From IMG/VR virus record IMGVR_UViG_2663762646_000002: a stretch of DNA of 52,847 nt. One strand, given 5' to 3'. The first letter of the stretch is position 1. The number at the start of each line of letters is the position of its first letter. Source of the stretch: a virus (taxonomy: Duplodnaviria; Heunggongvirae; Uroviricota; Caudoviricetes). A model generated the notes under the pieces. That model was given only the letters and a program-made list of their open reading frames with translations. It searched no databases and had not been told where the DNA came from. Below are positions 1-52,847 of the stretch, one piece after another. The translations under genes and the position numbers were made by a program.

Positions 1-1284
1 TTACAGACTTCTGGAAGGTTGCGCAGCTCTTACAACACGCGGTTGATCTTCCGCAGCGTCTTCCAGCGCACTTAAATCACGGTCTTTCACCTCTGGCATT
101 TTCAGCGCAGAGATTAAACCAATCACTGAATATGCCATGATCATAATGGCGATCGGATACCAGGATTCCGTCATGGTGCAGAAAATACCCGCCAGGATAG
201 GACCAAAACCGGAAGCGATAAGACCACCAATTTCTTTAGAAATAGCCATCCGGGTAAAGCGGTTTTTACAGCCGAACATTTCTGCCATGGTAATGTTTTC
301 CAGAGCAAATAATCCCAGCACCGCACAGTTATGAATCACAATCAGTGCAACCATAATGGTGCTCGGGGCATAGCTTTTATCTACAATGATAGAAAGCATT
401 GGCCATGCCAGCACAATCGCGGAGGTATTCATAATAATATACGGGATCCGGCGACCAATTTTATCGGATAACCAACCAAGGAACGGAATGGTCATAAAGC
501 CGAGAATCGAACTGATCATCAATGCATCTGTTGGAATTGCTTTGTTAAACAATAACGTCTGCACTAAATAGCCTGCAAGGAAAGTCTGAATTAACCCGGA
601 GTTACCCGCCTGACCAAAACGCAGCCCTGTTGCCAGCCAGAAGGATTTGCTCTGGAACATGCTACCAGCAGGTGCAGGTTTTGCTGTCGGTTGGTTACTG
701 TCGTTAACCTTCTCAAAGACCGGGCTTTCTTTCAGATTCATACGCAACCAGATAGCAAAGACCATCACGACAACACTCGCCAGGAACGGTATACGCCATC
801 CCCACGCCAGCAGTTCCTCTTTACTGAGAATGAAGAACATAAAGGCCCAGATTGCCGTTGCGCTCAAGGTTCCGCAGTTAGTTCCCATAGCCACAAATGA
901 GGAGATAATTCCGCGCTTACCTTTTGGCGCATATTCCGCCAGCATCGTACCGGCACCGGAAATTTCCGCACCTGCACCCAACCCCTGAATAATACGCAAC
1001 GTCACCAGCAAGATGGGTGCAAAAACACCAATCTGTGCATAGGTCGGTAACACACCAATTAAGGTGGTACAGATCCCCATCATGGTGATGGTAATAAAGA
1101 GCACTTTTTTACGCCCTATTCTGTCGCCCATTTTGCCGAAAATAAATGCTCCGACAATACGCGCCACATAACCTGCACCGTAGGTTCCCATTGCCAGAAT
1201 TAACGCCATTGCCGTTGATGATTCAGGAAAAAATATTTCATGAAACACTAACGCTGCGCCGAGCGAATATAACTGGAAATCCAT
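1..1284 (-). CDS. ydfJ: MFS-type metabolite transporter (host gene flanking the prophage)
   Basis: Complete 427-aa ORF with hydrophobic multi-helix composition; matches E. coli YdfJ as recalled; TAA stop at 1-3 on the minus strand. Confidence 0.8.
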   Translation of the reverse strand: MDFQLYSLGAALVFHEIFFPESSTAMALILAMGTYGAGYVARIVGAFIFGKMGDRIGRKKVLFITITMMGICTTLIGVLPTYAQIGVFAPILLVTLRIIQGLGAGAEISGAGTMLAEYAPKGKRGIISSFVAMGTNCGTLSATAIWAFMFFILSKEELLAWGWRIPFLASVVVMVFAIWLRMNLKESPVFEKVNDSNQPTAKPAPAGSMFQSKSFWLATGLRFGQAGNSGLIQTFLAGYLVQTLLFNKAIPTDALMISSILGFMTIPFLGWLSDKIGRRIPYIIMNTSAIVLAWPMLSIIVDKSYAPSTIMVALIVIHNCAVLGLFALENITMAEMFGCKNRFTRMAISKEIGGLIASGFGPILAGIFCTMTESWYPIAIMIMAYSVIGLISALKMPEVKDRDLSALEDAAEDQPRVVRAAQPSRSL

Positions 1285-2070
1285 AATTCACAGGTGTTTT
1301 TTCCCATCCTGTGGTTTCCTTGGCGTTTTCTAGGTTTTTTCAGATAGTTGCATTTTTTTAAAAAGCATCCTAAGTTCGATCTCAGTGTCTATCTGGGGCC
1401 TATTTCTGTCCCATATATGCCCCAAAAAAACTCCCCAACAGATAAGTAGTTTTTTCATGGATTTATGCGTAAAATCAAGAACGGCTGGAAATCATTCAAT
1501 ACTCACACTATCGAAAAATTTACCAGCCAATCGCAGCACGTTCTTGCATAAGGCGTGTCTGCGGTTTTTCAACTATTCAGATACATCACTCCCATCACAT
1601 TCATTCCTCCGCATCAAAGGCATATAGGCTATATCACCTTGATATTTTTCTTTTTCAGATAAAAACTGTTATCTATGTATACTTTTAAACCCAATCCGTG
1701 TAGAGTCTCTGCATAAGATAGTTTGCAGTTGCCGCTTCAGCTTGCGCCATAAACCGCCTGATTTTTGCTGCCACCTGTTAGCATTCCTGTATACCTGAAA
1801 CGACAATGTTTATCTACGAACTTTAAGAACACCCAAGATAAAAATTGTCAACTATATCATATATAACACATTACTAATTCGAGGCTATATGAACAGCATA
1901 CTGATAATCACATCTCTCCTTATCATATTCAGCATTTTTAGTCATGCCCTAATAAAATTAGGGATTGGCATATCCAATAACCCAGACAAAACCGATGTAT
2001 AAGTCAACATATCCTGAATCAGACATACAATATCGCAATGAAAATCAATAATATTTTAAGGAATATCTTC

Positions 2071-2304
2071 ATGAAATCAAAAGACACCCTAAAGTGGTTC
2101 CCTGCGCAGCTTCCTGAAGTAAGAATTATCCTAGGGGATGCTGTAGTGGAAGTAGCAAAACAGGGAAGACCTATCAATACCAGAACATTGCTTGATTACA
2201 TTGAAGGAAACATAAAGAAAAAATCATGGCTGGATAACAAAGAATTATTACAAACAGCGATATCAGTTCTTAAAGACAACCAAAATTTAAATGGTAAAAT
2301 GTAA
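2071..2304 (+). CDS. ydfK: cold-shock-induced small protein, YdfK/YnaE family
   Basis: 77 aa from ATG 2071 (MKSKDTLKWFPAQLPEV...), AAGGAA Shine-Dalgarno 7 nt upstream; the tracked 88-aa ORF starts at an upstream in-frame ATG. Confidence 0.75.
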   Translation: MKSKDTLKWFPAQLPEVRIILGDAVVEVAKQGRPINTRTLLDYIEGNIKKKSWLDNKELLQTAISVLKDNQNLNGKM

Positions 2305-2620
2305 TATAATAAACTTACTTTTTTATCATTTTTCCACTTTAACAACATTTTGCTCCACTTTTCCACGACCAAACAACTTGAAATCTGGTTAAAATAACAC
2401 GCAACACTATTCTTCTTCCTTGAGTCCGCCCGGAACTCGAAAAACAAACCGAGTTAAAGCCATTTTTCACAAAATCGATTTTGGGTCTCACCAAAATTAC
2501 GGGGTTGCATACGCATTCGTTTATTTTCGAACGTGTACATACAAATATGCACAAAAATAATCATAATTATTTTCTGAGATGCATTATGATATGAACACCA
2601 ATTTCGTATAGAGTCTCACT

Positions 2621-3211
2621 ATGTCTCAAATTTTTGCTTACTGTCGGATATCAACGCTGGATCAGACCACCGAAAATCAACGCCGGGAAATCGAAAGTGC
2701 AGGTTTTAAAATCAAACCTCAGCAAATAATCGAAGAACACATTAGCGGCTCAGCAGCAACCAGTGAGCGTCCTGGTTTTAACCGGTTGCTTGCTCGCCTG
2801 AAATGTGGTGATCAATTGATTGTGACAAAACTGGATCGCCTTGGTTGTAATGCAATGGATATCAGGAAAACAGTGGAACAACTGACCGAAACAGGTATCA
2901 GAGTGCATTGCTTAGCATTGGGGGGCATTGACCTGACCAGTCCAACAGGAAAAATGATGATGCAAGTAATTTCAGCAGTCGCTGAATTTGAACGAGACCT
3001 TTTACTTGAACGCACTCATTCCGGGATAGTAAGAGCCCGCGGCGCAGGGAAACGTTTTGGTCGACCACCTGTGTTAAATGAAGAACAGAAACAGGCGGTA
3101 TTCGAACGAATTAAGTCAGGTGTAAGTATAAGTGCCATTGCCCGGGAATTCAAAACCTCGCGGCAAACCATTTTAAGAGCCAAAGCAAAACTTCAGACAC
3201 CTGACATATAA
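2621..3211 (+). CDS. pinQ: serine recombinase, Pin/Gin/Hin DNA-invertase family
   Basis: 196 aa; N-terminal resolvase catalytic domain (YCRISTLDQ with Ser nucleophile) and C-terminal HTH; convergent with tfa as in Pin-type prophage loci. Confidence 0.85.
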
Positions 3212-3308
3212 AAAATAATCTCGGTGTGAGATGCTTTACGTCTTCCAAGCCCCCTTCCTTGCCGTAAATGGAAAGATACATCTAATTATAGAATTTATAT
3301 GTTTTACC

Positions 3309-3884
3309 CTACGGCAGTGCTGGCCATTCAATATCCTGTGCAGTTGACGTATCAACACGGTTCAGCAATACCCGATACTTTTTCCATGCTTCCAGCAACG
3401 AGATTTCTTCCTCCGTTGCAATTTCCAGATCTGCAGCATCCTGAAGCGGCGCAATATGCTCACTGGCTACCTGCATCAGGTTGTTTTTTGTTTCTTCCGC
3501 CTCCCGGATCCGGAACAGTTTTTCTGCTTCCGTATCCTTCACCCAGGCTGTGCCGTTCCACTTCTGAAACTCCCCTTCCGGCGATAACCAGGTAACATTT
3601 TCCGGTAACGGACCGAGTTCAGAAATAAATAACGCGTCGCCGGAAGCCACGTCATAAACCGTTTTACCCCGATGATCTTCAACGAGATGCCACGATGACT
3701 CATCACTGTTGAAAACAGCCACGAAGCCAGCCGGAATATCTGGCGGTGCAATATCGGTACTGTTTGCTGGCAGACCTGTATGAGGCGGAATATATGCATC
3801 ACCTTCACCAATAAATTCATTAGTTCCGGCCAGCAGATTATAAATTTTTATGGTCCGTGGTTGTTCACTCATTCTGAATGCCAT
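3309..3884 (-). CDS. tfaQ: tail fibre assembly protein (Tfa)
   Basis: 191 aa, [24 protein letters not shown]... matches Tfa proteins as recalled; start overlaps the stf stop. Confidence 0.85.
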
Positions 3885-6800
3885 TATGCAAGCCTCACAA
3901 TATAGTTAAATGCGATGTTTTTGACGGTGTTTTCCGCGTTACCAGCAGCGTTAACGGTGATGGTGTGTCCATGTGAACCAATCGCAACGGAGTGCGTATG
4001 AGCACCAATACCGACAGTATGTGCATGTGCGCCTGCGCTTGCAGCAGTGCCGGACAGCGAGTGGGTATGAGCACCATCTGATGATGTCTTCCCTGCATTA
4101 CGAGTCTGGCCACTACCGCTTGTTGTGCTCATAATCCCCGCGCTTAGATTTGAAATCGCGGTATAACCATTAGGGAAAATGCTCGTGTTCGTGCCACCAA
4201 ATGCACCGGAACTCTTGTGTTGGTGCGCACCGGCACTATTTGCGATCCCGCTAATACTATGGGTATGCGCCCCGGTGTTATTCGTGGATTTGGTTCCGTA
4301 ATCAAACGACGATGTGGTTTTCGTCCCCAAATCCGTACTGGATGCGCTGGCGCTGTGGGTGTGCGATTTAATGCCGTCCTGTTCCTGAGATAATACGGCC
4401 CGACCACTGGCGGGCTTGCCCTTAATCGTCCAGCCACGCATATCAGGGATCACGCCTGACGGATAAGCAACTGCAAGTTTCGGGTATGCAGATTTGTCAA
4501 AAGTCTGCCCCTGCATCAGGGCATAACCAGACGGAACGGTATCTGATGGCCACGGGATTGGTGCACCGACTGGATAAAACTCTGCAGGAGGATGAGCCGA
4601 GGTGTAAAGCTGCGCCCACGGCGACCAGTTTGCGTCGGTCGTATCCCGTCGTGAACGAATAAATGCCGGAGCATGAGCACCGCTTGTACCACTCCAGCCG
4701 ATGAGTAACTCACCTTCGCCAACGGCTGTCATCCCTTTCAGGTGAATGATATTTCCATACGCTGTTGGATATCCGTTGTTATACACCTCGTATAACTCAA
4801 GACCTGCTGCCCCCTGCGTATTGTCTGTCAGCGCGGTTACCCGACCTTTTGAAGCCAGATTAACTGATGATACTGCTGTTCCACCTGACGGTAACGCCCC
4901 GATCTCTGATGCCGTTGGCTTATTTCTGGAGTTATAGTCCCTTCGCCAGCCAGGTGAATAATCTGTTCCGTGATTAATATAGGTAAACTGGGCGTTAGTT
5001 GTTCCACCACCAGTGGAGGTGGTCGGTGTGGTAATGCGGATCGTCATCGCTGACTTTATCCCCATTACTTCAATGACAGCTCCGGCGAGATGAATATTAC
5101 CGCAGTCAGTATCAGTAATGATTTTATTATTGCCATAAGACCAGGAACCCTTGCACATCCAGTATGGATGGTTAAATGCTCCCTGAGAATCCAGCCACTC
5201 GATAAACTGTGCAGTCGTCCAGTTTCCTGTTGTTGTGCTTACTGACCCACCGAAGGCACGGCAGGCACCAATATTTTTCGTAAAGGTATCTTTGCCAGGG
5301 ATATCCGCACCGTTCTGATCTTTCTGCAGACGTTTCTCAGCATTGTCATTGGCTGCTTTTACTGCCTTTGGTGTCGCGGCAAGCGTTTCAGACGTGCTGT
5401 TGGTCGCGCTGCTTAGCTGGATTATCCCTTTCTGTGCTGTCGTTGCATCCTGTGCGGTGTATTTCCCGTTAGCCAGGTCATACGCGGCCTTAACGGCTTT
5501 TGGTGTTGCCGCCAGTGACTCGGAAGTGCTGTTAGTCGCACTACTGAGCTGTACTATCCCCTTTTTCGTCGTGCTCGCATCCTCAAGCGCCACGGCGGAT
5601 GCAATATCCTCTGCCCGTTTTGCTGCTGTCTCGGCGCGCGTTGCTGCGGATTCTGCCGTACTTTTGCTCTGAGCTGCCGCCGTCGCACTGCCAGCAGCCT
5701 CTGTCGCCTTCGTGGATGCCGTCGTGGCGCTGCTCTTCGCTGCTGACGCTTGTCTGGTCGCCTCATCTTTTGAAGCAGACGCCGATGATGCCGATGACGC
5801 CGCCGAACTGGCTGACGATGCGGCAGCCGTTTTTGAGGATTCTGCGCTGGTTTCCGACGCTTTCGCGTTCGTTTCGGATGTCTTCGCTGCGGAAGCAGAC
5901 CTCGCTGCTGCGCTGGCCTGTTCAGTGGCTTCGCCAGCCTTCGTTGTGGCTGTTGAAGCAGACGATGCGGCGCTTTCTGCCGATTTTCCGGCGGCGGTGG
6001 CACTGGCTGAGGCCTGCCCGGCACTTGTTGACGCTGCACTGGCAGACGACGCAGCCGCTGTTTTTGAGCCTGCCGCAGCCGAGGCGCTCTGTCCCGCTGC
6101 CGTTTCAGAAGACCTGGCGTTCGTCTCTGACGTTTTTGCCGCCTTCGCGGAATTTCCTGCCGCTGTTGCCGAGGAAGCTGCGCTACTGGCGCTCGAGGAT
6201 GCGTTCGTTTCTGATGATTTTGCCGCCTCTTTTGAAGCCGACGCATCCCGGGCTGAGGTGGCAGCTTCTGACGCTTTCGTGGTCGCGGTGGATGCAGAAG
6301 TGGCTGCTGATTGTTGTGACGCTGCAGCATTCGTTTCTGACGTTTTCGCGGCACTGGCACTGGTAGCTGCCGCGCTTTTTGAGGACTCTGCAGCGGCAGC
6401 ACTTTTTGATGCTTCAGTGGCCTTTGTTGATGCCGTTCCTGCGCTGGAAGACGCTGACTGAGCCGACGAAGCGGCCTGTCCGGCTGACGTGCTGGCTGCG
6501 CGTGCTGAGCCTGCAGCATCAGTCGCATGGGTTGCCGCCTCACGGGCAGATGTGCCGGCATCGCCGGCTGACTTCTTCGCGGCTGCCGTGTTCTGTGCCA
6601 CCGCGGACGCGTTACGCGCCACCTCTTCCACCATCAGTTCAAAACGGCGCAGAGCCTCCGGACGGGCATCATCCTCCGTCATGGCACCGAGAAAATCATT
6701 CAGCGTACCGGGTCGGGAATCTTCATACACGGTGATGGTCCCGGCATGTGACGGCGGGAATCCTTCCACCAACAGAATAACGCTGTACTGACCGTACTCA

Positions 6801-6958
6801 ACGTCCATGCTGTAACGCCCGGCTTCATCCGGATTTTCTGAGGCCAGCGTGTTCACCACCACCGCGGTGCTGTTACGTTTTGCTTTCAGCTGGATTGTGC
6901 AGTTCTGTACCGGTTTTCCTGTGCCGTCTTTCAGTACACCTGAAATCTTTACTGCCAT
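3884..6958 (-). CDS. stf: side tail fibre protein Stf, with extended Ala/Ser/Thr-rich shaft
   Basis: N-terminus [26 protein letters not shown]... and C-terminus with GAHTHS repeats ending [22 protein letters not shown] match lambda Stf as recalled; start set at MAVKIS (third codon of the tracked 1026-aa ORF). Confidence 0.85.
5340..6600. repeat. low-complexity Ala/Ser/Thr-rich repeat block inside stf, including a tandem ~40-aa duplication
   Basis: Repetitive GC-rich DNA producing long spurious ORFs in several frames; duplicated motif KGI(V/I)[11 protein letters not shown](S/T)[11 protein letters not shown] in the Stf translation. Confidence 0.7.
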
Positions 6959-6968
6959 ATTCACCCCA

Positions 6969-6996
6969 CAAAAAAGCCCGCCTGAACAGGCGGGCT
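6969..6996 (-). terminator. rho-independent terminator downstream of lom
   Basis: Minus strand AGCCCGCC-TGTTCA-GGCGGGCT hairpin followed by a T run (plus-strand aaaaaagcccgcctgaacaggcgggct). Confidence 0.6.
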
Positions 6997-7022
6997 GTCA
7001 TAACACTGTGTTACCTGGCTAA

Positions 7023-7622
7023 TCAGAACTTATAACCGACACCCACGATGAAACCGTCAGTGCGCCAGTCGCCACTGCCGGAGCCTTCATAAGCAATATC
7101 AATGGCCACGGATTCGGTCGGGTTAAACTGCACGCCAGCTCCCCACGCCAGAGACGTGTTGCTGTGGCGACCGTCATCACTTCCGGTCAGCACGTCGTGC
7201 GTTTTCCCCTTGTTGTCAGTTACGCGGAGATAATCCCCGGAGAAAGTCGACACACGGCTGTAAGCCATACCCGCCATCGCATACGCGCTGAACCATTCAT
7301 TCACGCGCACAGACGGCCCCACCATCACGCTGAACCAGCGGTTACGCACGGAATCTTCATGCCAGCGGGTATCGCTGTAACGGGTAAGCTGGCGATTCTT
7401 GTCTCCTGCATAGCTGAATGACGTCACCAGCCCCAGTGTGTCCGTAAACTCATAACGGTATTTCACGTTAATCCCGTTAAGATCATCGCTGCCGGGAACG
7501 TTCGTCGAGGCATGAAGATACCCCGCGCTCAGCGTGGACTGATGTTCAGATGCCCATGCAGGCGCACCGGATACGGCCAGACAAATGGCTGCGGACAAAA
7601 TGGCGGCATAAAGTTTACGCAT
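7023..7622 (-). CDS. lom: Lom/Ail-family outer-membrane beta-barrel protein
   Basis: 199 aa with signal peptide; C-terminus ...[25 protein letters not shown] matches lambda Lom as recalled; sits between J and stf. Confidence 0.85.
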
Positions 7623-7691
7623 AATTACCTCTCGCTTTTCTGCAATAAAAAAGGCACCATTTCTGGTGCCCTTATATGGGTTATAACAATT

Positions 7692-10600
7692 TCAACGAAT
7701 ACTGATGCCGGAAGCGGCTTTTTTGGTCACAATCACCGTACAGTCGGTGATATTGCCTGCCCCCTGATTGCCTTTCTGGAAAATCTTAAACTCCAGAGTG
7801 ACGCTACCACCACCACTAGGCATATCAATAACTGCACTGTAACTACCGGGAATGGCCCCTTTAGTTTCTCTGGATGCGATTAATACGCCGTTTTTGCGAA
7901 CTTCAAAACCATAACCCGTGTATCGCGTGCCTCCTGGGTTATTTCCGCTCCCCGGATCGTCATACGCTATACCGTTAAAAATAATGGGCGGAATAATAAT
8001 CTGGCGGTCAAAGTTATGATCATCGCTGATGGTGACTGTAACCGTACCGTTTGGTGTTTCCGTGTTACCCCACGTACCGACTTTTTTCGGGAAGGCTTTT
8101 GATACAGCTTTAACGAAATCCCCTCTGACCTGGGTCGCCTCCAGCATGCCCTTAATCGTACAGTTCTGGTTAATCGTGACATTGTTGAGCGTTCCTGAGT
8201 TCGCATTCACACTACCACTGATATCCGCATTTTTAGCGGTCAGCTTTCCGTCTGATGTCAGGGAAAATACCGGAGGACTGCCACCGCTGGTAATGGTGGG
8301 GGCCGTCAGGCGTTTCAGGAACACTTCATTCATGAATATCTGATCGCCCTGACCAACAAACATCGGCTTTGTGTTGCCATTCGCAGGATTAATCATCGCA
8401 ATCCTGTCTGCTGCCAGCAGCACCTGACTCTGCATGCCGTCAGGGGTGTTCTCAATACCGGCACCGATACCCGCAATATAAAGGCGTCCGTCCTGCATCT
8501 GCTGCAGCTTCACTGCCCACATGCTGTTCAGGTTATTATTTGTATCAACCTGAACCTTCTGTATCTGCTGGATTGCCGCACTCTGGTCTTCCAGTTTCTT
8601 ATTGACGGTCTGTGTTATTTCATTGCTGACATCCGTTATGGACGTCCTGATTTCAGTCAGGTCAGGCGCAAGCTGACCGTTATCAATCTGCGTCCACAGC
8701 TCCTGAGCCAGATGGGTTTTCCCTATCTCGCCTTTGAAAAAATCCAGATAGCCTGATGCATCATCACTCGGCTGACCGACAGCCTCCACGAATGCCGATT
8801 TGCCAACGGTGTTCACACTGCGAACGTAAAAATAATAATCATGGCCCGGTTTGATATTGATACTGGCGGCTATCCAGTACAGTGCCGTACCAAGATAACG
8901 CGCGCTGGTTTCAACCTGCCTGATATCCGCAATCCGTTTTTCCGAGAACCAGAACTCAAACTGTACCGTCGGGTCATAAACCGCAAGATGCGGCGTGGCG
9001 GTTATCTGAAAATAGCCCGGCGTCAGCTCAATCCGCGACGGCGCTGCCGGTGCGGCAATCCGGAACGATACCGACGCCGGATCGCCCTGCTGCCCCCACG
9101 CATTTACTGCCCGGACTGTCAGCCTGTAGTTCCCCAGAGCCAGTTGTGTGAAGCGGTAAGTGGTTTCCGTCGTCCGGGCCGTGCTGACCAGCCGCTCACG
9201 GCCGTCATCCGCTGCCACGGTCAGGCGAAGCAGGAAGCTCACGCCCTTCACCACCTTCGGCGTGTCCCAGCGCGCCAGCACCTGATATTCCCCGCTGTCT
9301 GCGGTGACTTCGGCAGTCAGGTGCTGCACTGCTGGCGGCGTGACACCATTCACCGTGCCGCTCTGGTCACCGTCAAAGTGCGCCCCGTTATCCACGATGG
9401 CTTCTTTCTCCGGTACATGCTGCACGGCGATGATGGCATACGTGCCGTCATCGTTCTCACGGATACTCACGCAGCGGAACAGGCGCTGGCGCAGCGTCGG
9501 CAGCTTCAGCCCCCACACGCTGTATTCTGCAACGCCGTCAGGAACACGGCTCACTTTCACCTTCACGCCGTCGGTGACGGACTGGACCTCCACGCTGACC
9601 GGATTACCCTGACCGTCAACCAGGCTTATCAGCGTGGTACCGGAGGATGGCAGCGTGATTTCACGGTCGAGCGTCAGCGTCCGGGTCTGGCTGTTCACCG
9701 CCAGCACGCGCCCGCCGGTGCTGATACCCGCATAGTCATCATCGCAGATTTCAATGACATCCCCCGGTACATGGCGAAGCCCTTCCGCACCCACGCTGAA
9801 GTCCACGGTCTGCGTTTCCAGCAGTTCCGTTTTAATCAGCCACAGCCCGGCGCGGTGTGCCTGCCCCCGGCTGGTACAGCCAAAGGCATCCATCTTCGTG
9901 ACGTTACGACCGTAACGGGCAATGGCCTGCGTATCTTCAACAAGCTCTGTCGCCGTCTCCCAGCCGTTATCCGGGTCAATCCAGTTCACCTCAACGGCAT
10001 TATGGCGGTCTTTCAGGGCGCTGAAACTGTAGCGGAACGGCGCGCCATCATCCGGCATCACCACATTACTGCGGTTATAGGTCCACACCTTATCCGACGG
10101 TCGGTCCTGCACGAACGTCAGCGTCTGCCCGTTCCATACCGGCATACAGCGCATCGCCGAGCAGAAATCACTGAGCACATCCCACGCCTTGCGCTGTGTG
10201 GTCAGGTATGCATTACAGGTGATGCGCGGCTCCGTGCCGCCAAAGCCGTCCGGTACTGACTGGTCGCAGTACTGGCCGATGACATACAGCGCCCATTTGT
10301 CCACATCCGCCGCACCAAGACGTTTCCCCATGCCGTAGCGTGGATGGGTCAGCATATCCCACAGACACCAGGCCATGTTGTTGCTGTATGCCGGTTTAAA
10401 CGTTCCGTCCCAGATACCGCTGTATTGCCGCGTCTGCGGGTTATAGTTCGACGGCACCTGCAGAATACGCCCGCGCAGATGATAATTACGGCTCACCTGC
10501 TGGCTGCCGAACTGCTCCGAATCCACCTGTACGCCGACCAGTGCCGTGTTCGGGTAGCTCTGTTTCACATCGATGATTTCGGTGTATGACGACCAGAGCG

Positions 10601-11189
10601 TTTTGTTCTGCAGCTGGTCTGTGGTGCTGTCCGGCGTCATTCTGCGCATCCGGATATTGAACGGGCGCGGTGGCAGGTTATCCACCACCACCGATGCTAG
10701 ATACTGTGAGGTGGTTTTGCCTTTAATGGTGATGTCTTTTTCCGTCACCCAGCCACCGTTACGTTGTATCTGAACCAGCAGGCGGACTTCCGACGGATTC
10801 CGGTCCCCCTTTGAGGTGGTTTCCACCAGTGCCTGCACACCGAAGGTAAAGCGCAGACGGTCGATGTTTGCAGACGTAATGGTGCGGGTGATCGGCGTGT
10901 CATATTTCACTTCCGTACCCAGCACAGTCTCGGAGCCGGAGGATTCAAAACCTTCCGGCGGTGTCTGCTCCTGCTCACCTGCCCGGAACACCACCGTGAC
11001 GCCGGAGATGTTGGTATTCCCCTCACTGTCCAGCACCGGCGTACTGTTCAGCAGCACGCTTTTTAATCCATCTACCGGACCTTCAACCGGCCCTTCGCTG
11101 ATGGCATCGATCACACTCAGCAACTGCGTGGACTTCAGGTTGTCCTTCGCTTCGCGCGGGGTATGCCCCTTACTGCTTCCTTTACCCAT
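7692..11189 (-). CDS. J: tail tip / host-specificity protein J
   Basis: 1165 aa; first ~790 residues near-identical to lambda J as recalled ([26 protein letters not shown]...); C-terminal receptor-binding part divergent. Confidence 0.95.
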
Positions 11190-11249
11190 TCCTCACGCTC
11201 CATAAATGACAAAACCGCCCGCAGGCGGTTTCACATAAAACATTTTGCA

Positions 11250-11921
11250 TCAGCGACCAATCACCACAACCTGACCACCGTCCCCTTCGTCTGCCGTGCT
11301 GATCTCCTGAGAAACCACACGTGATCCCACGCGCATTTCACCGTACAGAACGGGCAGAACATTGCCCTGGGCAACCATGTTATCCAGTGAGGAGAAATAG
11401 GTGTTCTGCTTACCGTTATCCGTACTGGTCGCTGTGGGCGTCCGGGCTTTCGGTGCCAGCATCTGCGCCACACCACCGAGCACCATACTGGCACCGAGAG
11501 AAAACAGGATGCCGGTCATACCACCGGCCCCAATGGCTGCCCCCCATGCTGCAAGGGTGGCTCCGGCGGTAAAGAATGATCCGGCAATGGCGGCAGCCCC
11601 CAGGACAATCTGGAATACGCCACCTGACTTGGCCCCGGCGACTCTGGGAACAATATGAATCACAGCGCCATCAGGCAGAGTCTCATGTAACTGCGCCGTT
11701 AACCCGGACGTGCTGACGTCCCGCCCGGCAATCCGTACCTGATACCAGCCGTCGCTCAGTTTCTGACGAAACGCCGGGAGCTGTGTGGCCAGTGCCCGGA
11801 TGGCTTCAGCCCCCGTTTTCACACGAAGGTCGATGCGGCGACCAAATCGTTGTAAATCCCCGTAAAGGCAGATGCGCGCCATGCCCGGTGACGCCAGAGG
11901 GAGTGTGTGCGTCGCTGCCAT
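11250..11921 (-). CDS. I: tail assembly protein I
   Basis: 223 aa, MAATHTLPLASPGMARICLYGDLQRFGRR... matches lambda I as recalled. Confidence 0.95.
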   Translation of the reverse strand: MAATHTLPLASPGMARICLYGDLQRFGRRIDLRVKTGAEAIRALATQLPAFRQKLSDGWYQVRIAGRDVSTSGLTAQLHETLPDGAVIHIVPRVAGAKSGGVFQIVLGAAAIAGSFFTAGATLAAWGAAIGAGGMTGILFSLGASMVLGGVAQMLAPKARTPTATSTDNGKQNTYFSSLDNMVAQGNVLPVLYGEMRVGSRVVSQEISTADEGDGGQVVVIGR

Positions 11922-12562
11922 TTGTCGGTGTACCTCTCTCGTTTGCTCAGTTGTTCAGGAATATGGTGCAGCAGCTCGCCGTCGCCGCAGTAAATTGCGG
12001 CGTGATTCGGCACCGATGAACCAAAACAGCACAGCAGCACATCGCCCGGCTGTGCCGCTGACAACGGCACCTGATACAGCCCCGTCGCCTCCAGATTATC
12101 CAGATAGAGATTCTGGCCGTTACGCCACCAGTCATCCTCACGATGAAAGTCCGGCATCTCAATCCCCGCCAGATGATAAGCATCCCGGAACAGTGTGTAA
12201 CAGTCCGTCACACCGTGCTCAAAGCGCCGCCCGGTGAGATGCGGCACACAGCGGAACTTATGAATCGTCCCCCGGCAGACCAGCCACCACGGCAAATCAC
12301 TCTGCACCTGCAGCCGCCGGTCGGCCTCACTCAGCCAGGGCAGACCACCGGGGTGGCTGTGGACCAGCGCCACAATCTCACCCTGCATTTCTGCCTGCAG
12401 CCAGTCTTCCGGCGACATACGGAAATACGCCTCCGGCTCACCGGAGATATTCACGCAGGGGAAATATCTTTCCCCCTCCGGCGTGCTTACCACGAAGCCG
12501 CACGACTCCGCTGGCGCACATCGCCGGGCGTGCGCCAGAATCGCTGATTCTGTCTCTGTCAT
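11819..12562 (-). CDS. K: tail tip assembly protein K (JAB/MPN-type motif plus C-terminal peptidase-like region)
   Basis: Matches lambda K; start placed at MTETES (247 aa), 5 nt after the L stop. Lambda's annotated 199-aa K would begin at the internal Met (12418). The 103-nt overlap with I is the same as in lambda. Confidence 0.85.
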   Translation of the reverse strand: MTETESAILAHARRCAPAESCGFVVSTPEGERYFPCVNISGEPEAYFRMSPEDWLQAEMQGEIVALVHSHPGGLPWLSEADRRLQVQSDLPWWLVCRGTIHKFRCVPHLTGRRFEHGVTDCYTLFRDAYHLAGIEMPDFHREDDWWRNGQNLYLDNLEATGLYQVPLSAAQPGDVLLCCFGSSVPNHAAIYCGDGELLHHIPEQLSKRERYTDKWQRRTHSLWRHRAWRASAFTGIYNDLVAASTFV

Positions 12563-12566
12563 GGGA

Positions 12567-13265
12567 TTACTGCGAAAGTTTGTTAATGGAAAGGAAGCCG
12601 CCAAAGTTGCCGACGTTATTGCGGAACTTACAGCCACTCAGGCATTTGCTGCATTTATCCTTCGTGATATCGGACGTCGGCTGGTCATATTCATCCGCGA
12701 CAGCCGGACCGCTATAACCGCACTCGTCACCGCGATAGGTCCAGGTGCAGGTGTTGGCCAGCATGATACGTCCCGGAAAAACAGCGCCATCCGTTTCCGT
12801 CGGCGTGGACAGTACAAAGGAGGCACTCACCGCGCTCAGTTCGCTGCACTGCTCGATGCGCCAGCGGCTGATCACCTCCTGCTCCGGATCGGCGTCACTG
12901 TTTCCGTTGACGAAGTTCACCGCATCCAGAAAACGGGCGTAAACCTTACGCCGGACCACCGTTCCGCCGACCAGACTCTGCAGATCTTCCGCCATCCCGG
13001 TGACCATACCGTACAGGTTAGAAACCGTCAGCGTGGGGCGCGTACTGGTGCCTTTGCCATTCAGTTCAAAACCGCTCCCCTGAATGGGATACGGCTGATA
13101 CTGTCGCCCCTGCCAGGTGACCGGCTCACCTTTTTCGTTCTGCTCATTACAGAAAAAATAACGTTCTCCACCGACCTCTGTCAGGTCGATTTCCCAGAGC
13201 ACCACGCTGGCCGACTGCTCCGCACGGGTGCATTCATTCAGTGTTTCCTGCCGGATATCCTGCAT
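12567..13265 (-). CDS. L: tail tip protein L
   Basis: 232 aa, same length and sequence pattern as lambda L; C-terminal Cys cluster. Confidence 0.95.
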   Translation of the reverse strand: MQDIRQETLNECTRAEQSASVVLWEIDLTEVGGERYFFCNEQNEKGEPVTWQGRQYQPYPIQGSGFELNGKGTSTRPTLTVSNLYGMVTGMAEDLQSLVGGTVVRRKVYARFLDAVNFVNGNSDADPEQEVISRWRIEQCSELSAVSASFVLSTPTETDGAVFPGRIMLANTCTWTYRGDECGYSGPAVADEYDQPTSDITKDKCSKCLSGCKFRNNVGNFGGFLSINKLSQ

Positions 13266-13594
13266 CAGTTCACCACCTGTTCAAACTCTGCGCTGAACTC
13301 AACACGCAGCATACTGACCCGCGACGACCATTTTGCGCAGGTCACCTTTATCTGCCGCCACTCATAAGGCGGCGTCCACAGAAAGGATTTCCAGCCCCCG
13401 TGCTCTTCCAGAAACGACTCCAGTACCGTGGCCTCCTCACGGGGGACAGAAAGCGTCACGCTGTACGTTTTCAGGTTGGCATTCAGCCCGGCAGGCGCTC
13501 GCTGGGAATAGCCATCACCAAAGCGCACCTTTCTTACAGAAGGGGCCGAAGCCACATCCATACCGGGTTTCACTTTCCAGCGGAAGGTTTTCAT
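13265..13594 (-). CDS. M: tail tip protein M
   Basis: 109 aa, matches lambda M in length and position. Confidence 0.95.
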   Translation of the reverse strand: MKTFRWKVKPGMDVASAPSVRKVRFGDGYSQRAPAGLNANLKTYSVTLSVPREEATVLESFLEEHGGWKSFLWTPPYEWRQIKVTCAKWSSRVSMLRVEFSAEFEQVVN

Positions 13595-16152
13595 CGTCCA
13601 CCTCCGGAGAACAGGCCACCATCACGCATCTGTGTCTGAATTTCATCACGGGCACCCTTGCGGGCCATGTCATACACCGCCTTCAGAGCAGCCGGACCTA
13701 TCTGCCCGTTCGTGCCGTCGTTGTTAATCACCACATGGTTATTCTGCTCAAACGTCCCGGACGCCTGCGACCGGCTGTCAGCCAGACTGCCCGGTGTACC
13801 GACATAACCACCGGTGGCATAGCCGCGCATCAGCCGGTAGAGATTCCCCACGCCAATCCGGCTGGTTGCCTCCTTCGTGAAGACAAATTCACCACGGTGA
13901 ACAATCCCCGCTGGCTCATATTTGCCGCCGGTTCCTGTGAATCCTCCGGTTGCAAAATGGAATTTCGCCGCAGCGGCCTGAATGGCTGTACCGCCTGACG
14001 CGGATGCGCCGCCACCAACAGCCCCGCCAATGGCGCTGCCGATACTCCCGACAATCCCCACCATTGCCTGCTTAAGCAGAATTTCTGTCATCATGGACAG
14101 CACGGAACGGGTGAAGCTGCGCCAGTTCTGCTCACTGCCGGTCAGCATCGCTGCCATATTCTGTGCAATACCATCAAAGGTCTGCGTGGCTGCACTTTTT
14201 ACCTGCGACATACTGTCCGTGGCGCTCTCTTCCCACTCACTCCAGCCGGACTTCAGGCCTGCCATCCAGCTCCCGCGAAGCTGGTCTTCAGCCGCCCAGG
14301 TCTTTTTCTGCTCTGACATGACGTTATTCAGCGCCAGCGGATTATCGCCATACTGTTCCTTCAGGCGCTGTTCCGTGGCTTCCCGTTCTGCCTGCCGGTC
14401 AGTCAGCCCCCGGCTTTTCGCATCAATGGCGGCCCGTTTTGCCCGTTGCTGCTGTGCGAATTTATCCGCCTGCTGCGCCAGCGCGTTCAGGCGCTCCTGA
14501 TACGTAACCTTGTCGCCAAGTGCAGCCAGCTGGCGTTTGTACTCCAGCGTCTCATCTTTATGCGCCAGCAGGGATTTCTCCTGTGCGGACAGCTGGCGAC
14601 GTTGTGCCGCCTCCTCCAGTACCGCGAACTGACTTTCTGCCTTCCACAAATCCCGGCGCTGCTGGCTGATTTTCTCATTCGCTCCGGCATGCTTCTCCAG
14701 CGTCCGGAGTTCTGCCTGAAGCGTCAGCAGGGCAGCATGAGCACTGTCTTCCTGACGATCGCCCGCAGACACCTTCACGCCGGACTGTTTCGGCTTTTTC
14801 AGCGTCGCTTCATAATCCTTTTTCGCCGCCGCCATCAGCGTGTTGTAATCCGCCTGCAGGATTTTCCCGTCTTTCAGTGCCTTGTTCAGTTCTTCCTGAC
14901 GGGCGGTATATTTCTCCAGCGGCGTCTGCAGCCGTTTGTAAGCCTTCTGCGCCTCTTCGGTATATTTCAGCCGTGACGCTTCGGTATCGCTCTGCTGCTG
15001 CGCATTTTTGTCCTGTTGAGTCTGCTGCTCAGCCTTCTTTCGGGCGGCTTCAAGCGCAAGACGGGCCTTTTCACGATCATCCCAGTAACGCGCCCGCGCT
15101 TCATCGTTAACAAAATAATCATCCTTGCGCAGATTCCAGATGTCGTCTGCTTTCTTAAACGCAGCCTCTGCCTTAATCAGCATCTCCTGCGCGGTATCAG
15201 GACGACCAATATCCAGCACCGCATCCCACATGGATTTGAAGGCCCGCGCAGTCCTGTCTGCCCAGGTCTCCAGCGTGCCCATGTTCTCTTTCAGGCGGCG
15301 GGTCTGGTCATCAAACCCTTTCGTTGCGGCCTCGTTCGCCGCCTGCAATGCCCCGGCTTCATCGCCGGAACGCTGCAACTGAGCAACATACGCAATCTGC
15401 TCCGCCGTCACGTTATGGAACTGGCGTGCCATCGCCGTCAGCCCCGACGTCGGGTCTGTGGTCAGCTTCCCGAAGGCTTCAGCGACCTTGTCCACCTCCA
15501 CGCCGGATGCAGAGGAGAAACGCGCCACACTCTGGCTGATGGACGCAATCTGAGCCTCACCGCTTACCCCCGCCTTAACCAGTGCGCTGAGTGACTCGCT
15601 GGTCTGGTTAAACATCAGCCCTGCCGCCTGCCCGGCTCTGGACAGGACCAGCATACGATCTGCCGTCAGTCCCGCCTGATTGCCGGAAAGGACCAGCGTT
15701 TTGTTGAAATCGGACAGGGTTGAGTTGCCCTGATACCAGGCATACGCCAGCGCACCGGTCGCCACCGCCAGCGAGGTGGCCCCCACCATCGGCAGGGTGA
15801 TCGCACCGGCAAGCCCCCTGAACATGGGGATCATCCCGCCGAAGGAGTCCTTCACCTGCCCCCCCTGTTGCAGCAGGATCAGCCACGGACTTTGCCCGCC
15901 TGCAAGCTGCGTGGCCACGTCGGTGAACTGTGCAGGCAGCATACGCATGGCGGCTTTATACTGCCCGACGGAAATCCCCGCTTTCTGTGCAGCCAGCGCC
16001 TGTCGGCTCAGCGACTGTTCAACGACTGCCGCTGTTTTTTTCGCATCACTTTCCGTACCGGAAAAATGACGCCTGACTCTGGCCATCTGCTCGTCAAATC
16101 TGGCCGCATCCAGACTTAAATCAACGACCAGATCGCCTACCGGTTCAGCCAT
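13591..16152 (-). CDS. H: tail tape-measure protein H
   Basis: 853 aa, same length as lambda H; coiled-coil rich, Gly-rich C-terminal region. Confidence 0.95.
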   Translation of the reverse strand: MAEPVGDLVVDLSLDAARFDEQMARVRRHFSGTESDAKKTAAVVEQSLSRQALAAQKAGISVGQYKAAMRMLPAQFTDVATQLAGGQSPWLILLQQGGQVKDSFGGMIPMFRGLAGAITLPMVGATSLAVATGALAYAWYQGNSTLSDFNKTLVLSGNQAGLTADRMLVLSRAGQAAGLMFNQTSESLSALVKAGVSGEAQIASISQSVARFSSASGVEVDKVAEAFGKLTTDPTSGLTAMARQFHNVTAEQIAYVAQLQRSGDEAGALQAANEAATKGFDDQTRRLKENMGTLETWADRTARAFKSMWDAVLDIGRPDTAQEMLIKAEAAFKKADDIWNLRKDDYFVNDEARARYWDDREKARLALEAARKKAEQQTQQDKNAQQQSDTEASRLKYTEEAQKAYKRLQTPLEKYTARQEELNKALKDGKILQADYNTLMAAAKKDYEATLKKPKQSGVKVSAGDRQEDSAHAALLTLQAELRTLEKHAGANEKISQQRRDLWKAESQFAVLEEAAQRRQLSAQEKSLLAHKDETLEYKRQLAALGDKVTYQERLNALAQQADKFAQQQRAKRAAIDAKSRGLTDRQAEREATEQRLKEQYGDNPLALNNVMSEQKKTWAAEDQLRGSWMAGLKSGWSEWEESATDSMSQVKSAATQTFDGIAQNMAAMLTGSEQNWRSFTRSVLSMMTEILLKQAMVGIVGSIGSAIGGAVGGGASASGGTAIQAAAAKFHFATGGFTGTGGKYEPAGIVHRGEFVFTKEATSRIGVGNLYRLMRGYATGGYVGTPGSLADSRSQASGTFEQNNHVVINNDGTNGQIGPAALKAVYDMARKGARDEIQTQMRDGGLFSGGGR

Positions 16153-16983
16153 ACCGGACTCCTCCTGCGATCCCTTCTGATACTGTCATCAGCATTACGT
16201 CATCCTCCGTCATGTCCGCCACATCCGGGGAAGCGGGGATAACTTCATTCCCGTCCGGGCCAAAGCGGACGCCTCCGGCAAGCCCTGCCGCTTTCTGCAT
16301 CAGCACATCATCTTCAGGCTCTTCGTCAGCCTCGCGCCGGTTCAGCAGACTGAAATCCAGCGGATGCATATCCGGATCGCTGAAAAACAGGCTGAGCACG
16401 GTGTACGTCAGCCCGGAAAAGTGCATATCCAGCAGAACATCATGAAAATAATGGGTACTGTAAAAGCGGTGCCAGTCGGCATACTCCGTGGATGACATCC
16501 CGGCAAGCATGGCACGCCAGTCGGGTCGCCCCATCTCACGCGCCAGTTTCAGGGCAAAACTCAGCTCACCGTCGAACACTTTCCCGCAGAAACAGGCTCT
16601 GCGGGCCCGACGTCCTCTGTCTGTTCAGGGGCATTATTCACCACAAACTCATACATACCAGACAGCCGGTACACCACGTTTTCAGCATGAGAAATTGCCT
16701 CCGTGGGCCAGGTGGTAAGCACTTCCTGCTCAATCTGTTTAACGGCTTCATTCATGGACGGCATCTGCGTCTTCTGCGGATGGTTATGCCACAGGGACAT
16801 CGCCACCAGAAACGCGCCGGTTCTGATGGCGTCTTCCACAGTAAACTTCCGGTTGCTGTCTGACTCCGCCTGTTCTGCCTGCCGTTTCATCAGGGCGAGA
16901 TGCTCAATGCGCTGCAGGGCTGACAGTTCAGAAAGCGTGACGGTCACACCGTTATGTTCAAATGATTCGGTTTTCAGGAACAT
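16145..16983 (-). CDS. T: tail assembly chaperone G-T fusion (made by -1 programmed frameshift)
   Basis: T frame (16145-16579) continues from the G frame after the slippery heptamer GGGAAAG; junction reads ...SAGKVFDGELSFAL as in lambda gpGT. Confidence 0.85.
16561..16983 (-). CDS. G: tail assembly chaperone G
   Basis: 140 aa, matches lambda G in length and sequence as recalled. Confidence 0.95.
   Translation of the reverse strand: MFLKTESFEHNGVTVTLSELSALQRIEHLALMKRQAEQAESDSNRKFTVEDAIRTGAFLVAMSLWHNHPQKTQMPSMNEAVKQIEQEVLTTWPTEAISHAENVVYRLSGMYEFVVNNAPEQTEDVGPAEPVSAGKCSTVS
16579..16585 (-). promoter_or_regulatory. programmed -1 ribosomal frameshift slippery site (G GGA AAG) for G-T
   Basis: Plus-strand CTTTCCC at 16579-16585 is GGGAAAG on the coding strand, a few codons before the G stop. 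Confidence 0.8.
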
Positions 16984-16998
16984 CGCTGACTCTCCGGA

Positions 16999-17739
16999 TT
17001 AACTGGCGGTGACGGTAATTTCTGCAACCGCAGCAAACTCACCATTACCGGATACAACCGGAATGTTGACCTTGCCTGCAGCAACGCCGTTCACGGTGAT
17101 GGTCATACCACTGACCGACACGGTGGCTTTTGTTTTATCCGCAGACACCGCACGAAAGCTCTTGTCGGTTACGCCCTCCGGCTGGAAGGCCACGGTCAGC
17201 GTGGTGCTCTGCCCTTTCACCACCGAGGTGCTGGCAGGCGTCACGGTCATGCCGGTTGCCGCTGTTACCGTGCTGCGATCTTCTGCCATCGACGGACGTC
17301 CCACATTGGTGACTTTCACCGTACGGGTGATCACTTCCTTCGCCGTCACCGCCTTACCGATACTGCTGACCCAGCCACGGAACACATCGACCGTGCCGTT
17401 CGGGAAGCGGATTTTATAGGCACGGGTATCGCCTTCATTAAACCACGCCAGCAGCGCCTGCTGCCCCTGCTCTCCGGGCATCCACGCCAGCGTGAAGCTG
17501 GTATCTCCGGCAGATTTCTGCCCCTGCCCGGTCGCAGTCCAGTCTGCATCTTCATCATCGAGATAGCTGTCGTCATAGGACTCAGCGGTCAGTTCGCCGG
17601 GCGTCAGGTCTTTAACTTTTGCCAGACGCGACCAGTCAACGTCTGAAAGCGGATTCGCATAAGGGTCACCGCTCCCCTTATAAACCCACAGGGTGGTCCC
17701 GGCACCTTTCACCGGCATTGTAGGATTTGGTACAGGCAT
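16999..17739 (-). CDS. V: major tail tube protein V
   Basis: 246 aa from [15 protein letters not shown]...; matches lambda V; C-terminal Ig-like region. Confidence 0.95.
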
Positions 17740-17746
17740 AGCGTCC

Positions 17747-18142
17747 TCACATTTCATAGGTAATGACATAAGTCAGATCGGCTGAACTCCACAGGCCCGC
17801 ATCATCGTCGCGCCGGTAGTCATAGCCGCTGGCCACCATACTGGTGATCAAATCTGACAGTGCCGGGATATCGCTCATCACCGGATAAATCCGGGACTCC
17901 ATCCACGCATCCAGCTCTGAATCCGGCACCTGAGCAGGCAGGAAAACTTCGATATGCAGCTCCGCCTGCCAGGTATCGCTGTCCAGCTCTTCGCCCGTGT
18001 ATTCAGCGCCGGTGAGATAAACGGCAACTGCCGGAAAATCCGCCTCATCAAAAACAGCGGGGCGACCATCAAAAAACGTCGCCCCGGTGTCATGCTTCTC
18101 CAGTGCATCCAGTATGGCTGCACGGAGTTCAGTATGTTTCAT
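17747..18142 (-). CDS. U: tail terminator protein U
   Basis: 131 aa, matches lambda U. Confidence 0.95.
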
Positions 18143-18717
18143 CGCTTTATTACCATCCTCAGTTGATGCTGCAGCGCATAGCCCAGCTCTTTCGGAAGAC
18201 GTTCACGCCGTATCCGCTCAATATTTTGTTTAAACGCCGTGGTCAGCGGCACCGCCATCGGGATTTTCACCACATCAATGGGGTAACGGTTTTTCCCGGC
18301 CACACGCTGCATGACATGCCACCGGCCATTTTTCAGTTGCTGAATAAACGCGCCGGGAATACGACGGTTACCCACCACAAGCACGCTGCCGCCACCTTTC
18401 AGGGATGAACGCTGCCCCTTTTTACGACGCCTGCGGCGCGAAAGGACAACCCGCGCATTACCCAGCTTGATTACGGGCAAATCCCCCCGGTTAACTTTGA
18501 TTCTGGCCTGCGGATTTTTGACCGTGGCCCTTTTCAGCCTGGCCCTTTCCTTTACCAGTTTCCGGCGTACCTTTGTCTCACGGGCAACCTGTGACGCCGA
18601 CTGCGATATCGCGGATGAAGCAACGCGGTTAATAGCCATTGCGGCGGCACCGGGCACCGCCGCTCTGCTGATACGACTGAGGTTTTCAACGGCCTGCTCA
18701 AGACCTTTTATGGCCAT
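18139..18717 (-). CDS. Z: tail completion protein Z
   Basis: 192 aa, matches lambda Z. Confidence 0.95.
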   Translation of the reverse strand: MAIKGLEQAVENLSRISRAAVPGAAAMAINRVASSAISQSASQVARETKVRRKLVKERARLKRATVKNPQARIKVNRGDLPVIKLGNARVVLSRRRRRKKGQRSSLKGGGSVLVVGNRRIPGAFIQQLKNGRWHVMQRVAGKNRYPIDVVKIPMAVPLTTAFKQNIERIRRERLPKELGYALQHQLRMVIKR

Positions 18718-18728
18718 ACATCCCCCTT

Positions 18729-19082
18729 TCAGCGGCGACGGTTAACGGCAGGCGGTACGCCCCGCCCAAGCCAGAGATGACCGCTTCCGCCATCATCCGG
18801 CGAAATCCGGTCTATCCAGAAGTTTTCCTCACCGATGGTCAGCGTGTCGCCGCGCCGCAGCTGCCGCACATCATCAGTCCGGACAAACAGGGACGGGCTG
18901 GAGCCTTCAACGCGCACGCCCTGTCCGGCATAGCTGATATTTTCAGGGTCATCAAAAACACCACGTATCACAGCACCGGACTGCTCACCGGATGTCATGG
19001 TGGCTGACGTTCCCATGTACCCGCGTATCGTTTCATCGGCGCGGGCAATGGCAGCATCGAACAGGTTATCGAAATCAGCCAC
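18729..19082 (-). CDS. FII: head-tail joining protein FII
   Basis: 117 aa, matches lambda FII. Confidence 0.95.
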   Translation of the reverse strand: MADFDNLFDAAIARADETIRGYMGTSATMTSGEQSGAVIRGVFDDPENISYAGQGVRVEGSSPSLFVRTDDVRQLRRGDTLTIGEENFWIDRISPDDGGSGHLWLGRGVPPAVNRRR

Positions 19083-19093
19083 AGCGCCTCCCG

Positions 19094-19489
19094 TTATTGC
19101 ATTCTGGCCAGGCCGCGCTCTGTCATTTCAGCTGACACACCGGCAGAGACACGGAACGCCGTTCCCGGCAGCACAAATGCCACAGCCTCATCCCGCGTGG
19201 CGTGAAGTGCATCAGTATGCAGCGTCACCAGTGCCACAACCGTGACCAGATCAGCCGTATCAGTCACGGTATCCGGCTGCGCTGATACAACCTCATTTTC
19301 ATGTCCGGTCAGCGCATTTTCCGGGCTGACAGATGTGTCCTGACCGGCAGCGTCATCCGTGTCATCAAGCTCCTCTTCCAGCTCTGCCACACGGAGCACC
19401 AGTTCTTCTTTCGTCCCCGTCAGGCTGACATCACGGTTCAGTTGCTCACCCAGCACCTGAAGACGGGCAATCAGTTCATCTTTCGTCAT
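19094..19489 (-). CDS. FI: DNA packaging protein FI
   Basis: Start set at MTKDELIARL (lambda FI N-terminus); the tracked ORF has a 13-codon upstream extension. Confidence 0.9.
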   Translation of the reverse strand: MTKDELIARLQVLGEQLNRDVSLTGTKEELVLRVAELEEELDDTDDAAGQDTSVSPENALTGHENEVVSAQPDTVTDTADLVTVVALVTLHTDALHATRDEAVAFVLPGTAFRVSAGVSAEMTERGLARMQ

Positions 19490-19530
19490 AGACTCCTCCA
19501 CAGAGAGAAAATGGCCCCGAAGGGCCATGA

Positions 19531-20556
19531 TTACGCCAGTTGTACGGACACGAACGCATCAGGGTCAGCCAGCAGCATCAGCGGTGCTGACTGAATCATG
19601 GTGAACTCACGCGCCGGATCGCCGGTGGTCACCCAGTTTTTCGGGTAGCGGGCAGAGGCGTTAATACCTTCGCGCTGTGCGTCCGCATCCTGAATGCAGC
19701 CATAGGTGCGCAGACCGCGTGCCTGAGTGTTCCCCAGCACCATCGAGTTGTCCGGAAGGAAGTTCTTTTTGACGTCGTTTTCCACGTACTGTCCGGAATA
19801 CACGACGATCGCCGTATCGCCATACATCCCCTTATAGGACACCGCTTCGCCCAGGTCTTTTACCGCTGTCTCCAGCTCGGAATTAGAGCCGCGACGGGTA
19901 TCCAGCTTCTCCTTGACGGCTTTGAAGGAACGGAACAGCGCCCAGCCTTTCGGATCAAACACGATGATATTCACCACTCCGCTGGCGTTCAGCGCATAGG
20001 CTTCGATATCGTCGGTCGGGTCATACGTGGACTTGTCACGCTTGCTCCACTCCGTACCACCGGACTGTGTGATGTTGTTCGCCGCACTGCGGCCCATATC
20101 CACCTCAACCGGATCGAAGGCTTCACCGGTCATGGTGTATTTGCCCTTAAGCACAGCAGAAACTGCCTGCATCTCTTCGACCTGAGCAATGGCCAGCTCT
20201 TCGTCTCGCATGTTCTGCATGATGATGCGACGGCGGCGGTAAGCCGGGTCCGCCAGATTCTGCGGATCTTCATCCGGCAGGCGACGCAGGGTCATCTGCG
20301 GATTCACCTCATGCTTCGGCTTGACATATCCCGGTGTAAATTCAGAGGTGGAGCCGCCACGGGAGCGGATAACCTCACCGGAAACAATCGGCGAAACGTA
20401 CAGCGCCATGTTTACCAGTCCCGGAATTTGTGAGAGATAGACTTTCTCCGTAGTGAAGGGATAGCTCTCACGGAAAAAGAGACGCAGAAACAGCGGATCA
20501 AACTTAAATTTCTGCTCATTTGCCGCCAGCAGCTGGGCGGTTGTGTACATCGACAT
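19531..20556 (-). CDS. E: major capsid protein E
   Basis: 341 aa from MSMYTTAQLLAANEQKF...; matches lambda E. Confidence 0.95.
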   Translation of the reverse strand: MSMYTTAQLLAANEQKFKFDPLFLRLFFRESYPFTTEKVYLSQIPGLVNMALYVSPIVSGEVIRSRGGSTSEFTPGYVKPKHEVNPQMTLRRLPDEDPQNLADPAYRRRRIIMQNMRDEELAIAQVEEMQAVSAVLKGKYTMTGEAFDPVEVDMGRSAANNITQSGGTEWSKRDKSTYDPTDDIEAYALNASGVVNIIVFDPKGWALFRSFKAVKEKLDTRRGSNSELETAVKDLGEAVSYKGMYGDTAIVVYSGQYVENDVKKNFLPDNSMVLGNTQARGLRTYGCIQDADAQREGINASARYPKNWVTTGDPAREFTMIQSAPLMLLADPDAFVSVQLA

Positions 20557-20611
20557 AAAAAAATCCCGTAAAAAAAGCCGCACAGGCGGCCTTTAGTGAT
20601 GAAGGGTAAAG

Positions 20612-20944
20612 TTAAACGATGCTGATTGCCGTTCCGGCAAACGCGGTCCGTTTTTTCGTCTCGTCGCTGGCAGCCTCCGGCCAGAGCACATCCTCATAAC
20701 GGAACGTGCCGGACTTGTAGAACGTCAGCGTGGTGCTGGTCTGGTCAGCATCAACCGCAAGAATGCCAACGGCAGCACTGTCGGTGGTGCCATCCCACGC
20801 AACCAGCTTACGGCTGGAGGTGTCCAGCATCAGCGGGGTCATTGCAGGCGCTTTCGCACTCAATCCGCCGGGCGCGGTTGCCGTATGTGCCGGGTCACTG
20901 TTGCCCAGCGGCTGGTAATGGGTAAAGGTTTCTTTGCTCGTCAT
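20612..20944 (-). CDS. D: capsid decoration protein D
   Basis: 110 aa from [12 protein letters not shown]...; matches lambda D. Confidence 0.95.
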
Positions 20945-20953
20945 AAACATCCC

Positions 20954-21559
20954 TTACACTGGTGTGTTCAGCAAATCGTTAACGGCATCAGATGCCGGGT
21001 TACCTGCAGCCAGCGGTGCCGGTGCCCCCTGCATCAGACGATCCAGCGCAGTGTCACTGCGCGCCTGTGCACTCTGTGGTGCAGCTGCCAGAATGCGGCG
21101 GGCCGTTTCCACGGTCATACCGGGGGTTTCTGCCAGCACGCGGGCCTGTTCTTCGCGTCCGTGAGCCTCCTCACAGTTGAGGATCCCCATAATGCGGCTG
21201 TTTTCTGCCGCAACCGCTGCGGTGATCTGCGCGTTCACGTCCGGCTGCGCCGCGCTGGCGTTCTCGCCCTCCGTCGCTGGCACCACGTCAGTAACGTCAG
21301 CCTGCGAAGCAGTGGCTGAAACAGTTGTTGATTGAGTCTCTTTGGTCATTCGCCCTCCTGAGAGACGGGATTTACGTGCATCCAGTGCATCACGCATGAC
21401 GGTGATCGCATCGGTGCTGTTAACAAGTTCATCAGCCAGTCCGGCATCAATGGCCTCCTGACCGCTGTACACTGCAGCCTCGGTATCCAGCACAGCCTGC
21501 ACGGACAGGCCGGTATATGCCGACACCTTCTGCGCAAACATCTGGCGGGTTGCGTCCAT
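20954..21559 (-). CDS. Nu3: scaffolding protein Nu3 (in-frame internal start within C)
   Basis: Internal ATG at 21559 giving MDATRQMFAQKVSAYTGL..., 201 codons in the C frame, same arrangement as lambda Nu3. Confidence 0.75.
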   Translation of the reverse strand: MDATRQMFAQKVSAYTGLSVQAVLDTEAAVYSGQEAIDAGLADELVNSTDAITVMRDALDARKSRLSGGRMTKETQSTTVSATASQADVTDVVPATEGENASAAQPDVNAQITAAVAAENSRIMGILNCEEAHGREEQARVLAETPGMTVETARRILAAAPQSAQARSDTALDRLMQGAPAPLAAGNPASDAVNDLLNTPV

Positions 21560-22253
21560 CCGGGACTGCAGTGTCTCCCGGACGTCATCCGGAAGATGGC
21601 TGTAGGGGTTGCCATCCACCTTATGGCTGCCGCTGTAAATCAGCGTGATTTCCACACCCTGTTTCTCCAGCGCAGCACCGTAATTACTGTGAGCCATCAT
21701 GACGCCGATGGAGCCTGTCCGGGCGGTCTGCGTGACCAGACGCCGGGAGGCGGCACTGGCAAGCAACTGACCTGCACTGCAGTTCATGTCGTTGGCAAGC
21801 GCCCATACCGGTTTTATGTCACGCACACGGGCGATGATGTCAGCGCAGTCAAATGCCCCCGCCACCATCCCGCCGGGCGTGTCCATATCGAGCAGAATGC
21901 CGTCCACCATCGGATCGCTGGCAGCCTGTTGCAGACGGGCGATAATGCCGTTGTAACCGGTCATCCCCGAGTACGGCTGCAGCGCCCGCGTCCGGCTGAC
22001 CAGCGTGCCGGACACCGGCAGCACGGCGATGCCGTTCATGACCTGATAACTGCGGGCCTGTCGTGGTCCGTCATCATCACCGGATAATGCCAGCGTCGCG
22101 AGTGCCTCCTGGGCAGTCAGGCTGTCGCCGGACACCGCATCCGTCAGGCGGCTGATCCCAAGCTGGCCTGCAAGCGCACAAAAGAAAACCCGCGCATAGG
22201 CGGGTTCAAGCATCAGCGGCTCATTAAAGGCCATGCTGGCAATATGCGGGAGA

Positions 22254-22273
<20 letters not shown>
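20954..22273 (-). CDS. C: capsid maturation protease / minor capsid protein C
   Basis: 439 aa from a GTG codon at the position of the lambda C start (VTAELRNLPHIASMAF...); 20-nt overlap with B as in lambda. Confidence 0.9.
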
Positions 22274-25954
<3,681 letters not shown>

Positions 25955-25980
<26 letters not shown>

Positions 25981-26500
25981 TCAGCAACCCCGGTATCAGT
26001 TCATCCAGCGCGGCTGCTTTGTTCATGGCTTTGATGATATCCCGTTTCAGGAAATCAACATGTCGGTTTTCCAGTTCCGGAAAACGCCGCTGCACCGACA
26101 GGGGGATCCCGTCGAGAATACTGGCAATTTCACCTGCGATCCGCGACAGCACGAAAGTACAGAATGCGGTTTCCACCACTTCAGCGGAGTCTCTGGCATT
26201 TTTCAGCTCCTGTGCGTCGGCCTGCGCACGCGTAAGTCGATGGCGTTCGTACTCAATAGTCCCTGGCTGGAGATCTGTCTCGCTGGCCTGCCGCAGTTCT
26301 TCAACTTCCCGGCGCAGCTTTTCGTTCTCAATTTCAGCATCCCTTTCGGCATACCATCTTATAACGGCGGCAGAGTCATAAAGCACCTCATTACCCTTGC
26401 CACCGCCTCGCAGAACGGGCATTCCCTGTTCCTGCCAGTTCTGAATGGTACGGATACTCGCACCGAAAATGTCAGCCAGCTGCTTTTTGTTGACTTCCAT
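25955..26500 (-). CDS. nu1: terminase small subunit Nu1
   Basis: 181 aa, MEVNKKQLADIFGASIRTIQNWQEQGMPVLRGGGKGNEV... matches lambda Nu1. Confidence 0.95.
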
Positions 26501-26720
26501 TGTTCATTCCACGGCCAAAAACAGAGAAAGGAAACGACAGAGGCCCAAAAGCTCGTTTTCAGCACCTGTCGTTTCCTTTCTTTTCAGGGGGTATTTTAAA
26601 TAAAAACATTAAGTTACGACGAAGAAGAACGGAAATGCCTTAAACCGGAAAATTTTCATAAATAGCGAAAACCCGCGAGGTCGCCGCCCCGTAACCTGTC
26701 GGATCGCCGGAAAGGACCCG
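26500..26720 (-). other. cos site (cosQ-cosN-cosB), contiguous as in a prophage
   Basis: Plus strand 26644-26689 is the reverse complement of the lambda left end GGGCGGCGACCTCGCGGGTTTTCGCTATTTATGAAAATTTTCCGG; the 12-nt cohesive end is at 26678-26689; the following bases match the lambda right end (...CGATCCGACAGGTTACG). Confidence 0.9.
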
Positions 26721-26888
26721 CAAAATGATAATAATTATCATCTGCATGTCACAACGTGCATCTACGCCATCAAACCACGTCAAATAATCAATTATGACGC
26801 AGGTATCATATTAATTGATCTGCATCAACTTAACGTAAAAACAACTTCAGACAATACAAATCAGCGACACTGAATACGGGGCAACCTC

Positions 26889-27122
26889 ATGTCAACGAAG
26901 AACAGAACCCGCAGAACAACAACCCGCAACATCCGCTTTCCTAACCAAATGATTGAACAAATTAACATCGCTCTTGAGCAAAAAGGGTCCGGGAATTTCT
27001 CAGCCTGGGTCATTGAAGCCTGCCGCCGGAGACTGTGCTCAGAAAAAAGAGTTTCTTCTGAAGCAAACAAAGAAAAGAGTGACATTACTGAATTGCTCAG
27101 AAAACAGGTCAGACCAGATTGA
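26889..27122 (+). CDS. ynfO: small DNA-binding-like protein (YnfO/YlcI family)
   Basis: 77 aa, MSTKNRTRRTTTRNIRFPNQMIEQINIALEQKGSGNFSAWVIEACRRR...; position between cos and ydfO as in Qin. Confidence 0.7.
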   Translation: MSTKNRTRRTTTRNIRFPNQMIEQINIALEQKGSGNFSAWVIEACRRRLCSEKRVSSEANKEKSDITELLRKQVRPD

Positions 27123-27179
27123 AGCAATTTAGATAATCGTGCAGACTACGCCCCCTCATATCACATGGAAGGTTTATCT

Positions 27180-27590
27180 ATGGATCAGGTAGTCATTTTT
27201 AAACAAATATTTGATAAAGTTCGAAACGATTTAAACTATCAATGGTTTTATTCTGAGCTAAAACGTCACAATGTCTCACATTACATTTACTATTTAGCCA
27301 CAGAGAATGTTCATATTGTATTAAAAAATGATAATACAGTGTTATTAAAGGGCCTAAAAAACATTGTGTCTGTCAAATTTTCAAAGGATAGGCATCTTAT
27401 AGAAACGACCTCTAATAAGCTGAAATCCAGAGAGATCACATTTCAGGAATACAGAAGAAACCTTGCTAAAGCAGGAGTTTTTCGGTGGGTTACAAATATC
27501 CACGAACAAAAAAGATATTACTATACCTTTGATAATTCATTACTATTTACTGAAAGCATCCAGAAAACTACACAGATCTTACCACGCTAA
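27180..27590 (+). CDS. ydfO: DUF1398-type prophage protein (YdfO/YbcV family)
   Basis: 136 aa from the second ATG (27180), which has a GGAAGG Shine-Dalgarno 7 nt upstream; matches YdfO as recalled. Confidence 0.75.
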
Positions 27591-27741
27591 ACCATAACGT
27601 CCGGCTTCTCTCACTCCTGAGCCGGACTGCATTGGTTTAATAAAAACCATCAACAATTGTGATTTAGATATTCGGAACCATTCAAATATAACAAAACCCC
27701 GTAAAAACGAGGTTTATGGATAAATTTTATTATTGAATACA

Positions 27742-27914
27742 TCAGATTAAATTAATCTTGACATCATAGCTTTCAAGACCCGTCATTTTTTCCCGTGCGG
27801 TAAACTGAATACTGGTAACTTCTTTCCCGGTCTTTTTCTTAAGTTCAATAATTTTTTTGTTATATATTCAGAAATATCTGCTTCTGCTTTTGTTTTTAAG
27901 TTTTCAATATTCAT
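27742..27914 (-). pseudogene. gnsB: gnsB-like gene (GnsA/GnsB family) with a -1 frameshift in an A7 tract
   Basis: N-terminal frame MNIENLKTKAEADISEYITKK and, one frame away, ...IELKKKTGKEVTSIQFTAREKMTGLESYDVKINLI* both resemble GnsB; the frames meet at a run of 7 A (plus-strand T7 at 27852-27858); a good SD (AAGAGGAA) precedes the ATG. Confidence 0.65.
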
Positions 27915-28085
27915 CATTTCCTCTTTTAGTCTGTTATGACTTTCCAGTTACACAGTAAGTCGATTATATGGTGCAAACGTGTAAAAGATAAGATGAAACA
28001 TCGCAATAATCAACATACGATAGTCTAAATTTTACACAAACAGACAAAGAGAATTTTCCTGAATTATCAATGCAATAGCATCAAA

Positions 28086-28241
28086 TCAATTCAAGAGCCT
28101 TATTGCTGCTTCCAGAATTTCTTCTGAAGTAACATGTCGATCCGCGGCTACATAAATGACTTTATGATCTCCGGTCAGAGATGGAAACCCTGCGGCCATT
28201 ACAGTAAGGTGTGTTTTTTCGCCATTTGGATATTCACGCAT
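28086..28241 (-). CDS. small protein at the Qin ynfN position
   Basis: 51 aa from MREYPNGEKTHLTVMAAGFPSLTGDHKV...; the ORF extends in frame upstream to an ATG at 28316 (MKKIIVFFNSEPAVVVPA..., 76 aa), so the true start is uncertain. Confidence 0.5.
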   Translation of the reverse strand: MREYPNGEKTHLTVMAAGFPSLTGDHKVIYVAADRHVTSEEILEAAIRLLN

Positions 28242-28587
28242 GATGGTGTTAACTCCAGTCATCGCTGGCACTACCACTGCTGGTTCAGAGTTAAAAAAAA
28301 CTATGATTTTTTTCATGATGTTACCGTAGTATGTGAGTATCCATCGAATAGACACCAAGCAAAAAAGCTCCCGAAGGAGCCTTCATTTTCACTTTTTTAA
28401 ATCCAACGACAGACGGCTGGCATTTAAGTATTGTGAAATATTATCAAATGTAATCATCATTGATTTACAAAAGATACATTTTGCCCCGAAAGGATTCATG
28501 TCAGAAACATCAAAAGATGATGTTCTATACTGGGAACCATGACAACACGGGCATCTAAAGTGAATATGGTTTGTAATATTGTCTACC

Positions 28588-28800
28588 TCAAAGCGCCACT
28601 ACATGAACAGCGGCAGGACCTTTAGGTCCGTTCTCAATACCAAATTCAACTTCCTGATTCTCAGTTAATGTTTTGAAATCGTTGCTCTGAATTGCTGAGA
28701 AATGGACAAACACATCTTTGCTGCCATCTTTCGGCGTGATGAAACCAAAACCTTTTTCAGGGTTAAACCATTTCACTAAACCAGTCATTTTGTTAGACAT
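28588..28800 (-). CDS. cspI: cold-shock protein (CspA family)
   Basis: 70 aa, [38 protein letters not shown]... with RNP motifs; position as cspI in Qin. Confidence 0.9.
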
Positions 28801-29162
28801 AATTATTACCTTTTGAAGAAATTAGCCCTTGGGCAGAATGGTCCGAAAAAAAATATCAGAGAGAAAAACCAACAAGGAAATCTCAAGAGGTACAAATAAT
28901 AAAATTATAACAATGACTGCTTCAGATAAATTTGTAACAAACCAGAACACCATTAACGCATGATTAACCACCCATAGCAAGGATTACTTTTGTAAAGAAA
29001 AACACAGCAATGAAAGAATAGCTTTATTTATTAATAAAACGTGTCATTCTGATTAAGACCTTTTATCTTACCCTTAAGATTTCAGGAATTTTGGCTCATG
29101 GAAGAGTCCTTTTTATTTAAATTTTACATTCCGCGATGTAAATGTTCCGATTTAATATTACC

Positions 29163-29696
<534 letters not shown>

Positions 29697-30157
29697 TCAC
29701 GACGAATAACCTGACCGTAACAGTTATTTGAACGAATGCGGCAATCGCGTCCGCCATCCTTAATCCACCAGCGAATCGCTTCGCATGCACCTTTACGATC
29801 ACCAGCATTCAGCCGCTTATAAAACGTCGACGGGAAACACTTACCGGGGCCAATGTTATAGGGACAAAATGACGCGATACCCGCTTTTTGTGGTTCGGTC
29901 AGTGGTACTTTAATATTGCGCTCCACCCATGCCAGCGCCTTATCACGCTCAATGGCGTTGACCTGGTCGCATTTTTCCTTCGACAGTTTCATATTGGGAA
30001 AAACGGTTTTTCCATCCACCACTGTGGCACCCCGACAGATGGTCCATATGCCAGAACCATCGCGGTATGCCATTGTGTGGTTACCTTCTTTTTCGTCCAG
30101 AAACTGGTCAAGTATCTGAGGAGCAGATGATCCTACCCACGTAATATGGACACAGGC

Positions 30158-31024
30158 CTAAGCGAGGTTCTTGTTTTCAAATTGTTCCGGACTGAGGCCG
30201 CCACACCAACTGTGCCGCCGCCACCGATTGTAATCACATTCGATATAATTAAACACCGTTGCCCGCATTATTTCCCGGCTGATAAAGTGTTCTCCATGGA
30301 TACATTCCACTTTCAGCGAATGAAAGAAGCTTTCCACGCAGGCATTATCGTAGCAGCAACCTTTTGCGCTCATACTTCCACGCAGATTATGCCGCTTCAG
30401 TTGCGCCTGATAATCTGCTGAACAGTACTGGCCTCCACGGTCCGTGTGAACGATAACGTTCCGGGGCCTCTTACGCCGCCACAGCGCCATCTGCAGGGCA
30501 TCGCAGGCCAGTTGCGCCGTCATGCGTGGCGACATTGACCAGCCAATAACGGCACGTGACCACAGGTCAATGACCACTGCCAGATACAGCCAGCCTTCAT
30601 CTGTACGTAAGTACGTGATGTCTCCTGCCCACTTCTGGTTCGGGCCACTGGCGTAAAAATCCTGCTCCAACAGATTTTCTGACACAGGCAGGCCGTGTGC
30701 GCGGTAGCTGACCGGGCTGAACTTCCGGGAGGCCTTTGCCCTCAGTCCCTGACGGCGCAGGCTTGCCGCCACGGTTTTTACGTTAAAGGGGTAACCCTGA
30801 GCACGCAGTTCATCCGTCAGGCGTGGGGCACCGTAACGCTGTTTTGACCGGGTAAAAGCCGCGAGGACAACGCTGTCGCAGTGTTGGCGGAACTGCTGAC
30901 GCGTGCTTATCCTTGTCCGCCGCTGACACCACGTATACCAGCCGCTGCGGGCCACCCGGAGCACGCGGCACATTGCTTTGATGCTGAACTCAGCCTGATG
31001 TTTTTCAATAAAGACATACTTCAT
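30158..31024 (-). CDS. insF: IS3 transposase OrfB (InsF), DDE/rve domain
   Basis: 288 aa, matches IS3 InsF as recalled. Confidence 0.9.
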
Positions 31025-31320
31025 TTCAGGCGCTTCGCGAAGTATGTCGCGGCCTTTTGGAGGATAGCCAGCTCTTCATCCCGTTCTGCCAGCTGGCGTT
31101 TGAGACGTGCAATCTCGGTAGACATCTCCAGTTCACGTTCAGAAGACGTCTGCTGATTTTGCTGTTTACTGCGCCAGTTGTAGAGTTGTGATTCATACAG
31201 GCTGAGTTCACGGGCTGCGGCAGTAACACCGATGCGTTCAGCAAGCTTCAGGGCTTCACTGCGAAATTCAGGCGAATGCTGTTTACGGGGTTTTTTACTG
31301 GTTGATACTGTTTTTGTCAT
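31021..31320 (-). CDS. insE: IS3 transposase OrfA (InsE), HTH
   Basis: 99 aa from [31 protein letters not shown]...; overlaps orfB as expected for IS3-family frameshifting. Confidence 0.9.
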
Positions 31321-31448
31321 GTGAGTCACCTCTGACTGAGAGTTTACTCACTTAGCCGCGTGTCCACTATTGCTGGGTAAGATCACAGATGCGCCAGCAC
31401 CAATCAGCGCCAGAACGGCAGCCGACAGGCCGTATCTGATTTTTGTGT

Positions 31449-31760
31449 TCATAGATATTTATGATGAGGACGCTCGTGCTTATTGGCAGGATTTTCAATC
31501 TTAAAGGAGTACTGATGCTGCAGATAAGACTCAACTTTTTCTGACAATTTTTCTGCTACTTCCAGGAAGACTTGCCGGACGCTCCTTCTGGCTGCTGCCT
31601 CATAAAACTCCAGCGCAGCTCCTTCAACACGGTCCATGGCGACATCCAGGTCAAAAATTTCACCGTCAAAGCGTTCTTTGTCCTGTAAGGCTACAGTTAC
31701 CGTAACTTTATTCTCAAAATTACGGACTCCTTTCACAACCAGTTCATAGTCTTGAGTCAT
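31449..31760 (-). CDS. ydfR: DUF826-type prophage protein
   Basis: 103 aa; stop overlaps the endolysin start (ATGA); position as ydfR in Qin. Confidence 0.7.
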   Translation of the reverse strand: MTQDYELVVKGVRNFENKVTVTVALQDKERFDGEIFDLDVAMDRVEGAALEFYEAAARRSVRQVFLEVAEKLSEKVESYLQHQYSFKIENPANKHERPHHKYL

Positions 31761-31764
31761 TGGA

Positions 31765-31980
31765 TTACTCTCCTCTCGCAGCCTTACGCCTGTCTTCTTT
31801 AATCTTGAAATAAAGATTTGTCAGATACGTCAGCAGGCCAAAAACCAGGCTACCCAGCACACCGATTGCAGCCCACTGTGACGGAGTTACTTTATCGAGT
31901 AACTGCAATGCCCAGAAACCAGCATTACCCGCCGATGTGCCATAGGCAACACCTGTTGTTAACTTATCCATTGATTTCAT
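31765..31980 (-). CDS. essQ: holin (class II, EssD/EssQ-like) with dual-start motif
   Basis: 71 aa from [28 protein letters not shown]..., two TM segments; Met1-Lys-Ser-Met4 dual start; sits upstream of the endolysin gene. Confidence 0.85.
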
Positions 31981-32199
31981 ATCCTCACCCCGATGTACAC
32001 GGATGGTGCAATATGTTTGAAAAGATCGGAGTCTACGGGGTAGTTTTGACAGCACACGTTGTTCTCAACGGCGCTAAAAAAACATACACATTAAAAATGT
32101 GGGTAATTATTTTGAAAGAAAGTCATATATAAAATAATAATACGAGAAATGTTTTCATATTTAGTGTACTGTATACGGCCATTTATACAGGAAAAGCCT

Positions 32200-32370
32200 A
32201 TGTCAGAACGTAAAAACTCAAAATCACGCCGTAATTATCTCGTTAAATGTTCCTGCCCAAACTGCACCCAAGAGTCAGAACACAGTTTTTCAAGAGTACA
32301 AAAAGGTGCCCTTTTGATCTGCCCTCATTGCAACAAAGTATTCCAGACAAATCTTAAAGCTGTAGCCTGA
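32200..32370 (+). CDS. small zinc-ribbon protein (CxxC...CxxC), function unknown
   Basis: 56 aa from ATG 32200 with AGGAAAA SD; motifs CSCPNC and CPHC. Confidence 0.5.
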   Translation: MSERKNSKSRRNYLVKCSCPNCTQESEHSFSRVQKGALLICPHCNKVFQTNLKAVA

Positions 32371-32733
32371 TTGATTTTATTAGTAACAAGTATTTTTTAT
32401 ATTTTAATAATATATTTAAAGCAGATAATAAAAAACCCGCCTGAGCGGGTTTGAGATTGTGGTGCTTTTTGTGGGAGTCATCCACTTACGCACTTTGTTT
32501 TGCCATGCCAGCAGTTAGCTTCTGCTGTAAAACTATTCATGCAGCAAACCTGCACTTCACCACAATGGTTAGCATACTTTTCCTGATTAAGATTTTGCCA
32601 AATATGCTAGCCATTGTTTCATGTATTGGACCTCCTTACTTTTTATTAAAGAGATCCAATATTCACTACTCTGTCCGTATCTCTACTCAGGCATCAGCCT
32701 TCTTCGTTATCGTATACAGACGAGCGATGAATT

Positions 32734-32949
32734 TTAATCAGTAATGATGACATTTGCTGCTGCAGGACCTTTAGCACCACTCTCTATAGAGAAGGTAACC
32801 TTTTGACCTTCAAATAAGGTTCGATAATTATCATTCTGAATCGCAGAAAAATGCACAAACACATCTTTACTACCATCAACAGGAGAAATAAAGCCGAAAC
32901 CTTTATCAGCGTTAAACCATTTTACTAAACCAGTCATTTTATTTGACAT
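32734..32949 (-). CDS. cspB: cold-shock protein (CspA family)
   Basis: 71 aa, [38 protein letters not shown]...; divergent from cspF. Confidence 0.9.
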
Positions 32950-33249
32950 TCTACATTCCTTAACTTGAGCCTTTCGGCATAAATGGTTTGCATAACAGAA
33001 ACGACTTCGTACTTAATTGGAGAGACTCAAAGAAGGAATAAGTGAATAACACCTGAAATGAGAACTGCTTTAGTAAACTACTTCGTATATCGTCTGTTCT
33101 TCAAACCGACGCAATCATTAACGCATAGTTGAACATATGAAGCAATGTTTATTTTAGACATCCAGCCATCTTCAACCCCATCAAAAAACTATAGCTTTCT
33201 TCAGGAACGTGTGTATAGTGCGCCAAGTTATCAGTATTAAGGAATTTTT

Positions 33250-33462
33250 TTGTCCCGTAAAATGACAGGAATTGTCAAAACCTTTGACGGCAAAAGCGGC
33301 AAGGGTCTTATCACCCCATCCGATGGTCGTATCGATGTCCAGCTTCATGTTTCAGCGCTCAATCTCCGCGATGCAGAAGAAATTACCACCGGATTACGCG
33401 TGGAATTTTGCCGGATAAATGGTCTGCGTGGCCCTTCAGCTGCCAATGTTTACCTTTCATGA
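33250..33462 (+). CDS. cspF: cold-shock protein homologue (CspA family)
   Basis: 70 aa, [38 protein letters not shown]... Confidence 0.85.
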
Positions 33463-33754
33463 GCTATATTAAAGCTTTAATTTCAGGCCCCATCGGATCA
33501 CACATGGAGAGTTTTTATGAATAACCCCGTCTGTCTTGATGACTGGTTGATTGGCTTTAAAAGCTTATGCTGTACTTTGGCCGTAATAGCTCTGCTAATA
33601 ATATAATAAGCAGACTCATTGTGTTTAGGGACATTGTACTGGAAGAAAACATTTTAAACATCAGGCAAATAACCAAGTCACCAGCTAAATAATAAGTTAA
33701 CAGACATGAGTCCCGGGATGAGATTCAACATTACCATTGCCCCATTTAAAGCAC

Positions 33755-33788
33755 AAAACCCGCTCATCAGCGGGTTTTCTACTTTTTC
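33755..33788 (-). terminator. tR'-like intrinsic terminator downstream of the late promoter (hairpin usable on both strands)
   Basis: AACCCGC-TCATCA-GCGGGTT hairpin flanked by T runs on the plus strand and by UUUUGUG on the minus strand. Confidence 0.5.
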
Positions 33789-33823
33789 TTAACGTCGGGT
33801 ATACAAAGCCCATCGTTGAAAAA

Positions 33824-33852
33824 ATTTTATCCATATTTTTTGAAAAATGCAA
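33824..33852 (-). promoter_or_regulatory. PR'-like late promoter / qut region downstream of Q
   Basis: Minus strand TTGCAT-17 nt-TAAAAT, about 30 nt after the Q stop, same layout as lambda PR' (TTGACT-17-TAAATT). Confidence 0.45.
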
Positions 33853-33883
33853 ACATCATGTCGCCATCTTCAGCAAAAATCAT

Positions 33884-34636
33884 TTATCTCGTCACCTTCC
33901 TCAATTGCGCTTCCGCGTATGCTTCTTCCTGCCAGCACTTTGTTACCAGTTTACCAATGACGTCCGCATACCCCTTATACCACTGATAATCGGTCAGGTC
34001 TGGTACCAGCTTCTGGACATGACGTCGTGCCAGCGTGGTCGGTAAACGACTAAACCGGTTTCCATTACAACGCCCACAAATCTTATATACCGGTACGCCA
34101 TGAAACCGGGTTCTTTTTTCATCCAGAACAATCCCTTTACCCTTACACCCTCTGCACGCTGTGCTGGCTTCGCCCTTACCATGGCAATGCTGACATAGTT
34201 CCTTCACCCATTCTTCCTTGATTACAGATTCCCCGCGTCTGTAGTGTTTCACCACTTCGCGCAATACATTATAAAATCCCGTACCTGAACAATGCTCACA
34301 GCGAGCCTTACTTGCCGCAGACCTGGAGTAATCAGCAAAGGCAAAACTCACGAGGTAAGGAATAATCTGTAACCGGATTTCTTCACTCAATTTGTTCAAT
34401 GTCGGGTTATCCAGTGCCATCGCGTAATTTAGCAGGCCTTCAATCGCAAACTGAGGGTCCTGAACACCAACTTTTGCCAGAAATAAGGCCAACCCAAGTG
34501 GTGCTTTCGACTGCACCATCCCCTGCGCTGCCATTACATCCGTAATTGTTAAACAACCGGTGCCTGTCGCTGGAGCGTCATCGCTCAATTTTGGAGATTT
34601 TGGGGAGTAATATTTTGGTAAGGCTTCAAGGTTCAT
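33884..34636 (-). CDS. quuQ: late-gene antiterminator Q
   Basis: 250 aa from MNLEALPKYYSPKSPKLSDD...; Cys-rich zinc-binding region (CEHCSGTG, CQHCHGKG, CRGCKGKG). Confidence 0.85.
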   Translation of the reverse strand: MNLEALPKYYSPKSPKLSDDAPATGTGCLTITDVMAAQGMVQSKAPLGLALFLAKVGVQDPQFAIEGLLNYAMALDNPTLNKLSEEIRLQIIPYLVSFAFADYSRSAASKARCEHCSGTGFYNVLREVVKHYRRGESVIKEEWVKELCQHCHGKGEASTACRGCKGKGIVLDEKRTRFHGVPVYKICGRCNGNRFSRLPTTLARRHVQKLVPDLTDYQWYKGYADVIGKLVTKCWQEEAYAEAQLRKVTR

Positions 34637-34649
34637 GCTCGTTCTCCAC

Positions 34650-35699
34650 TTACGCCAGTACGCCAATTGTCAGCGCGCGATCGATAAAACGAAATATCAG
34701 CTCCAGTTGGGAGCCATACTTATCTTCAAATGCCACTGTATCCGTATGCAGCTCGTTGTGATGCTTTCTGCACAAAGGCAACACAAAGAGATCATGTGCT
34801 TTTGTTCCCATTCCGCCCTGCCCGTGACCAATCAGATGATGCGGATCGTCGGCTGGCATACCGCAGCAAGCACACGGCTGTGTCTTAACCCAACGTGTGT
34901 ATTTCTCCTTAACCCAGCGGCGACGTTTAGGCAGCTTCATGAAAGATTCCGGAGACTCTGGATCAACGGTGATGCTTACCACCGTCTTTTCCTGTGGTGA
35001 TTTTTGTTGCTGGTGGGCGTAAGGCAACGGTGCAAGATTTTTTGTGCGTTGTTTCAATATGCTGGTGGCGGTCTGCTCTCCCGGTACGATGTCGCTTTCG
35101 CGGTACACCGAGCAGATTTTTTCCGCTGGTAATCCCAGCGAACGACGCGATACAGCCTCAGGTAGTGCATCCACCACCTGATTGCAGACCGCCCACCAGG
35201 ATAATTCAGCCAAAGATAATTCCCGCTCCTGCGTACCGCTTATTGCGTGACGGATGACGTCAATCACCCATGCTGTCAGATTTTGTTGAGCAAGCAGCTC
35301 CAGTGATTCCGATGTCTGGTCACGCAGTTGGTTGTCGCAGTGCCAGCACAACACCATTGCGCCGGTACCATAACGGTGAATGACTGTTTCAGTGTGATGG
35401 TAATCGCCATTAGGCCACTGGCAGGATGTAACATGACGTAATAGCCAGTCGGACAATGCGCCAACGCCGCCAGCAGCACGAATCACCCGTTCGTTACTAA
35501 AAAACGGCAGCAATGTTTTGTCTTCCGCCAGCGGCTGGCGAACGGCAGGAACGACTCCGGATGGCAGATTACGCATGCTTTTTGGTTCCGGTTCCACCAG
35601 CACTCGAGGATTATGAAATATCTGTATGGATTCACGGCCCGGCTTAAGGACCACCAGCCCAAGCTCAGGCACCAGAACAGGTCTAAGTAATACCCGCAC
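34650..35699 (-). CDS. ydfU: DUF968-type prophage protein with C-terminal Cys/His-rich (HNH-like) region
   Basis: 349 aa from a GTG start preceded by GGAGGT; C-terminal motifs CACCG...HHLIGHGQGG...CRKHHNELH. Confidence 0.7.
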   Translation of the reverse strand: MRVLLRPVLVPELGLVVLKPGRESIQIFHNPRVLVEPEPKSMRNLPSGVVPAVRQPLAEDKTLLPFFSNERVIRAAGGVGALSDWLLRHVTSCQWPNGDYHHTETVIHRYGTGAMVLCWHCDNQLRDQTSESLELLAQQNLTAWVIDVIRHAISGTQERELSLAELSWWAVCNQVVDALPEAVSRRSLGLPAEKICSVYRESDIVPGEQTATSILKQRTKNLAPLPYAHQQQKSPQEKTVVSITVDPESPESFMKLPKRRRWVKEKYTRWVKTQPCACCGMPADDPHHLIGHGQGGMGTKAHDLFVLPLCRKHHNELHTDTVAFEDKYGSQLELIFRFIDRALTIGVLA

Positions 35700-35700
35700 G

Positions 35701-35979
35701 TTACCTCCAGATCCGTTGCTGGAAAGTGCGGGACGCACGTGGTGGGCGTTCGGAATAAGGCAGCCTGACAGAGATTATCCAGTGCCGATAGTCGAGACTG
35801 AGAGCTTTCTTAACCTCGAACCCGCGCCTGCGGTAAGAATGAATCAGCCATTCGGCCTGTTCTGCAGTGCATGGAGGGTGCTGGAACCATTCAGACTTGA
35901 ATGCGTGAGAATACCGCCCGTGCGTGCAGGCAAGAACGGGCGAATTATCAGAATTGTAATATTTTGCGTTGCGTGCCAT
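35701..35979 (-). CDS. small Cys/His-containing protein, function unknown
   Basis: 92 aa, ATG with GGAGAAAA SD; MARNAKYYNSDNSPVLACTHGRYSHAFKSEWFQHPPCTAEQ... Confidence 0.55.
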   Translation of the reverse strand: MARNAKYYNSDNSPVLACTHGRYSHAFKSEWFQHPPCTAEQAEWLIHSYRRRGFEVKKALSLDYRHWIISVRLPYSERPPRASRTFQQRIWR

Positions 35980-36045
35980 CGGTTTTCTCCGGTGGCACGG
36001 TGTTACTCAGCGGGAGTTCAGCCCCGCGCAAGATTGTAGATGAGT

Positions 36046-36297
36046 TTATTCTCCTGAAAAAGCAGAAAAGCCAGCTTTTATTCCGATCTCTTTCAATGCC
36101 TGTAATGAAGTGACAAACTCACCTTCGCGCAAGATAAATCCGTCCGTGACCCGAGCATCCACAAAATTAATTAACGCAGCCCCATTCTTTCGCAAACACA
36201 TAATGCGGTAATGACTAACAAGATTTCCATTTTCAACGCACACAGCATAGAGGCCATCTTCACAAAAAATTTTACGCAGTTCTTCGATGTTCATCAT
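36046..36297 (-). CDS. rem: small prophage protein Rem (function unknown)
   Basis: 83 aa with a strong SD (GGAAGGA); length and position between ydfU and hokD fit Rem as recalled; sequence identity not verified. Confidence 0.5.
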   Translation of the reverse strand: MMNIEELRKIFCEDGLYAVCVENGNLVSHYRIMCLRKNGAALINFVDARVTDGFILREGEFVTSLQALKEIGIKAGFSAFSGE

Positions 36298-36412
36298 CAG
36301 AATCCTTCCGGATAATTAGCTCTCCCCTTTAAGGGACCATCCCTCTTATCCCTGCGCGCTACTTAAGTATTTTTGATTCTATTCCGGCACCGTCCAGAAC
36401 TTCAAACGCGTT

Positions 36413-36446
36413 GAAAATAAAAACAAAAACCCGCCGAAGCGGGTTA
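36413..36446 (-). terminator. rho-independent terminator after the relBE-hokD operon
   Basis: Minus strand AACCCGC-TTCG-GCGGGTT hairpin followed by TTTTTGTTTTTATTTT. Confidence 0.65.
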
Positions 36447-36513
36447 AGTGCGGGTGCGTTGAGGATGCCTGCCACATCAGAGGTGGCGAGGGATTTCTCC
36501 CCCGCCGGGTCTC

Positions 36514-36669
36514 TTACTCCTCAGGTTCGTAAGCTGTGAAGACAGCGACCTCCGTCTGGCCGGTTCGGATTCGTACCTCGCAGAGGTCTTTCCTCGTTAC
36601 CAGTGCCGTCACTATGACGGTTAAACAGATGACGATCAGGGCGATTAACATCGCCTTTTGCTGCTTCAT
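36514..36669 (-). CDS. hokD: Hok-family type I toxin
   Basis: 51 aa, MKQQKAMLIALIVICLTVIVTALVTRKDLCEVRIRTGQTEVAVFTAYEPEE, found by manual translation; too short for the supplied ORF track. Confidence 0.9.
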   Translation of the reverse strand: MKQQKAMLIALIVICLTVIVTALVTRKDLCEVRIRTGQTEVAVFTAYEPEE

Positions 36670-36740
36670 AGCCTGCTTCTCCTGTCAACGCAAAGCAGAA
36701 GTGTCACCTTCGGTGCGAAACAGAGATGTCATGCTTTGGT

Positions 36741-37028
36741 TCAGAGAATGCGTTTGACCGCCTCGCTATATACTTCCGAGCGTTCTCTTTTCCCAACAGA
36801 AATCACGAAAACGACAACTTTCTCGTCTATAACCTGGTATACAAGGCGATAGCCTGAAGACCGGAGCTTAATCTTGTAACAATCAGGCATACCACGGAGC
36901 TTGTTTGCTTCAATCCGGGGTGACTCAAGTACTTCAACCAGCTTCTTTTTCAACTGTTCACGTACCGTCGAGCCCAGCTTTCGCCATTCCTTTAGTGCCC
37001 GCTCGTCAAAATCCAGAAAATACGCCAT
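36741..37028 (-). CDS. relE: RelE mRNA interferase toxin
   Basis: 95 aa, MAYFLDFDERALKEWRKLGSTVREQLKKKL... matches RelE. Confidence 0.9.
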   Translation of the reverse strand: MAYFLDFDERALKEWRKLGSTVREQLKKKLVEVLESPRIEANKLRGMPDCYKIKLRSSGYRLVYQVIDEKVVVFVISVGKRERSEVYSEAVKRIL

Positions 37029-37267
37029 CAGAGTTCATCCAGCGTCACACGTACTGGCTTAGGATTACGAAGCCGTTCTTTCACTATCTCCACAAGTTCA
37101 GCATCTTCATCACTCAGGAGTGTCTGTTTGAACGGCAAGCGTTCATTGTCAGCGATATACTCGAGCATGAGACGAAGCGCTTCAGAAGGAGTTACACCCA
37201 TTTTTTCAAGCGCGGCGTAAGAACGCGCTTTAAGTTCATCGTCAATACGCAGGTTAATGCTACCCAT
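37028..37267 (-). CDS. relB: RelB antitoxin
   Basis: 79 aa, MGSINLRIDDELKARSYAALEKMGVTPSEALR... matches RelB; immediately upstream of relE. Confidence 0.9.
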   Translation of the reverse strand: MGSINLRIDDELKARSYAALEKMGVTPSEALRLMLEYIADNERLPFKQTLLSDEDAELVEIVKERLRNPKPVRVTLDEL

Positions 37268-37277
37268 GTCTTACACC

Positions 37278-37306
37278 TCTTGTAATTACAAATGTCATTA
37301 CAAGTA
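37278..37306 (-). promoter_or_regulatory. relBE promoter/operator (relO) region
   Basis: Tandem TTGTAAT hexad-type repeats (minus strand TTGTAATGACATTTGTAATTACAAG) just upstream of the relB SD and ATG. Confidence 0.55.
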
Positions 37307-37597
37307 TCGCACTACAACATGCTTAGGGCAAGTCACGAAGGAAGTCAGAAAGTAGTCGTAAGAACGGTGATCACTGTCCGCTTTGTGCCAGGAGCAGCCA
37401 TTGCTAAGTCCATCCTGTATTGTGCAGGTCAGCTCGTTTTTAAAGAGTCCGGCCATCATCTTACTGGTACAGACACCATATACTTTGTGACGGTCAGGCT
37501 ACATATGCACAACTCAACTTATTCATCTATTTTTTGCTTTAGCATGTCAGTGTTGCTTTCTCGTCGGCGGGTGAGCGGTGACCTGACCTGTCGATAA
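37292..37597 (+). CDS. ydfV: small protein YdfV (function unknown)
   Basis: 101-aa ORF divergent from relB at the Qin ydfV position; its start lies inside the relBE operator region, so coding status is uncertain. Confidence 0.45.
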   Translation: MSLQVSHYNMLRASHEGSQKVVVRTVITVRFVPGAAIAKSILYCAGQLVFKESGHHLTGTDTIYFVTVRLHMHNSTYSSIFCFSMSVLLSRRRVSGDLTCR

Positions 37598-37749
37598 AGG
37601 AACGTAACACGTTTTATGCAACACCCGCATGCGGCAGAAAATTATTGCCGAACGTTTACCCCTGTCAACAAGCTTTACTTTCTGAGGCGCGCCAGCCCGC
37701 GAGGAAAACAATCTGAACATCAAACAATTAATGACACAAGAAATACGAT

Positions 37750-37776
37750 TAAAGATTTTTTTGTGCATGCCGATAG
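37750..37776 (+). promoter_or_regulatory. sigma-28 (FliA) promoter of flxA
   Basis: TAAAGATT-11 nt-GCCGATAG, a near-perfect match to the FliA consensus TAAAGTTT-N11-GCCGATAA, 24 nt upstream of the flxA ATG. Confidence 0.75.
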
Positions 37777-37799
37777 TGCTTTTTTAAAAGGAGAAATCT

Positions 37800-38132
37800 A
37801 TGTCTGTCACAATTCAGGGAAATACCTCAACCGTTATTTCAAACAACTCCGCCCCGGAAGGAACATCAGAAATAGCCAAAATCACAAGACAAATTCAGGT
37901 GCTGACTGAAAAGCTTGGGAAAATCTCATCGGAAGAGGGGATGACGACACAGCAGAAAAAAGAAATGGCTGCATTGGTACAGAAGCAAATTGAAAGCCTC
38001 TGGGCTCAACTGGAGCAGTTGTTAAGGCAGCAGGCAGAGAAAAAGAATGAAGACGCGACAGTTCAGCCTGATAAAAAAGAAGAGAAAAAAGACGATACAA
38101 ATACCGCTGGCACCATTGATATTTACGTCTAA
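37800..38132 (+). CDS. flxA: FliA-regulated protein FlxA
   Basis: 110 aa, MSVTIQGNTSTVISNNSAPEGTSEIAKITRQIQVL...; AAAGGAGAAA SD; followed by a terminator. Confidence 0.85.
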   Translation: MSVTIQGNTSTVISNNSAPEGTSEIAKITRQIQVLTEKLGKISSEEGMTTQQKKEMAALVQKQIESLWAQLEQLLRQQAEKKNEDATVQPDKKEEKKDDTNTAGTIDIYV

Positions 38133-38146
38133 GTGACAGCCGTATT

Positions 38147-38170
38147 GTGGCCCTCATCGGGCCACTTTTC
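38147..38170 (+). terminator. rho-independent terminator after flxA
   Basis: GTGGCCC-TCATC-GGGCCAC followed by TTTT. Confidence 0.7.
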
Positions 38171-38568
38171 GCCATCAGCCTTTTCTTTAAAGACATATTA
38201 TCTTTGTATCATTTCTGATAGTTAACATTACAAGATATAAGTAATGGACGCACTCCCAATTAGTCTATTTAAATCGCCACGAGTTTAACTGACAACCCAT
38301 GATCAATTATGAATTGCAACTATTTCTGTAGTCACTTTTGTGGGGACAGTCCACAAAACTGCCAACTTCCGCTTCTTGCTCTTAGCGGACATTAGCATAG
38401 GCTATTTACCATAACGCCTCATTACGCGCACCGCCCAGACTGACTCAGCGCGTTTCTGGCATATCCCCGGTAAAACAAGTAACAAACCACCCGAAAATGA
38501 ACACCAGAAACGCGACTTAAGAATCTACCCTATGAATGGATATGCACTCAACCGAATCGATCTTGGTT

Positions 38569-39882
38569 TCAATCTTTTTTATCGGGATCAGGCTTCTTTT
38601 TAGGTAACTTCGGGGGCTTAACTTGCTGATGACTTTGCGTTCGGCGCGTAAGCCAGGGATGGTCAGCTTTAGGTTTAACATAGTATTTTGAGCGTAAATC
38701 AATACGGGCATTATCCACTCGTTCATGGACACTCTTTTCATCATCCAGTGGTATAGGCTCCGGGCCATCAACATACTTTTCCCAGCCCAGCGCTTTCCCG
38801 TCATACAGAACGTTAATTTCACCGTCAAAGTTCTCGCATACAGTAACAACCGAATGCCTAAGTCGATATCCCCGGCCCTCACTGCGTACCTGAAACGCAC
38901 TGCTTTTGTACTGGAAAGTGAGATTTTTAGACAGAACGCGCTTCGCCTGTAGGCTGAAGATATAACCCAGTTCCTCTTCAGAATGGTGCACATCAAGATG
39001 AGCATTATCAGTAGTACGAGGCGACGTAGCGAACCGGTTGTTATAGGCTTCAATAAAGGTCGGCAACCATGCATTTGCTGTTTCAATATCACTGATATTC
39101 TGAAGCCGCATTTCTTTGACCAGCCTGTCCTGTAGTGTCTGATTGGCGCGCTCTACCCGCCCTTTTGCCTGCGGGCTGTTGGCATGGATTGGCTCGATGC
39201 CCAGTGTCTTTATCGCACGAGTGAACTGGGTCAGCTCACCTTCCCGCTCTGGGTTATTTACCCTGAATATACTGTGTCTATCAGAGTAGAGAGCGAGCGG
39301 TACGCCATGATCATTAAGGTAACCCCGGAGGGTTTCCATGTAAGCCCGGGTTGTTTCAGCAGGCACAAAACGCAACGCCATCAACGCACTGGTGGCATCA
39401 TCAATGAAAACGATCAGTGTACATCTGGGGCCTCGATTTTCAAACCAGTCATGAGGTGAGCCATCAATCTGGATCAGTTCACCGTAAGATGGTCGTCGCA
39501 TGCGGCGTTGATATATACGGGCAATTTTACGACGGCGTTCACGCCATAACCCCTCTTCTATCATCCACTTTCTGAGAGTTTCAACGGATAAAGATAAACC
39601 GTGTATCTCGCGCAATTTTTCGCACGCAAACGTAGGTCCAAAATCAGCGTAACGGCCTTTGAGGAGTGAAATTACTGTTGCTCTGAATTCAGTAGAAAAG
39701 GAATTATTAGGACGCTTTCCACGTCGGTGGGAAACCAGACCAGAAGGCCCTTCATTTCTATACCGTTGCACCAGACGTTTAACCTGCCGAATAGAAATGC
39801 CAATGCGTGCCGCAGCTTGTTCCTGAATAATCTGAAGTCGGTGGAGTTCCTTATGACTCATCGTAACAGTCTCTTTGATCAT
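38569..39882 (-). CDS. rve-superfamily DDE transposase/integrase-like protein with N-terminal HTH (IS481/ISNCY-like); possible intact counterpart of the K-12 intK remnant
   Basis: 437 aa; HTH at the N-terminus, DDE-type catalytic core (LIQIDGSPHDWF, ALYSDRHSIF, AKGRVERANQTLQDR); no clear terminal inverted repeats found nearby. Confidence 0.7.
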   Translation of the reverse strand: MIKETVTMSHKELHRLQIIQEQAAARIGISIRQVKRLVQRYRNEGPSGLVSHRRGKRPNNSFSTEFRATVISLLKGRYADFGPTFACEKLREIHGLSLSVETLRKWMIEEGLWRERRRKIARIYQRRMRRPSYGELIQIDGSPHDWFENRGPRCTLIVFIDDATSALMALRFVPAETTRAYMETLRGYLNDHGVPLALYSDRHSIFRVNNPEREGELTQFTRAIKTLGIEPIHANSPQAKGRVERANQTLQDRLVKEMRLQNISDIETANAWLPTFIEAYNNRFATSPRTTDNAHLDVHHSEEELGYIFSLQAKRVLSKNLTFQYKSSAFQVRSEGRGYRLRHSVVTVCENFDGEINVLYDGKALGWEKYVDGPEPIPLDDEKSVHERVDNARIDLRSKYYVKPKADHPWLTRRTQSHQQVKPPKLPKKKPDPDKKD

Positions 39883-40216
39883 GAAAAATCCCCCAGAGAA
39901 TTGTCTGGGGACATTTTAGAATGGTTCAAAGGGGACATTACAGCTTGGTGTTAACAATAGCCTGCTTCTCCGTGCCTTTCGGCACGTAAGAGGCTAACCT
40001 ACATGTGTCTAGCATGAAATTGGCCTCAGATTAATGTTAAGCGTCTTGCAGGACGCGTAATGTTAACTGGGGCTTTTCTCTATCTGCCGTTGGTGTCCAT
40101 GCCCGAGGCAGATAGCCTCAAGCACCCGCAGTCATTCTACTTAACTAAGATTTCCCCGCAAACCGTTTTTGTCCAGCACAGTAAATATCCAACTAAACCA
40201 ATGGAGTTCGCTGTAT

Positions 40217-40396
40217 TTACCGCCAGTATTCAATGCACATGACCGCCATGAACACCCCTAAAAAAAGGGCATTTATATATCCAAATATTAATATCAAAAC
40301 ATCAACTTTTTCCATATACCTTGCTGTGAAGATGATGGGCATACATGATGCGAACAACCAGAACGCAACAAACAAAAACTGCAATGCGTTTTTCAT
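40217..40396 (-). CDS. small two-TM membrane protein, function unknown
   Basis: 59 aa from ATG 40396 preceded by AGGAGG at 5-nt spacing (MKNALQFLFVAFWLFASCMPIIFTARYMEKVDVLILIFGYINALFLGVFMAVMCIEYWR). Confidence 0.5.
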   Translation of the reverse strand: MKNALQFLFVAFWLFASCMPIIFTARYMEKVDVLILIFGYINALFLGVFMAVMCIEYWR

Positions 40397-41159
40397 TATT
40401 CCTCCTACAATCAATGTGCAATTACATTTAAACACACCTCAATTTGGCCGGACATATAAATATCTAAACCAGAAAAAATCACTTACATAGCGTTACAAAC
40501 TCTTTAGTCTAAAGGTTCATCGTAAAACATTCCCCATACTTATCAGTCCGTTCCGCGCCAGGTAGCTCATTGCCTTATCTGGCAACCTGTAATCAGGTTT
40601 CCGCTTTTTCAGTTGGCTGGTCGTTTAACCGACATAGTTAATCCATTAATCTAGTTGCCGGATGTTGGTGGATTTTCGCGTTTTAGTTGTTCATAAAAGT
40701 GCACAGCTTTAACCAGTTCTTCTGATGTAACTGGGACTGGTGAGGCAGTGAATAAGGCCTGAATTTGATAGTTCGGCCTGTCGTTACAATCCTCTTTTTT
40801 CGGTACATATTTCCAGTCACCAGACCACTACTTCCCCTGAAAGTCCGTAACGCCTTTTTTCACGTAGCGATATCGCCATGCCACTGGTTTTGCTTGCCCC
40901 GCCGTTTCATGCCCTTCCTGATAATTAATCTCGCTCATTCATCGCCCCACTCATCACAATATGCTTCGACCGGAGTTTTTCCCGCTTCATAGTCATCACG
41001 CTAGGATTCGACATCAGCAGCACTTCCACCGCGTAACTCACCATAGTCCATTAATAGTTCATCCCGCTCTTCAAAACTGTAAGCGTCGTCTCAGCACCGT
41101 CTGGCAGATCCTGAAATTCCTGAGAGAATAGTGGACACCAAATATGGTGGACGCAATCC

Positions 41160-41564
41160 ATGAAATCATTAACCGCAGTGCGTAAAAAAAGCCCTAATTA
41201 TCCCGTTGAGTTCAAAATCAAAATGGTTGAACTCTCGCATCGACCAGAGATCTCCGTAGCGCAACTCGCTCGTGAGCATGGGATCAACGATAATTTGCTG
41301 TTCAAGTGGCGCCAGTACTGGCGCGAAGGAAAACTACGTCCTCCTTCAACAACAGAAAACAACGTGCCTGAGCTGCTCCCGATAACACTTGATGCCGAAG
41401 ATGTTGTCCCTACAACCTCCCCCCGGTCACAACCTGTAGCTGCTGCGACACCTGAATCACTCAATATCAGCTGTGAAGTGACGTTCCGGCACGGATCACT
41501 CCGTCTGAATGGTGCCATCAGCGAAAATATCCTGAACCTGCTGATACGGGAGCTCAAACGTTGA
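41160..41564 (+). CDS. IS66-family accessory protein TnpA
   Basis: 134 aa, first ORF of the IS66 unit. Confidence 0.85.
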   Translation: MKSLTAVRKKSPNYPVEFKIKMVELSHRPEISVAQLAREHGINDNLLFKWRQYWREGKLRPPSTTENNVPELLPITLDAEDVVPTTSPRSQPVAAATPESLNISCEVTFRHGSLRLNGAISENILNLLIRELKR

Positions 41565-41908
41565 TCCCATTACCATCAGGGACAAAGATCTGGCTGGTCG
41601 CTGGCATCACCGATATGAGAAACGGCTTCAACGGCCTGGCGGCAAAGGTGCAGACGACGCTGAAAGACGATCCGATGTCAGGTCACGTTTTTATCTTCCG
41701 TGGGCGTAATGGCAGTCAGGTAAAGCTCCTCTGGTCTACCGGCGATGGACTGTGTCTGCTGACCAAACGGCTGGAGCGCGGCCGCTTCGCCTGGCCGTCA
41801 GCCCGGGATGGCAAAGTGTTCCTCACACCGGCACAGCTGGCGATGCTGCTGGAAGGTATCGACTGGCGGCAGCCTAAAAGACTGCTTACGTCCCTGACTA
41901 TGTTGTAA
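41561..41908 (+). CDS. IS66-family accessory protein TnpB
   Basis: 115 aa; start is a TTG overlapping the tnpA stop. Confidence 0.85.
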   Translation: MIPLPSGTKIWLVAGITDMRNGFNGLAAKVQTTLKDDPMSGHVFIFRGRNGSQVKLLWSTGDGLCLLTKRLERGRFAWPSARDGKVFLTPAQLAMLLEGIDWRQPKRLLTSLTML

Positions 41909-41956
41909 GCCTCTTTATCCTGGTCGACGCTGAATGAGCCTGGTAATATACCCGGT

Positions 41957-43492
41957 ATGAGCAGCTCACTTCCTGACGATATCAATGCACTGAAACGTCT
42001 CCTTGCCGAACAGGAGGCGCTGAACCGTGCCCTGCAGGAAAAGCTGAACGAGCGTGAACGCGAAATAGACCATCTGCAGGCACAGCTGGATAAGCTGCGC
42101 CGGATGAACTTCGGCAGCCGCTCGGAAAAAGTCTCCCGTCGTATCGCACAGATGGAAGCTGACCTGAAGGCACTTCAGAAAGAAAGTGATACCCTTACCG
42201 GTCGGGTTGACGACCCGGCCGTGCAGCGCCCGCTGCGTCAAACCCGCACCCGCAAACCGTTCCCCGAATCACTCCCCCGCGATGAAAAACGGCTGCTGCC
42301 GGCAGCGTCATGCTGCCCGGAATGTGGAGGCTCGCTGAGCTATCTGGGTGAGGATGCCGCCGAACAGCTGGAGCTGATGCGCAGCGCCTTCCGGGTTATC
42401 CGGACTGTACGTGAAAAGCATGCCTGTACTCAGTGCGATGCCATCGTGCAGGCCCCCGCGCCTTCACGGCCCATCGAGCGGGGTATCGCAGGACCGGGGC
42501 TGCTGGCCCGCGTGCTGATCTCAAAGTATGCAGAGCACACCCCGCTGTACCGCCAGTCTGAAATGTACGGCCGCCAGGGCGTGGAGCTGAGTCGTTCACT
42601 GCTGTCGGGCTGGGTGGATGCATGCTGCCGGCTACTGTCACCGCTGGAAGAAGCGCTTCAGGACTATGTGCTGACTGACGGTAAGCTCCATGCTGATGAC
42701 ACGCCTGTCCCGGTGCTGTTGCCAGGCAATAAGAAAACGAAGACCGGGCGGTTATGGACCTACGTTCGTGACGACCGTAACGCCGGGTCAACGCTGGCGC
42801 CGGCGGTGTGGTTCGCTTACAGCCCGGACAGAAAAGGCATCCATCCGCAGACCCATCTTGCGGGGTTCAGTGGTGTACTGCAGGCGGATGCATACGCCGG
42901 GTTCAACGAGCTGTACCGGGATGGCCGGATAACGGAAGCCGCCTGTTGGGCTCACGCCCGCCGTAAAATCCACGATGTGCACGTTCGCACCCCGTCAGCC
43001 CTGACGGAGGAAGCGCTGAAACGGATCGGCGAACTGTACGCCATCGAGGCAGAGATAAGGGGAATGACGGCGGAGCAGCGCCTTGCCGAACGTCAGTTGA
43101 AAACGAAACCGCTGCTGAAATCCCTGGAAAGCTGGCTGCGTGAAAAGATGAAAACCCTGTCGCGACACTCAGAACTGGCGAAAGCGTTCGCATACGCCCT
43201 GAACCAGTGGCCGGCGCTGACGTACTATGCAGATGATGGCTGGGCTGAGGCGGACAATAACATCGCTGAAAATGCGTTGCGGATGGTCAGTCTGGGCCGC
43301 AAAAACTACCTGTTCTTCGGTTCGGATCATGGAGGAGAGCGGGGAGCGCTGCTGTACAGCCTGATCGGGACGTGCAAACTGAACGGAGTGGAGCCAGAAA
43401 GCTACCTCCGCTATGTCCTTGACGTCATAGCCGACTGGCCGATAAACCGGGTCGGCGAACTGCTCCCCCTGGCGCGTAGCACTGCCGACTGA
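41957..43492 (+). CDS. IS66-family transposase TnpC
   Basis: 511 aa with leucine-zipper-like N-terminus, CxxC zinc motif (CCPECGG...CTQCD) and DDE region. Confidence 0.9.
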
Positions 43493-44011
43493 ATAACACA
43501 TCCCCGTCAATACGGTTCTTGCTGCACGCTTACTCAAAACTGATGTTATATTTAGCTGAACAAAAATCAGCCACTTTGTTCTTCCTCATCGTCTTTTATT
43601 TCGTGGTATGAGTAATTGCAGTAGTTAAAGAAAATTTCTTATGCTCCGTCATGAATTTCCTCAGGTGTTGCGTCATCGTCCACTTCGAATACATCCTCAA
43701 AATCTCCACCAGCTATTCCCGTTTCAATAATAATTTTGAACTTTCGCATTTCACTACCGCCCTTTCGGGCGGCCTCCTGATGTTCTGAGGGTGCAGAAAT
43801 CCATCCGGTTAAGGATTAAATTTTATTTACAGAACTGAATTTAATTATTCAGATATACGTATCTGTAGCCTTACGAATCTACTCACTGGATGCCTCTTTC
43901 ATAAAAATAATCCAGTGGGTTTTATCGTTTTTTCCCTGTTCGTTGACAGATAACAGGTTTTCTGTCTGTCAGTGCCAGAATCTGGCTTACCGGTATTTGC
44001 GTTTCATTCCA

Positions 44012-44368
44012 TTAAAAAATCAGAACGCCGTGCGGCCTCAACACCCGAAAGGCTTCTTTAAATCTCTGTCGCGAATCATCACGCCAGGCATCTTTATTCA
44101 GCCGTCCATATTTCTTTCCCATCCAGGCGTTATCACCAACACTCTCAAGATGCGGAGGGTCTAATACAACCATCGAAAAAGATGCGTCTGCAAATGATAA
44201 TGCACGAAAATCTGCGATAATGTCAGGGCTGATAATCAAGCGTCTCCCATTGCGTAATGTGTATCCTTCTTTTCTGATATCGCTGAATATCGCCCGTTCG
44301 TCAGACTTATCGAACCAGAACATGCGGCTGCCACAGCACATATCAAGAATGGTTGCCGGTGCACTCAC
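44012..44368 (-). CDS. DNA methyltransferase, N-terminal fragment (likely truncated)
   Basis: 118 aa with SAM-binding motif I (LDMCCGSR) and catalytic DPPH motif, but no target-recognition region before the stop; GTG start overlaps the upstream gene stop. Confidence 0.55.
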   Translation of the reverse strand: MSAPATILDMCCGSRMFWFDKSDERAIFSDIRKEGYTLRNGRRLIISPDIIADFRALSFADASFSMVVLDPPHLESVGDNAWMGKKYGRLNKDAWRDDSRQRFKEAFRVLRPHGVLIF

Positions 44369-44787
44369 TGCGCCACGTCCTGAAAATTACCCTGATAGAA
44401 AGCCAGTATGCGCTGCATAACTTCGCTCTTCCGGCACTCGCGACAGATTATGTTTAGGCGACTGTCGTAGCGACGTATTTCTCCGTCAGGTGATGACCAG
44501 ATAAGGTCCGGATCAACCACAGCAGGTTTCTTCACCTTTGCCCTCGAGAGTTTTTTGCGGGCGTTTTGCCAGTCCTTACGCGCCTGTTCAGAGGGGAATA
44601 ACCCGTAGCCGGAGTTGTATACATCGCCACTGGCTACCAGCTCTCTGGCAAGAACGCTCATCAGATATCTAGTCGCACCTGTTTTAGCTTCCAGTTGCCG
44701 TAACGTCTCACGGCCGCTCTGGCGCACGAGTTCCACCACCTGCCATTTAATTTTTTCCCGCTCTTCTTGTGTAAAAACTTTTGCCAC
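44365..44787 (-). CDS. hypothetical protein in the replication/nin-like region
   Basis: 140 aa, GTG start with AAGGGGGA SD; translationally coupled to the downstream MTase fragment. Confidence 0.5.
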   Translation of the reverse strand: MAKVFTQEEREKIKWQVVELVRQSGRETLRQLEAKTGATRYLMSVLARELVASGDVYNSGYGLFPSEQARKDWQNARKKLSRAKVKKPAVVDPDLIWSSPDGEIRRYDSRLNIICRECRKSEVMQRILAFYQGNFQDVAQ

Positions 44788-44827
44788 AAGTCCCCCTTAA
44801 AATTACCTCATGACCTGAAATCAACAC

Positions 44828-45793
44828 TTATCCTCTGAAACCAGGCGGAATTTCTGTATCCGGTTCAGAAATATGATTAACACAACGCTGTACAGGTGAA
44901 CGTCCCAGGCGGATGACCAGTTCGTCCCATTTTTCGCGGAGCTTTGACGGGCTCATGATGTTTTTTACCCAGAATGGATCTCGCTGAACCCGACCAAACA
45001 TTTCGCAAATTTGTCTGTGGCTTCTGCCATCCAGCATCCGCATTGTGCGCACGTCATTGGCCCAGGCAGTCCAGTTAGGCTCTTTTGGTCGCATGATCTC
45101 GCCATCATCACTGGCTGCCTGTTCGTAGAGACCCACGATCCGCCCCCAGATCCACTGCGCACACGCCAAATCCTCCCTGCTACCCCACTGGCGTTTTTTC
45201 GCACTAAACACAACCGCGTCGGAGTTCCGGGTTAAAAAATCCTGTTCAGTCGTCTGCGGGTCCGGTTGCGAAGCTTCCGGACGAAAAGTGTTTTTATTCT
45301 CTGTAGTAATCTCTGTTGTATTCTCTGTAAGATCATCAGGCCATTTTGACCCGATGACATTGGGTCGTTTTGAACCAATGGAGCGTTTCATTTTGACCTC
45401 TTCCATCGTGTCATTTTGACCTGATGGAGCGGCGCATTTTGAACCGATGGATTCGCTCAATTTGCCACCATCTAAAAGCTCGCTCCCATAGTTGATCGTG
45501 TAGAAATTGGTCATATCGCGCTTTGATTTATTGAGCTTTTCACAACGCAAAAGCCCCAGCGTTTTCAGACTTGCAAACGCGCGCTTTAACGTTGACTCTG
45601 ACCAGAATGGGAACTGTTCCAGCCATTGTTCCGTTGTGTTATAAATCCAGCGAACACCATCACATTCCATGCCGGAGTTGGTATCTCTCAACCAGTAGTG
45701 CAGTTGTTGCAAAACAATGGCTTCGTTTAAGCCAATTTTCATTGCCAGCTGCGTGTTTATAACCAGTGGACGTTCAGCAAAAAGAAGGCTCAT
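44828..45793 (-). CDS. replication initiator (lambda O-like, iteron-binding)
   Basis: 321 aa from ATG 45793 (an upstream in-frame TTG at 45847 is possible); the gene contains 6 iterons, which encode the repeated SIGSK/VIGSK peptide motif. Confidence 0.7.
   Translation of the reverse strand: MSLLFAERPLVINTQLAMKIGLNEAIVLQQLHYWLRDTNSGMECDGVRWIYNTTEQWLEQFPFWSESTLKRAFASLKTLGLLRCEKLNKSKRDMTNFYTINYGSELLDGGKLSESIGSKCAAPSGQNDTMEEVKMKRSIGSKRPNVIGSKWPDDLTENTTEITTENKNTFRPEASQPDPQTTEQDFLTRNSDAVVFSAKKRQWGSREDLACAQWIWGRIVGLYEQAASDDGEIMRPKEPNWTAWANDVRTMRMLDGRSHRQICEMFGRVQRDPFWVKNIMSPSKLREKWDELVIRLGRSPVQRCVNHISEPDTEIPPGFRG
45342..45475. repeat. origin-like iteron array inside the initiator gene
   Basis: Six copies of CATTTTGACC-like repeats (variants GTTTTGAACC, CATTTTGAAC, CAATTTGCCA) at about 21-25 bp spacing: 45342, 45367, 45388, 45412, 45436, 45458. 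Confidence 0.75.
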
Positions 45794-46295
45794 AATTCCA
45801 TCCAGCTTTTTGTTGGTATTGCTGTCGATACGCAAGTTTGAAAGCAATTGCTTTTTCTATAAGTTCGTCAGTTTCACGATCCACTACGGCAGGATCAGCA
45901 AAAAGCAGTCCGGACTCCACCACATCGCCATATTCTTTGTTTAACCCGGCGATCATGCACGTGATGCTTTTTCCGTCAGTAATTTCACGATACAACCTGA
46001 AATCATTAATCCGGATAGCCTCCATAATTGCAGGCACTAGCGCCGTGAACTTTTCACGCTTATCCCTGGTGTCGATAGCCTTCCAGCGTTCAAATATCTT
46101 CACTCGATTAACGCCAAGCGCTCGCTGATCAATCGCGCCACCTTCATATGTGACACGCTGAACATCGATGTTCGGGCGCTCTTTCAAAGCCCAGAATGCT
46201 TCAGTGATTAATATCGTCGCCTGCTCCTGTGTCATTCCTGGTCGACATATCCAGGCATCCAGAGCCTCACGAGCCTGTTCAGGAGTGATTTTCAT
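45774..46295 (-). CDS. hypothetical early protein (at the cII-equivalent position)
   Basis: 173-aa ORF directly after dicC, overlapping dicC by 17 nt and the initiator start by about 20 nt. Confidence 0.55.
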   Translation of the reverse strand: MKITPEQAREALDAWICRPGMTQEQATILITEAFWALKERPNIDVQRVTYEGGAIDQRALGVNRVKIFERWKAIDTRDKREKFTALVPAIMEAIRINDFRLYREITDGKSITCMIAGLNKEYGDVVESGLLFADPAVVDRETDELIEKAIAFKLAYRQQYQQKAGWNYEPSFC

Positions 46296-46509
46296 TGTTC
46301 AACCGCCCCGCCCGCTTCGTCTTACGATATTCATCATAAACTTTGGGATCATACTGAAGCTCCCCGCCAGATGCCTCCTGTAGACGCATCGCGCGACCTT
46401 CGGGAACTAAATCCCCTTTCCAGCTATAAAGCGAAGCCAAACGAATACCTGCTGCTTGTGCAAGTTTTGTTTTTGAACCGAAATACAAAAGAGCGTCAGT
46501 TTTAAGCAT
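46279..46509 (-). CDS. dicC: Cro-like repressor DicC
   Basis: 76 aa, MLKTDALLYFGSKTKLAQAAGIRLASLYSWKGDLVPEG... with HTH; divergent from dicA. Confidence 0.85.
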   Translation of the reverse strand: MLKTDALLYFGSKTKLAQAAGIRLASLYSWKGDLVPEGRAMRLQEASGGELQYDPKVYDEYRKTKRAGRLNNENHS

Positions 46510-46523
46510 TTAAAACACCTTTA

Positions 46524-46589
46524 TTGTTAGTCATAACTAACAAGATAGATGTTAACAAAAACATAGTCAATACGATTTAGCATTAGCTA
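46524..46589. promoter_or_regulatory. dicA/dicC divergent promoter-operator region
   Basis: Perfect-arm palindrome TTGTTAGT-CATA-ACTAACAA (46524-46543) and a second palindrome TTAGC-ATTA-GCTAA (46576-46589) between the divergent repressor genes. Confidence 0.6.
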
Positions 46590-46592
46590 ACT

Positions 46593-47000
46593 ATGGAAAC
46601 AAAAAATTTAACTATCGGCGAACGCATCAGGTATCGTCGGAAAAACCTCAAACACACCCAAAGGTCTCTTGCTAAAGCCCTGAAAATCTCCCATGTGTCT
46701 GTATCACAATGGGAACGGGGTGATAGTGAACCTACAGGGAAGAACCTTTTTGCCCTCAGCAAAGTATTGCAATGCTCACCAACATGGATTCTATTTGGCG
46801 ATGAAGACAAGCAACCAACACCACCTGTTGAGAAGCCAGTTGCCTTATCCCCCAAAGAACTAGAGCTCCTTGAGCTGTTTAATGCACTGCCAGAATCAGA
46901 ACAGGATACCCAGCTCGCCGAAATGCGAGCTCGAGTAAAAAACTTCAATAAACTCTTTGAAGAATTACTAAAAGCCCGTCAGCGGACAAATAAAAGATAA
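46593..47000 (+). CDS. dicA: cI-like HTH repressor DicA
   Basis: 135 aa, METKNLTIGERIRYRRKNLKHTQRSLAKALKISHVSVSQWERG... (XRE-type HTH). Confidence 0.9.
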   Translation: METKNLTIGERIRYRRKNLKHTQRSLAKALKISHVSVSQWERGDSEPTGKNLFALSKVLQCSPTWILFGDEDKQPTPPVEKPVALSPKELELLELFNALPESEQDTQLAEMRARVKNFNKLFEELLKARQRTNKR

Positions 47001-47166
47001 CATCATCAATGAGTTATCTTTTACCACATCAATTATGTTAGCTATAGCATACAAAATCACTTGACCGATATGTTAGTCATGGCTAATCTTGTTTGCATCA
47101 ACACACCGCACGGTGTTCTCAGCAAACAGTTCCGCTACCCCAGCGTTAAGGGGAAATGAGGTCAGC

Positions 47167-47322
47167 ATGGATACTATCGATCTTGGCAACAACGAATCTC
47201 TGGTGTACGGCGTGTTTCCAAACCAGGACGGCACGTTCACCGCAATGACGTATACCAAAAGCAAAACGTTTAAAACCGAAAATGGTGCCCGTCGCTGGCT
47301 GGAAAGAAACTCAGGTGAGTGA
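47167..47322 (+). CDS. ydfA: small protein YdfA
   Basis: 51 aa, MDTIDLGNNESLVYGVFPNQDGTFTAMTYTKSKTFKTENGARRWLERNSGE. Confidence 0.75.
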   Translation: MDTIDLGNNESLVYGVFPNQDGTFTAMTYTKSKTFKTENGARRWLERNSGE

Positions 47323-47323
47323 T

Positions 47324-47452
47324 ATGGATTTCGACACAATCATGGAAAAGGCTTACGAAGAATACTTCGAAGGCCTTGCCGAAGGCGAAGAAGCTCTCAG
47401 CTTCAGTGAGTTTAAACAGGCGCTTTCCAGTTCGGCAAAATCTAACGGCTGA
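47324..47452 (+). CDS. ydfB: small protein YdfB
   Basis: 42 aa, MDFDTIMEKAYEEYFEGLAEGEEALSFSEFKQALSSSAKSNG, found by manual translation. Confidence 0.7.
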   Translation: MDFDTIMEKAYEEYFEGLAEGEEALSFSEFKQALSSSAKSNG

Positions 47453-47481
47453 TAAGCGAAACAGCACCGCGAGGAATCAGT

Positions 47482-47700
47482 ATGCAGAAACGAGAACCCG
47501 TCATCATCGCGCCAGACTATACCGATGATGAACTTTATGAGTGGATGCGCCAGAAAATTAATGCAGCGCAGGATCTGAAATGGGCTAATGAAGCCAGGGC
47601 TAAGCAGGCTGAAAATCTGTCCGCTCTGGAGCAGGATATCACCAATCTGGAAAAAGCAGCGGCATTAAGCATTGCCAGAATGATTACATACCCGCGTTAG
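47482..47700 (+). CDS. ydfC: small protein YdfC
   Basis: 72 aa, MQKREPVIIAPDYTDDELYEWMRQKINAAQDLKWANEARAK... Confidence 0.75.
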   Translation: MQKREPVIIAPDYTDDELYEWMRQKINAAQDLKWANEARAKQAENLSALEQDITNLEKAAALSIARMITYPR

Positions 47701-48040
47701 TAGCTAATCAACAAAGCTAAGGTTAGTAATTAAGGAGTTCTCCACGGGTGAGGTGGAGTGCGTGCGCCGGACACGGGTGCGCATCCGGAACTGACAGTTT
47801 ACTGAAAGGATATTTCCCTGAAAAGTCAGACCATAACGCGAAAGCGCACGGCGAGGTAGCTGGTTCATAGATAGCCTGTCGTTAAATTTTCGTCGACCGT
47901 GCGCTTCCGGTTGTGGCAACCCGCGAAATGGCGCGGCGGTAAGTATGGCGGGGTTATTCCTTCCCCGTTGAGGACACCGGGTTGTCAGGTTGACCATACG
48001 CTTAAGTGACAACCCCGCTGCAACGCCCTCTGTTATCAAT

Positions 48041-48097
48041 TTTCTGGTGACGTTTGGCGGTATCAGTTTTACTCCGTGACTGCTCTGCCGCCCTTTT
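48041..48097 (+). ncRNA. dicF: DicF small regulatory RNA (ftsZ/xylR/pykA-targeting sRNA)
   Basis: TTTCTGGTGACGTTTGGCGGTATCAGTTTTACTCCGTGACTGCTCTGCCGCCCTTTTT matches DicF as recalled, including the terminal GGCGG...GCCGCC hairpin and U tail. Confidence 0.9.
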
Positions 48098-48267
48098 TAA
48101 AGTGAATTTTGTGATGTGGTGAATGCGGCTGAGCGCACGCGGAACAGTTAAAACCAAAAACAGTGTTATGGGTGGATTCTCTGTATCCGGCGTTAATTGT
48201 TAACTAGTTAACGTCACCTGGAGGCACCAGGCACTGCATCACAAAATTCATTGTTGAGGACGCGATA

Positions 48268-48456
48268 ATGAAAACGTTATTACCAAACGTTAATACGTCT
48301 GAAGGTTGTTTTGAAATTGGTGTCACTATCAGTAACCCAGTATTTACTGAAGATGCCATTAACAAGAGAAAACAAGAACGGGAGCTATTAAATAAAATAT
48401 GCATTGTTTCAATGCTGGCTCGTTTACGTCTGATGCCAAAAGGATGTGCACAATGA
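48268..48456 (+). CDS. dicB: cell-division inhibitor DicB
   Basis: 62 aa, MKTLLPNVNTSEGCFEIGVTISNPVFTEDAINKRKQERELLNKICIVSMLARLRLMPKGCAQ; GAGGA SD. Confidence 0.9.
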   Translation: MKTLLPNVNTSEGCFEIGVTISNPVFTEDAINKRKQERELLNKICIVSMLARLRLMPKGCAQ

Positions 48457-48644
48457 ATTCAGCATTTGTGCTTGTTCTGACAGTTTTTCTTGTTTCCGGA
48501 GAGCCAGTTGATATTGCAGTCAGTGTTCACAGGACAATGCAGGAGTGTATGACTGCAGCAACCGAACAGAAAATTCCCGGTAACTGTTACCCGGTCGATA
48601 AAGTTATTCACCAGGATAATATCGAAATCCCGGCAGGTCTTTAA
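48453..48644 (+). CDS. ydfD: small membrane lysis-associated protein YdfD
   Basis: 63 aa from MNSAFVLVLTVFLVSGEPVDIAVSVH...; start overlaps the dicB stop (ATGA). Confidence 0.8.
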   Translation: MNSAFVLVLTVFLVSGEPVDIAVSVHRTMQECMTAATEQKIPGNCYPVDKVIHQDNIEIPAGL

Positions 48645-48736
48645 AACAGTTCCGTAATAAATATCCGGTTTCATTCTTATATGCCAGCAATGGCAGGGAT
48701 TTGTTCATCCTTAAATCTGTCATGAGGTAAAACAAA

Positions 48737-51208
48737 ATGAGTAAAGTCTTTATTTGCGCCGCTATTCCTGACGAACTGGCAACAAGGGAAGAAGGCGCTG
48801 TGGCTGTAGCCACAGCCATTGAAGCTGGCGACGAACGCCGTGCTCGAGCAAAATTTCACTGGCAATTCCTGGAACATTATCCGGCTGCTCAGGACTGCGC
48901 TTATAAATTTATTGTCTGCGAGGATAAACCTGGCATACCCCGCCCTGCCCTCGATTCATGGGATGCTGAATATATGCAGGAAAACCGCTGGGATGAGGAG
49001 TCTGCTTCTTTTGTCCCGGTTGAGACTGAATCCGATCCGATGAACGTCACTTTTGACAAGCTGGCCCCTGAAGTACAGAACGCTGTCATGGTTAAGTTCG
49101 ACACATGTGAAAACATCACCGTTGATATGGTTATTAGCGCACAGGAATTGTTGCAGGAAGACATGGCAACATTCGACGGACATATCGTTGAAGCGTTGAT
49201 GAAAATGCCAGAAGTTAACGCCATGTATCCGGAGCTTAAGTTGCACGCCATTGGGTGGGTTAAGCATAAATGTATTCCTGGTGCTAAATGGCCCGAAATT
49301 CAGGCAGAGATGCGCATCTGGAAAAAACGTCGCGAAGGTGAACGCAAGGAAACCGGAAAATACACGTCTGTTGTTGATCTCGCCCGCGCCAGAGCCAATC
49401 AACAGTACACTGAAAATTCAACAGGAAAAATCAGCCCGGTCATTGCTGCCATTCATCGCGAATACAAGCAGACATGGAAAACACTGGATGACGAACTGGC
49501 CTACGCTCTCTGGCCTAGTGATGTGGATGCCGGAAACATTGACGGCAGCATCCATCGCTGGGCAAAAAAAGAAGTTATCGACAACGACCGCGAAGACTGG
49601 AAGCGTATCTCGGCATCAATGCGCAAACAGCCTGATGCCCTTCGCTACGACCGCCAAACTATTTTTGGCCTTGTCCGTGAGCGTCCGATCGACATTCACA
49701 AAGATCCCGTAGCACTGAACAAATATATCTGCGAATACCTGACGACAAAGGGCGTGTTTGAGAATGAAGAAACAGACCTGGGCACTGTTGATGTTCTCCA
49801 GTCATCAGAAACACAAACTGATGCAGTGGAAACTGAGGTATCTGATATCCCAAAAAATGAAACCGCGCCGGAAGCTGAACCATCTGTAGAGCGTGAGGGG
49901 CCGTTCTATTTCCTCTTCGCAGATAAGGACGGAGAAAAATACGGTCGCGCAAACAAACTCTCTGGTCTGGATAAGGCACTGGCTGCTGGCGCCACTGAAA
50001 TCACAAAAGAAGAATATTTTGCCCGAAAAAATGGCACATACACGGGCTTACCGCAAAATGTAGATACCGCTGAAGATTCAGAACAACCAGAGCCGATAAA
50101 AGTTACCGCTGACGAAGTAAACAAAATTATGCAGGCAGCCAATATCAGCCAGCCTGACGCCGATAAGTTGCTTGCTGCATCACGTGGTGAATTTGTTGAA
50201 GGGATTAGTGACCCGAATGATCCGAAATGGGTTAAGGGGCTCCAGACCCGCGATTCTGTGAACCAGAACCAGCATGAATCGGAACGGAACTACCAAAAAG
50301 CGGAACAAAACAGTCCAAATGCGTTACAAAACGAGCCAGAAACGAAACAGCCTGAACCAGTAGCGCAACAGGAAGTGGAAAAAGTCTGCACCGCCTGCGG
50401 TCAGACCGGCGGCGGCAACTGCCCTGATTGTGGCGCGGTGATGGGCGACGCAACATACCAAGAAACATTCGATGAAGAGTATCAGGTTGAAGTTCAGGAA
50501 GATGATCCGGAGGAAATGGAAGGCGCTGAACATCCACACAAGGAGAACACTGGCGGCAATCAGCATCACAATAGCGATAATGAAACTGGCGAGACGGCAG
50601 ATCACCCAATTAAGGTGAACGGTCATCACGAAATCACATCCACCAGCAGGACGTGTGACCATCTAATGATCGACCTTGAAACCATGGGAAAAAATCCTGA
50701 TGCCCCGATCATCTCAATAGGTGCAATATTTTTCGATCCGCAAACCGGAGATATGGGACCGGAATTTAGTAAGACTATCGATCTGGAAACTGCTGGCGGA
50801 GTCATTGATCGTGACGTCATTAAAAGGTGGCTGAAGCAATCACGTGAAGCGCAGTCTGCCATTATGACCGATGAAATCCCGTTAGATGATGCACTGTTAC
50901 AATTGCGGGAATTTATCGACGAAAACTCCGGTGAATTTTTTGTTCAGGTTTGGGGAAATGGAGCCAACTTCGACAACACGATTTTGCGCCGTTCATACGA
51001 ACGGCAGGGGATCCCCTGCCCGTGGCGTTACTACAACGATCGCGATGTACGCACAATCGTTGAGCTGGGGAAAGCCATAGACTTCGATGCCAGAACGGCT
51101 ATTCCATTCGAAGGTGAGCGCCATAATGCACTTGATGACGCCCGTTACCAGGCAAAATACGTTTCAGTTATCTGGCAAAAACTGATCCCGAGTCAGGCTG
51201 ATTCTTAA
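48737..51208 (+). CDS. ydfE: large prophage protein with C-terminal DEDDh 3'-5' exonuclease domain (full-length YdfE-like)
   Basis: 823 aa, GAGGT SD; zinc ribbon CTACGQTGGGNCPDCG, acidic/His-rich linker, C-terminal motifs DLET, WGNGANFDNTIL and H-x4-D (HNALDD); N-terminus resembles K-12 YdfE as recalled. Confidence 0.7.
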   Translation: MSKVFICAAIPDELATREEGAVAVATAIEAGDERRARAKFHWQFLEHYPAAQDCAYKFIVCEDKPGIPRPALDSWDAEYMQENRWDEESASFVPVETESDPMNVTFDKLAPEVQNAVMVKFDTCENITVDMVISAQELLQEDMATFDGHIVEALMKMPEVNAMYPELKLHAIGWVKHKCIPGAKWPEIQAEMRIWKKRREGERKETGKYTSVVDLARARANQQYTENSTGKISPVIAAIHREYKQTWKTLDDELAYALWPSDVDAGNIDGSIHRWAKKEVIDNDREDWKRISASMRKQPDALRYDRQTIFGLVRERPIDIHKDPVALNKYICEYLTTKGVFENEETDLGTVDVLQSSETQTDAVETEVSDIPKNETAPEAEPSVEREGPFYFLFADKDGEKYGRANKLSGLDKALAAGATEITKEEYFARKNGTYTGLPQNVDTAEDSEQPEPIKVTADEVNKIMQAANISQPDADKLLAASRGEFVEGISDPNDPKWVKGLQTRDSVNQNQHESERNYQKAEQNSPNALQNEPETKQPEPVAQQEVEKVCTACGQTGGGNCPDCGAVMGDATYQETFDEEYQVEVQEDDPEEMEGAEHPHKENTGGNQHHNSDNETGETADHPIKVNGHHEITSTSRTCDHLMIDLETMGKNPDAPIISIGAIFFDPQTGDMGPEFSKTIDLETAGGVIDRDVIKRWLKQSREAQSAIMTDEIPLDDALLQLREFIDENSGEFFVQVWGNGANFDNTILRRSYERQGIPCPWRYYNDRDVRTIVELGKAIDFDARTAIPFEGERHNALDDARYQAKYVSVIWQKLIPSQADS

Positions 51209-51280
51209 TGTTCAACTGTCGCCGGTTGTGACTGGTATTCTGCAACCGGCGCTCGTCTGATGTAAGAGATAAAGAAATCG

Positions 51281-51532
51281 ATGAGCGAAGTAATCATGAT
51301 TGTCTCTCCCGGCAAATGGGTATCCGAAGAGCAGTTAATTGCGCTGAAAGGAATAAAAAAAGGTACGTTAAAAAAGGCCCGGGAAAAATCGTTTATGGAA
51401 GGAAGGGAATATAAGCATGTCGCTCATGACGGTATGCCATGGGATAACAGTCCATGCTTTTACAACCTGGAAGAAATTGATCGCTGGATTGAGCGCCAGG
51501 CATCAGCGAGACCAAGACGTCATCTTACTTGA
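51281..51532 (+). CDS. excisionase-like DNA-binding protein (Xis)
   Basis: 83 aa (an alternative ATG exists at 51296), directly upstream of int; GREYKH-type motif resembling lambda Xis. Confidence 0.6.
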   Translation: MSEVIMIVSPGKWVSEEQLIALKGIKKGTLKKAREKSFMEGREYKHVAHDGMPWDNSPCFYNLEEIDRWIERQASARPRRHLT

Positions 51533-51566
51533 CTAAAAGCCACACTAACTAATGAGAGAAGTTGAA

Positions 51567-52847
51567 ATGAAATATCCGACAGGCGTGGAAAACCATGGAG
51601 GGAAATTACGTATCTGGTTTGTTTATAAAGACGTAAGAGTCAGGGAAAATCTGGGGGTTCCTGACACAGCAAAAAACAGGCGCGTTGCAGGTGAACTACG
51701 CTCCTCTGTTTGTTACGCAATAAAAACTGGTGTTTTCGACTATGCAAAACAGTTTCCCTCCTCACGCAATCTGGAAAAATTTGGTGAGGCCCGACAAGAT
51801 TTAACCATAAAAGAACTGGCTGAAAAATTTCTGGCACTGAAAGAAACTGAAGTCGCCAAAACATCACTCAACACATACCGTGCCGTCATCAAAAATATCC
51901 TGAGCATAATCGGTGAAAAAAATCTTGCCTCATCGATTAATAAAGAAAAATTACTGGAGGTTCGTAAAGAGTTACTGACTGGATACCAGATCCCCAAAAG
52001 TAACTATATTGTTACACAACCAGGGAGATCGGCTGTAACTGTAAATAATTACATGACAAATCTTAACGCCGTGTTCCAGTTTGGTGTTGATAACGGTTAC
52101 CTGGCAGATAATCCGTTTAAGGGGATCTCGCCATTAAAGGAATCAAGAACCATTCCGGATCCTCTTTCGCGGGAAGAATTTATCCGTCTTATCGATGCGT
52201 GCAGAAATCAGCAAGCAAAAAATTTATGGTGTGTTTCTGTTTATACTGGAGTTCGCCCTGGTGAGCTGTGTGCACTTGGATGGGAGGACATAGATCTGAA
52301 AAATGGAACAATGATGATCAGGAGAAATTTAGCAAAAGACCGTTTCACGGTACCAAAAACACAGGCGGGAACCAATCGGGTCATTCATCTTATTAAGCCA
52401 GCAATCGACGCTCTCCGGAGTCAGATGACATTAACGAGACTGAGCAAAGAGCATATCATTGATGTTCACCTCAGAGAGTATGGCAGAACAGAAAAACAAA
52501 AATGCACCTTTGTTTTTCAACCTGAAGTGTCAGCGAGAGTAAAAAATTATGGTGACCATTTTACCGTTGACTCAATAAGGCAGATGTGGGACGCAGCGAT
52601 AAAACGTGCCGGACTCCGCCATCGAAAATCATATCAGTCGAGACATACTTATGCCTGCTGGTCGCTGACAGCTGGTGCTAACCCGGCATTTATAGCAAAC
52701 CAGATGGGCCATGCAGATGCGCAAATGGTATTTCAGGTATACGGAAAATGGATGTCTGAAAACAATAATGCACAGGTAGCTTTGTTAAATACACAGTTAA
52801 GCGAGTTTGCCCCAACCATGCCCCATAACGAAGCAATGAAAAATTAA
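51567..52847 (+). CDS. intQ: tyrosine site-specific integrase (lambda Int family), full length
   Basis: About 426 aa from MKYPTGVENHGGKLRIWF... (an upstream ATG exists at 51552); arm-binding N-terminus and C-terminal catalytic region with R...HxxR...Y residues; stop is the last codon of the window. Confidence 0.85.
   Translation: MKYPTGVENHGGKLRIWFVYKDVRVRENLGVPDTAKNRRVAGELRSSVCYAIKTGVFDYAKQFPSSRNLEKFGEARQDLTIKELAEKFLALKETEVAKTSLNTYRAVIKNILSIIGEKNLASSINKEKLLEVRKELLTGYQIPKSNYIVTQPGRSAVTVNNYMTNLNAVFQFGVDNGYLADNPFKGISPLKESRTIPDPLSREEFIRLIDACRNQQAKNLWCVSVYTGVRPGELCALGWEDIDLKNGTMMIRRNLAKDRFTVPKTQAGTNRVIHLIKPAIDALRSQMTLTRLSKEHIIDVHLREYGRTEKQKCTFVFQPEVSARVKNYGDHFTVDSIRQMWDAAIKRAGLRHRKSYQSRHTYACWSLTAGANPAFIANQMGHADAQMVFQVYGKWMSENNNAQVALLNTQLSEFAPTMPHNEAMKN

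What the first reader, a model, noticed from the sequence alone, without database searches (positions are those of the whole stretch)
7692..8820. J tail-tip protein: lambda-identical N-terminal part but divergent C-terminal receptor-binding region
The first ~790 residues are almost identical to lambda J as I recall it. The last ~370 residues keep the same outline (...[19 protein letters not shown]...) but diverge strongly near the C-terminus (...[49 protein letters not shown]... versus lambda ...DWPSGTRTVTVTDDHPFDRQIVVLPLTFRGSKRTV...). Lambda uses this region to bind LamB, so this phage probably uses a different receptor or a different LamB surface. A longer Stf with an extra repeat accompanies it.
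Basis: partly seen in the sequence, partly recalled or inferred. Interest (0 to 1): 0.45.

Follow-up and report, generated by a model that had tools for sequence, protein, structure and literature searches.

The report
Lambda-like tail tip with phage-434 receptor domain
This is an ordinary, already catalogued tail-tip (J) gene of an E. coli prophage, built from a lambda-like body, a phage-21-type shaft and a phage-434-type receptor-binding tip, so it most likely docks on the porin OmpC rather than lambda's LamB.

Summary
Window 7692..11189 (minus strand) encodes an intact 1165-aa J protein. Residues 1-805 are 98% identical to lambda J; the rest diverges.

The divergence is a clean mosaic of known alleles, not a new sequence:
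- Residues 806-959 (helical shaft and upper fibre) are 97% identical to phage 21 J.
- Residues 960-1165 (lower fibre and receptor-binding domain) are 98% identical to phage 434 J, with four substitutions. They are 53% identical to lambda J overall and 38% within the receptor-binding domain itself.

Phage 434's J allele (h434) is the textbook determinant for using OmpC instead of LamB.

The allele is not new:
- The whole window is 100% identical to a prophage at the ydfJ (Qin) site in many sequenced E. coli genomes. RefSeq lists the protein as WP_046464172.1.
- The same full-length architecture occurs at 95-97.5% nucleotide identity in isolated phages (phiSTEC1575-Stx2k, ev243, cdtI, Ayreon, phi458).
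- The 434-type tip is present in about 39% of 5,426 complete E. coli genomes.

The prophage carries insertion-sequence (IS) insertions and is probably defective. The Stf remark is also correct.

Verdict: already known, low interest.

The parts
7692..11189 (-). Complete J gene (tip attachment protein / central tail fibre), 1165 aa plus stop. Identical to RefSeq WP_046464172.1.
   Evidence: ORF list and translation. Pfam domains Phage-tail_3, FNIII-A_GpJ, Ig_J, Ig_J_second, Phage_Tail_Tip and Ig_GpJ_C all score above their cut-offs. RefSeq annotation of the identical locus.
8774..11189 (-). Module 1, residues 1-805: hub domains plus two FNIII/Ig domains, the backbone shared by lambda, 434 and 21.
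   Evidence: 97.9%, 98.3% and 98.0% aa identity to lambda, 434 and 21. 95.5-95.7% nt identity to each, with sites matching 21 and 434 finely interleaved. This corresponds to the part of gpJ (residues 1-807) resolved inside the tail-tip complex (PMC12617516).
8313..8773 (-). Module 2, residues 806-959: phage-21-type alpha-helical shaft and upper central straight fibre, 27 residues longer than in lambda and 434.
   Evidence: 97.4% aa and 95.2% nt identity to phage 21 J, against 55% aa and 65% nt to lambda and 434 with 28 gap columns. Domain names follow PMC11101478.
7692..8312 (-). Module 3, residues 960-1165 plus stop: phage-434-type lower central fibre and receptor-binding domain.
   Evidence: 98.1% aa and 98.7% nt identity to phage 434 J. 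The four substitutions, written window-to-434, are N1047D, I1136V, Q1138H and G1143R. Informative sites switch from 21-type to 434-type at J nt 2877/2878.
7698..8105 (-). Receptor-binding Ig-like domain proper (Pfam Ig_GpJ_C, residues 1029-1164).
   Evidence: Pfam PF12421, E = 6.5e-25. AlphaFold2 model shows a beta-sandwich with mean pLDDT about 80-94 per 10-residue block here. Best fold matches are the lambda gpJ RBD (8xcj, 8xck) and A8 gpJ (9wca, 9wcb; 9wcb is the OmpC complex).
7650..7673 (-). Terminator-like hairpin just downstream of J.
   Evidence: Consensus scan. A terminator is annotated at the equivalent place after J in phage 434.
7023..7622 (-). lom-like Ail/Lom outer-membrane protein gene, 199 aa.
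   Evidence: Pfam Ail_Lom, E = 1.4e-119. RefSeq annotation.
3884..6964 (-). Side tail fibre gene stf: 1026 aa from a GTG start, with the RefSeq ATG start at 6958 giving 1024 aa. Longer than lambda Stf.
   Evidence: Pfam phage_tail_N, two Phage_fiber_2 repeats and Collar. N-terminal 350 aa are 80% identical to lambda orf-401 and the C-terminal 230 aa are 70% identical to orf-314. Two ATPKAV repeat units at residues 486 and 530 against one in lambda, plus an extra stretch at about 550-795 that aligned to neither lambda Stf ORF.
3309..3884 (-). Tail fibre assembly gene (tfaQ-like), 191 aa.
   Evidence: Pfam Caudo_TAP, E = 3.6e-43. RefSeq annotation as tfaQ.

Best explanation
The gene encodes the trimeric central tail fibre (J) of a lambda-like siphovirus prophage. 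It is a three-module mosaic. Residues 1-805 (hub and FNIII domains) are the conserved part that assembles with the other tail-tip proteins. Residues 806-959 are the phage-21 version of the helical shaft and upper fibre. Residues 960-1165 are the phage-434 (h434) version of the lower fibre and the Ig-like receptor-binding domain. A virion carrying this J would bind irreversibly to the trimeric porin OmpC rather than to LamB. By analogy with lambda J-LamB, binding would trigger fibre rearrangement and tail opening. The modules were most likely assembled by homologous recombination in the conserved stretches that flank them, one ending near residue 805 and one around residues 940-1000. Shown here: the mosaic structure, the identities and the prevalence. 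Inferred: OmpC binding, by homology to 434, and the signalling mechanism, by analogy with lambda.
For: Structure of the mosaic:
- Segment identities and breakpoints come from protein and DNA alignments with lambda, 434 and 21.
- The RBD segment is 98.7% nt identical to 434, while the backbone is only 95.7% identical. This fits cassette exchange.
- The C-terminal 161 aa are 96.9% identical to the h434 allele of lambda h434 imm21. That allele is the classical host-range marker (PMC9119081).

Receptor:
- 434 J confers OmpC use on lambda (PMC3509688, PMC11101478).
- 434 J is described as targeting OmpC in PMC12502783.

Family membership and fold:
- All J Pfam domains are present.
- The predicted RBD fold matches solved lambda gpJ RBD structures at E = 7e-17.

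The architecture works in real phages:
- The same full-length architecture is found in plaque-forming phages at 95-97.5% nt identity in a single aligned piece. These include phiSTEC1575-Stx2k, ev243, PhiR42_1, Kati, cdtI, Ayreon and phi458.
- The gene order is canonical, running tape measure, M, L, K, I, J, lom, stf, tfa.
Against: - No adsorption or knockout data exist for this exact allele. I found no receptor assignment for any phage carrying the 21-shaft plus 434-RBD combination.
- Four substitutions relative to 434 lie in the RBD, two of them in predicted loops (N1047D, G1143R). Single J substitutions are known to change porin use in phage 21 (PMC11336670).
- No solved structure of a 434-type RBD exists.
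- The prophage carries an IS3 in its lysozyme gene and IS66 and ISNCY elements in the early region, so this copy may never be used in a virion.
Confidence: 0.85

Rival explanations
1. The tip still uses LamB but contacts a different surface, as phage 21 does with its own divergent RBD.
For: Phage 21 J uses LamB although its RBD differs strongly from lambda's (PMC11336670). The shaft module here is of the 21 type.
Against: The RBD is 98% identical to 434 but only 42-47% to phage 21 and 38-42% to lambda. The h434 allele is defined by OmpC use, not LamB use (PMC3509688, PMC11101478). In lambda, receptor specificity maps to the C-terminal part of gpJ (PMC3509688, PMC11101478).
Confidence: 0.04
2. 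The four substitutions relative to 434 (N1047D, I1136V, Q1138H, G1143R), possibly together with the longer 21-type shaft, shift specificity. The shift would be to a subset of OmpC alleles or extend it to another porin such as OmpF.
For: Positions 1047, 1136, 1138 and 1143, along with 1127, are polymorphic among 434-type alleles. Other natural OmpC-binding gpJ tips (A8, 1A2) discriminate between OmpC variants of MG1655 and EDL933 (PMC11338833). One to a few J mutations let phage 21 add OmpC and OmpF (PMC11336670).
Against: 98% identity normally preserves the receptor class. Several phages with the same allele family were isolated on K-12 hosts, as 434 infects K-12. Nothing found here points to a non-OmpC receptor.
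Confidence: 0.1
3. In this genome the gene is an unused relic of a defective prophage. Its relevance is only as a reservoir that superinfecting lambdoid phages can pick up by recombination.
For: An IS3 interrupts the lysozyme gene, and an IS66 element, an ISNCY transposase fragment and several pseudogenes lie in the early region. The locus is the ydfJ (Qin) site; from general knowledge of K-12, not checked here, that strain holds a heavily deleted cryptic relative at this site. The gene order shared with K-12 Qin genes is visible.
Against: J and the whole head-tail module are intact ORFs with no frameshifts. Integrase and excisionase genes are present. This reading does not contradict the receptor assignment; it only concerns whether the gene is used.
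Confidence: 0.5

Closest known systems
Phage 434 J (central tail fibre, h434 host-range allele; OL657226.1, UMO75286.1)
   Same: Residues 1-805 are 98.3% identical. Residues 960-1165, including the whole receptor-binding domain, are 98.1% identical (98.7% nt). A lom-like gene and a terminator follow in both. The expected receptor is OmpC.
   Different: In the shaft and upper fibre (residues 806-959), 434 has the lambda-type sequence: 55.6% identity and 27 residues shorter. There are four RBD substitutions. The 434 Stf is unrelated in length (1314 nt against 3081 nt).
Phage 21 J (OL657228.1, UMO75436.1), which uses LamB
   Same: The backbone is 98.0% identical, and the shaft and upper-fibre module (806-959) is 97.4% identical with the same 27-residue extra segment.
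   Different: The RBD is only 42-47% identical, with indels. Phage 21 uses LamB (PMC11336670).
Lambda J (NP_040600.1), with solved structures 8IYK, 8XCK and 8XCJ (LamB complex)
   Same: Same domain architecture and predicted RBD fold. Residues 1-805 are 97.9% identical. The HepS trigger residue F924 of lambda is conserved, as F952 here (PMC13043305).
   Different: The shaft is 55% identical and 27 residues shorter in lambda. The RBD is 38-42% identical, with an 8-residue longer loop here ([14 protein letters not shown]) and other indels. Lambda binds LamB.
J of isolated phages phiSTEC1575-Stx2k, ev243, PhiR42_1, Kati, cdtI, Ayreon and phi458
   Same: Same three-module architecture over the full length, at 95-97.5% nt identity in one aligned piece. 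The Stx2k phage J is 98.9% aa identical over the last 375 residues.
   Different: Only point differences. No published receptor assignment was found for them in the searchable library.
Engineered lambda gpJ chimera A8 (PDB 9WCA; 9WCB in complex with OmpC of EDL933)
   Same: A natural prophage gpJ C-terminus that targets OmpC. It has the same fold and is the closest solved structure by sequence, at 54% identity over the modelled region (PMC11338833).
   Different: It belongs to a different RBD sequence class, closer to the 21 type, so it is not the same allele.

Membership tests
Lambda-like tip attachment protein J (central tail fibre) | Full set of J domains: hub (Phage-tail_3), FNIII-A, two Ig/FNIII domains, tail tip fibre and C-terminal Ig-like RBD | tested here: met
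   All six Pfam families score above their curated cut-offs, in the canonical order.
Lambda-like tip attachment protein J (central tail fibre) | Position in the tail gene cluster: tape measure, M, L, K, I, J, then lom, stf, tfa | tested here: met
   ORF order in the window and RefSeq annotation of the identical locus.
Lambda-like tip attachment protein J (central tail fibre) | Forms a trimer at the tail tip and triggers DNA ejection on receptor binding | not testable with these tools
   Only a monomer model could be made. Inferred from 98% identity of the hub part to lambda J.
h434-type receptor-binding module (OmpC-specific J tip) | Sequence of the C-terminal ~200 residues matches phage 434 J / the h434 allele | tested here: met
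   202 of 206 residues identical to 434 J, 98.7% nt. 96.9% identity to lambda h434 imm21 over the last 161 aa. The next sequence class is at or below 57% identity.
h434-type receptor-binding module (OmpC-specific J tip) | Infection or adsorption depends on OmpC and not on LamB | not testable with these tools
   Literature establishes this for 434 J (PMC3509688, PMC11101478, PMC12502783). No data exist for this allele.
Lambda-type LamB-binding RBD | RBD sequence close to lambda J residues ~990-1132 | tested here: not met
   38-42% identity with several indels.
Phage-21-type J | 21-type shaft and 21-type RBD together | tested here: not met
   The shaft module matches at 97.4% but the RBD does not, at 42-47%. 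The match is therefore partial.

The most novel reading that the evidence does not exclude
The specific combination of a long 21-type helical shaft with a 434-type tip, plus the four tip substitutions (two in predicted loops), gives a receptor range different from 434. Examples would be preference for particular OmpC alleles of clinical lineages, or dual porin use. That would make this widespread prophage allele a distinct host-range type.
Probability: 0.1. Interest if true: 0.3.

Novelty: already known. Interest (0 to 1): 0.1.

Why it matters
It matters little beyond correct annotation. Module swapping in the distal part of J is a textbook feature of lambdoid phages, and this allele is already in RefSeq and in several sequenced phages.

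The practical value is modest. The tip can be annotated as 434-type and predicted to bind OmpC. The breakpoints are mapped to about residue 805 and residue 959/960. These may be useful as junctions for engineering chimeric J proteins for phage-based delivery, as was done with other natural tips in PMC11338833. The 434-type tip is very common, occurring in about 39% of complete E. coli genomes, and it still lacks a solved structure.

Tried and rejected
- I looked for experimental receptor assignments for phages carrying the same full-length allele: phiSTEC1575-Stx2k, the mEp phages, the PhiR series, ev243, Ayreon and phi458. Nothing usable was in the searchable library.
- I checked whether the OmpC-targeting chimera 1A2 of PMC11338833 is this tip. 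Its sequence is not in the held supplements. A8 is a different class, at 54% identity.
- I looked for a solved structure of a 434-type RBD. None exists; the best hits are A8 and lambda.
- I looked for inverted repeats that would mark a Pin-invertible tail-fibre segment next to pinQ. Only one weak 20-nt pair was found, 80% complementary, with one arm inside pinQ and the other inside ydfK. No alternative fibre cassette was seen.
- Tandem-repeat search in J found nothing. The only array is a weak 21-nt repeat inside stf.
- The long antisense ORF inside J (8841..10259, plus strand, 472 aa) was not pursued. It lies opposite a well-supported, GC-rich coding region and has no independent support.

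Full report
**What is there**

The finding lies at the 3' end of a 3,498-nt ORF on the minus strand, 7692..11189. The ORF translates into an uninterrupted 1165-aa protein. Pfam finds the complete domain series of a lambda-type tip attachment protein J. In order, these are Phage-tail_3, FNIII-A_GpJ, Ig_J, Ig_J_second, Phage_Tail_Tip (residues 872-1000) and the C-terminal receptor-binding domain Ig_GpJ_C (residues 1029-1164). All score above their curated cut-offs. The neighbours are the canonical ones:
- Upstream in the direction of transcription are the I, K, L, M and tape-measure genes.
- Downstream are a terminator-like hairpin (7673-7650), a lom-like gene (7023..7622), a side tail fibre gene (3884..6964), a tail fibre assembly gene (3309..3884) and a Pin-type recombinase gene.

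**Check of the observation**

The lambda sequence it recalled is accurate. Against lambda J the protein is 82% identical overall. A MAFFT alignment with the J proteins of lambda, 434, 21 and phiSTEC1575-Stx2k, scored by segment, gives these identities to lambda:
- residues 1-805: 97.9%
- residues 806-959: 54.8%, with 28 gap columns (this protein has 27 extra residues in the helical shaft)
- residues 960-1000: 92.7%
- residues 1001-1165: 42.2%
- within the Pfam RBD: 38.1%

There are two distinct divergent blocks separated by a conserved stretch, and the near-identical part extends to about residue 805.

**What the divergent part is**

It is not a novel sequence. It is a mosaic of two classical alleles. 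Residues 806-959 are 97.4% identical to phage 21 J (150 of 154, no gaps). Residues 960-1165 are 98.1% identical to phage 434 J (202 of 206, no gaps).

The DNA shows the same pattern:
- J nt 1-2416 are about 95.6% identical to each of lambda, 434 and 21, with sites matching 21 and 434 finely interleaved.
- From about nt 2417 to 2877 nearly every informative site is 21-type (95.2% identity to 21, 65% to lambda and 434).
- From nt 2878 to the stop nearly every informative site is 434-type (98.7% identity to 434, 63% to lambda and 21).

In window coordinates the junctions are at about 8773/8774 and 8312/8313. The tip cassette is clearly closer to 434 than the backbone is (98.7% against 95.7%). This fits exchange of the cassette by recombination in the conserved flanks.

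The first junction coincides with the end of the part of gpJ (residues 1-807) that is resolved as part of the tail-tip complex (PMC12617516). In the domain nomenclature of PMC11101478, module 2 is the alpha-helical shaft plus upper central straight fibre. Module 3 is the lower central straight fibre plus the receptor-binding domain.

**Receptor inference**

The last 161 residues are 96.9% identical (E = 3e-94) to J of lambda h434 imm21, and 37% identical to lambda J. The h434 allele in that hybrid is the classical host-range marker (PMC9119081). Replacing lambda J with the 434 gene makes lambda bind OmpC, the receptor 434 uses (PMC3509688; restated in PMC11101478). PMC12502783 likewise treats 434 J as OmpC-targeting.

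In lambda, the C-terminal part of gpJ determines host specificity (PMC3509688, PMC11101478). The LamB-using tips of lambda and 21 are only 38-47% identical here. The best-supported function is therefore irreversible binding to OmpC. This step is inferred, not shown.

Only four residues differ from 434: N1047D, I1136V, Q1138H and G1143R, written window-to-434. All four sites are polymorphic within the 434-type allele family, and two lie in predicted loops. J tips can change porin preference through very few substitutions (PMC11336670). Other natural OmpC-binding tips discriminate between OmpC alleles (PMC11338833). A shift in fine specificity therefore cannot be excluded.

**Structure**

No 434-type tip has been solved. 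The closest chains by sequence are the A8 gpJ chimera (9WCA, 9WCB) and lambda gpJ (8XCJ, 8XCK, 8IYK).

An AlphaFold2 monomer model of residues 960-1165, built on a 33-sequence alignment, has mean pLDDT 74. The RBD part scores about 80-94 and is all beta. The upstream fibre strands, which are intertwined in the trimer, are poorly modelled.

Foldseek against the PDB gives these top hits:
- lambda gpJ bound to LamB (8xcj, E = 7e-17, 48% identity)
- A8 gpJ (9wca, 54% identity)
- A8 gpJ bound to OmpC of EDL933 (9wcb)

The fold is thus the expected Ig-like J tip. The difference from lambda lies in the loops, including the 8-residue longer [14 protein letters not shown] loop.

**How common it is**

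The first 25 kb of the window are 100% identical to many complete E. coli chromosomes. In strain GZ04-0086 the window corresponds exactly to 722900-775746. It runs from a truncated ydfJ to the integrase gene next to rspB, so it is a prophage at the ydfJ site. It carries genes annotated with the names of K-12 Qin prophage genes (pinQ, tfaQ, nohA, cspI, cspB, cspF, relBE, hokD, dicABC). It also carries a complete head-tail module. That this is the K-12 Qin site is from general knowledge and was not checked here. RefSeq lists the J protein as WP_046464172.1.

Prevalence among the 5,426 complete E. coli genomes:
- The 1,129-nt region of the finding is found at 80% coverage or more in 1,167 genomes, and at 99% identity or more in 95 records.
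- The tip alone (499 nt) is found in 2,092 genomes, and in 528 records at 99% identity or more.

In the phage collection the same full-length architecture aligns as a single piece at 95-97.5% nt identity in phiSTEC1575-Stx2k, PhiR42_1, ev243, Kati, PhiR34_1, mEp332, ev099, cdtI, Ayreon and phi458. Phage 434 and its relatives align in two pieces because of the different shaft. In the protein database the 434-type tip forms a tight cluster in E. coli, Shigella sonnei and E. albertii. Full-coverage members are 89-100% identical, and the next class is at 57% or below.

**State of the prophage**

An IS3 interrupts the lysozyme gene. An IS66-family element, an ISNCY transposase fragment and several pseudogenes sit in the early region. 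Integrase, excisionase and all morphogenetic genes appear intact. The prophage is therefore probably defective for lysis or replication. This J copy may mainly be a reservoir for recombination with incoming lambdoid phages; that is an inference.

**The Stf remark**

Stf is 1026 aa from a GTG start, or 1024 aa from the ATG used by RefSeq at window 6958. Its first 350 residues are 80% identical to lambda orf-401, and its last 230 residues are 70% identical to lambda orf-314. It has two copies of the Phage_fiber_2 repeat, with ATPKAV motifs at residues 486 and 530, where lambda has one. It also has a stretch at about residues 550-795 that aligned to neither lambda Stf ORF.

**Verdict**

The receptor can be named as OmpC with about 85% confidence. 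The feature is a well-known kind of lambdoid mosaicism and the allele itself is already catalogued and very common. Novelty: already known. Interest: low.

Noticed in passing
window 1-52847: The window is exactly one prophage at the ydfJ site, from a truncated ydfJ to int next to rspB. It carries genes annotated with K-12 Qin gene names (pinQ, tfaQ, nohA, cspI/B/F, relBE, hokD, dicABC) and also a complete lambda-like head and tail module. It is 100% identical to E. coli GZ04-0086 and many other genomes. That the K-12 Qin prophage lacks the head-tail module is from general knowledge and was not checked here.
   Followed up: partly
window about 30158-31320 (IS3) and about 38839-43500 (ISNCY fragment, IS66): An IS3 element splits the phage lysozyme gene. 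An ISNCY transposase fragment and an IS66-family element (ISEc22, frameshifted) lie in the early region, so the prophage is probably defective. Coordinates were derived from the RefSeq annotation of the identical locus by subtracting 2900 from L005 coordinates.
   Followed up: no
window 8334-8336 (J residue F952): The phenylalanine that triggers the prophage-encoded HepS anticodon nuclease (lambda J F924, PMC13043305) is conserved here. 24 of the 32 residues of the trigger peptide are identical to lambda, so this J would probably activate HepS.
   Followed up: no
window 3884-6964 (stf), residues about 550-795: The side tail fibre has a second Phage_fiber_2 repeat and a stretch at about residues 550-795 that aligned to neither lambda Stf ORF. 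Its C-terminal 230 residues stay 70% identical to lambda's OmpC-binding Stf tip. If both J and Stf target OmpC, they would compete for the same receptor, an issue raised for engineered particles in PMC11338833.
   Followed up: partly
window 2621-3211 (pinQ) and 1200-7100: A Pin-type invertase gene sits next to tfa and stf. No alternative fibre cassette or convincing inverted crossover sites were found; there is only one 20-nt pair, 80% complementary. The invertase looks orphaned.
   Followed up: partly
window 8841-10259, plus strand: A 472-aa ORF runs antisense inside J. It is probably an artefact of the GC-rich coding strand opposite and was not examined.
   Followed up: no

Follow-up and report, generated by a model that had tools for sequence, protein, structure and literature searches.

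The stretch of DNA under analysis, 52,847 nucleotides in full length and termed the window below, very probably (probability about 0.93) represents nearly the whole of a Qin-lineage lambdoid prophage that lies within ydfJ, with a lambda-type cos site, a complete head and tail module, packaging that should work and host lysis that should fail. Within the window, the prophage extends from the ydfJ-side att core up to the stop codon that ends the integrase gene. This undeleted form of Qin is real, ordinary and already known, and it serves as an illustration of prophage decay rather than as a discovery, since the form is common in Escherichia coli and a near-identical phage is already in GenBank. 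Its importance beyond bookkeeping is small; the sole strain-specific point is a recent IS3 insertion in the endolysin gene, with the prophage presumably stranded in the chromosome.

The window aligns with two overlapping stretches of E. coli GZ04-0086 at 99.98% and 99.93% identity; there the prophage is flanked by ydfJ, truncated at its 5' end, and by rspB, which follows int. The insertion is in ydfJ, between ydfI and rspB, as in K-12. The truncated host transporter gene, whose 5' end has been cut off by the prophage, occupies positions 1-1284 on the minus strand (RefSeq annotation by PGAP, GZ04-0086) and is 99.9% identical to K-12. An 11-bp direct repeat, the att core GAAATCCATAA at 1276-1286, marks the ydfJ-side junction of prophage and host. 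A second copy of the core is located about 38 bp past the window end in GZ04-0086, and Escherichia phage PhiR42_1 carries the fused attP.

The K-12 reference was the cryptic prophage Qin, NC_000913.3 1632277-1652745. Five collinear blocks match it (window 1-4839, 25972-30129, 31386-38753, 46016-49503 and 51688-52847), totalling 21,013 bp at 99.66-99.97% identity, and the Qin gene set is near-identical, encompassing pinQ, tfaQ, ynfO, ydfO, cspI/B/F, essQ, rrrQ, rzpQ, quuQ, relBE, hokD, flxA, dicA/C/F/B and intQ. The claim of an earlier note that the flanking genes are those of K-12 Qin is thus borne out, the flanks being of Qin type, at the identical ydfJ insertion site, with at least 99.7% identity. 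That note had described the window as a far less decayed relative of Qin; it is undeleted, as claimed, but "relative" understates the connection, as both represent one prophage lineage at one locus.

Three deletions lead from the layout of the window to that of K-12. The first covers window 4840-25971 (21,132 bp), running from the interior of stf to five codons before the end of Nu1, with a 2-bp microhomology (TA). The second covers 38754-46015 (7,262 bp) and comprises the replication region and mobile elements, with a microhomology of about 3 bp. The third covers 49504-51687 (2,184 bp) and comprises the 3' part of the exonuclease gene, xis and the 5' part of int, with an IS2E fragment in K-12. 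The K-12 gene stfQ corresponds to the remaining 3884-4839 of stf (deletion endpoint 4839/4840), and nohA to approximately the first 176 codons of Nu1 (deletion endpoint 25971/25972). These two odd K-12 genes are explained as the two stumps of a single 21-kb deletion, and the statement in the earlier note that the K-12 structural genes are gone and that nohA is a Nu1 remnant proves correct. Because collinear truncated pieces such as stfQ and nohA arise by deletion and never by insertion, K-12 is the derived, deleted state and the window the older one. The comparison provides a base-resolution route from a PhiR42_1-like lambdoid phage to the textbook cryptic Qin of K-12. The former presence of lambda-type packaging and tail-fibre genes in K-12 Qin was already implied by the names nohA (Nu1 homologue), stfQ and tfaQ. 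A paper on urinary coliphages mentions neither the related phages Kati and Chlobot nor Qin.

Phage PhiR42_1 (PV340562.1, host ECOR13) has the same backbone from int to pinQ. Its early and late regions are 99.8-99.97% identical to the window and its structural block only 97.8%, a difference which indicates that modules have been exchanged among lambda-like phages. All annotated PhiR42_1 proteins are intact in the window apart from three: the endolysin, gnsB and a doubtful ORF opposite dicF-dicB. PhiR42_1 differs in having neither the IS3 in the endolysin gene nor the IS66 element, in an intact gnsB, and in a Stf that is 93% identical. Its standing as a phage that forms plaques is based on its GenBank entry (host ECOR13) and on plaque assays that employed the PhiR panel, where the PhiR series is described as 'temperate phages related to lambda' (PMC13190303, citing Brenes and Laub, Cell Host Microbe 2025). 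The deposited sequence repeats about 780 bp at its ends (3-782 and 47888-48668), both matching window 1521-2301, and is written att-to-att, not cos-to-cos.

Prophages at the Qin locus span 11-97 kb, the larger ones with capsid and tail genes, and this size range has been read as superintegration (Ramisetty and Sudhakari 2019, PMC6379469). Such a reading would have the lambda-like structural block acquired later by a short Qin remnant, leaving the window uninformative about the ancestor of K-12 Qin, and the exchange of modules suggested by the lower identity of the structural block to PhiR42_1 also speaks for it. However, stfQ and nohA of K-12 are collinear internal fragments meeting at a 2-bp microhomology, a pattern that insertion cannot yield, and the window contains only one cos, one Nu1 and one structural gene set. 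The undeleted Nu1-cos-ynfO-ydfO layout is, moreover, about ten times commoner than the K-12 junction. Of 5426 complete E. coli genomes, 3209 contain it when a single location must cover 80% or more of a 1.2-kb query; 1229 of the 5426 hold 80% or more of window 1-25000 in one place, and at most 376, largely K-12 laboratory strains, have the K-12 stfQ/nohA fusion junction. The undeleted layout is thus the majority state in sequenced E. coli. Among phage-collection records, 23 cover the cos query, including PhiR42_1. Secondary acquisition of the structural block is very unlikely and was rejected on account of the K-12 gene stumps.

Loss of the block by deletion in K-12 remains the preferred reading, and it upholds the proposal of the earlier note that the ancestral morphogenetic module was lambda-like, stfQ and nohA being truncated pieces of an intact stf and Nu1. 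The sequence comparison supports a lambda-type identity for the module that K-12 Qin lost. Since lambda-like modules are exchanged, the exact module and alleles of the K-12 ancestor are unrecoverable beyond the surviving ends.

The head and tail module was compared with that of lambda at the DNA and protein levels. Window 8693-26689 corresponds to lambda 18002-1 at 98.1% DNA identity (blastn), an 18-kb match ending at lambda base 1. All 21 lambda proteins compared (Nu1, A, W, B, C, Nu3, D, E, FI, FII, Z, U, V, G, T, H, M, L, K, I and J) align from first to last residue without a stop codon, with identities of 82-100%. The alignment is gap-free in 19 of them, FI having one gap and J having gaps confined to its divergent C-terminal part. 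Gene order and lengths from Nu1 to J are those of lambda, and GGGAAAG, the G-T slip site, has kept the offset that it has in lambda. A search for missed frameshifts in the structural cluster yielded none.

All genes of the module lie on the minus strand. Nu1, the terminase small subunit of 181 aa (25955-26500), is 98.3% identical to lambda Nu1 and matches Pfam Phage_Nu1, and A, the terminase large subunit (24055-25980), is 99.2% identical to lambda gpA and contains GpA_ATPase and GpA_nuclease. The head genes E, D, C/Nu3, B and W (19531-24058) are full-length at 97-100% identity, with Pfam matches to Phage_cap_E and to Phage_portal_2, the lambda-family portal. The tail and head-completion genes I, K, L, M, H, T, G, V, U, Z, FII and FI (11250-19489) are 86-100% identical without a stop, and J, the tail tip and host-specificity protein of 1165 aa (7692-11189), is 82% identical to lambda J over its full length, also without a stop. 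Beyond J lie a gene for an Ail/Lom-family outer-membrane protein of 199 aa (7023-7622), annotated as such and 44% identical to lambda Lom at the amino-acid level; stf, the side tail fibre gene, an intact 1026-aa ORF (3884-6964) with partial matches to lambda orf401 and orf314; and tfa (tfaQ), the tail fibre assembly gene (3309-3884), whose product is 95% identical to lambda Tfa over residues 1-191 of 194. The earlier note had called Nu1 through J, lom, stf and tfa all lambda-like in length and sequence. This holds for the 21 full-length proteins and for Tfa; Stf is intact but divergent, and the Lom-family protein shares only 44% with its lambda counterpart.

The part of J encoded at window 7692-8692, its C-terminal part, has about 77% DNA identity to lambda or does not align. 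Given this part of J and Stf, receptor specificity probably differs from that of laboratory lambda. An Rfam match to family IS009 (221 bits) lies within the tfa coding region at 3343-3541 on the minus strand.

The likeness to lambda comprises the order cosQ, cosN, R3, I1, R2, R1, Nu1, the cohesive end, and Nu1-J, whereas the C-terminal part of J, the Lom-family gene and Stf are divergent, and nothing to the right of cos, from lysis and Q through immunity, replication and recombination to integration, is related to lambda except about 870 bp beside cos. Of the 48.5 kb of lambda, about 21 kb can be aligned, with nothing from its early, immunity, replication and integration region, which places the window outside Lambdavirus. 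As judged from its genes, the resemblance of the phage to lambda is limited to packaging and morphogenesis.

A single lambda-type cos site is located at window 26521-26719 on the minus strand, comprising cosQ, a 12-nt cohesive end and the R3/R2/R1 sites. With the Nu1 ATG at 26500, the flagged interval 26500-26720 brackets the entire site. Alignment to lambda places cosN at 26672-26692 (minus strand), with the 12-nt cohesive end GGGCGGCGACCT at 26678-26689, and the junction of the lambda left and right ends falls exactly at window 26689/26690 (blastn). An ungapped comparison across cosN shows 69 nt of perfect identity, lambda -16 to +53. On the right-end side, window 26690-27051 corresponds to lambda 48502-48141 at 95.3% (blastn). 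The cosQ motif GGGTCCT at 26713-26719 (minus strand) is unchanged relative to lambda 48473-48479, which we take to be the position of that subsite. On the other side, cosB (26521-26637, minus strand) comprises R1 (26521-26536), R2 (26567-26582) and R3 (26622-26637); the I1 region separates R3 from R2. Relative to lambda, R1 and R2 carry no change, R3 carries one substitution, the R3-R2 interval two substitutions and the R2-R1 interval a 1-bp deletion, with other spacing kept. PhiR42_1 has the same sequence in the R sites and in both intervals.

A chance resemblance or a dead relic would have to account for the 21-mer ACGGGGCGGCGACCTCGCGGG at 26672-26692 (minus strand), which has a single occurrence in the window and was absent from all 100 shuffles, for the intact Nu1 and A adjoining it, and for 320 bp around cos that are identical to the cos region of the deposited phage PhiR42_1. 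The shuffles led to the rejection of this explanation, whose probability is close to nil, and the site is read as a genuine lambda-type cos.

Campbell integration leaves the prophage map circularly permuted relative to the virion DNA, and cos is thus internal in the integrated map. A contiguous cos is therefore normal and not special: every integrated lambdoid prophage has one, and K-12 Qin itself keeps the whole cos site, inside the shared block 25972-30129. The earlier note was right that the cos junction is uninterrupted (26689/26690), but this does not distinguish the window from K-12 Qin, which has cos too.

The two sides of cos show different patterns of similarity. On the cosQ side (window 26690-26809, lambda 48383-48502), K-12 Qin matches lambda at all 120 bp, and at 11 of these positions the window and PhiR42_1 depart from both. 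Over 362 bp of the lambda right end, K-12 Qin is 98.3% identical and the window 95.3%. On the cosB side, lambda is the odd one out, with K-12 Qin, PhiR42_1 and the window sharing one sequence. This pattern places a mosaic boundary at or adjoining cosN. Lambda can reportedly pick up the cos/late region of K-12 Qin, yielding Q-independent 'qin' recombinants. A literature search on lambda qin recombinants and nohA returned nothing relevant.

From established lambda biology, we infer how the cos site would operate. Upon induction, Int and Xis would excise the prophage at the att core, and replication of the genome would generate concatemers. Nu1, encoded beside cos, would bind R3, R2 and R1 of cosB, helped by IHF bending, whereupon gpA would nick cosN to leave the 12-nt ends and the DNA would be packaged into proheads. 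The cosQ motif would ensure the correct terminal cut at the end of the packaging run, and tails (Z to J) would join the filled heads. Release is the step predicted to fail; the genes for all preceding steps are intact.

The predicted failure centres on the endolysin gene (rrrQ type; 29657-31452, minus strand), which is split by IS3 after codon 22 into a 5' part at 31387-31452 and a 3' part at 29657-30127. The IS3 copy (30128-31385, minus strand, 1258 bp, by annotation and by its junctions relative to K-12) has a CAGA repeat on either side. Only about 14 of the 5426 complete E. coli genomes share its junction, which indicates a recent, lineage-specific insertion. In K-12 Qin, rrrQ is intact and both the IS3 and the IS66 insertions of the window are absent; the intact K-12 copy of the endolysin matches Pfam Phage_lysozyme. 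The holin gene (essQ/essD, 71 aa) and ydfR occupy 31449-31980 on the minus strand; the holin is of phage-21 type (Pfam Phage_holin_2_1, PF04971), and the products are 100% identical to those of PhiR42_1. The spanin gene rzpQ (29163-29660, minus strand), with rzoQ embedded at 29213-29467, encodes products identical to those of K-12 and PhiR42_1.

The split-off N-terminus of the endolysin, MNTKIRYGLSAAVLALIGAGAS, has a hydrophobic composition with many Gly and Ala residues, and looks like a signal-anchor-release (SAR) domain. A SAR domain exports the endolysin without large holin holes, and the pinholin of phage 21 bars a cytoplasmic endolysin. The cassette resembles the phage 21/DLP12 type, a pinholin with a SAR endolysin, in the family of its holin ('Bacteriophage P21 holin S'), in its Phage_lysozyme endolysin and in the hydrophobic N-terminus, and differs in the extra ydfR between the holin and endolysin genes and in the disrupted endolysin. 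The lysis block is deduced from the 71-aa phage-21-type holin together with the hydrophobic, Gly/Ala-rich endolysin N-terminus; host lysis is expected to fail, and excision, replication and packaging to work.

A fully functional prophage, which upon induction would lyse its host and release plaque-forming phage unaided, is an improbable alternative. In its favour, the genes for head, tail, terminase, integrase, excisionase, replication, Q, holin and spanin have all stayed intact, at or near identity to PhiR42_1, and PGAP calls a 162-aa lysozyme ORF downstream of IS3. However, IS3 parts the first 22 codons, the predicted export segment, from the catalytic part, the 162-aa remnant starts inside the IS end with no evident promoter or export signal, and the small-hole holin is of a type that a cytoplasmic endolysin does not pass. 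A self-sufficient temperate phage is one in which no essential gene is disrupted, and the window, with its IS3-split endolysin gene, falls outside that definition. The low decay claimed in the earlier note accordingly applies to the structural block, which is whole, but not to the split endolysin, of which that note was evidently aware, the inserted IS66-family element and the frameshifted gnsB.

A lysis-defective prophage, the reading favoured here, may be conditionally rather than terminally defective, still excising, replicating, packaging at cos and forming infectious PhiR42_1-like virions in induced cells; we hold this tentatively, at somewhat less than even odds. If true, virions would escape only via the endolysin of another prophage, by breakage of the cell or upon loss of IS3, and the window would serve as an exact, base-level guide to reconstructing an active phage out of K-12 Qin. 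More remote is the idea that the host keeps the lysis-blocked particle machinery as something useful, which nothing here supports.

The remaining regulatory and early genes agree closely with PhiR42_1. A Q-type late antiterminator gene (ydfT/quuQ; 33884-34636, minus strand; Pfam Antiterm) encodes a product 100% identical to PhiR42_1 Q. The replication and immunity region at 44012-47000, containing genes for a methyltransferase, a DUF977 protein, an O-like protein, a ydaT/cII-like protein, dicC (cro-like) and dicA (repressor), encodes proteins that are likewise 100% identical to those of PhiR42_1. The DicA-type repressor of 135 aa (46593-47000, plus strand) has helix-turn-helix domains only, without a LexA/S24-type cleavage domain, and its domain content suggests that induction probably proceeds without lambda-style, RecA-stimulated self-cleavage of the repressor. 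The small RNA gene dicF (48042-48093; Rfam DicF, 76.7 bits), dicB and ydfD occupy 48042-48644 on the plus strand by annotation. The genes for an exonuclease (823 aa), an excisionase and an integrase (431 aa; Pfam Phage_integrase) are intact at 48737-52847 (plus strand), their products 99.8-100% identical to those of PhiR42_1, whereas K-12 has ydfE', IS2E and intQ' in this region.

Near the left end, the pinQ serine recombinase gene (2621-3211, plus strand, by annotation) encodes a product 98% identical at the amino-acid level to the PhiR42_1 copy. A search for a Pin-invertible segment beside pinQ gave only one weak 20-nt inverted repeat, 80% complementary, and such a segment was rejected on the basis of this single weak repeat. 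On the other side of cos from Nu1, the Qin-type genes ynfO and ydfO (26889-27590, plus strand, by annotation) encode proteins 100% identical to those of PhiR42_1. The gene gnsB (27742-27917, minus strand) is frameshifted in the window and intact in K-12 and PhiR42_1. The late region also contains the cold-shock genes cspI and cspB inside the prophage, and cspA-type thermoregulator leaders (Rfam) lie upstream of them at 28561-28946 and 32718-33110 on the minus strand.

Within the segment absent from K-12 Qin, a sok antitoxin RNA was detected at 39956-40127 on the minus strand (Rfam, 104 bits), separate from the hokD/relBE locus at 36514-37267; no convincing candidate for a hok ORF was found beside it. 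The intergenic IS66-family element (ISEc22-like; 41079-43533, plus strand) is delimited by its junctions relative to PhiR42_1 and by the 8-bp target duplication TCAAAACT. An uninterrupted 437-aa ORF for an ISNCY-family transposase (38569-39882, minus strand) is labelled partial by PGAP and annotated as two shorter genes in PhiR42_1; the transposase region is also present in the deposited phage genome.

Follow-up and report, generated by a model that had tools for sequence, protein, structure and literature searches.

A probable ISEsa1-related unit transposon of the IS1202 family in the hok locus of prophage Qin

The window analysed here, a 52,847-nt stretch of viral DNA (IMG/VR record IMGVR_UViG_2663762646_000002), carries a 437-aa transposase-like open reading frame (ORF) on the minus strand (38569..39882), located within prophage Qin. 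What kind of element does this gene belong to, where does that element end, and is the small membrane protein encoded nearby part of it? The original prediction suggested that the gene might be a domesticated or phage-borne recombinase rather than a free insertion sequence (IS). Judging from sequence comparison, we hold, with a probability of about 0.9, that the ORF encodes the transposase of a unit transposon that measures 3,274 bp, spans 36683-39956 of the window and is related to ISEsa1, in the IS1202 (formerly ISNCY) family.

The transposase gene and the ends of the element

The ORF strongly matches the 'ISNCY family transposase' model NF033594 of NCBIfam (456 bits, cutoff 250, E=7e-137), and its N-terminal region matches the helix-turn-helix (HTH) families HTH_32/29/28 of Pfam. 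A DDE triad is formed by D140, D201 and E244, together with an extra pair, D161-D162, and Q251 at position E+7, so that the HTH and DDE core originally read from the sequence are both recovered. These are the features of IS1202-family transposases, which are 400-500 aa long and combine an N-terminal HTH and a DDE core with two additional conserved D residues between D1 and D2 and a Q at E+7. For the rve domain that had also been proposed, the score of rve_3 falls slightly under the Pfam cutoff (24.4 vs 26.5 bits). The plasmid orthologue of the protein is named 'IS1202-like element ISEsa1 family transposase' in RefSeq. A sequence search of the PDB returned one marginal retroviral-integrase match only, and no structural inference was drawn from it.

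The 437-aa allele carries a derived 27-bp in-frame deletion between TCAGGA repeats, which removes 9 aa from the N-terminal HTH region of a protein that has 446 aa in undeleted copies such as that on pSA20064858.1; because the deletion falls there, the copy in the window is probably non-autonomous. In K-12 strains, only nt 1130-1314 of the transposase gene are retained, at 100% identity and under the annotation ydfW. By this match, K-12 ydfW/intK is the 3' remnant of the 437-aa transposase gene, as had been supposed for intK, and the K-12 lineage would later have lost the left inverted repeat (IRL) and most of the transposase gene, with ydfW/intK left over.

Terminal inverted repeats, which the earlier reading had failed to find, are present; the right one (IRR) lies outside the span covered by the earlier reader, 1.7 kb further on. 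IRL (TGTTAACACCAAGCTGTAATGTCCCC, 39931..39956, minus strand) is fixed by homology that breaks at exactly base 39956, its outermost base, in more than 10 unrelated contexts. IRR, which reads TGTCAACGCAAAGCAGAAGTGTCACC from the outside inward (36683..36708, plus strand), matches IRL at 19/26 bases, and the two form imperfect 26-bp repeats with TGT/ACA tips. Each end also possesses an inner subterminal repeat, ATGTCCCC on the left (39907..39914, minus strand; offsets 43-50), which lies 24 bp inside the outer repeat, and ATGTCATG on the right (36726-36733; offsets 44-51), and both are found about 24-25 bp inside their ends. This arrangement agrees with the IS1202 family, where imperfect repeats of about 22-29 bp start with 5'-TGT and are accompanied by an internal transposase-binding repeat near each end. 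Conservation of the outermost 51 bp on the left still amounts to 84% in relatives with an amino-acid identity of 62%, and a terminator-like hairpin with a T-run (39890-39911) overlaps the left inner repeat, just ahead of the transposase ATG. As well, the IRR consensus ends simple-IS relatives in Hahella, Chromatiales and Rhabdochlamydiaceae, which are 1.36-1.47 kb long and of which over 25 copies, 13 from Hahella among them, have 15-17-bp duplications.

The element is flanked by two perfectly matching copies of a 15-bp sequence, GGAGAAGCAGGCTAT. The left copy (39957..39971, minus strand) holds the Shine-Dalgarno sequence (SD) and the 'AT' of the hok start codon, while the identical right copy (36668..36682, minus strand) gives the SD and the 'AT' of the hokD ATG. 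Duplications of 15-17 bp are typical of the ISTde1-type subgroup, and perfect 15-bp ones were found in the window and at three plasmid sites.

Direct motifs had been reported on both sides of the gene, and GGGGACA does occur on the plus strand at 38342, 39907 and 39931. The latter two are the inner and outer repeats of IRL, and their right-end counterparts are inverted, while the motif at 38342 is cargo DNA and not an end. Nor is the window rich in GGGGACA, with 4 occurrences where 5.6 would be expected. Two other candidates for IRR were considered and dropped. The first, GGGGATATGCC..GAGTCA (38468-38441, within the region 38340-38470), matches the reverse complement of IRL at 15/26 and gave way to the 19/26 repeat at 36683 with its matching duplication; the second, the hairpin end GCGGAAG, was ruled out by the same repeat and duplication.

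The split hok locus and its empty site

Directly beyond IRL lies a hok mRNA leader with its mok-sok region (39957..40127, minus strand), which matches Rfam RF01794 over the full length of the model (1-157) with 104 bits, the last AUG of the model aligning to AU|U at the IS junction. The Hok/Gef toxin ORF hokD (36514..36669, minus strand) is found on the other side of the element, now downstream of relE, and its protein accession (WP_000813254.1) is identical to that of the uninterrupted allele. In E. coli M23917 (locus L085), the entire 3,274 bp are absent, the hok/sok leader is joined directly to hokD and GGAGAAGCAGGCTAT is present once, so that an empty-site allele, which the original prediction proposed to look for, has now been found. 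A structured leader with mok/sok directly before a Hok/Gef ORF is the arrangement of the uninterrupted target, and the alignment shows, as far as sequence can, that an insertion hit the SD and start codon of the Qin-prophage hok gene, parting the leader (promoter, mok, sok) from the hokD ORF. The same uninterrupted junction without the element is present in 4036/5426 E. coli genomes, and the uninterrupted locus also occurs in lambdoid phages, e.g., 933W, as mokW/hokW/sokW. The empty-site alignment also rules out that the right flank holds a hok ORF (MLAVLW...) in truncated form.

Since the duplication regenerates the SD and ATG, hok would stay translatable, with transcription now coming from the relBE promoter. 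This takeover of hok by the relBE promoter is the proposed origin of the K-12 relB-relE-hokD (relBEF) operon.

The membrane toxin actually tied to the element is hokD. The nearby 59-aa ORF (40217..40396, minus strand) belongs to the prophage backbone, outside the element and upstream of the hok promoter. Its description as a protein with a ribosome-binding site and two transmembrane segments is borne out by AGGAGG 4 nt before the ATG and by two hydrophobic peaks. Its placement downstream of the transposase gene is reversed: both are on the minus strand, where the small ORF is 5' (upstream) of the transposase gene, with the complete hok/sok leader between. The ORF, originally put forward as a possible toxin, exclusion or lysis-type moron, is also present in the empty-site allele and has no match in Pfam, NCBIfam or PHROGs, nor to Hok/Gef or another known small-toxin family; homologues were found in Escherichia and Shigella only, and many alleles have a frameshift in the second hydrophobic segment, a 55-aa form being one result. 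No sigma-70 site was detected near the hok leader or the 59-aa ORF by a consensus promoter scan. The outcome that the original prediction had named as contrary to it, namely a known IS family with inverted repeats and target duplication that leaves the 59-aa ORF outside and poorly conserved, is largely what was observed, at bounds of 36.68-39.96 kb and not 38.3-40.0 kb.

These observations bear on the idea of a domesticated or phage-adopted recombinase, according to which the ends have been lost and the transposase gene now serves Qin. The ORF remains open, and in E. coli it occupies one location per genome, always in Qin, as that idea would have it. However, neither the two ends nor the duplication show damage, many plasmids carry identical ends, and the 4036 genomes mentioned above have uninterrupted hok loci of the same type without the element. 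Furthermore, the derived 27-bp deletion in the window allele and the loss of most of the gene in K-12 point to decay, not conservation. The 437-aa gene thus lacks the marks of a domesticated transposase, i.e., lost ends and a single conserved host gene, and we find domestication scarcely credible; what is present is a complete transposon with 19/26 inverted repeats, a perfect 15-bp duplication, an empty site and plasmid copies.

Modules, cargo and insertion into other hok genes

The transposon is modular, with a left module of IRL, transposase, a cer-like site with accessory sequence and a hairpin, a middle module of exchangeable cargo, and a right module of hairpin, relB, relE and IRR. IRL, the transposase, the cer-like XerC/D site, relBE and IRR are constant across versions.

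The cer-like core (38404..38432, minus strand) consists of an XerC arm (GGTGCGCGTAA), a spacer (TGAGGCG) and an XerD arm (TTATGGTAAAT), and no second site of this type occurs in the window. A site on a Klebsiella ColRNAI plasmid has exactly these two arms, and in relatives the site is 70-90% identical and takes the form GGTGCGTACAA-N8-TTATGGTAAAT. On the XerC side lies a cer-type accessory-like sequence (38433..38552, minus strand), the region being 74-78% identical over about 150 bp to the same region in many small ColE1-type plasmids. In sequence, the site has what defines the cer type: an 11-bp XerC arm, a 6-8-bp centre, an 11-bp XerD arm, and an accessory stretch of some 150-200 bp next to the XerC arm. 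An interpretation of the cer region as flank, that is, as a pre-existing target of the IS, was ruled out because this region and the next hairpin co-diverge with the transposase gene in more than 10 contexts. Through this putative site, XerCD of the host, with PepA/ArgR, would resolve multimers of the replicon that carries the element. The site may also capture Xer cassettes; at locus L020, natural Xer-type cassettes bounded by XerD arms are inserted at it.

Hairpin-L (ATGTCCGCT..AGCGGAAG, 38366..38394, minus strand) ends the constant left module, and homology among elements with different cargo stops here. The variable cargo module (37396..38365) holds flxA (37800-38132, plus strand), the distal part of a chimeric ydfV ORF (37292-37597, plus strand) and the GGGGACA at 38342. 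The constant right module (36709..37395, minus strand) starts with hairpin-R (37376-37399) and comprises relB (37028-37267, minus strand), relE (36741-37028, minus strand) and the right inner repeat; its RelB and RelE accessions are the same as those in K-12-type Qin. The slot is occupied by cytochrome b and a CDF transporter in locus L088 and by ncrABCY/chrBA in L089, and the right module remains 98.5-98.8% identical in both despite their unlike cargo. RelBE would stabilise the carrier through post-segregational killing.

According to the ISfinder description, ISEsa1 is 1,609 bp long with a terminal inverted repeat of 15/22 and no target duplication (PMC10132070). A free-standing ISEsa1 of 1.6 kb (~38366-39956) with weak inverted repeats and no duplication, with flxA, ydfV and relBE as unrelated prophage neighbours, would fit that entry, and homology of copies with different neighbours does end at the hairpin near 38366. 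However, the DNA from 38366 to 36683 moves with the transposase gene into unrelated plasmids at about 98.5-99% identity, and the plasmid copies always end at the same IRR, followed by the matching 15-bp repeat. The IRR consensus is shared with the simple-IS relatives, while at 38366 only GCGGACA resembles an inverted IRL. The empty-site allele, moreover, lacks all 3,274 bp and not 1.6 kb, and no simple empty site joining 39957 to 38365 was found among 5,426 genomes. We therefore consider the free-standing 1.6-kb IS very unlikely. Strict IS elements have a single transposase ORF in 1.3-2 kb without passengers, while here 3,274 bp between the inverted repeats include flxA, ydfV, relB, relE and the Xer site. 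The left module of the transposon measures 1,591 bp here and would be 1,618 bp without the deletion, close to the catalogued 1,609 bp; compared by its catalogue description, the ISfinder entry probably covers the left module only, and hairpin-L is probably the 'right end' of ISEsa1 as catalogued.

Copies of the transposon were also found on plasmids. A 3.3-kb unit, about 98.5-99% identical, is flanked by the duplication TGGAGGGGCTATGAT (a shifted pnd site) on a Salmonella IncI plasmid and by GGAGAAGAAGGCCAT on Enterobacter IncF plasmids. Larger versions include one of 4,600 bp with cytochrome b and a CDF transporter as cargo and one of 12,843 bp with nickel and chromate resistance cargo and the duplication GGAGAAGTCAGCTAT. 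All of these copies lie immediately before intact Hok-family ORFs, and the Hok accessions differ. These junctions show that the element, or versions of it with other cargo, inserted independently at the equivalent position of other plasmid hok-family genes. Among 162 IRR-bearing loci in metagenomes and IMG/VR, 107 are the Qin junction, about 24 lie on some 15 other hok-type GGAG..ATG junctions, and 12 lie on one other site. Non-hok insertion sites also exist, including L077, L003, L009, L017 and about 15 singletons. Selection or ascertainment could account for part of the preference for hok, as insertions there may be tolerated and then spread with successful plasmids.

The unit might be real and yet have spread among hok loci by homologous recombination via flanking hok sequences, not by targeted transposition. 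Hok leaders and ORFs are 75-95% similar across replicons, and in L007-L013 flank and element have diverged to a similar extent, which means that not every hok junction is an independent event. However, each site has its own matched pair of 15-bp repeats (GCAGGCTAT, GAAGGCCAT, GTCAGCTAT and the shifted pnd site TGGAGGGGCTATGAT), the insertion at L020 is in reversed orientation, and matched repeats also occur at non-hok sites (L077). Spread by recombination is accordingly improbable to a high degree, and targeted transposition is retained.

Relation to known systems

With the IS1202 family and its ISTde1-type subgroup (PMC10132070; bioRxiv 10.1101/2022.12.17.520857), the transposon shares NF033594, the HTH and DDE core, the extra DD and the Q at E+7, as well as 24-29-bp inverted repeats starting with TGT, a second subterminal repeat per end and a long 15-bp duplication. 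ISEsa1 was put in a separate small subgroup (PMC10132070). Unlike catalogued ISEsa1, the mobile unit described here is 3.3-12.8 kb long and carries passenger genes, an internal Xer site and a toxin-antitoxin pair; in addition, it strongly prefers hok initiation regions, while no such preference has been reported for the IS1202 family.

The ISAba32/ISAjo2 subgroup, which targets XerC/D sites (pdif, dif), belongs to the same family and likewise combines a close Xer link with insertion in a set orientation and at a constant spacing from the sequence that is recognised. These elements, however, insert beside an Xer site that is already there, with 5 bp between IRL and its XerC arm, and make 5-bp duplications, whereas here the Xer site is internal, 3' of the transposase gene and co-diverging with it, and insertion targets hok and duplicates 15 bp. 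Instead of lying 5-6 bp from an XerC arm with a 5-6-bp duplication, IRL abuts the hok leader. The 'transporter IS' tISKpn21, tISKpn65 and tISRel10 are likewise IS1202-family elements with extra ORFs between the transposase gene and IRR. They carry one ORF of unknown function, while in the present lineage relBE and cer form a fixed backbone, and the cargo slot, 1-10.5 kb in size, is exchangeable and can hold metal-resistance operons.

Tn3-family transposons reportedly carry toxin-antitoxin pairs beside the res site, and, like them, this unit transposon has variable cargo and a type II toxin-antitoxin pair in addition to its transposase and a site for site-specific recombination. It differs from them in transposase family, ends and duplication length and lacks an element-encoded resolvase, so that its Xer site would rely on host XerCD. 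In E. coli K-12, insertions of IS150 and IS186 reportedly adjoin hokA, hokC and hokE, and the Qin locus is, in the same way, a chromosomal hok locus broken by mobile DNA.

The junction between relBE and hokD was noticed earlier, when relBE was proposed to have integrated into hokD from plasmids (Ramisetty & Santhosh 2016, as cited in PMC6379469); as far as known from that citation, no transposon was named there. Beyond that remark, the analysis defines the vehicle with its ends and duplication, as well as an empty site and a position that recurs in many hok loci. No named transposon linking ISEsa1 with relE, hok, ncr or chr was found in the literature searched.

Taken further, ISEsa1-type elements would be a lineage of cargo-carrying IS1202-family transposons, not a 1.6-kb IS, which home to the hok translation-initiation palindrome, bring a stability kit (a host-Xer-dependent cer site and relBE) and put the captured hok under the relBE promoter; we give this broader picture an even chance. 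If it is true, a single transposon of this kind left behind the K-12 relBEF operon, flxA and the 'intK/ydfW' pseudogene, and the nickel and chromate resistance island of Klebsiella/Enterobacter plasmids is cargo of the same vehicle. A vehicle and a mechanism would thereby be supplied for a much-studied locus, as the arrival of K-12 relBE as transposon cargo would account for hokD without mok/sok control and for the adjoining 'intK' and flxA. It would also identify the transposon backbone by which metal-resistance operons (ncr, chr, CDF) travel from one clinical plasmid to another, and extend the link between the IS1202 family and Xer from targeting Xer sites to carrying one. Furthermore, the ISfinder entry of ISEsa1 is suggested to be mis-delimited, and the ends given here allow annotation of the element in thousands of E. 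coli genomes and enterobacterial plasmids; at present, PGAP splits the transposase gene into 'ydfW' and a pseudogene.

As for the mechanism, the DDE transposase would bind GGGGACAT-type repeats at both ends and make 15-bp staggered cuts in the target. The cuts would keep a constant spacing from the hok translation-initiation palindrome, about 16 bp 3' of its inner hairpin. The results suggest that a DDE transposase acting as a single protein targets hok initiation hairpins by their sequence or structure. Transposition probably follows the copy-out-paste-in pathway that has been proposed for the IS1202 family. The IRR tip reads TTGACA on the minus strand and faces outward; followed by N15-17 and the IRL tip, it would be a weak candidate for a junction promoter of a circular intermediate, its -10 being poor.

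Boundaries of the element and its target duplication

Homology to four plasmid copies aligned with the window ends abruptly on the left at TGTTAACACCAAGCTGTAATGTCCCC, with 39956 as the outermost base, and the same boundary is repeated in more than 10 unrelated contexts drawn from 79 loci of species-representative genomes. The Rfam hok/sok leader model RF01794 matches 40127..39956 at full length (104 bits), and its final AUG is aligned to AU plus a U that is already the first base of the left terminal inverted repeat (IRL, 39956-39931); therefore, the element sits within a hok start codon. The other half of this hok gene, hokD, is found 3.3 kb from the leader. Directly 5' of the hokD ATG, ...GGTGACACTTCTGCTTTGCGTTGACA is joined to GGAGAAGCAGGCTATG. 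The 26 bases left of this joint (IRR, 36683-36708) equal the reverse complement of IRL at 19/26 positions and end in ACA, and the 15 bases to its right, GGAGAAGCAGGCTAT, exactly repeat the 15 bases adjoining IRL. The original prediction had found no terminal inverted repeats, but the right one is present near hokD, together with a 15-bp duplication. At each end, the inner motif recurs 24-25 bp inward, which matches what is described for ISAjo2 (PMC10132070). The GGGGACA copies at 39907 (inner) and 39931 (outer) belong to this left-end repeat; the third copy, at 38342, lies within cargo DNA and marks no end. Across the window, this heptamer shows no enrichment, with 4 occurrences against 5.6 expected.

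An empty-site allele, the kind of evidence suggested earlier, was found in E. coli M23917: in the same prophage region the leader runs straight into hokD, the 15-mer is in single copy, and the HokD protein accession is that of the window. The uninterrupted junction is present in 4036/5426 complete E. coli genomes as well as in lambdoid phages, such as 933W (mokW/hokW/sokW). The whole unit, ~98.5-99% identical, also occurs in a Salmonella IncI plasmid (duplication TGGAGGGGCTATGAT) and in Enterobacter IncF plasmids (duplication GGAGAAGAAGGCCAT), and versions with the same ends and other cargo are found in Citrobacter (4,600 bp; cytochrome b and a CDF transporter) and Phytobacter (12,843 bp; ncrABCY, chrBA and more; duplication GGAGAAGTCAGCTAT). 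Distant relatives in Hahella, Chromatiales, and Rhabdochlamydiaceae are simple IS of 1.36-1.47 kb, with at least 13 copies of ~1.45 kb, including a tandem pair, in Hahella sp. SMD15-11. They share the IRL/IRR consensus of the element and have 15-17-bp duplications, which identifies 36683-36708 as the right end that belongs to transposases of this clade. Taken together, the empty site, the other locations, the other cargo, and the simple relatives provide proof, by sequence comparison, that 36683-39956 is one mobile unit.

Transposase gene and family placement

The tnp ORF (38569..39882, minus strand) encodes 437 aa. It has N-terminal helix-turn-helix matches and a sub-threshold rve_3 match in Pfam, and it scores 456 bits against the NCBIfam equivalog NF033594 'ISNCY family transposase' (cutoff 250). 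The residues D140, D201, and E244 were identified, in agreement with the HTH and DDE core predicted earlier, along with an extra D161-D162 pair and Q251 at E+7; the DDE triad, extra DD pair, and Q at E+7 are listed as signatures of the IS1202 family (bioRxiv 10.1101/2022.12.17.520857). A near-identical plasmid protein of 446 aa is named 'IS1202-like element ISEsa1 family transposase' in RefSeq. Judged from its transposase family, inverted-repeat style, and long duplication, the element belongs to the IS1202 family, among members with 15-17-bp duplications; with its passenger genes, it is not strictly an IS. Unlike the xrs-targeting ISAba32-type elements, it has an internal Xer site and a 15-bp duplication, and is therefore not of that type.

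K-12 strains keep only nt 1130-1314 of tnp, with 100% identity and annotated as ydfW, which bears out the suggestion that K-12 intK is a remnant of this gene. PGAP/RefSeq divides the intact 437-aa ORF (38569-39882 in the window; 6470-7762 in the comparison locus L001) into 'YdfW' (49 aa) and 'ISNCY family transposase, pseudogene, missing C-terminus', and this two-feature annotation is an artefact carried over from K-12 naming. The window copy lacks 27 bp of tnp present in all relatives, corresponding to nine amino acids (ESINRHITQ) in the HTH region, between TCAGGA repeats. Alleles of 3,274 bp and 3,301 bp both occur at the Qin site with the same duplication, and the deletion is therefore secondary; it probably renders the window copy non-autonomous.

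Modules, cargo slot and Xer site

Three modules were delimited by comparing versions with different cargo: a left module (39956-38366) of IRL, a hairpin with T-run, tnp, a cer-like Xer site, and hairpin-L; a cargo slot (38365-37396) occupied in the window by flxA together with the distal portion of the 'ydfV' ORF; and a right module (37395-36683) of hairpin-R, relB, relE, and IRR. Among copies with different neighbours, homology continues past the tnp stop codon, through 200 bp of non-coding DNA and a hairpin, and is lost near 38366, where no convincing inverted IRL copy was found. The left segment thus delimited measures 1,591 bp; in copies that lack the 27-bp deletion, it is 1,618 bp long. 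The slot is flanked by two related hairpins (38366-38394 and 37376-37399; arms GTCCGCT/AGCGGAC), at or within which homology is lost between versions; hairpin-R is degenerate in the window and perfect in L088, which carries the cytochrome b and CDF transporter cargo. The 'ydfV' ORF (37292-37597, plus strand) crosses the border (~37395) where the constant relBE module meets the variable cargo, and is missing in elements with other cargo. Because it spans this border, it is probably chimeric and not a true gene.

The only Xer site in the window, GGTGCGCGTAA-TGAGGCG-TTATGGTAAAT, is located at 38432-38404. Both arms are identical to those of one small ColE1-type plasmid, and the ~120-150 bp on its XerC side are 74-78% homologous to the equivalent region of many such plasmids. 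In relatives at 70% identity, the site reads GGTGCGTACAA-N8-TTATGGTAAAT, which is nearly the ColE1 cer core. In Citrobacter portucalensis A60 (L020, 3977-5146), the site equivalent to 38404-38432 is split by ~1.1 kb comprising two small cassettes, one with a DUF2158-like ORF and the other with a lipoprotein-like ORF and a small partner, both ending in TTATGGTAAAT; the XerC arm of the element is kept at the first site and the element sequence after the XerD arm at the last. This looks like a pattern of Xer-mediated capture or integration and resembles the pdif modules of Acinetobacter. In addition, the IRL tip TGTTAAC (39950-39956) is similar to the XerD arm TTATGTTAAAT, and the internal stretch 38376-38414, from the XerD arm to the left arm of hairpin-L (TGGTAAATAGCCTATGCTAATGTCCGC), is like IRL at 16/26 positions in direct orientation, a likeness that may reflect an evolutionary link of IS1202-family ends to Xer sites.

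Target choice, proposed mechanism and prophage surroundings

In all fully bounded hok cases, the 15-bp duplication begins one base past the inner stem of TAGCCTCTTACGTGCC-GAAA-GGCACGGAGAAGCAGGCTA, an imperfect palindrome sequestering the hok SD and start codon. At least 10 different hok-leader junctions were found, and the insertion keeps a constant distance of 16 (occasionally 17) bp from the hairpin, also at loci with the ATG in another position (L013 and L086). Metagenome and IMG/VR loci containing the IRR tip were also sampled without bias: of 162 loci, 107 show the Qin-hokD junction, ~24 are at ~15 other hok-type GGAG..ATG sequences, 12 are at one further non-hok site, and ~15 are scattered. 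These observations strongly indicate that the element targets hok initiation regions, a signal that selection and plasmid hitch-hiking could inflate; flank and element co-diverge at some loci. The recurrent non-hok site, GGAG(A/T)TGTATGGGTCC, has a short hairpin (CTGTGTGAACTTACACAG) immediately on its 5' side and was seen in L004 (left flank), L093, L095, L099, L101, L102, L143, L145, L162, and L174. The simple-IS relatives (L025-L036, L041-L072; Hahella, Rhabdochlamydiaceae) have varied targets, usually with (T/G)CAA preceding the duplication, which parallels the GGCAA before it at hok sites. In a Leclercia locus (L021, 2391-2440), IRR is followed by 10 bp of the hok start region (GAAGGCTATG) and then IRL of a second relative (78% amino-acid identity), which indicates nested or tandem use of one hok site by two different elements; in another (L046, 2472-2497), a similar IRR directly abuts an inner part of a truncated transposase gene.

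Starting from the observed ends, duplication, empty site, modularity, and recurrence at hok, the DDE transposase would bind the repeated motifs of both ends and join them to target cuts staggered by 15 bp. Reports on this transposase family describe circular intermediates, and a copy-out-paste-in pathway has been proposed for it. The IRR tip (36683-36688) is a perfect outward TTGACA (-35 consensus), kept across relatives (L025-L072), which would be consistent with this style; the 15-17-bp duplication has the length of a promoter spacer, and a circle-junction promoter, with the IRL tip as a poor -10, is conceivable. A terminator-like hairpin (8-bp stem) and T-run at 39890-39911 (minus strand), directly 5' of the tnp ATG and overlapping the inner repeat, would stop transcription entering tnp from the orphaned hok promoter. 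The cer-like site would serve the carrier replicon, with multimers resolved via host XerCD, and double as a cassette-capture point, and relBE would provide post-segregational stabilisation. The Hok ORF is intact 3' of relE in all contexts because the duplication restores its SD and ATG; cut off from mok/sok, it would be expressed from the relBE promoter. This is the relBEF arrangement, whose co-transcription is known (cited in PMC5120126). According to Ramisetty & Santhosh 2016, as cited in PMC6379469, relBE 'integrated into hokD from plasmids'. Our search, confined to the literature, found no account of the relBE vehicle, its ends, or its hok preference.

The 59-aa ORF (40217-40396, minus strand) has AGGAGG 4 nt before its ATG and two hydrophobic segments, as described before. 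It was placed downstream of tnp, but on their common minus strand it lies 5' of the hok promoter and tnp, outside the element, and it is present in the empty-site allele. No match was found among Pfam, NCBIfam, and PHROG families. All of its homologues are in Escherichia or Shigella, many being frameshifted at a T7 run that destroys the second hydrophobic segment, and it is missing in most lambdoid phages sharing the hok locus. It is absent from the PGAP annotation, and in a matching phage record the depositors annotated the opposite strand. As a conserved gene, it would be a weak candidate.

Finally, tnp is surrounded by genes of the cryptic prophage Qin (cspB/F, ydfT/U, rem, hokD, relE, relB, ydfV, flxA). 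An IS66-family element (ISEc22-like; orfA, tnpB, and a 511-aa transposase; 41160-43492 and beyond) is located ~0.8 kb past the 59-aa ORF, and RefSeq annotates a frameshift in the intervening prophage ORF (40517-40938). Further Rfam matches in the window (3343-3541, 28561-28946, 32718-33110, and 48042-48093) are to IS009 RNA, a cspA-type thermoregulator leader (two matches), and DicF, which fits a Qin-type prophage.

Follow-up and report, generated by a model that had tools for sequence, protein, structure and literature searches.

The window analysed here, a 52,847-nucleotide stretch of a tailed-phage genome (IMG/VR record IMGVR_UViG_2663762646_000002), carries a large gene between its kil-like genes and its integrase, and this gene raises the question of what a long early prophage protein does when it ends in a nuclease domain and has no annealase at its side.

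An intact and widespread ydfE gene beside xis and int

The ydfE-like gene (48737..51208, + strand) runs without interruption from an ATG start and encodes 823 aa plus the stop, in agreement with the original prediction of a full-length YdfE-like protein. Judged from its sequence, the locus holds ydfE, a gene of the E. coli Qin prophage, in intact form. The original statement that K-12 ydfE is cut by an IS was also borne out. In K-12 (b1577) the gene is a pseudogene abutting IS2E, with 100% identity over residues 1-256 of the 823-aa protein; the cut falls after codon 256, and K-12 no longer has the remaining scaffold, the DEDDh domain or xis. The neighbours dicF-dicB-ydfD are the same in K-12 and in the window, and intQ of K-12 Qin is likewise a pseudogene.

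As an object, the gene is already known: it is annotated and is among the commonest E. coli prophage genes. It shows 99.7% identity to genes labelled 'exonuclease' or '3'-5' exonuclease' in E. coli genomes and phages, and its product matches PHROG 2082 over the full length. Matches were found in 4800 of the 5426 complete E. coli genomes, and copies spanning at least 80% of the gene in 3537 of them. The inducible phages PhiR42_1, Tritos and mEp460 carry the gene, and the window is collinear with PhiR42_1. When ydfE was combined with exonuclease as a literature query, nothing relevant turned up. Broken variants also occur. Frameshifts are annotated in the PPompW alleles, and one related locus (L011) has a gene broken up at the predicted linkers, which indicates that the modules can exist as separate proteins. 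M464 and M644, the positions where the split variants start, were considered as internal starts and rejected, with no convincing Shine-Dalgarno sequence 5' of M644 in the window.

The map position had been read correctly. All on the + strand, the DicF sRNA (48042-48093), DicB (48268-48456) and YdfD/DUF1482 (48453-48644) lie upstream, probably in the same early-left operon, an excisionase (DUF1233, 51281-51532) lies directly downstream, and a tyrosine integrase (51552-52847) follows. Between dicA and the ydfE-like gene, a simple consensus scan detected neither a sigma70-like promoter on the + strand nor a convincing terminator. Standalone DEDDh homologues also occupy the accessory slot beside xis/int.

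A DexA-like exonuclease domain at the C-terminus

The C-terminus (residues 641-823; 50657..51205, + strand) is a predicted DexA/Rv2179c-like DEDDh 3'-5' exonuclease domain, and the three DEDDh motifs lie where they had been placed, namely DLET at 646-649, WGNGANFDNTIL at 739-750 and HNALDDARY at 796-804. PF16473 matches residues 642-813 with E=3.2e-63 (213.1 bits vs a cutoff of 27), covering profile positions 2-177 of 177. The catalytic residues D646, E648, D746, H796 and D801 align with D7, E9, D119, H186 and D191 of T4 DexA and do not vary among 22 homologues, fused and standalone, showing none of the substitutions that the original prediction had named as grounds for abandoning it. The AF2 model of the domain has block-mean pLDDT values of about 70-96, mostly above 85, and dN/dS in the domain is 0.18. 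In the Foldseek search of this domain, DexA (8KEL) came first with E=2.9e-11, followed by RNase T, 3'hExo, Orn and Cap18, and T4 DexA was also the nearest solved relative in the sequence profile search (E=5e-15). Based on sequence and model, the domain is predicted to be an RNase H-like DEDD fold that is catalytically intact. The polarity of the DEDDh family is 3'-5'. PADLOC gave only a weak, generic 'Cas-associated DEDDh' match, and no known defence system can thus be assigned.

Compared with DexA (8KEL, 8KEN), the nearest solved structure and sequence relative at 20-25% identity, the domain has several distinguishing features. DexA is a free-standing protein of 227 aa that has additional loops and is known for a temperature-driven dimer/tetramer switch. 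The residues by which DexA reads 5hmC appear only loosely kept in the ydfE-like protein. W152 corresponds to Y766, where the aromatic character is kept but Trp is not; D169 corresponds to F785, which lies in a poorly aligning loop with D784 and D786 on either side; and S87 corresponds to P714. The tetramer-forming D90 is kept as D717, whereas EcD has Ala78 there. EcD/HREX (HAK9828821.1) is a prophage-borne PF16473 DEDDh protein that is 36-38% identical to residues 644-821, which exceeds the identity of either protein to DexA, and its residue at the W152 position is Trp, against Tyr in the ydfE-like protein. Among the close relatives, EcD alone has experimental data: it selectively degrades 5hmC-DNA, breaks down the T4 genome but not unmodified dsDNA, and protects cells from T4 (PMC12153337). 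Unlike the ydfE-like protein, EcD is a 189-aa standalone protein encoded next to a Dam methylase in a P2-like early operon, and it is without the 640-aa RecE-like scaffold.

The non-catalytic region is a RecE-family scaffold

The N-terminal part of about 450 aa had been described as having no nameable motif, and this description has to be revised. Homology to RecE runs along the whole length of the region, and Pfam now covers the YdfE-type region with the families YdfE_N and YdfE_C. By BLASTP, residues 262-627 align to RecE 278-592 with E=3e-61, with about 80% identity over 473-627. HHalign of the N-termini, which was run after removal of the shared segment and of mosaic proteins, aligns residues 16-197 to RecE 13-214 (95.7%, E=8.7e-9). 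Alignments of this kind indicate homology to RecE of the Rac prophage (K-12 b1350) for the entire non-catalytic region of about 630 aa. Identity between the two proteins is 39% in the middle region and about 80% in the conserved box, zinc ribbon and acidic linker. The scaffold homology breaks where the PD-(D/E)xK domain of RecE begins, at about residue 615. PF12684, the PD-(D/E)xK domain that K-12 RecE matches at 615-850, has no match in the 823-aa protein, which is thus not a full-length RecE; the comparison with Rac RecE shows a homologous scaffold and a different nuclease head. PF06630, the N-terminal Exonuc_VIII region, has no direct Pfam match in the protein either, and the NCBIfam RecE equivalog NF007259 scores 281.6 bits vs a cutoff of 1269, over model positions 271-600 of 877.

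The scaffold is built from small folded units joined by linkers, all listed here on the + strand. Domain N1 (residues 1-100; 48737..49036) is a small alpha/beta fold and a remote homologue of the RecE N-terminus. The helical domain N2 (residues 105-226; 49049..49414) has AF2 pLDDT mostly above 90 with lower ends, dN/dS of 0.09-0.13 and no match in the PDB. RecE homology detectable by BLAST begins at the helical domain N3 (residues 245-340; 49469..49756; dN/dS 0.11), which corresponds to RecE 278-~350. A disordered acidic linker (residues 341-387; 49757..49897; pLDDT < 50; dN/dS 0.6-0.67) leads to N4 (residues 388-432; 49898..50032), a small beta/alpha unit with pLDDT > 90 and dN/dS of 0.03-0.05. 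The conserved box (residues 471-505, DKLLAASRGEFVEGISDPNDPKWVKG...; 50147..50251; dN/dS 0.11-0.26), found in RecE-type and YdfE-type proteins, forms the left edge of a recombination-prone shared segment, and its GISDPxDxKW core is present in 22 of 48 long representatives. The sole DNA-level homology to Rac recE lies here (50161..50603), with codons 475-623 matching recE codons 455-589 at 78% nucleotide identity. No informative structural relative of the scaffold was found.

A zinc ribbon in an acidic, His-rich linker had also been proposed. Both the motif and the linker are present, but the proposed x9 spacing is wrong: with cysteines at C551, C554, C562 and C565, the zinc-ribbon-like motif is CxxC-x7-CxxC (50387..50431, CTACGQTGGGNCPDCG at 551-566). 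The following disordered linker (residues 571-640; 50447..50656; dN/dS 0.7-0.86) contains 19 D/E, 3 K/R and 7 His residues, and RecE homology stops inside it, at about residue 627. The zinc-ribbon motif is kept in RecE and occurs with either nuclease head. As a defining feature of the family it was rejected, since no more than 7 of 48 long representatives have it and AF2 confidence is low there. Across the protein, dN/dS is 0.03-0.19 in the folded modules and 0.5-0.9 in the linkers, and the folded modules are under purifying selection.

RecT accompanies only the PD-(D/E)xK head

The recE gene and the ydfE-like gene occupy the same place: each is the large distal early-left gene, preceded by a kil gene (kilR in Rac, dicB in Qin-type prophages) and followed by xis-int. 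The two proteins differ in their C-termini, a PD-(D/E)xK 5'-3' dsDNA exonuclease in RecE and a predicted DEDDh 3'-5' exonuclease in the ydfE-like protein. Among the relatives all four scaffold/head combinations occur, that is, both N-terminal types with either nuclease. In loci collected by searching DNA with a degenerate pattern for GISDPxDxKW, RecT followed the PD-(D/E)xK head in all 18 cases and the DEDDh head in none of 7 species-level loci, these loci not being phylogenetically independent, and it was absent from all 78 IMG/VR replicates with the DEDDh head. A Rac-type prophage in which the RecE N-terminus is joined to DEDDh is also without recT. No annealase is adjacent to the gene in the window, as had been observed originally; xis and int come next, the window as a whole yielded no RecT-family ORF, and PhiR42_1 has no annotated annealase. 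The missing RecT is therefore a family-wide rule and not a local accident. A 5'-3' exonuclease with an adjacent annealase, the pair by which a two-component recombinase is recognised, is not found at this locus. Since the head is DEDDh, recT is absent and the equivalog score is below the cutoff, the label 'exodeoxyribonuclease VIII' in some phage records is a misnomer.

A third group of relatives has no nuclease head. In a Pfam scan of the unassigned C-termini of 10 such proteins no nuclease domain was found, and they resemble the 'RecE-2' proteins of Zheng et al. Known heads of the scaffold are thus PD-(D/E)xK with RecT, DexA-like DEDDh, or no nuclease. According to Zheng et al. 2025 (PMC12315714), early-left lambdoid regions include 3'-5' DnaQ-like nucleases and the nuclease-less RecE relatives called 'RecE-2'. 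The same source presents Tritos, whose ydfE-like gene is 98.7% identical to the one studied here, as the prototype of a lambdoid class that is rich in Chi and has only a nuclease, with neither an annealase nor an anti-RecBCD function. Its main text describes neither a RecE scaffold fused to the nuclease nor a mutually exclusive RecT cassette (PMC12315714).

The window itself is enriched in Chi, with 5 sites on one strand vs 0.6 expected. One Chi octamer (GCTGGTGG; 50640..50647, - strand) falls at codon 635, where the linker meets the DEDDh domain. This junction Chi is common to the Evi and mEp460 alleles and is not present in recE or in the related locus L005. As a general driver of head swapping it was rejected, being missing in recE and in the chimera of the RecE N-terminus and DEDDh.

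Discussion

We consider that the ydfE-like protein is probably a modular early protein of Qin-type prophages, in which a RecE-family scaffold carries a DexA-like head that works as a solo 3'-5' DNA exonuclease. The scaffold of about 630 residues consists of four small folded domains, disordered acidic linkers, the GISDPNDPKW box and an optional zinc ribbon. The DEDDh 3'-5' head stands where RecE has its PD-(D/E)xK 5'-3' exonuclease, and recT, the constant companion of the latter head, is absent. The gene would be transcribed on induction, as the distal member of the dicF-dicB-ydfD operon that DicA represses, the scaffold would bring the nuclease to the same DNA or protein target as the scaffold of RecE, and the head would take nucleotides off DNA 3' ends in a metal-dependent manner. 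With a DEDDh head, presumed removal of 3' ends and no recT, the protein is better seen as a solo nuclease than as one half of an exonuclease/annealase recombinase. Delivery by the scaffold is purely what we infer, since the scaffold has no informative structural relative and the function of the RecE N-terminus is not known (PMC11610958). By analogy, two roles appear most plausible for the nuclease. In the manner of DexA and EcD, it may trim or destroy DNA, be it that of competitor phages, modified DNA or that of the host, or it may condition DNA ends in phages of the Tritos class, which rely on host RecBCD and Chi.

Among the alternatives, a prophage anti-phage nuclease of the HREX type, selective for the 5hmC-like modified DNA of superinfecting T-even-like phages, is a possibility to be held tentatively, and it overlaps the preferred reading as one of its roles. 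The shared PF16473 family, the 36-38% identity to the prophage-borne EcD, the degradation of the T4 genome and protection of cells by EcD (PMC12153337), the aromatic Y766 at the DexA W152 position, the acidic residues flanking the D169 position and the accessory slot beside xis/int shared with standalone homologues all speak for it. However, W152 is not kept as Trp, D90 is kept where EcD has Ala, EcD has no counterpart of the 640-aa scaffold, and the PADLOC match is weak and generic. Expression in the lysogen is also doubtful, because the consensus scan detected no promoter of its own and the gene sits within the DicA-repressed early operon. It is unlikely that the protein is the nuclease arm of a Rec module, analogous to lambda Exo/RecE and working with host RecA/RecBCD or an unrecognised annealase. 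Its place in the early-left operon near int, the homology of its scaffold to that of RecE, the boost that the scaffold of full-length RecE gives to linear-linear recombination (PMC11610958), the Chi enrichment of the window, and the account of Zheng et al. 2025, which places DnaQ-like nucleases among Rec modules and has Tritos as nuclease-only (PMC12315714), would fit such a module. A 3'-5' exonuclease would, however, leave 5' overhangs, which are wrong for RecT/Beta-type annealing and for RecA invasion by 3' ends, and 3'-5' DnaQ-like exonucleases are described as usually inhibiting recombination (PMC12315714). Moreover, the head swap takes RecT away together with the PD-(D/E)xK domain, and no annealase accompanies the gene in the 7 species-level loci, the 78 DEDDh replicates, PhiR42_1 or the window.

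In favour of an RNA substrate are the Pfam name, PF16473 being named for the M. tuberculosis exoribonuclease Rv2179c, and the next structural neighbours, where RNase T, Orn, ERI and 3'hExo are all strong. We nevertheless regard an RNA exonuclease, whether Rv2179c/Orn-like on RNA or nanoRNA or TONDO-like in trimming the 3' ends of RNA-phage genomes, as quite improbable, since the nearest characterised relatives, DexA and EcD, are both DNA exonucleases and the scaffold is common to a dsDNA exonuclease, RecE. The TONDO proteins, likened here by description, are also mobile-element DEDDh exonucleases with variable auxiliary domains and a role in defence; prophage DEDDh exonucleases with unrelated auxiliary domains are described as defending against MS2 and Qbeta (PMC13344964), which speaks for the TONDO-like form. 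By the same description, however, TONDOs act on the 3' UTRs of RNA phages and were selected as ISG20-like proteins of < 500 aa (PMC13344964). A decaying, non-functional prophage remnant is strongly disfavoured and very improbable. The truncated K-12 pseudogene, the PPompW alleles annotated as frameshifted and the split or deleted variants would suggest decay, but copies spanning at least 80% of the gene are found in 3537 of 5426 complete genomes as well as in inducible phages, dN/dS is 0.03-0.19 in every folded module and the catalytic residues are invariant.

Going beyond the preferred reading of a scaffold-borne solo nuclease, the RecE/YdfE scaffold could serve more generally as a delivery platform, with effector heads that can be exchanged and a single conserved target, an idea that we regard as rather doubtful. 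The target may be the end of a DNA molecule or a host protein of replication or repair. In such a platform, the induced DEDDh nuclease would destroy the modified DNA of competitors or shape ends for the use of host RecBCD by Chi-rich phages that have no annealase.

In conclusion, the ydfE/recE family is a natural domain swap, in which one type of scaffold carries nucleases of opposite polarity and RecT travels with the 5'-3' head only. Annotations of the ydfE-like gene as 'exodeoxyribonuclease VIII' are wrong. The comparison suggests a scaffold function that does not depend on the RecE nuclease or RecT, which is relevant to why linear-linear recombination is promoted by full-length RecE in recombineering. 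It also provides a testable link between a ubiquitous prophage gene and DexA and EcD, modification-dependent exonucleases described only recently. If the platform idea were true, the 3'-5' head would be an alternative strategy and not a degenerate substitute, and it would offer a handle on the long-unknown function of the N-terminal 600 residues of RecE.

Results

The uninterrupted ydfE-like ORF (48737-51208, plus strand) encodes an 823-aa protein, and the original prediction described it correctly. The three DEDDh motifs and the acidic, His-rich linker lie where they had been placed, as does the four-cysteine motif, although its spacing is CxxC-x7-CxxC rather than the x9 first given. Residues 642-813 match PF16473 (Rv2179c-like 3'-5' exonuclease) in Pfam with E=3e-63. 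Gene calls in the window bear out the position between dicB-ydfD and excisionase/integrase: DicA (46593-47000), DicF RNA (48042-48093), DicB and YdfD/DUF1482 are located 5' of the ORF, and the excisionase and tyrosine integrase genes 3' of it. In a consensus scan from dicA to the ydfE-like gene, no sigma70-like promoter was found on the plus strand and no convincing terminator ahead of the gene; from this crude scan we therefore infer that the gene belongs to the dicF-dicB-ydfD operon repressed by DicA, at its distal end. Two antisense ORFs of 111 aa and 51 aa (47704-48157, minus strand) overlap the DicF region, where similar "hypothetical proteins" are annotated in phage PhiR42_1; the two window ORFs, opposite the dicF-dicB transcript, are probably spurious calls. 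In agreement with the interruption of K-12 ydfE by an IS, MG1655 is annotated with a ydfE pseudogene abutting IS2E, which shares 100% identity with the window protein over its first 256 residues and diverges beyond.

The gene is an already known, ubiquitous and annotated prophage gene. Using megablast, it was found in 4800 of 5426 complete E. coli genomes, with at least 80% of its length covered in 3537 of them, and E. coli genome annotations name it "exonuclease" or "3'-5' exonuclease". PHROG 2082 ("exonuclease") matches the window protein end to end, and precomputed Pfam matches of the homologues are PF27430 (YdfE_N), PF27432 (YdfE_C) and PF16473. Phage records often use the label "exodeoxyribonuclease VIII", which should not be trusted. 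The copies in PhiR42_1 (from ECOR13), HannyBb and Tritos are 98.7-99.7% identical, and those in mEp460, Evi and PPompW 87-92%. The annotation of the PPompW_EH1846 allele (locus L167, 51-2518) records a frameshift caused by a deletion, and thus the gene has been inactivated in some lineages. Across 47.7 of its 52.8 kb, the window is collinear with PhiR42_1 except for two insertions, an IS3-family element that the phage lacks (30130-31385; minus-strand ORFs at 31021-31329 and 30158-31024 with HTH_Tnp_1 and rve domains) and an IS66-family element that is missing from the phage at the corresponding position (41080-43533, plus strand; three ORFs with HTH_Tnp_1, TnpB_IS66 and DDE_Tnp_IS66).

The N-terminal region, in which no motif had been named, is homologous to RecE by BLASTP and profile-profile comparison, and the N-terminal two-thirds of the protein is by its sequence a RecE scaffold. 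BLASTP aligned residues 262-627 with K-12 RecE 278-592, with approximately 80% identity over residues 473-627, including the zinc ribbon and acidic linker; DNA-level homology to recE is confined to codons 475-623. BLAST gave no similarity of the far N-terminus to RecE, whereas local profile-profile comparison gave 98.4% probability, and YdfE 16-197 matched RecE 13-214 at 95.7% (E=9e-9) after the shared tail and mosaic sequences were removed. Nevertheless, the protein is not full-length Rac RecE, the alternative raised at the outset: the NCBIfam RecE equivalog aligns with residues 246-623 at a score far under its cutoff, and the PD-(D/E)xK domain of RecE (PF12684) begins at about residue 615, so the homology ends at the domain boundary.

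The family is both narrow and modular. When residues 1-640 were searched exhaustively with HMMER in a set of 1.84 billion representative proteins, only 247 matches were obtained. Sorting of the long matches by module queries revealed all four scaffold/head combinations: YdfE-N with a DEDDh head (the window protein), RecE-N with DEDDh (representatives P0128, P0142 and P0242), YdfE-N with PD-(D/E)xK (P0131, P0198 and P0225) and RecE-N with PD-(D/E)xK (RecE). In some members no nuclease domain could be recognised, and these correspond to "RecE-2" as described by Zheng et al. 2025 (PMC12315714). As an optional insert, the zinc ribbon was seen in 7 of 48 long representatives, with either head. In an E. 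coli prophage (GCA_002972015.1; locus L011, 737-3127), the protein is divided among three closely spaced ORFs of 456, 157 and 183 aa, corresponding to residues 1-453, 465-591 and 644-822. These splits fall at predicted disordered linkers, and thus either the modules can exist as separate polypeptides or the locus is at an early stage of decay.

The head type also tracks the downstream gene. Using a scan for the GISDPxDxKW box in one genome per species, with matches classified locally, a RecT-family gene followed the PD-(D/E)xK head in 18/18 loci with downstream DNA and the DEDDh head in 0/7. In IMG/VR, it followed the Qin-type DEDDh head in 0/78 loci. These counts ignore shared ancestry. Among the 80 IMG/VR loci retrieved, 78 had the DEDDh head and 57 had xis and/or int nearby. 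Both N-terminal types occur among the species-scan and IMG/VR loci. Contexts inspected singly are in accord: a Rac-like prophage with RecE-N and DEDDh has the order kilR-ydaE-gene-xis-int without recT, and YdfE-N genes with PD-(D/E)xK have RecT next. Because head type follows RecT presence or absence across loci, we conclude that two cassettes, [PD-(D/E)xK domain + recT] and [DEDDh domain], take each other's place and are swapped at the conserved linker. Standalone DEDDh homologues of 183-190 aa (56-69% identity) lie directly 5' of xis-int in Salmonella and E. coli. In a Salmonella enterica prophage (L008-L010; genes 3743-4852 and 5001-5570), the gene for a 189-aa standalone DEDDh protein lies immediately 3' of a DndB-family gene and 5' of xis-int.

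The protein is under selection. When the window allele was compared with those of Evi and mEp460, dN/dS was 0.03-0.13 in the four folded scaffold domains, 0.11-0.26 in the conserved box, 0.18-0.19 in the DEDDh domain and 0.5-0.9 in the disordered linkers. Within a given allele pair, dS differed more than 10-fold between modules, which indicates recombination inside the gene. Substitution of the catalytic residues, which would have argued against an exonuclease, was not seen: all five (D646, E648, D746, H796 and D801) are invariant in the alignment of fused and standalone homologues.

The sole PDB sequence matches of the head were 8KEL and 8KEN (profile E=5e-15), the entries for T4 DexA and for DexA with the mutations S87A/D90A (PMC12153337). 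They were also the best structural matches (E=3e-11), followed by RNase T, 3'hExo, Orn and Cap18. EcD, a homologue from E. coli, breaks down 5hmC-DNA and the T4 genome and spares unmodified dsDNA; when expressed from a plasmid, it guards cells against T4, a strategy named "HREX" by the authors (PMC12153337). The EcD sequence, recovered via its cloning primer, has 189 aa with Ala78, in agreement with that report, and is 36-38% identical to residues 644-821 of the window protein and 27% identical to DexA. The catalytic residues of DexA align exactly with the window protein; W152 corresponds to Y766, S87 and D90 to P714 and D717, and D169 lands in "AIDFDAR" between two acidic residues. From this residue mapping, the window protein is a member of the DexA/EcD family without the exact EcD signature.

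Discussion

The best-supported reading is that a predicted DexA-like 3'-5' DNA exonuclease is carried on a RecE-family scaffold and replaces the cassette made up of the RecE nuclease and RecT. The protein would be made on prophage induction and act as a solo nuclease. Several roles may be considered. By analogy with EcD and DexA, it may destroy competitor or modified DNA. EcD, described in its original publication as a "bacterial" HREX defence exonuclease (PMC12153337), is encoded by a gene (6401-6970 in IMG/VR locus L038; also L017, L022, L032, L033 and L035) in the early operon of a P2-like prophage, which runs Cox ... EcD - Dam methylase ... gpA beside a divergent integrase, and therefore its native role may be a phage function. 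Alternatively, the protein may condition DNA ends for RecBCD/Chi-dependent phages. Tritos belongs to a small, Chi-rich lambdoid class whose members encode a nuclease but lack an annealase, an SSB and any anti-RecBCD function; these phages have been proposed to use host RecBCD (Zheng et al. 2025, PMC12315714). The Chi excess of the window fits this class: GCTGGTGG occurs five times on the minus strand, which carries the structural genes (50640-50647, 29765, 35594, 35651 and 43706), and twice on the plus strand, with approximately 0.6 expected per strand. The site at 50640-50647 lies at codon 635, where the linker meets the DEDDh domain, and the alleles of Evi and mEp460 have kept it. RNA may also be the substrate.
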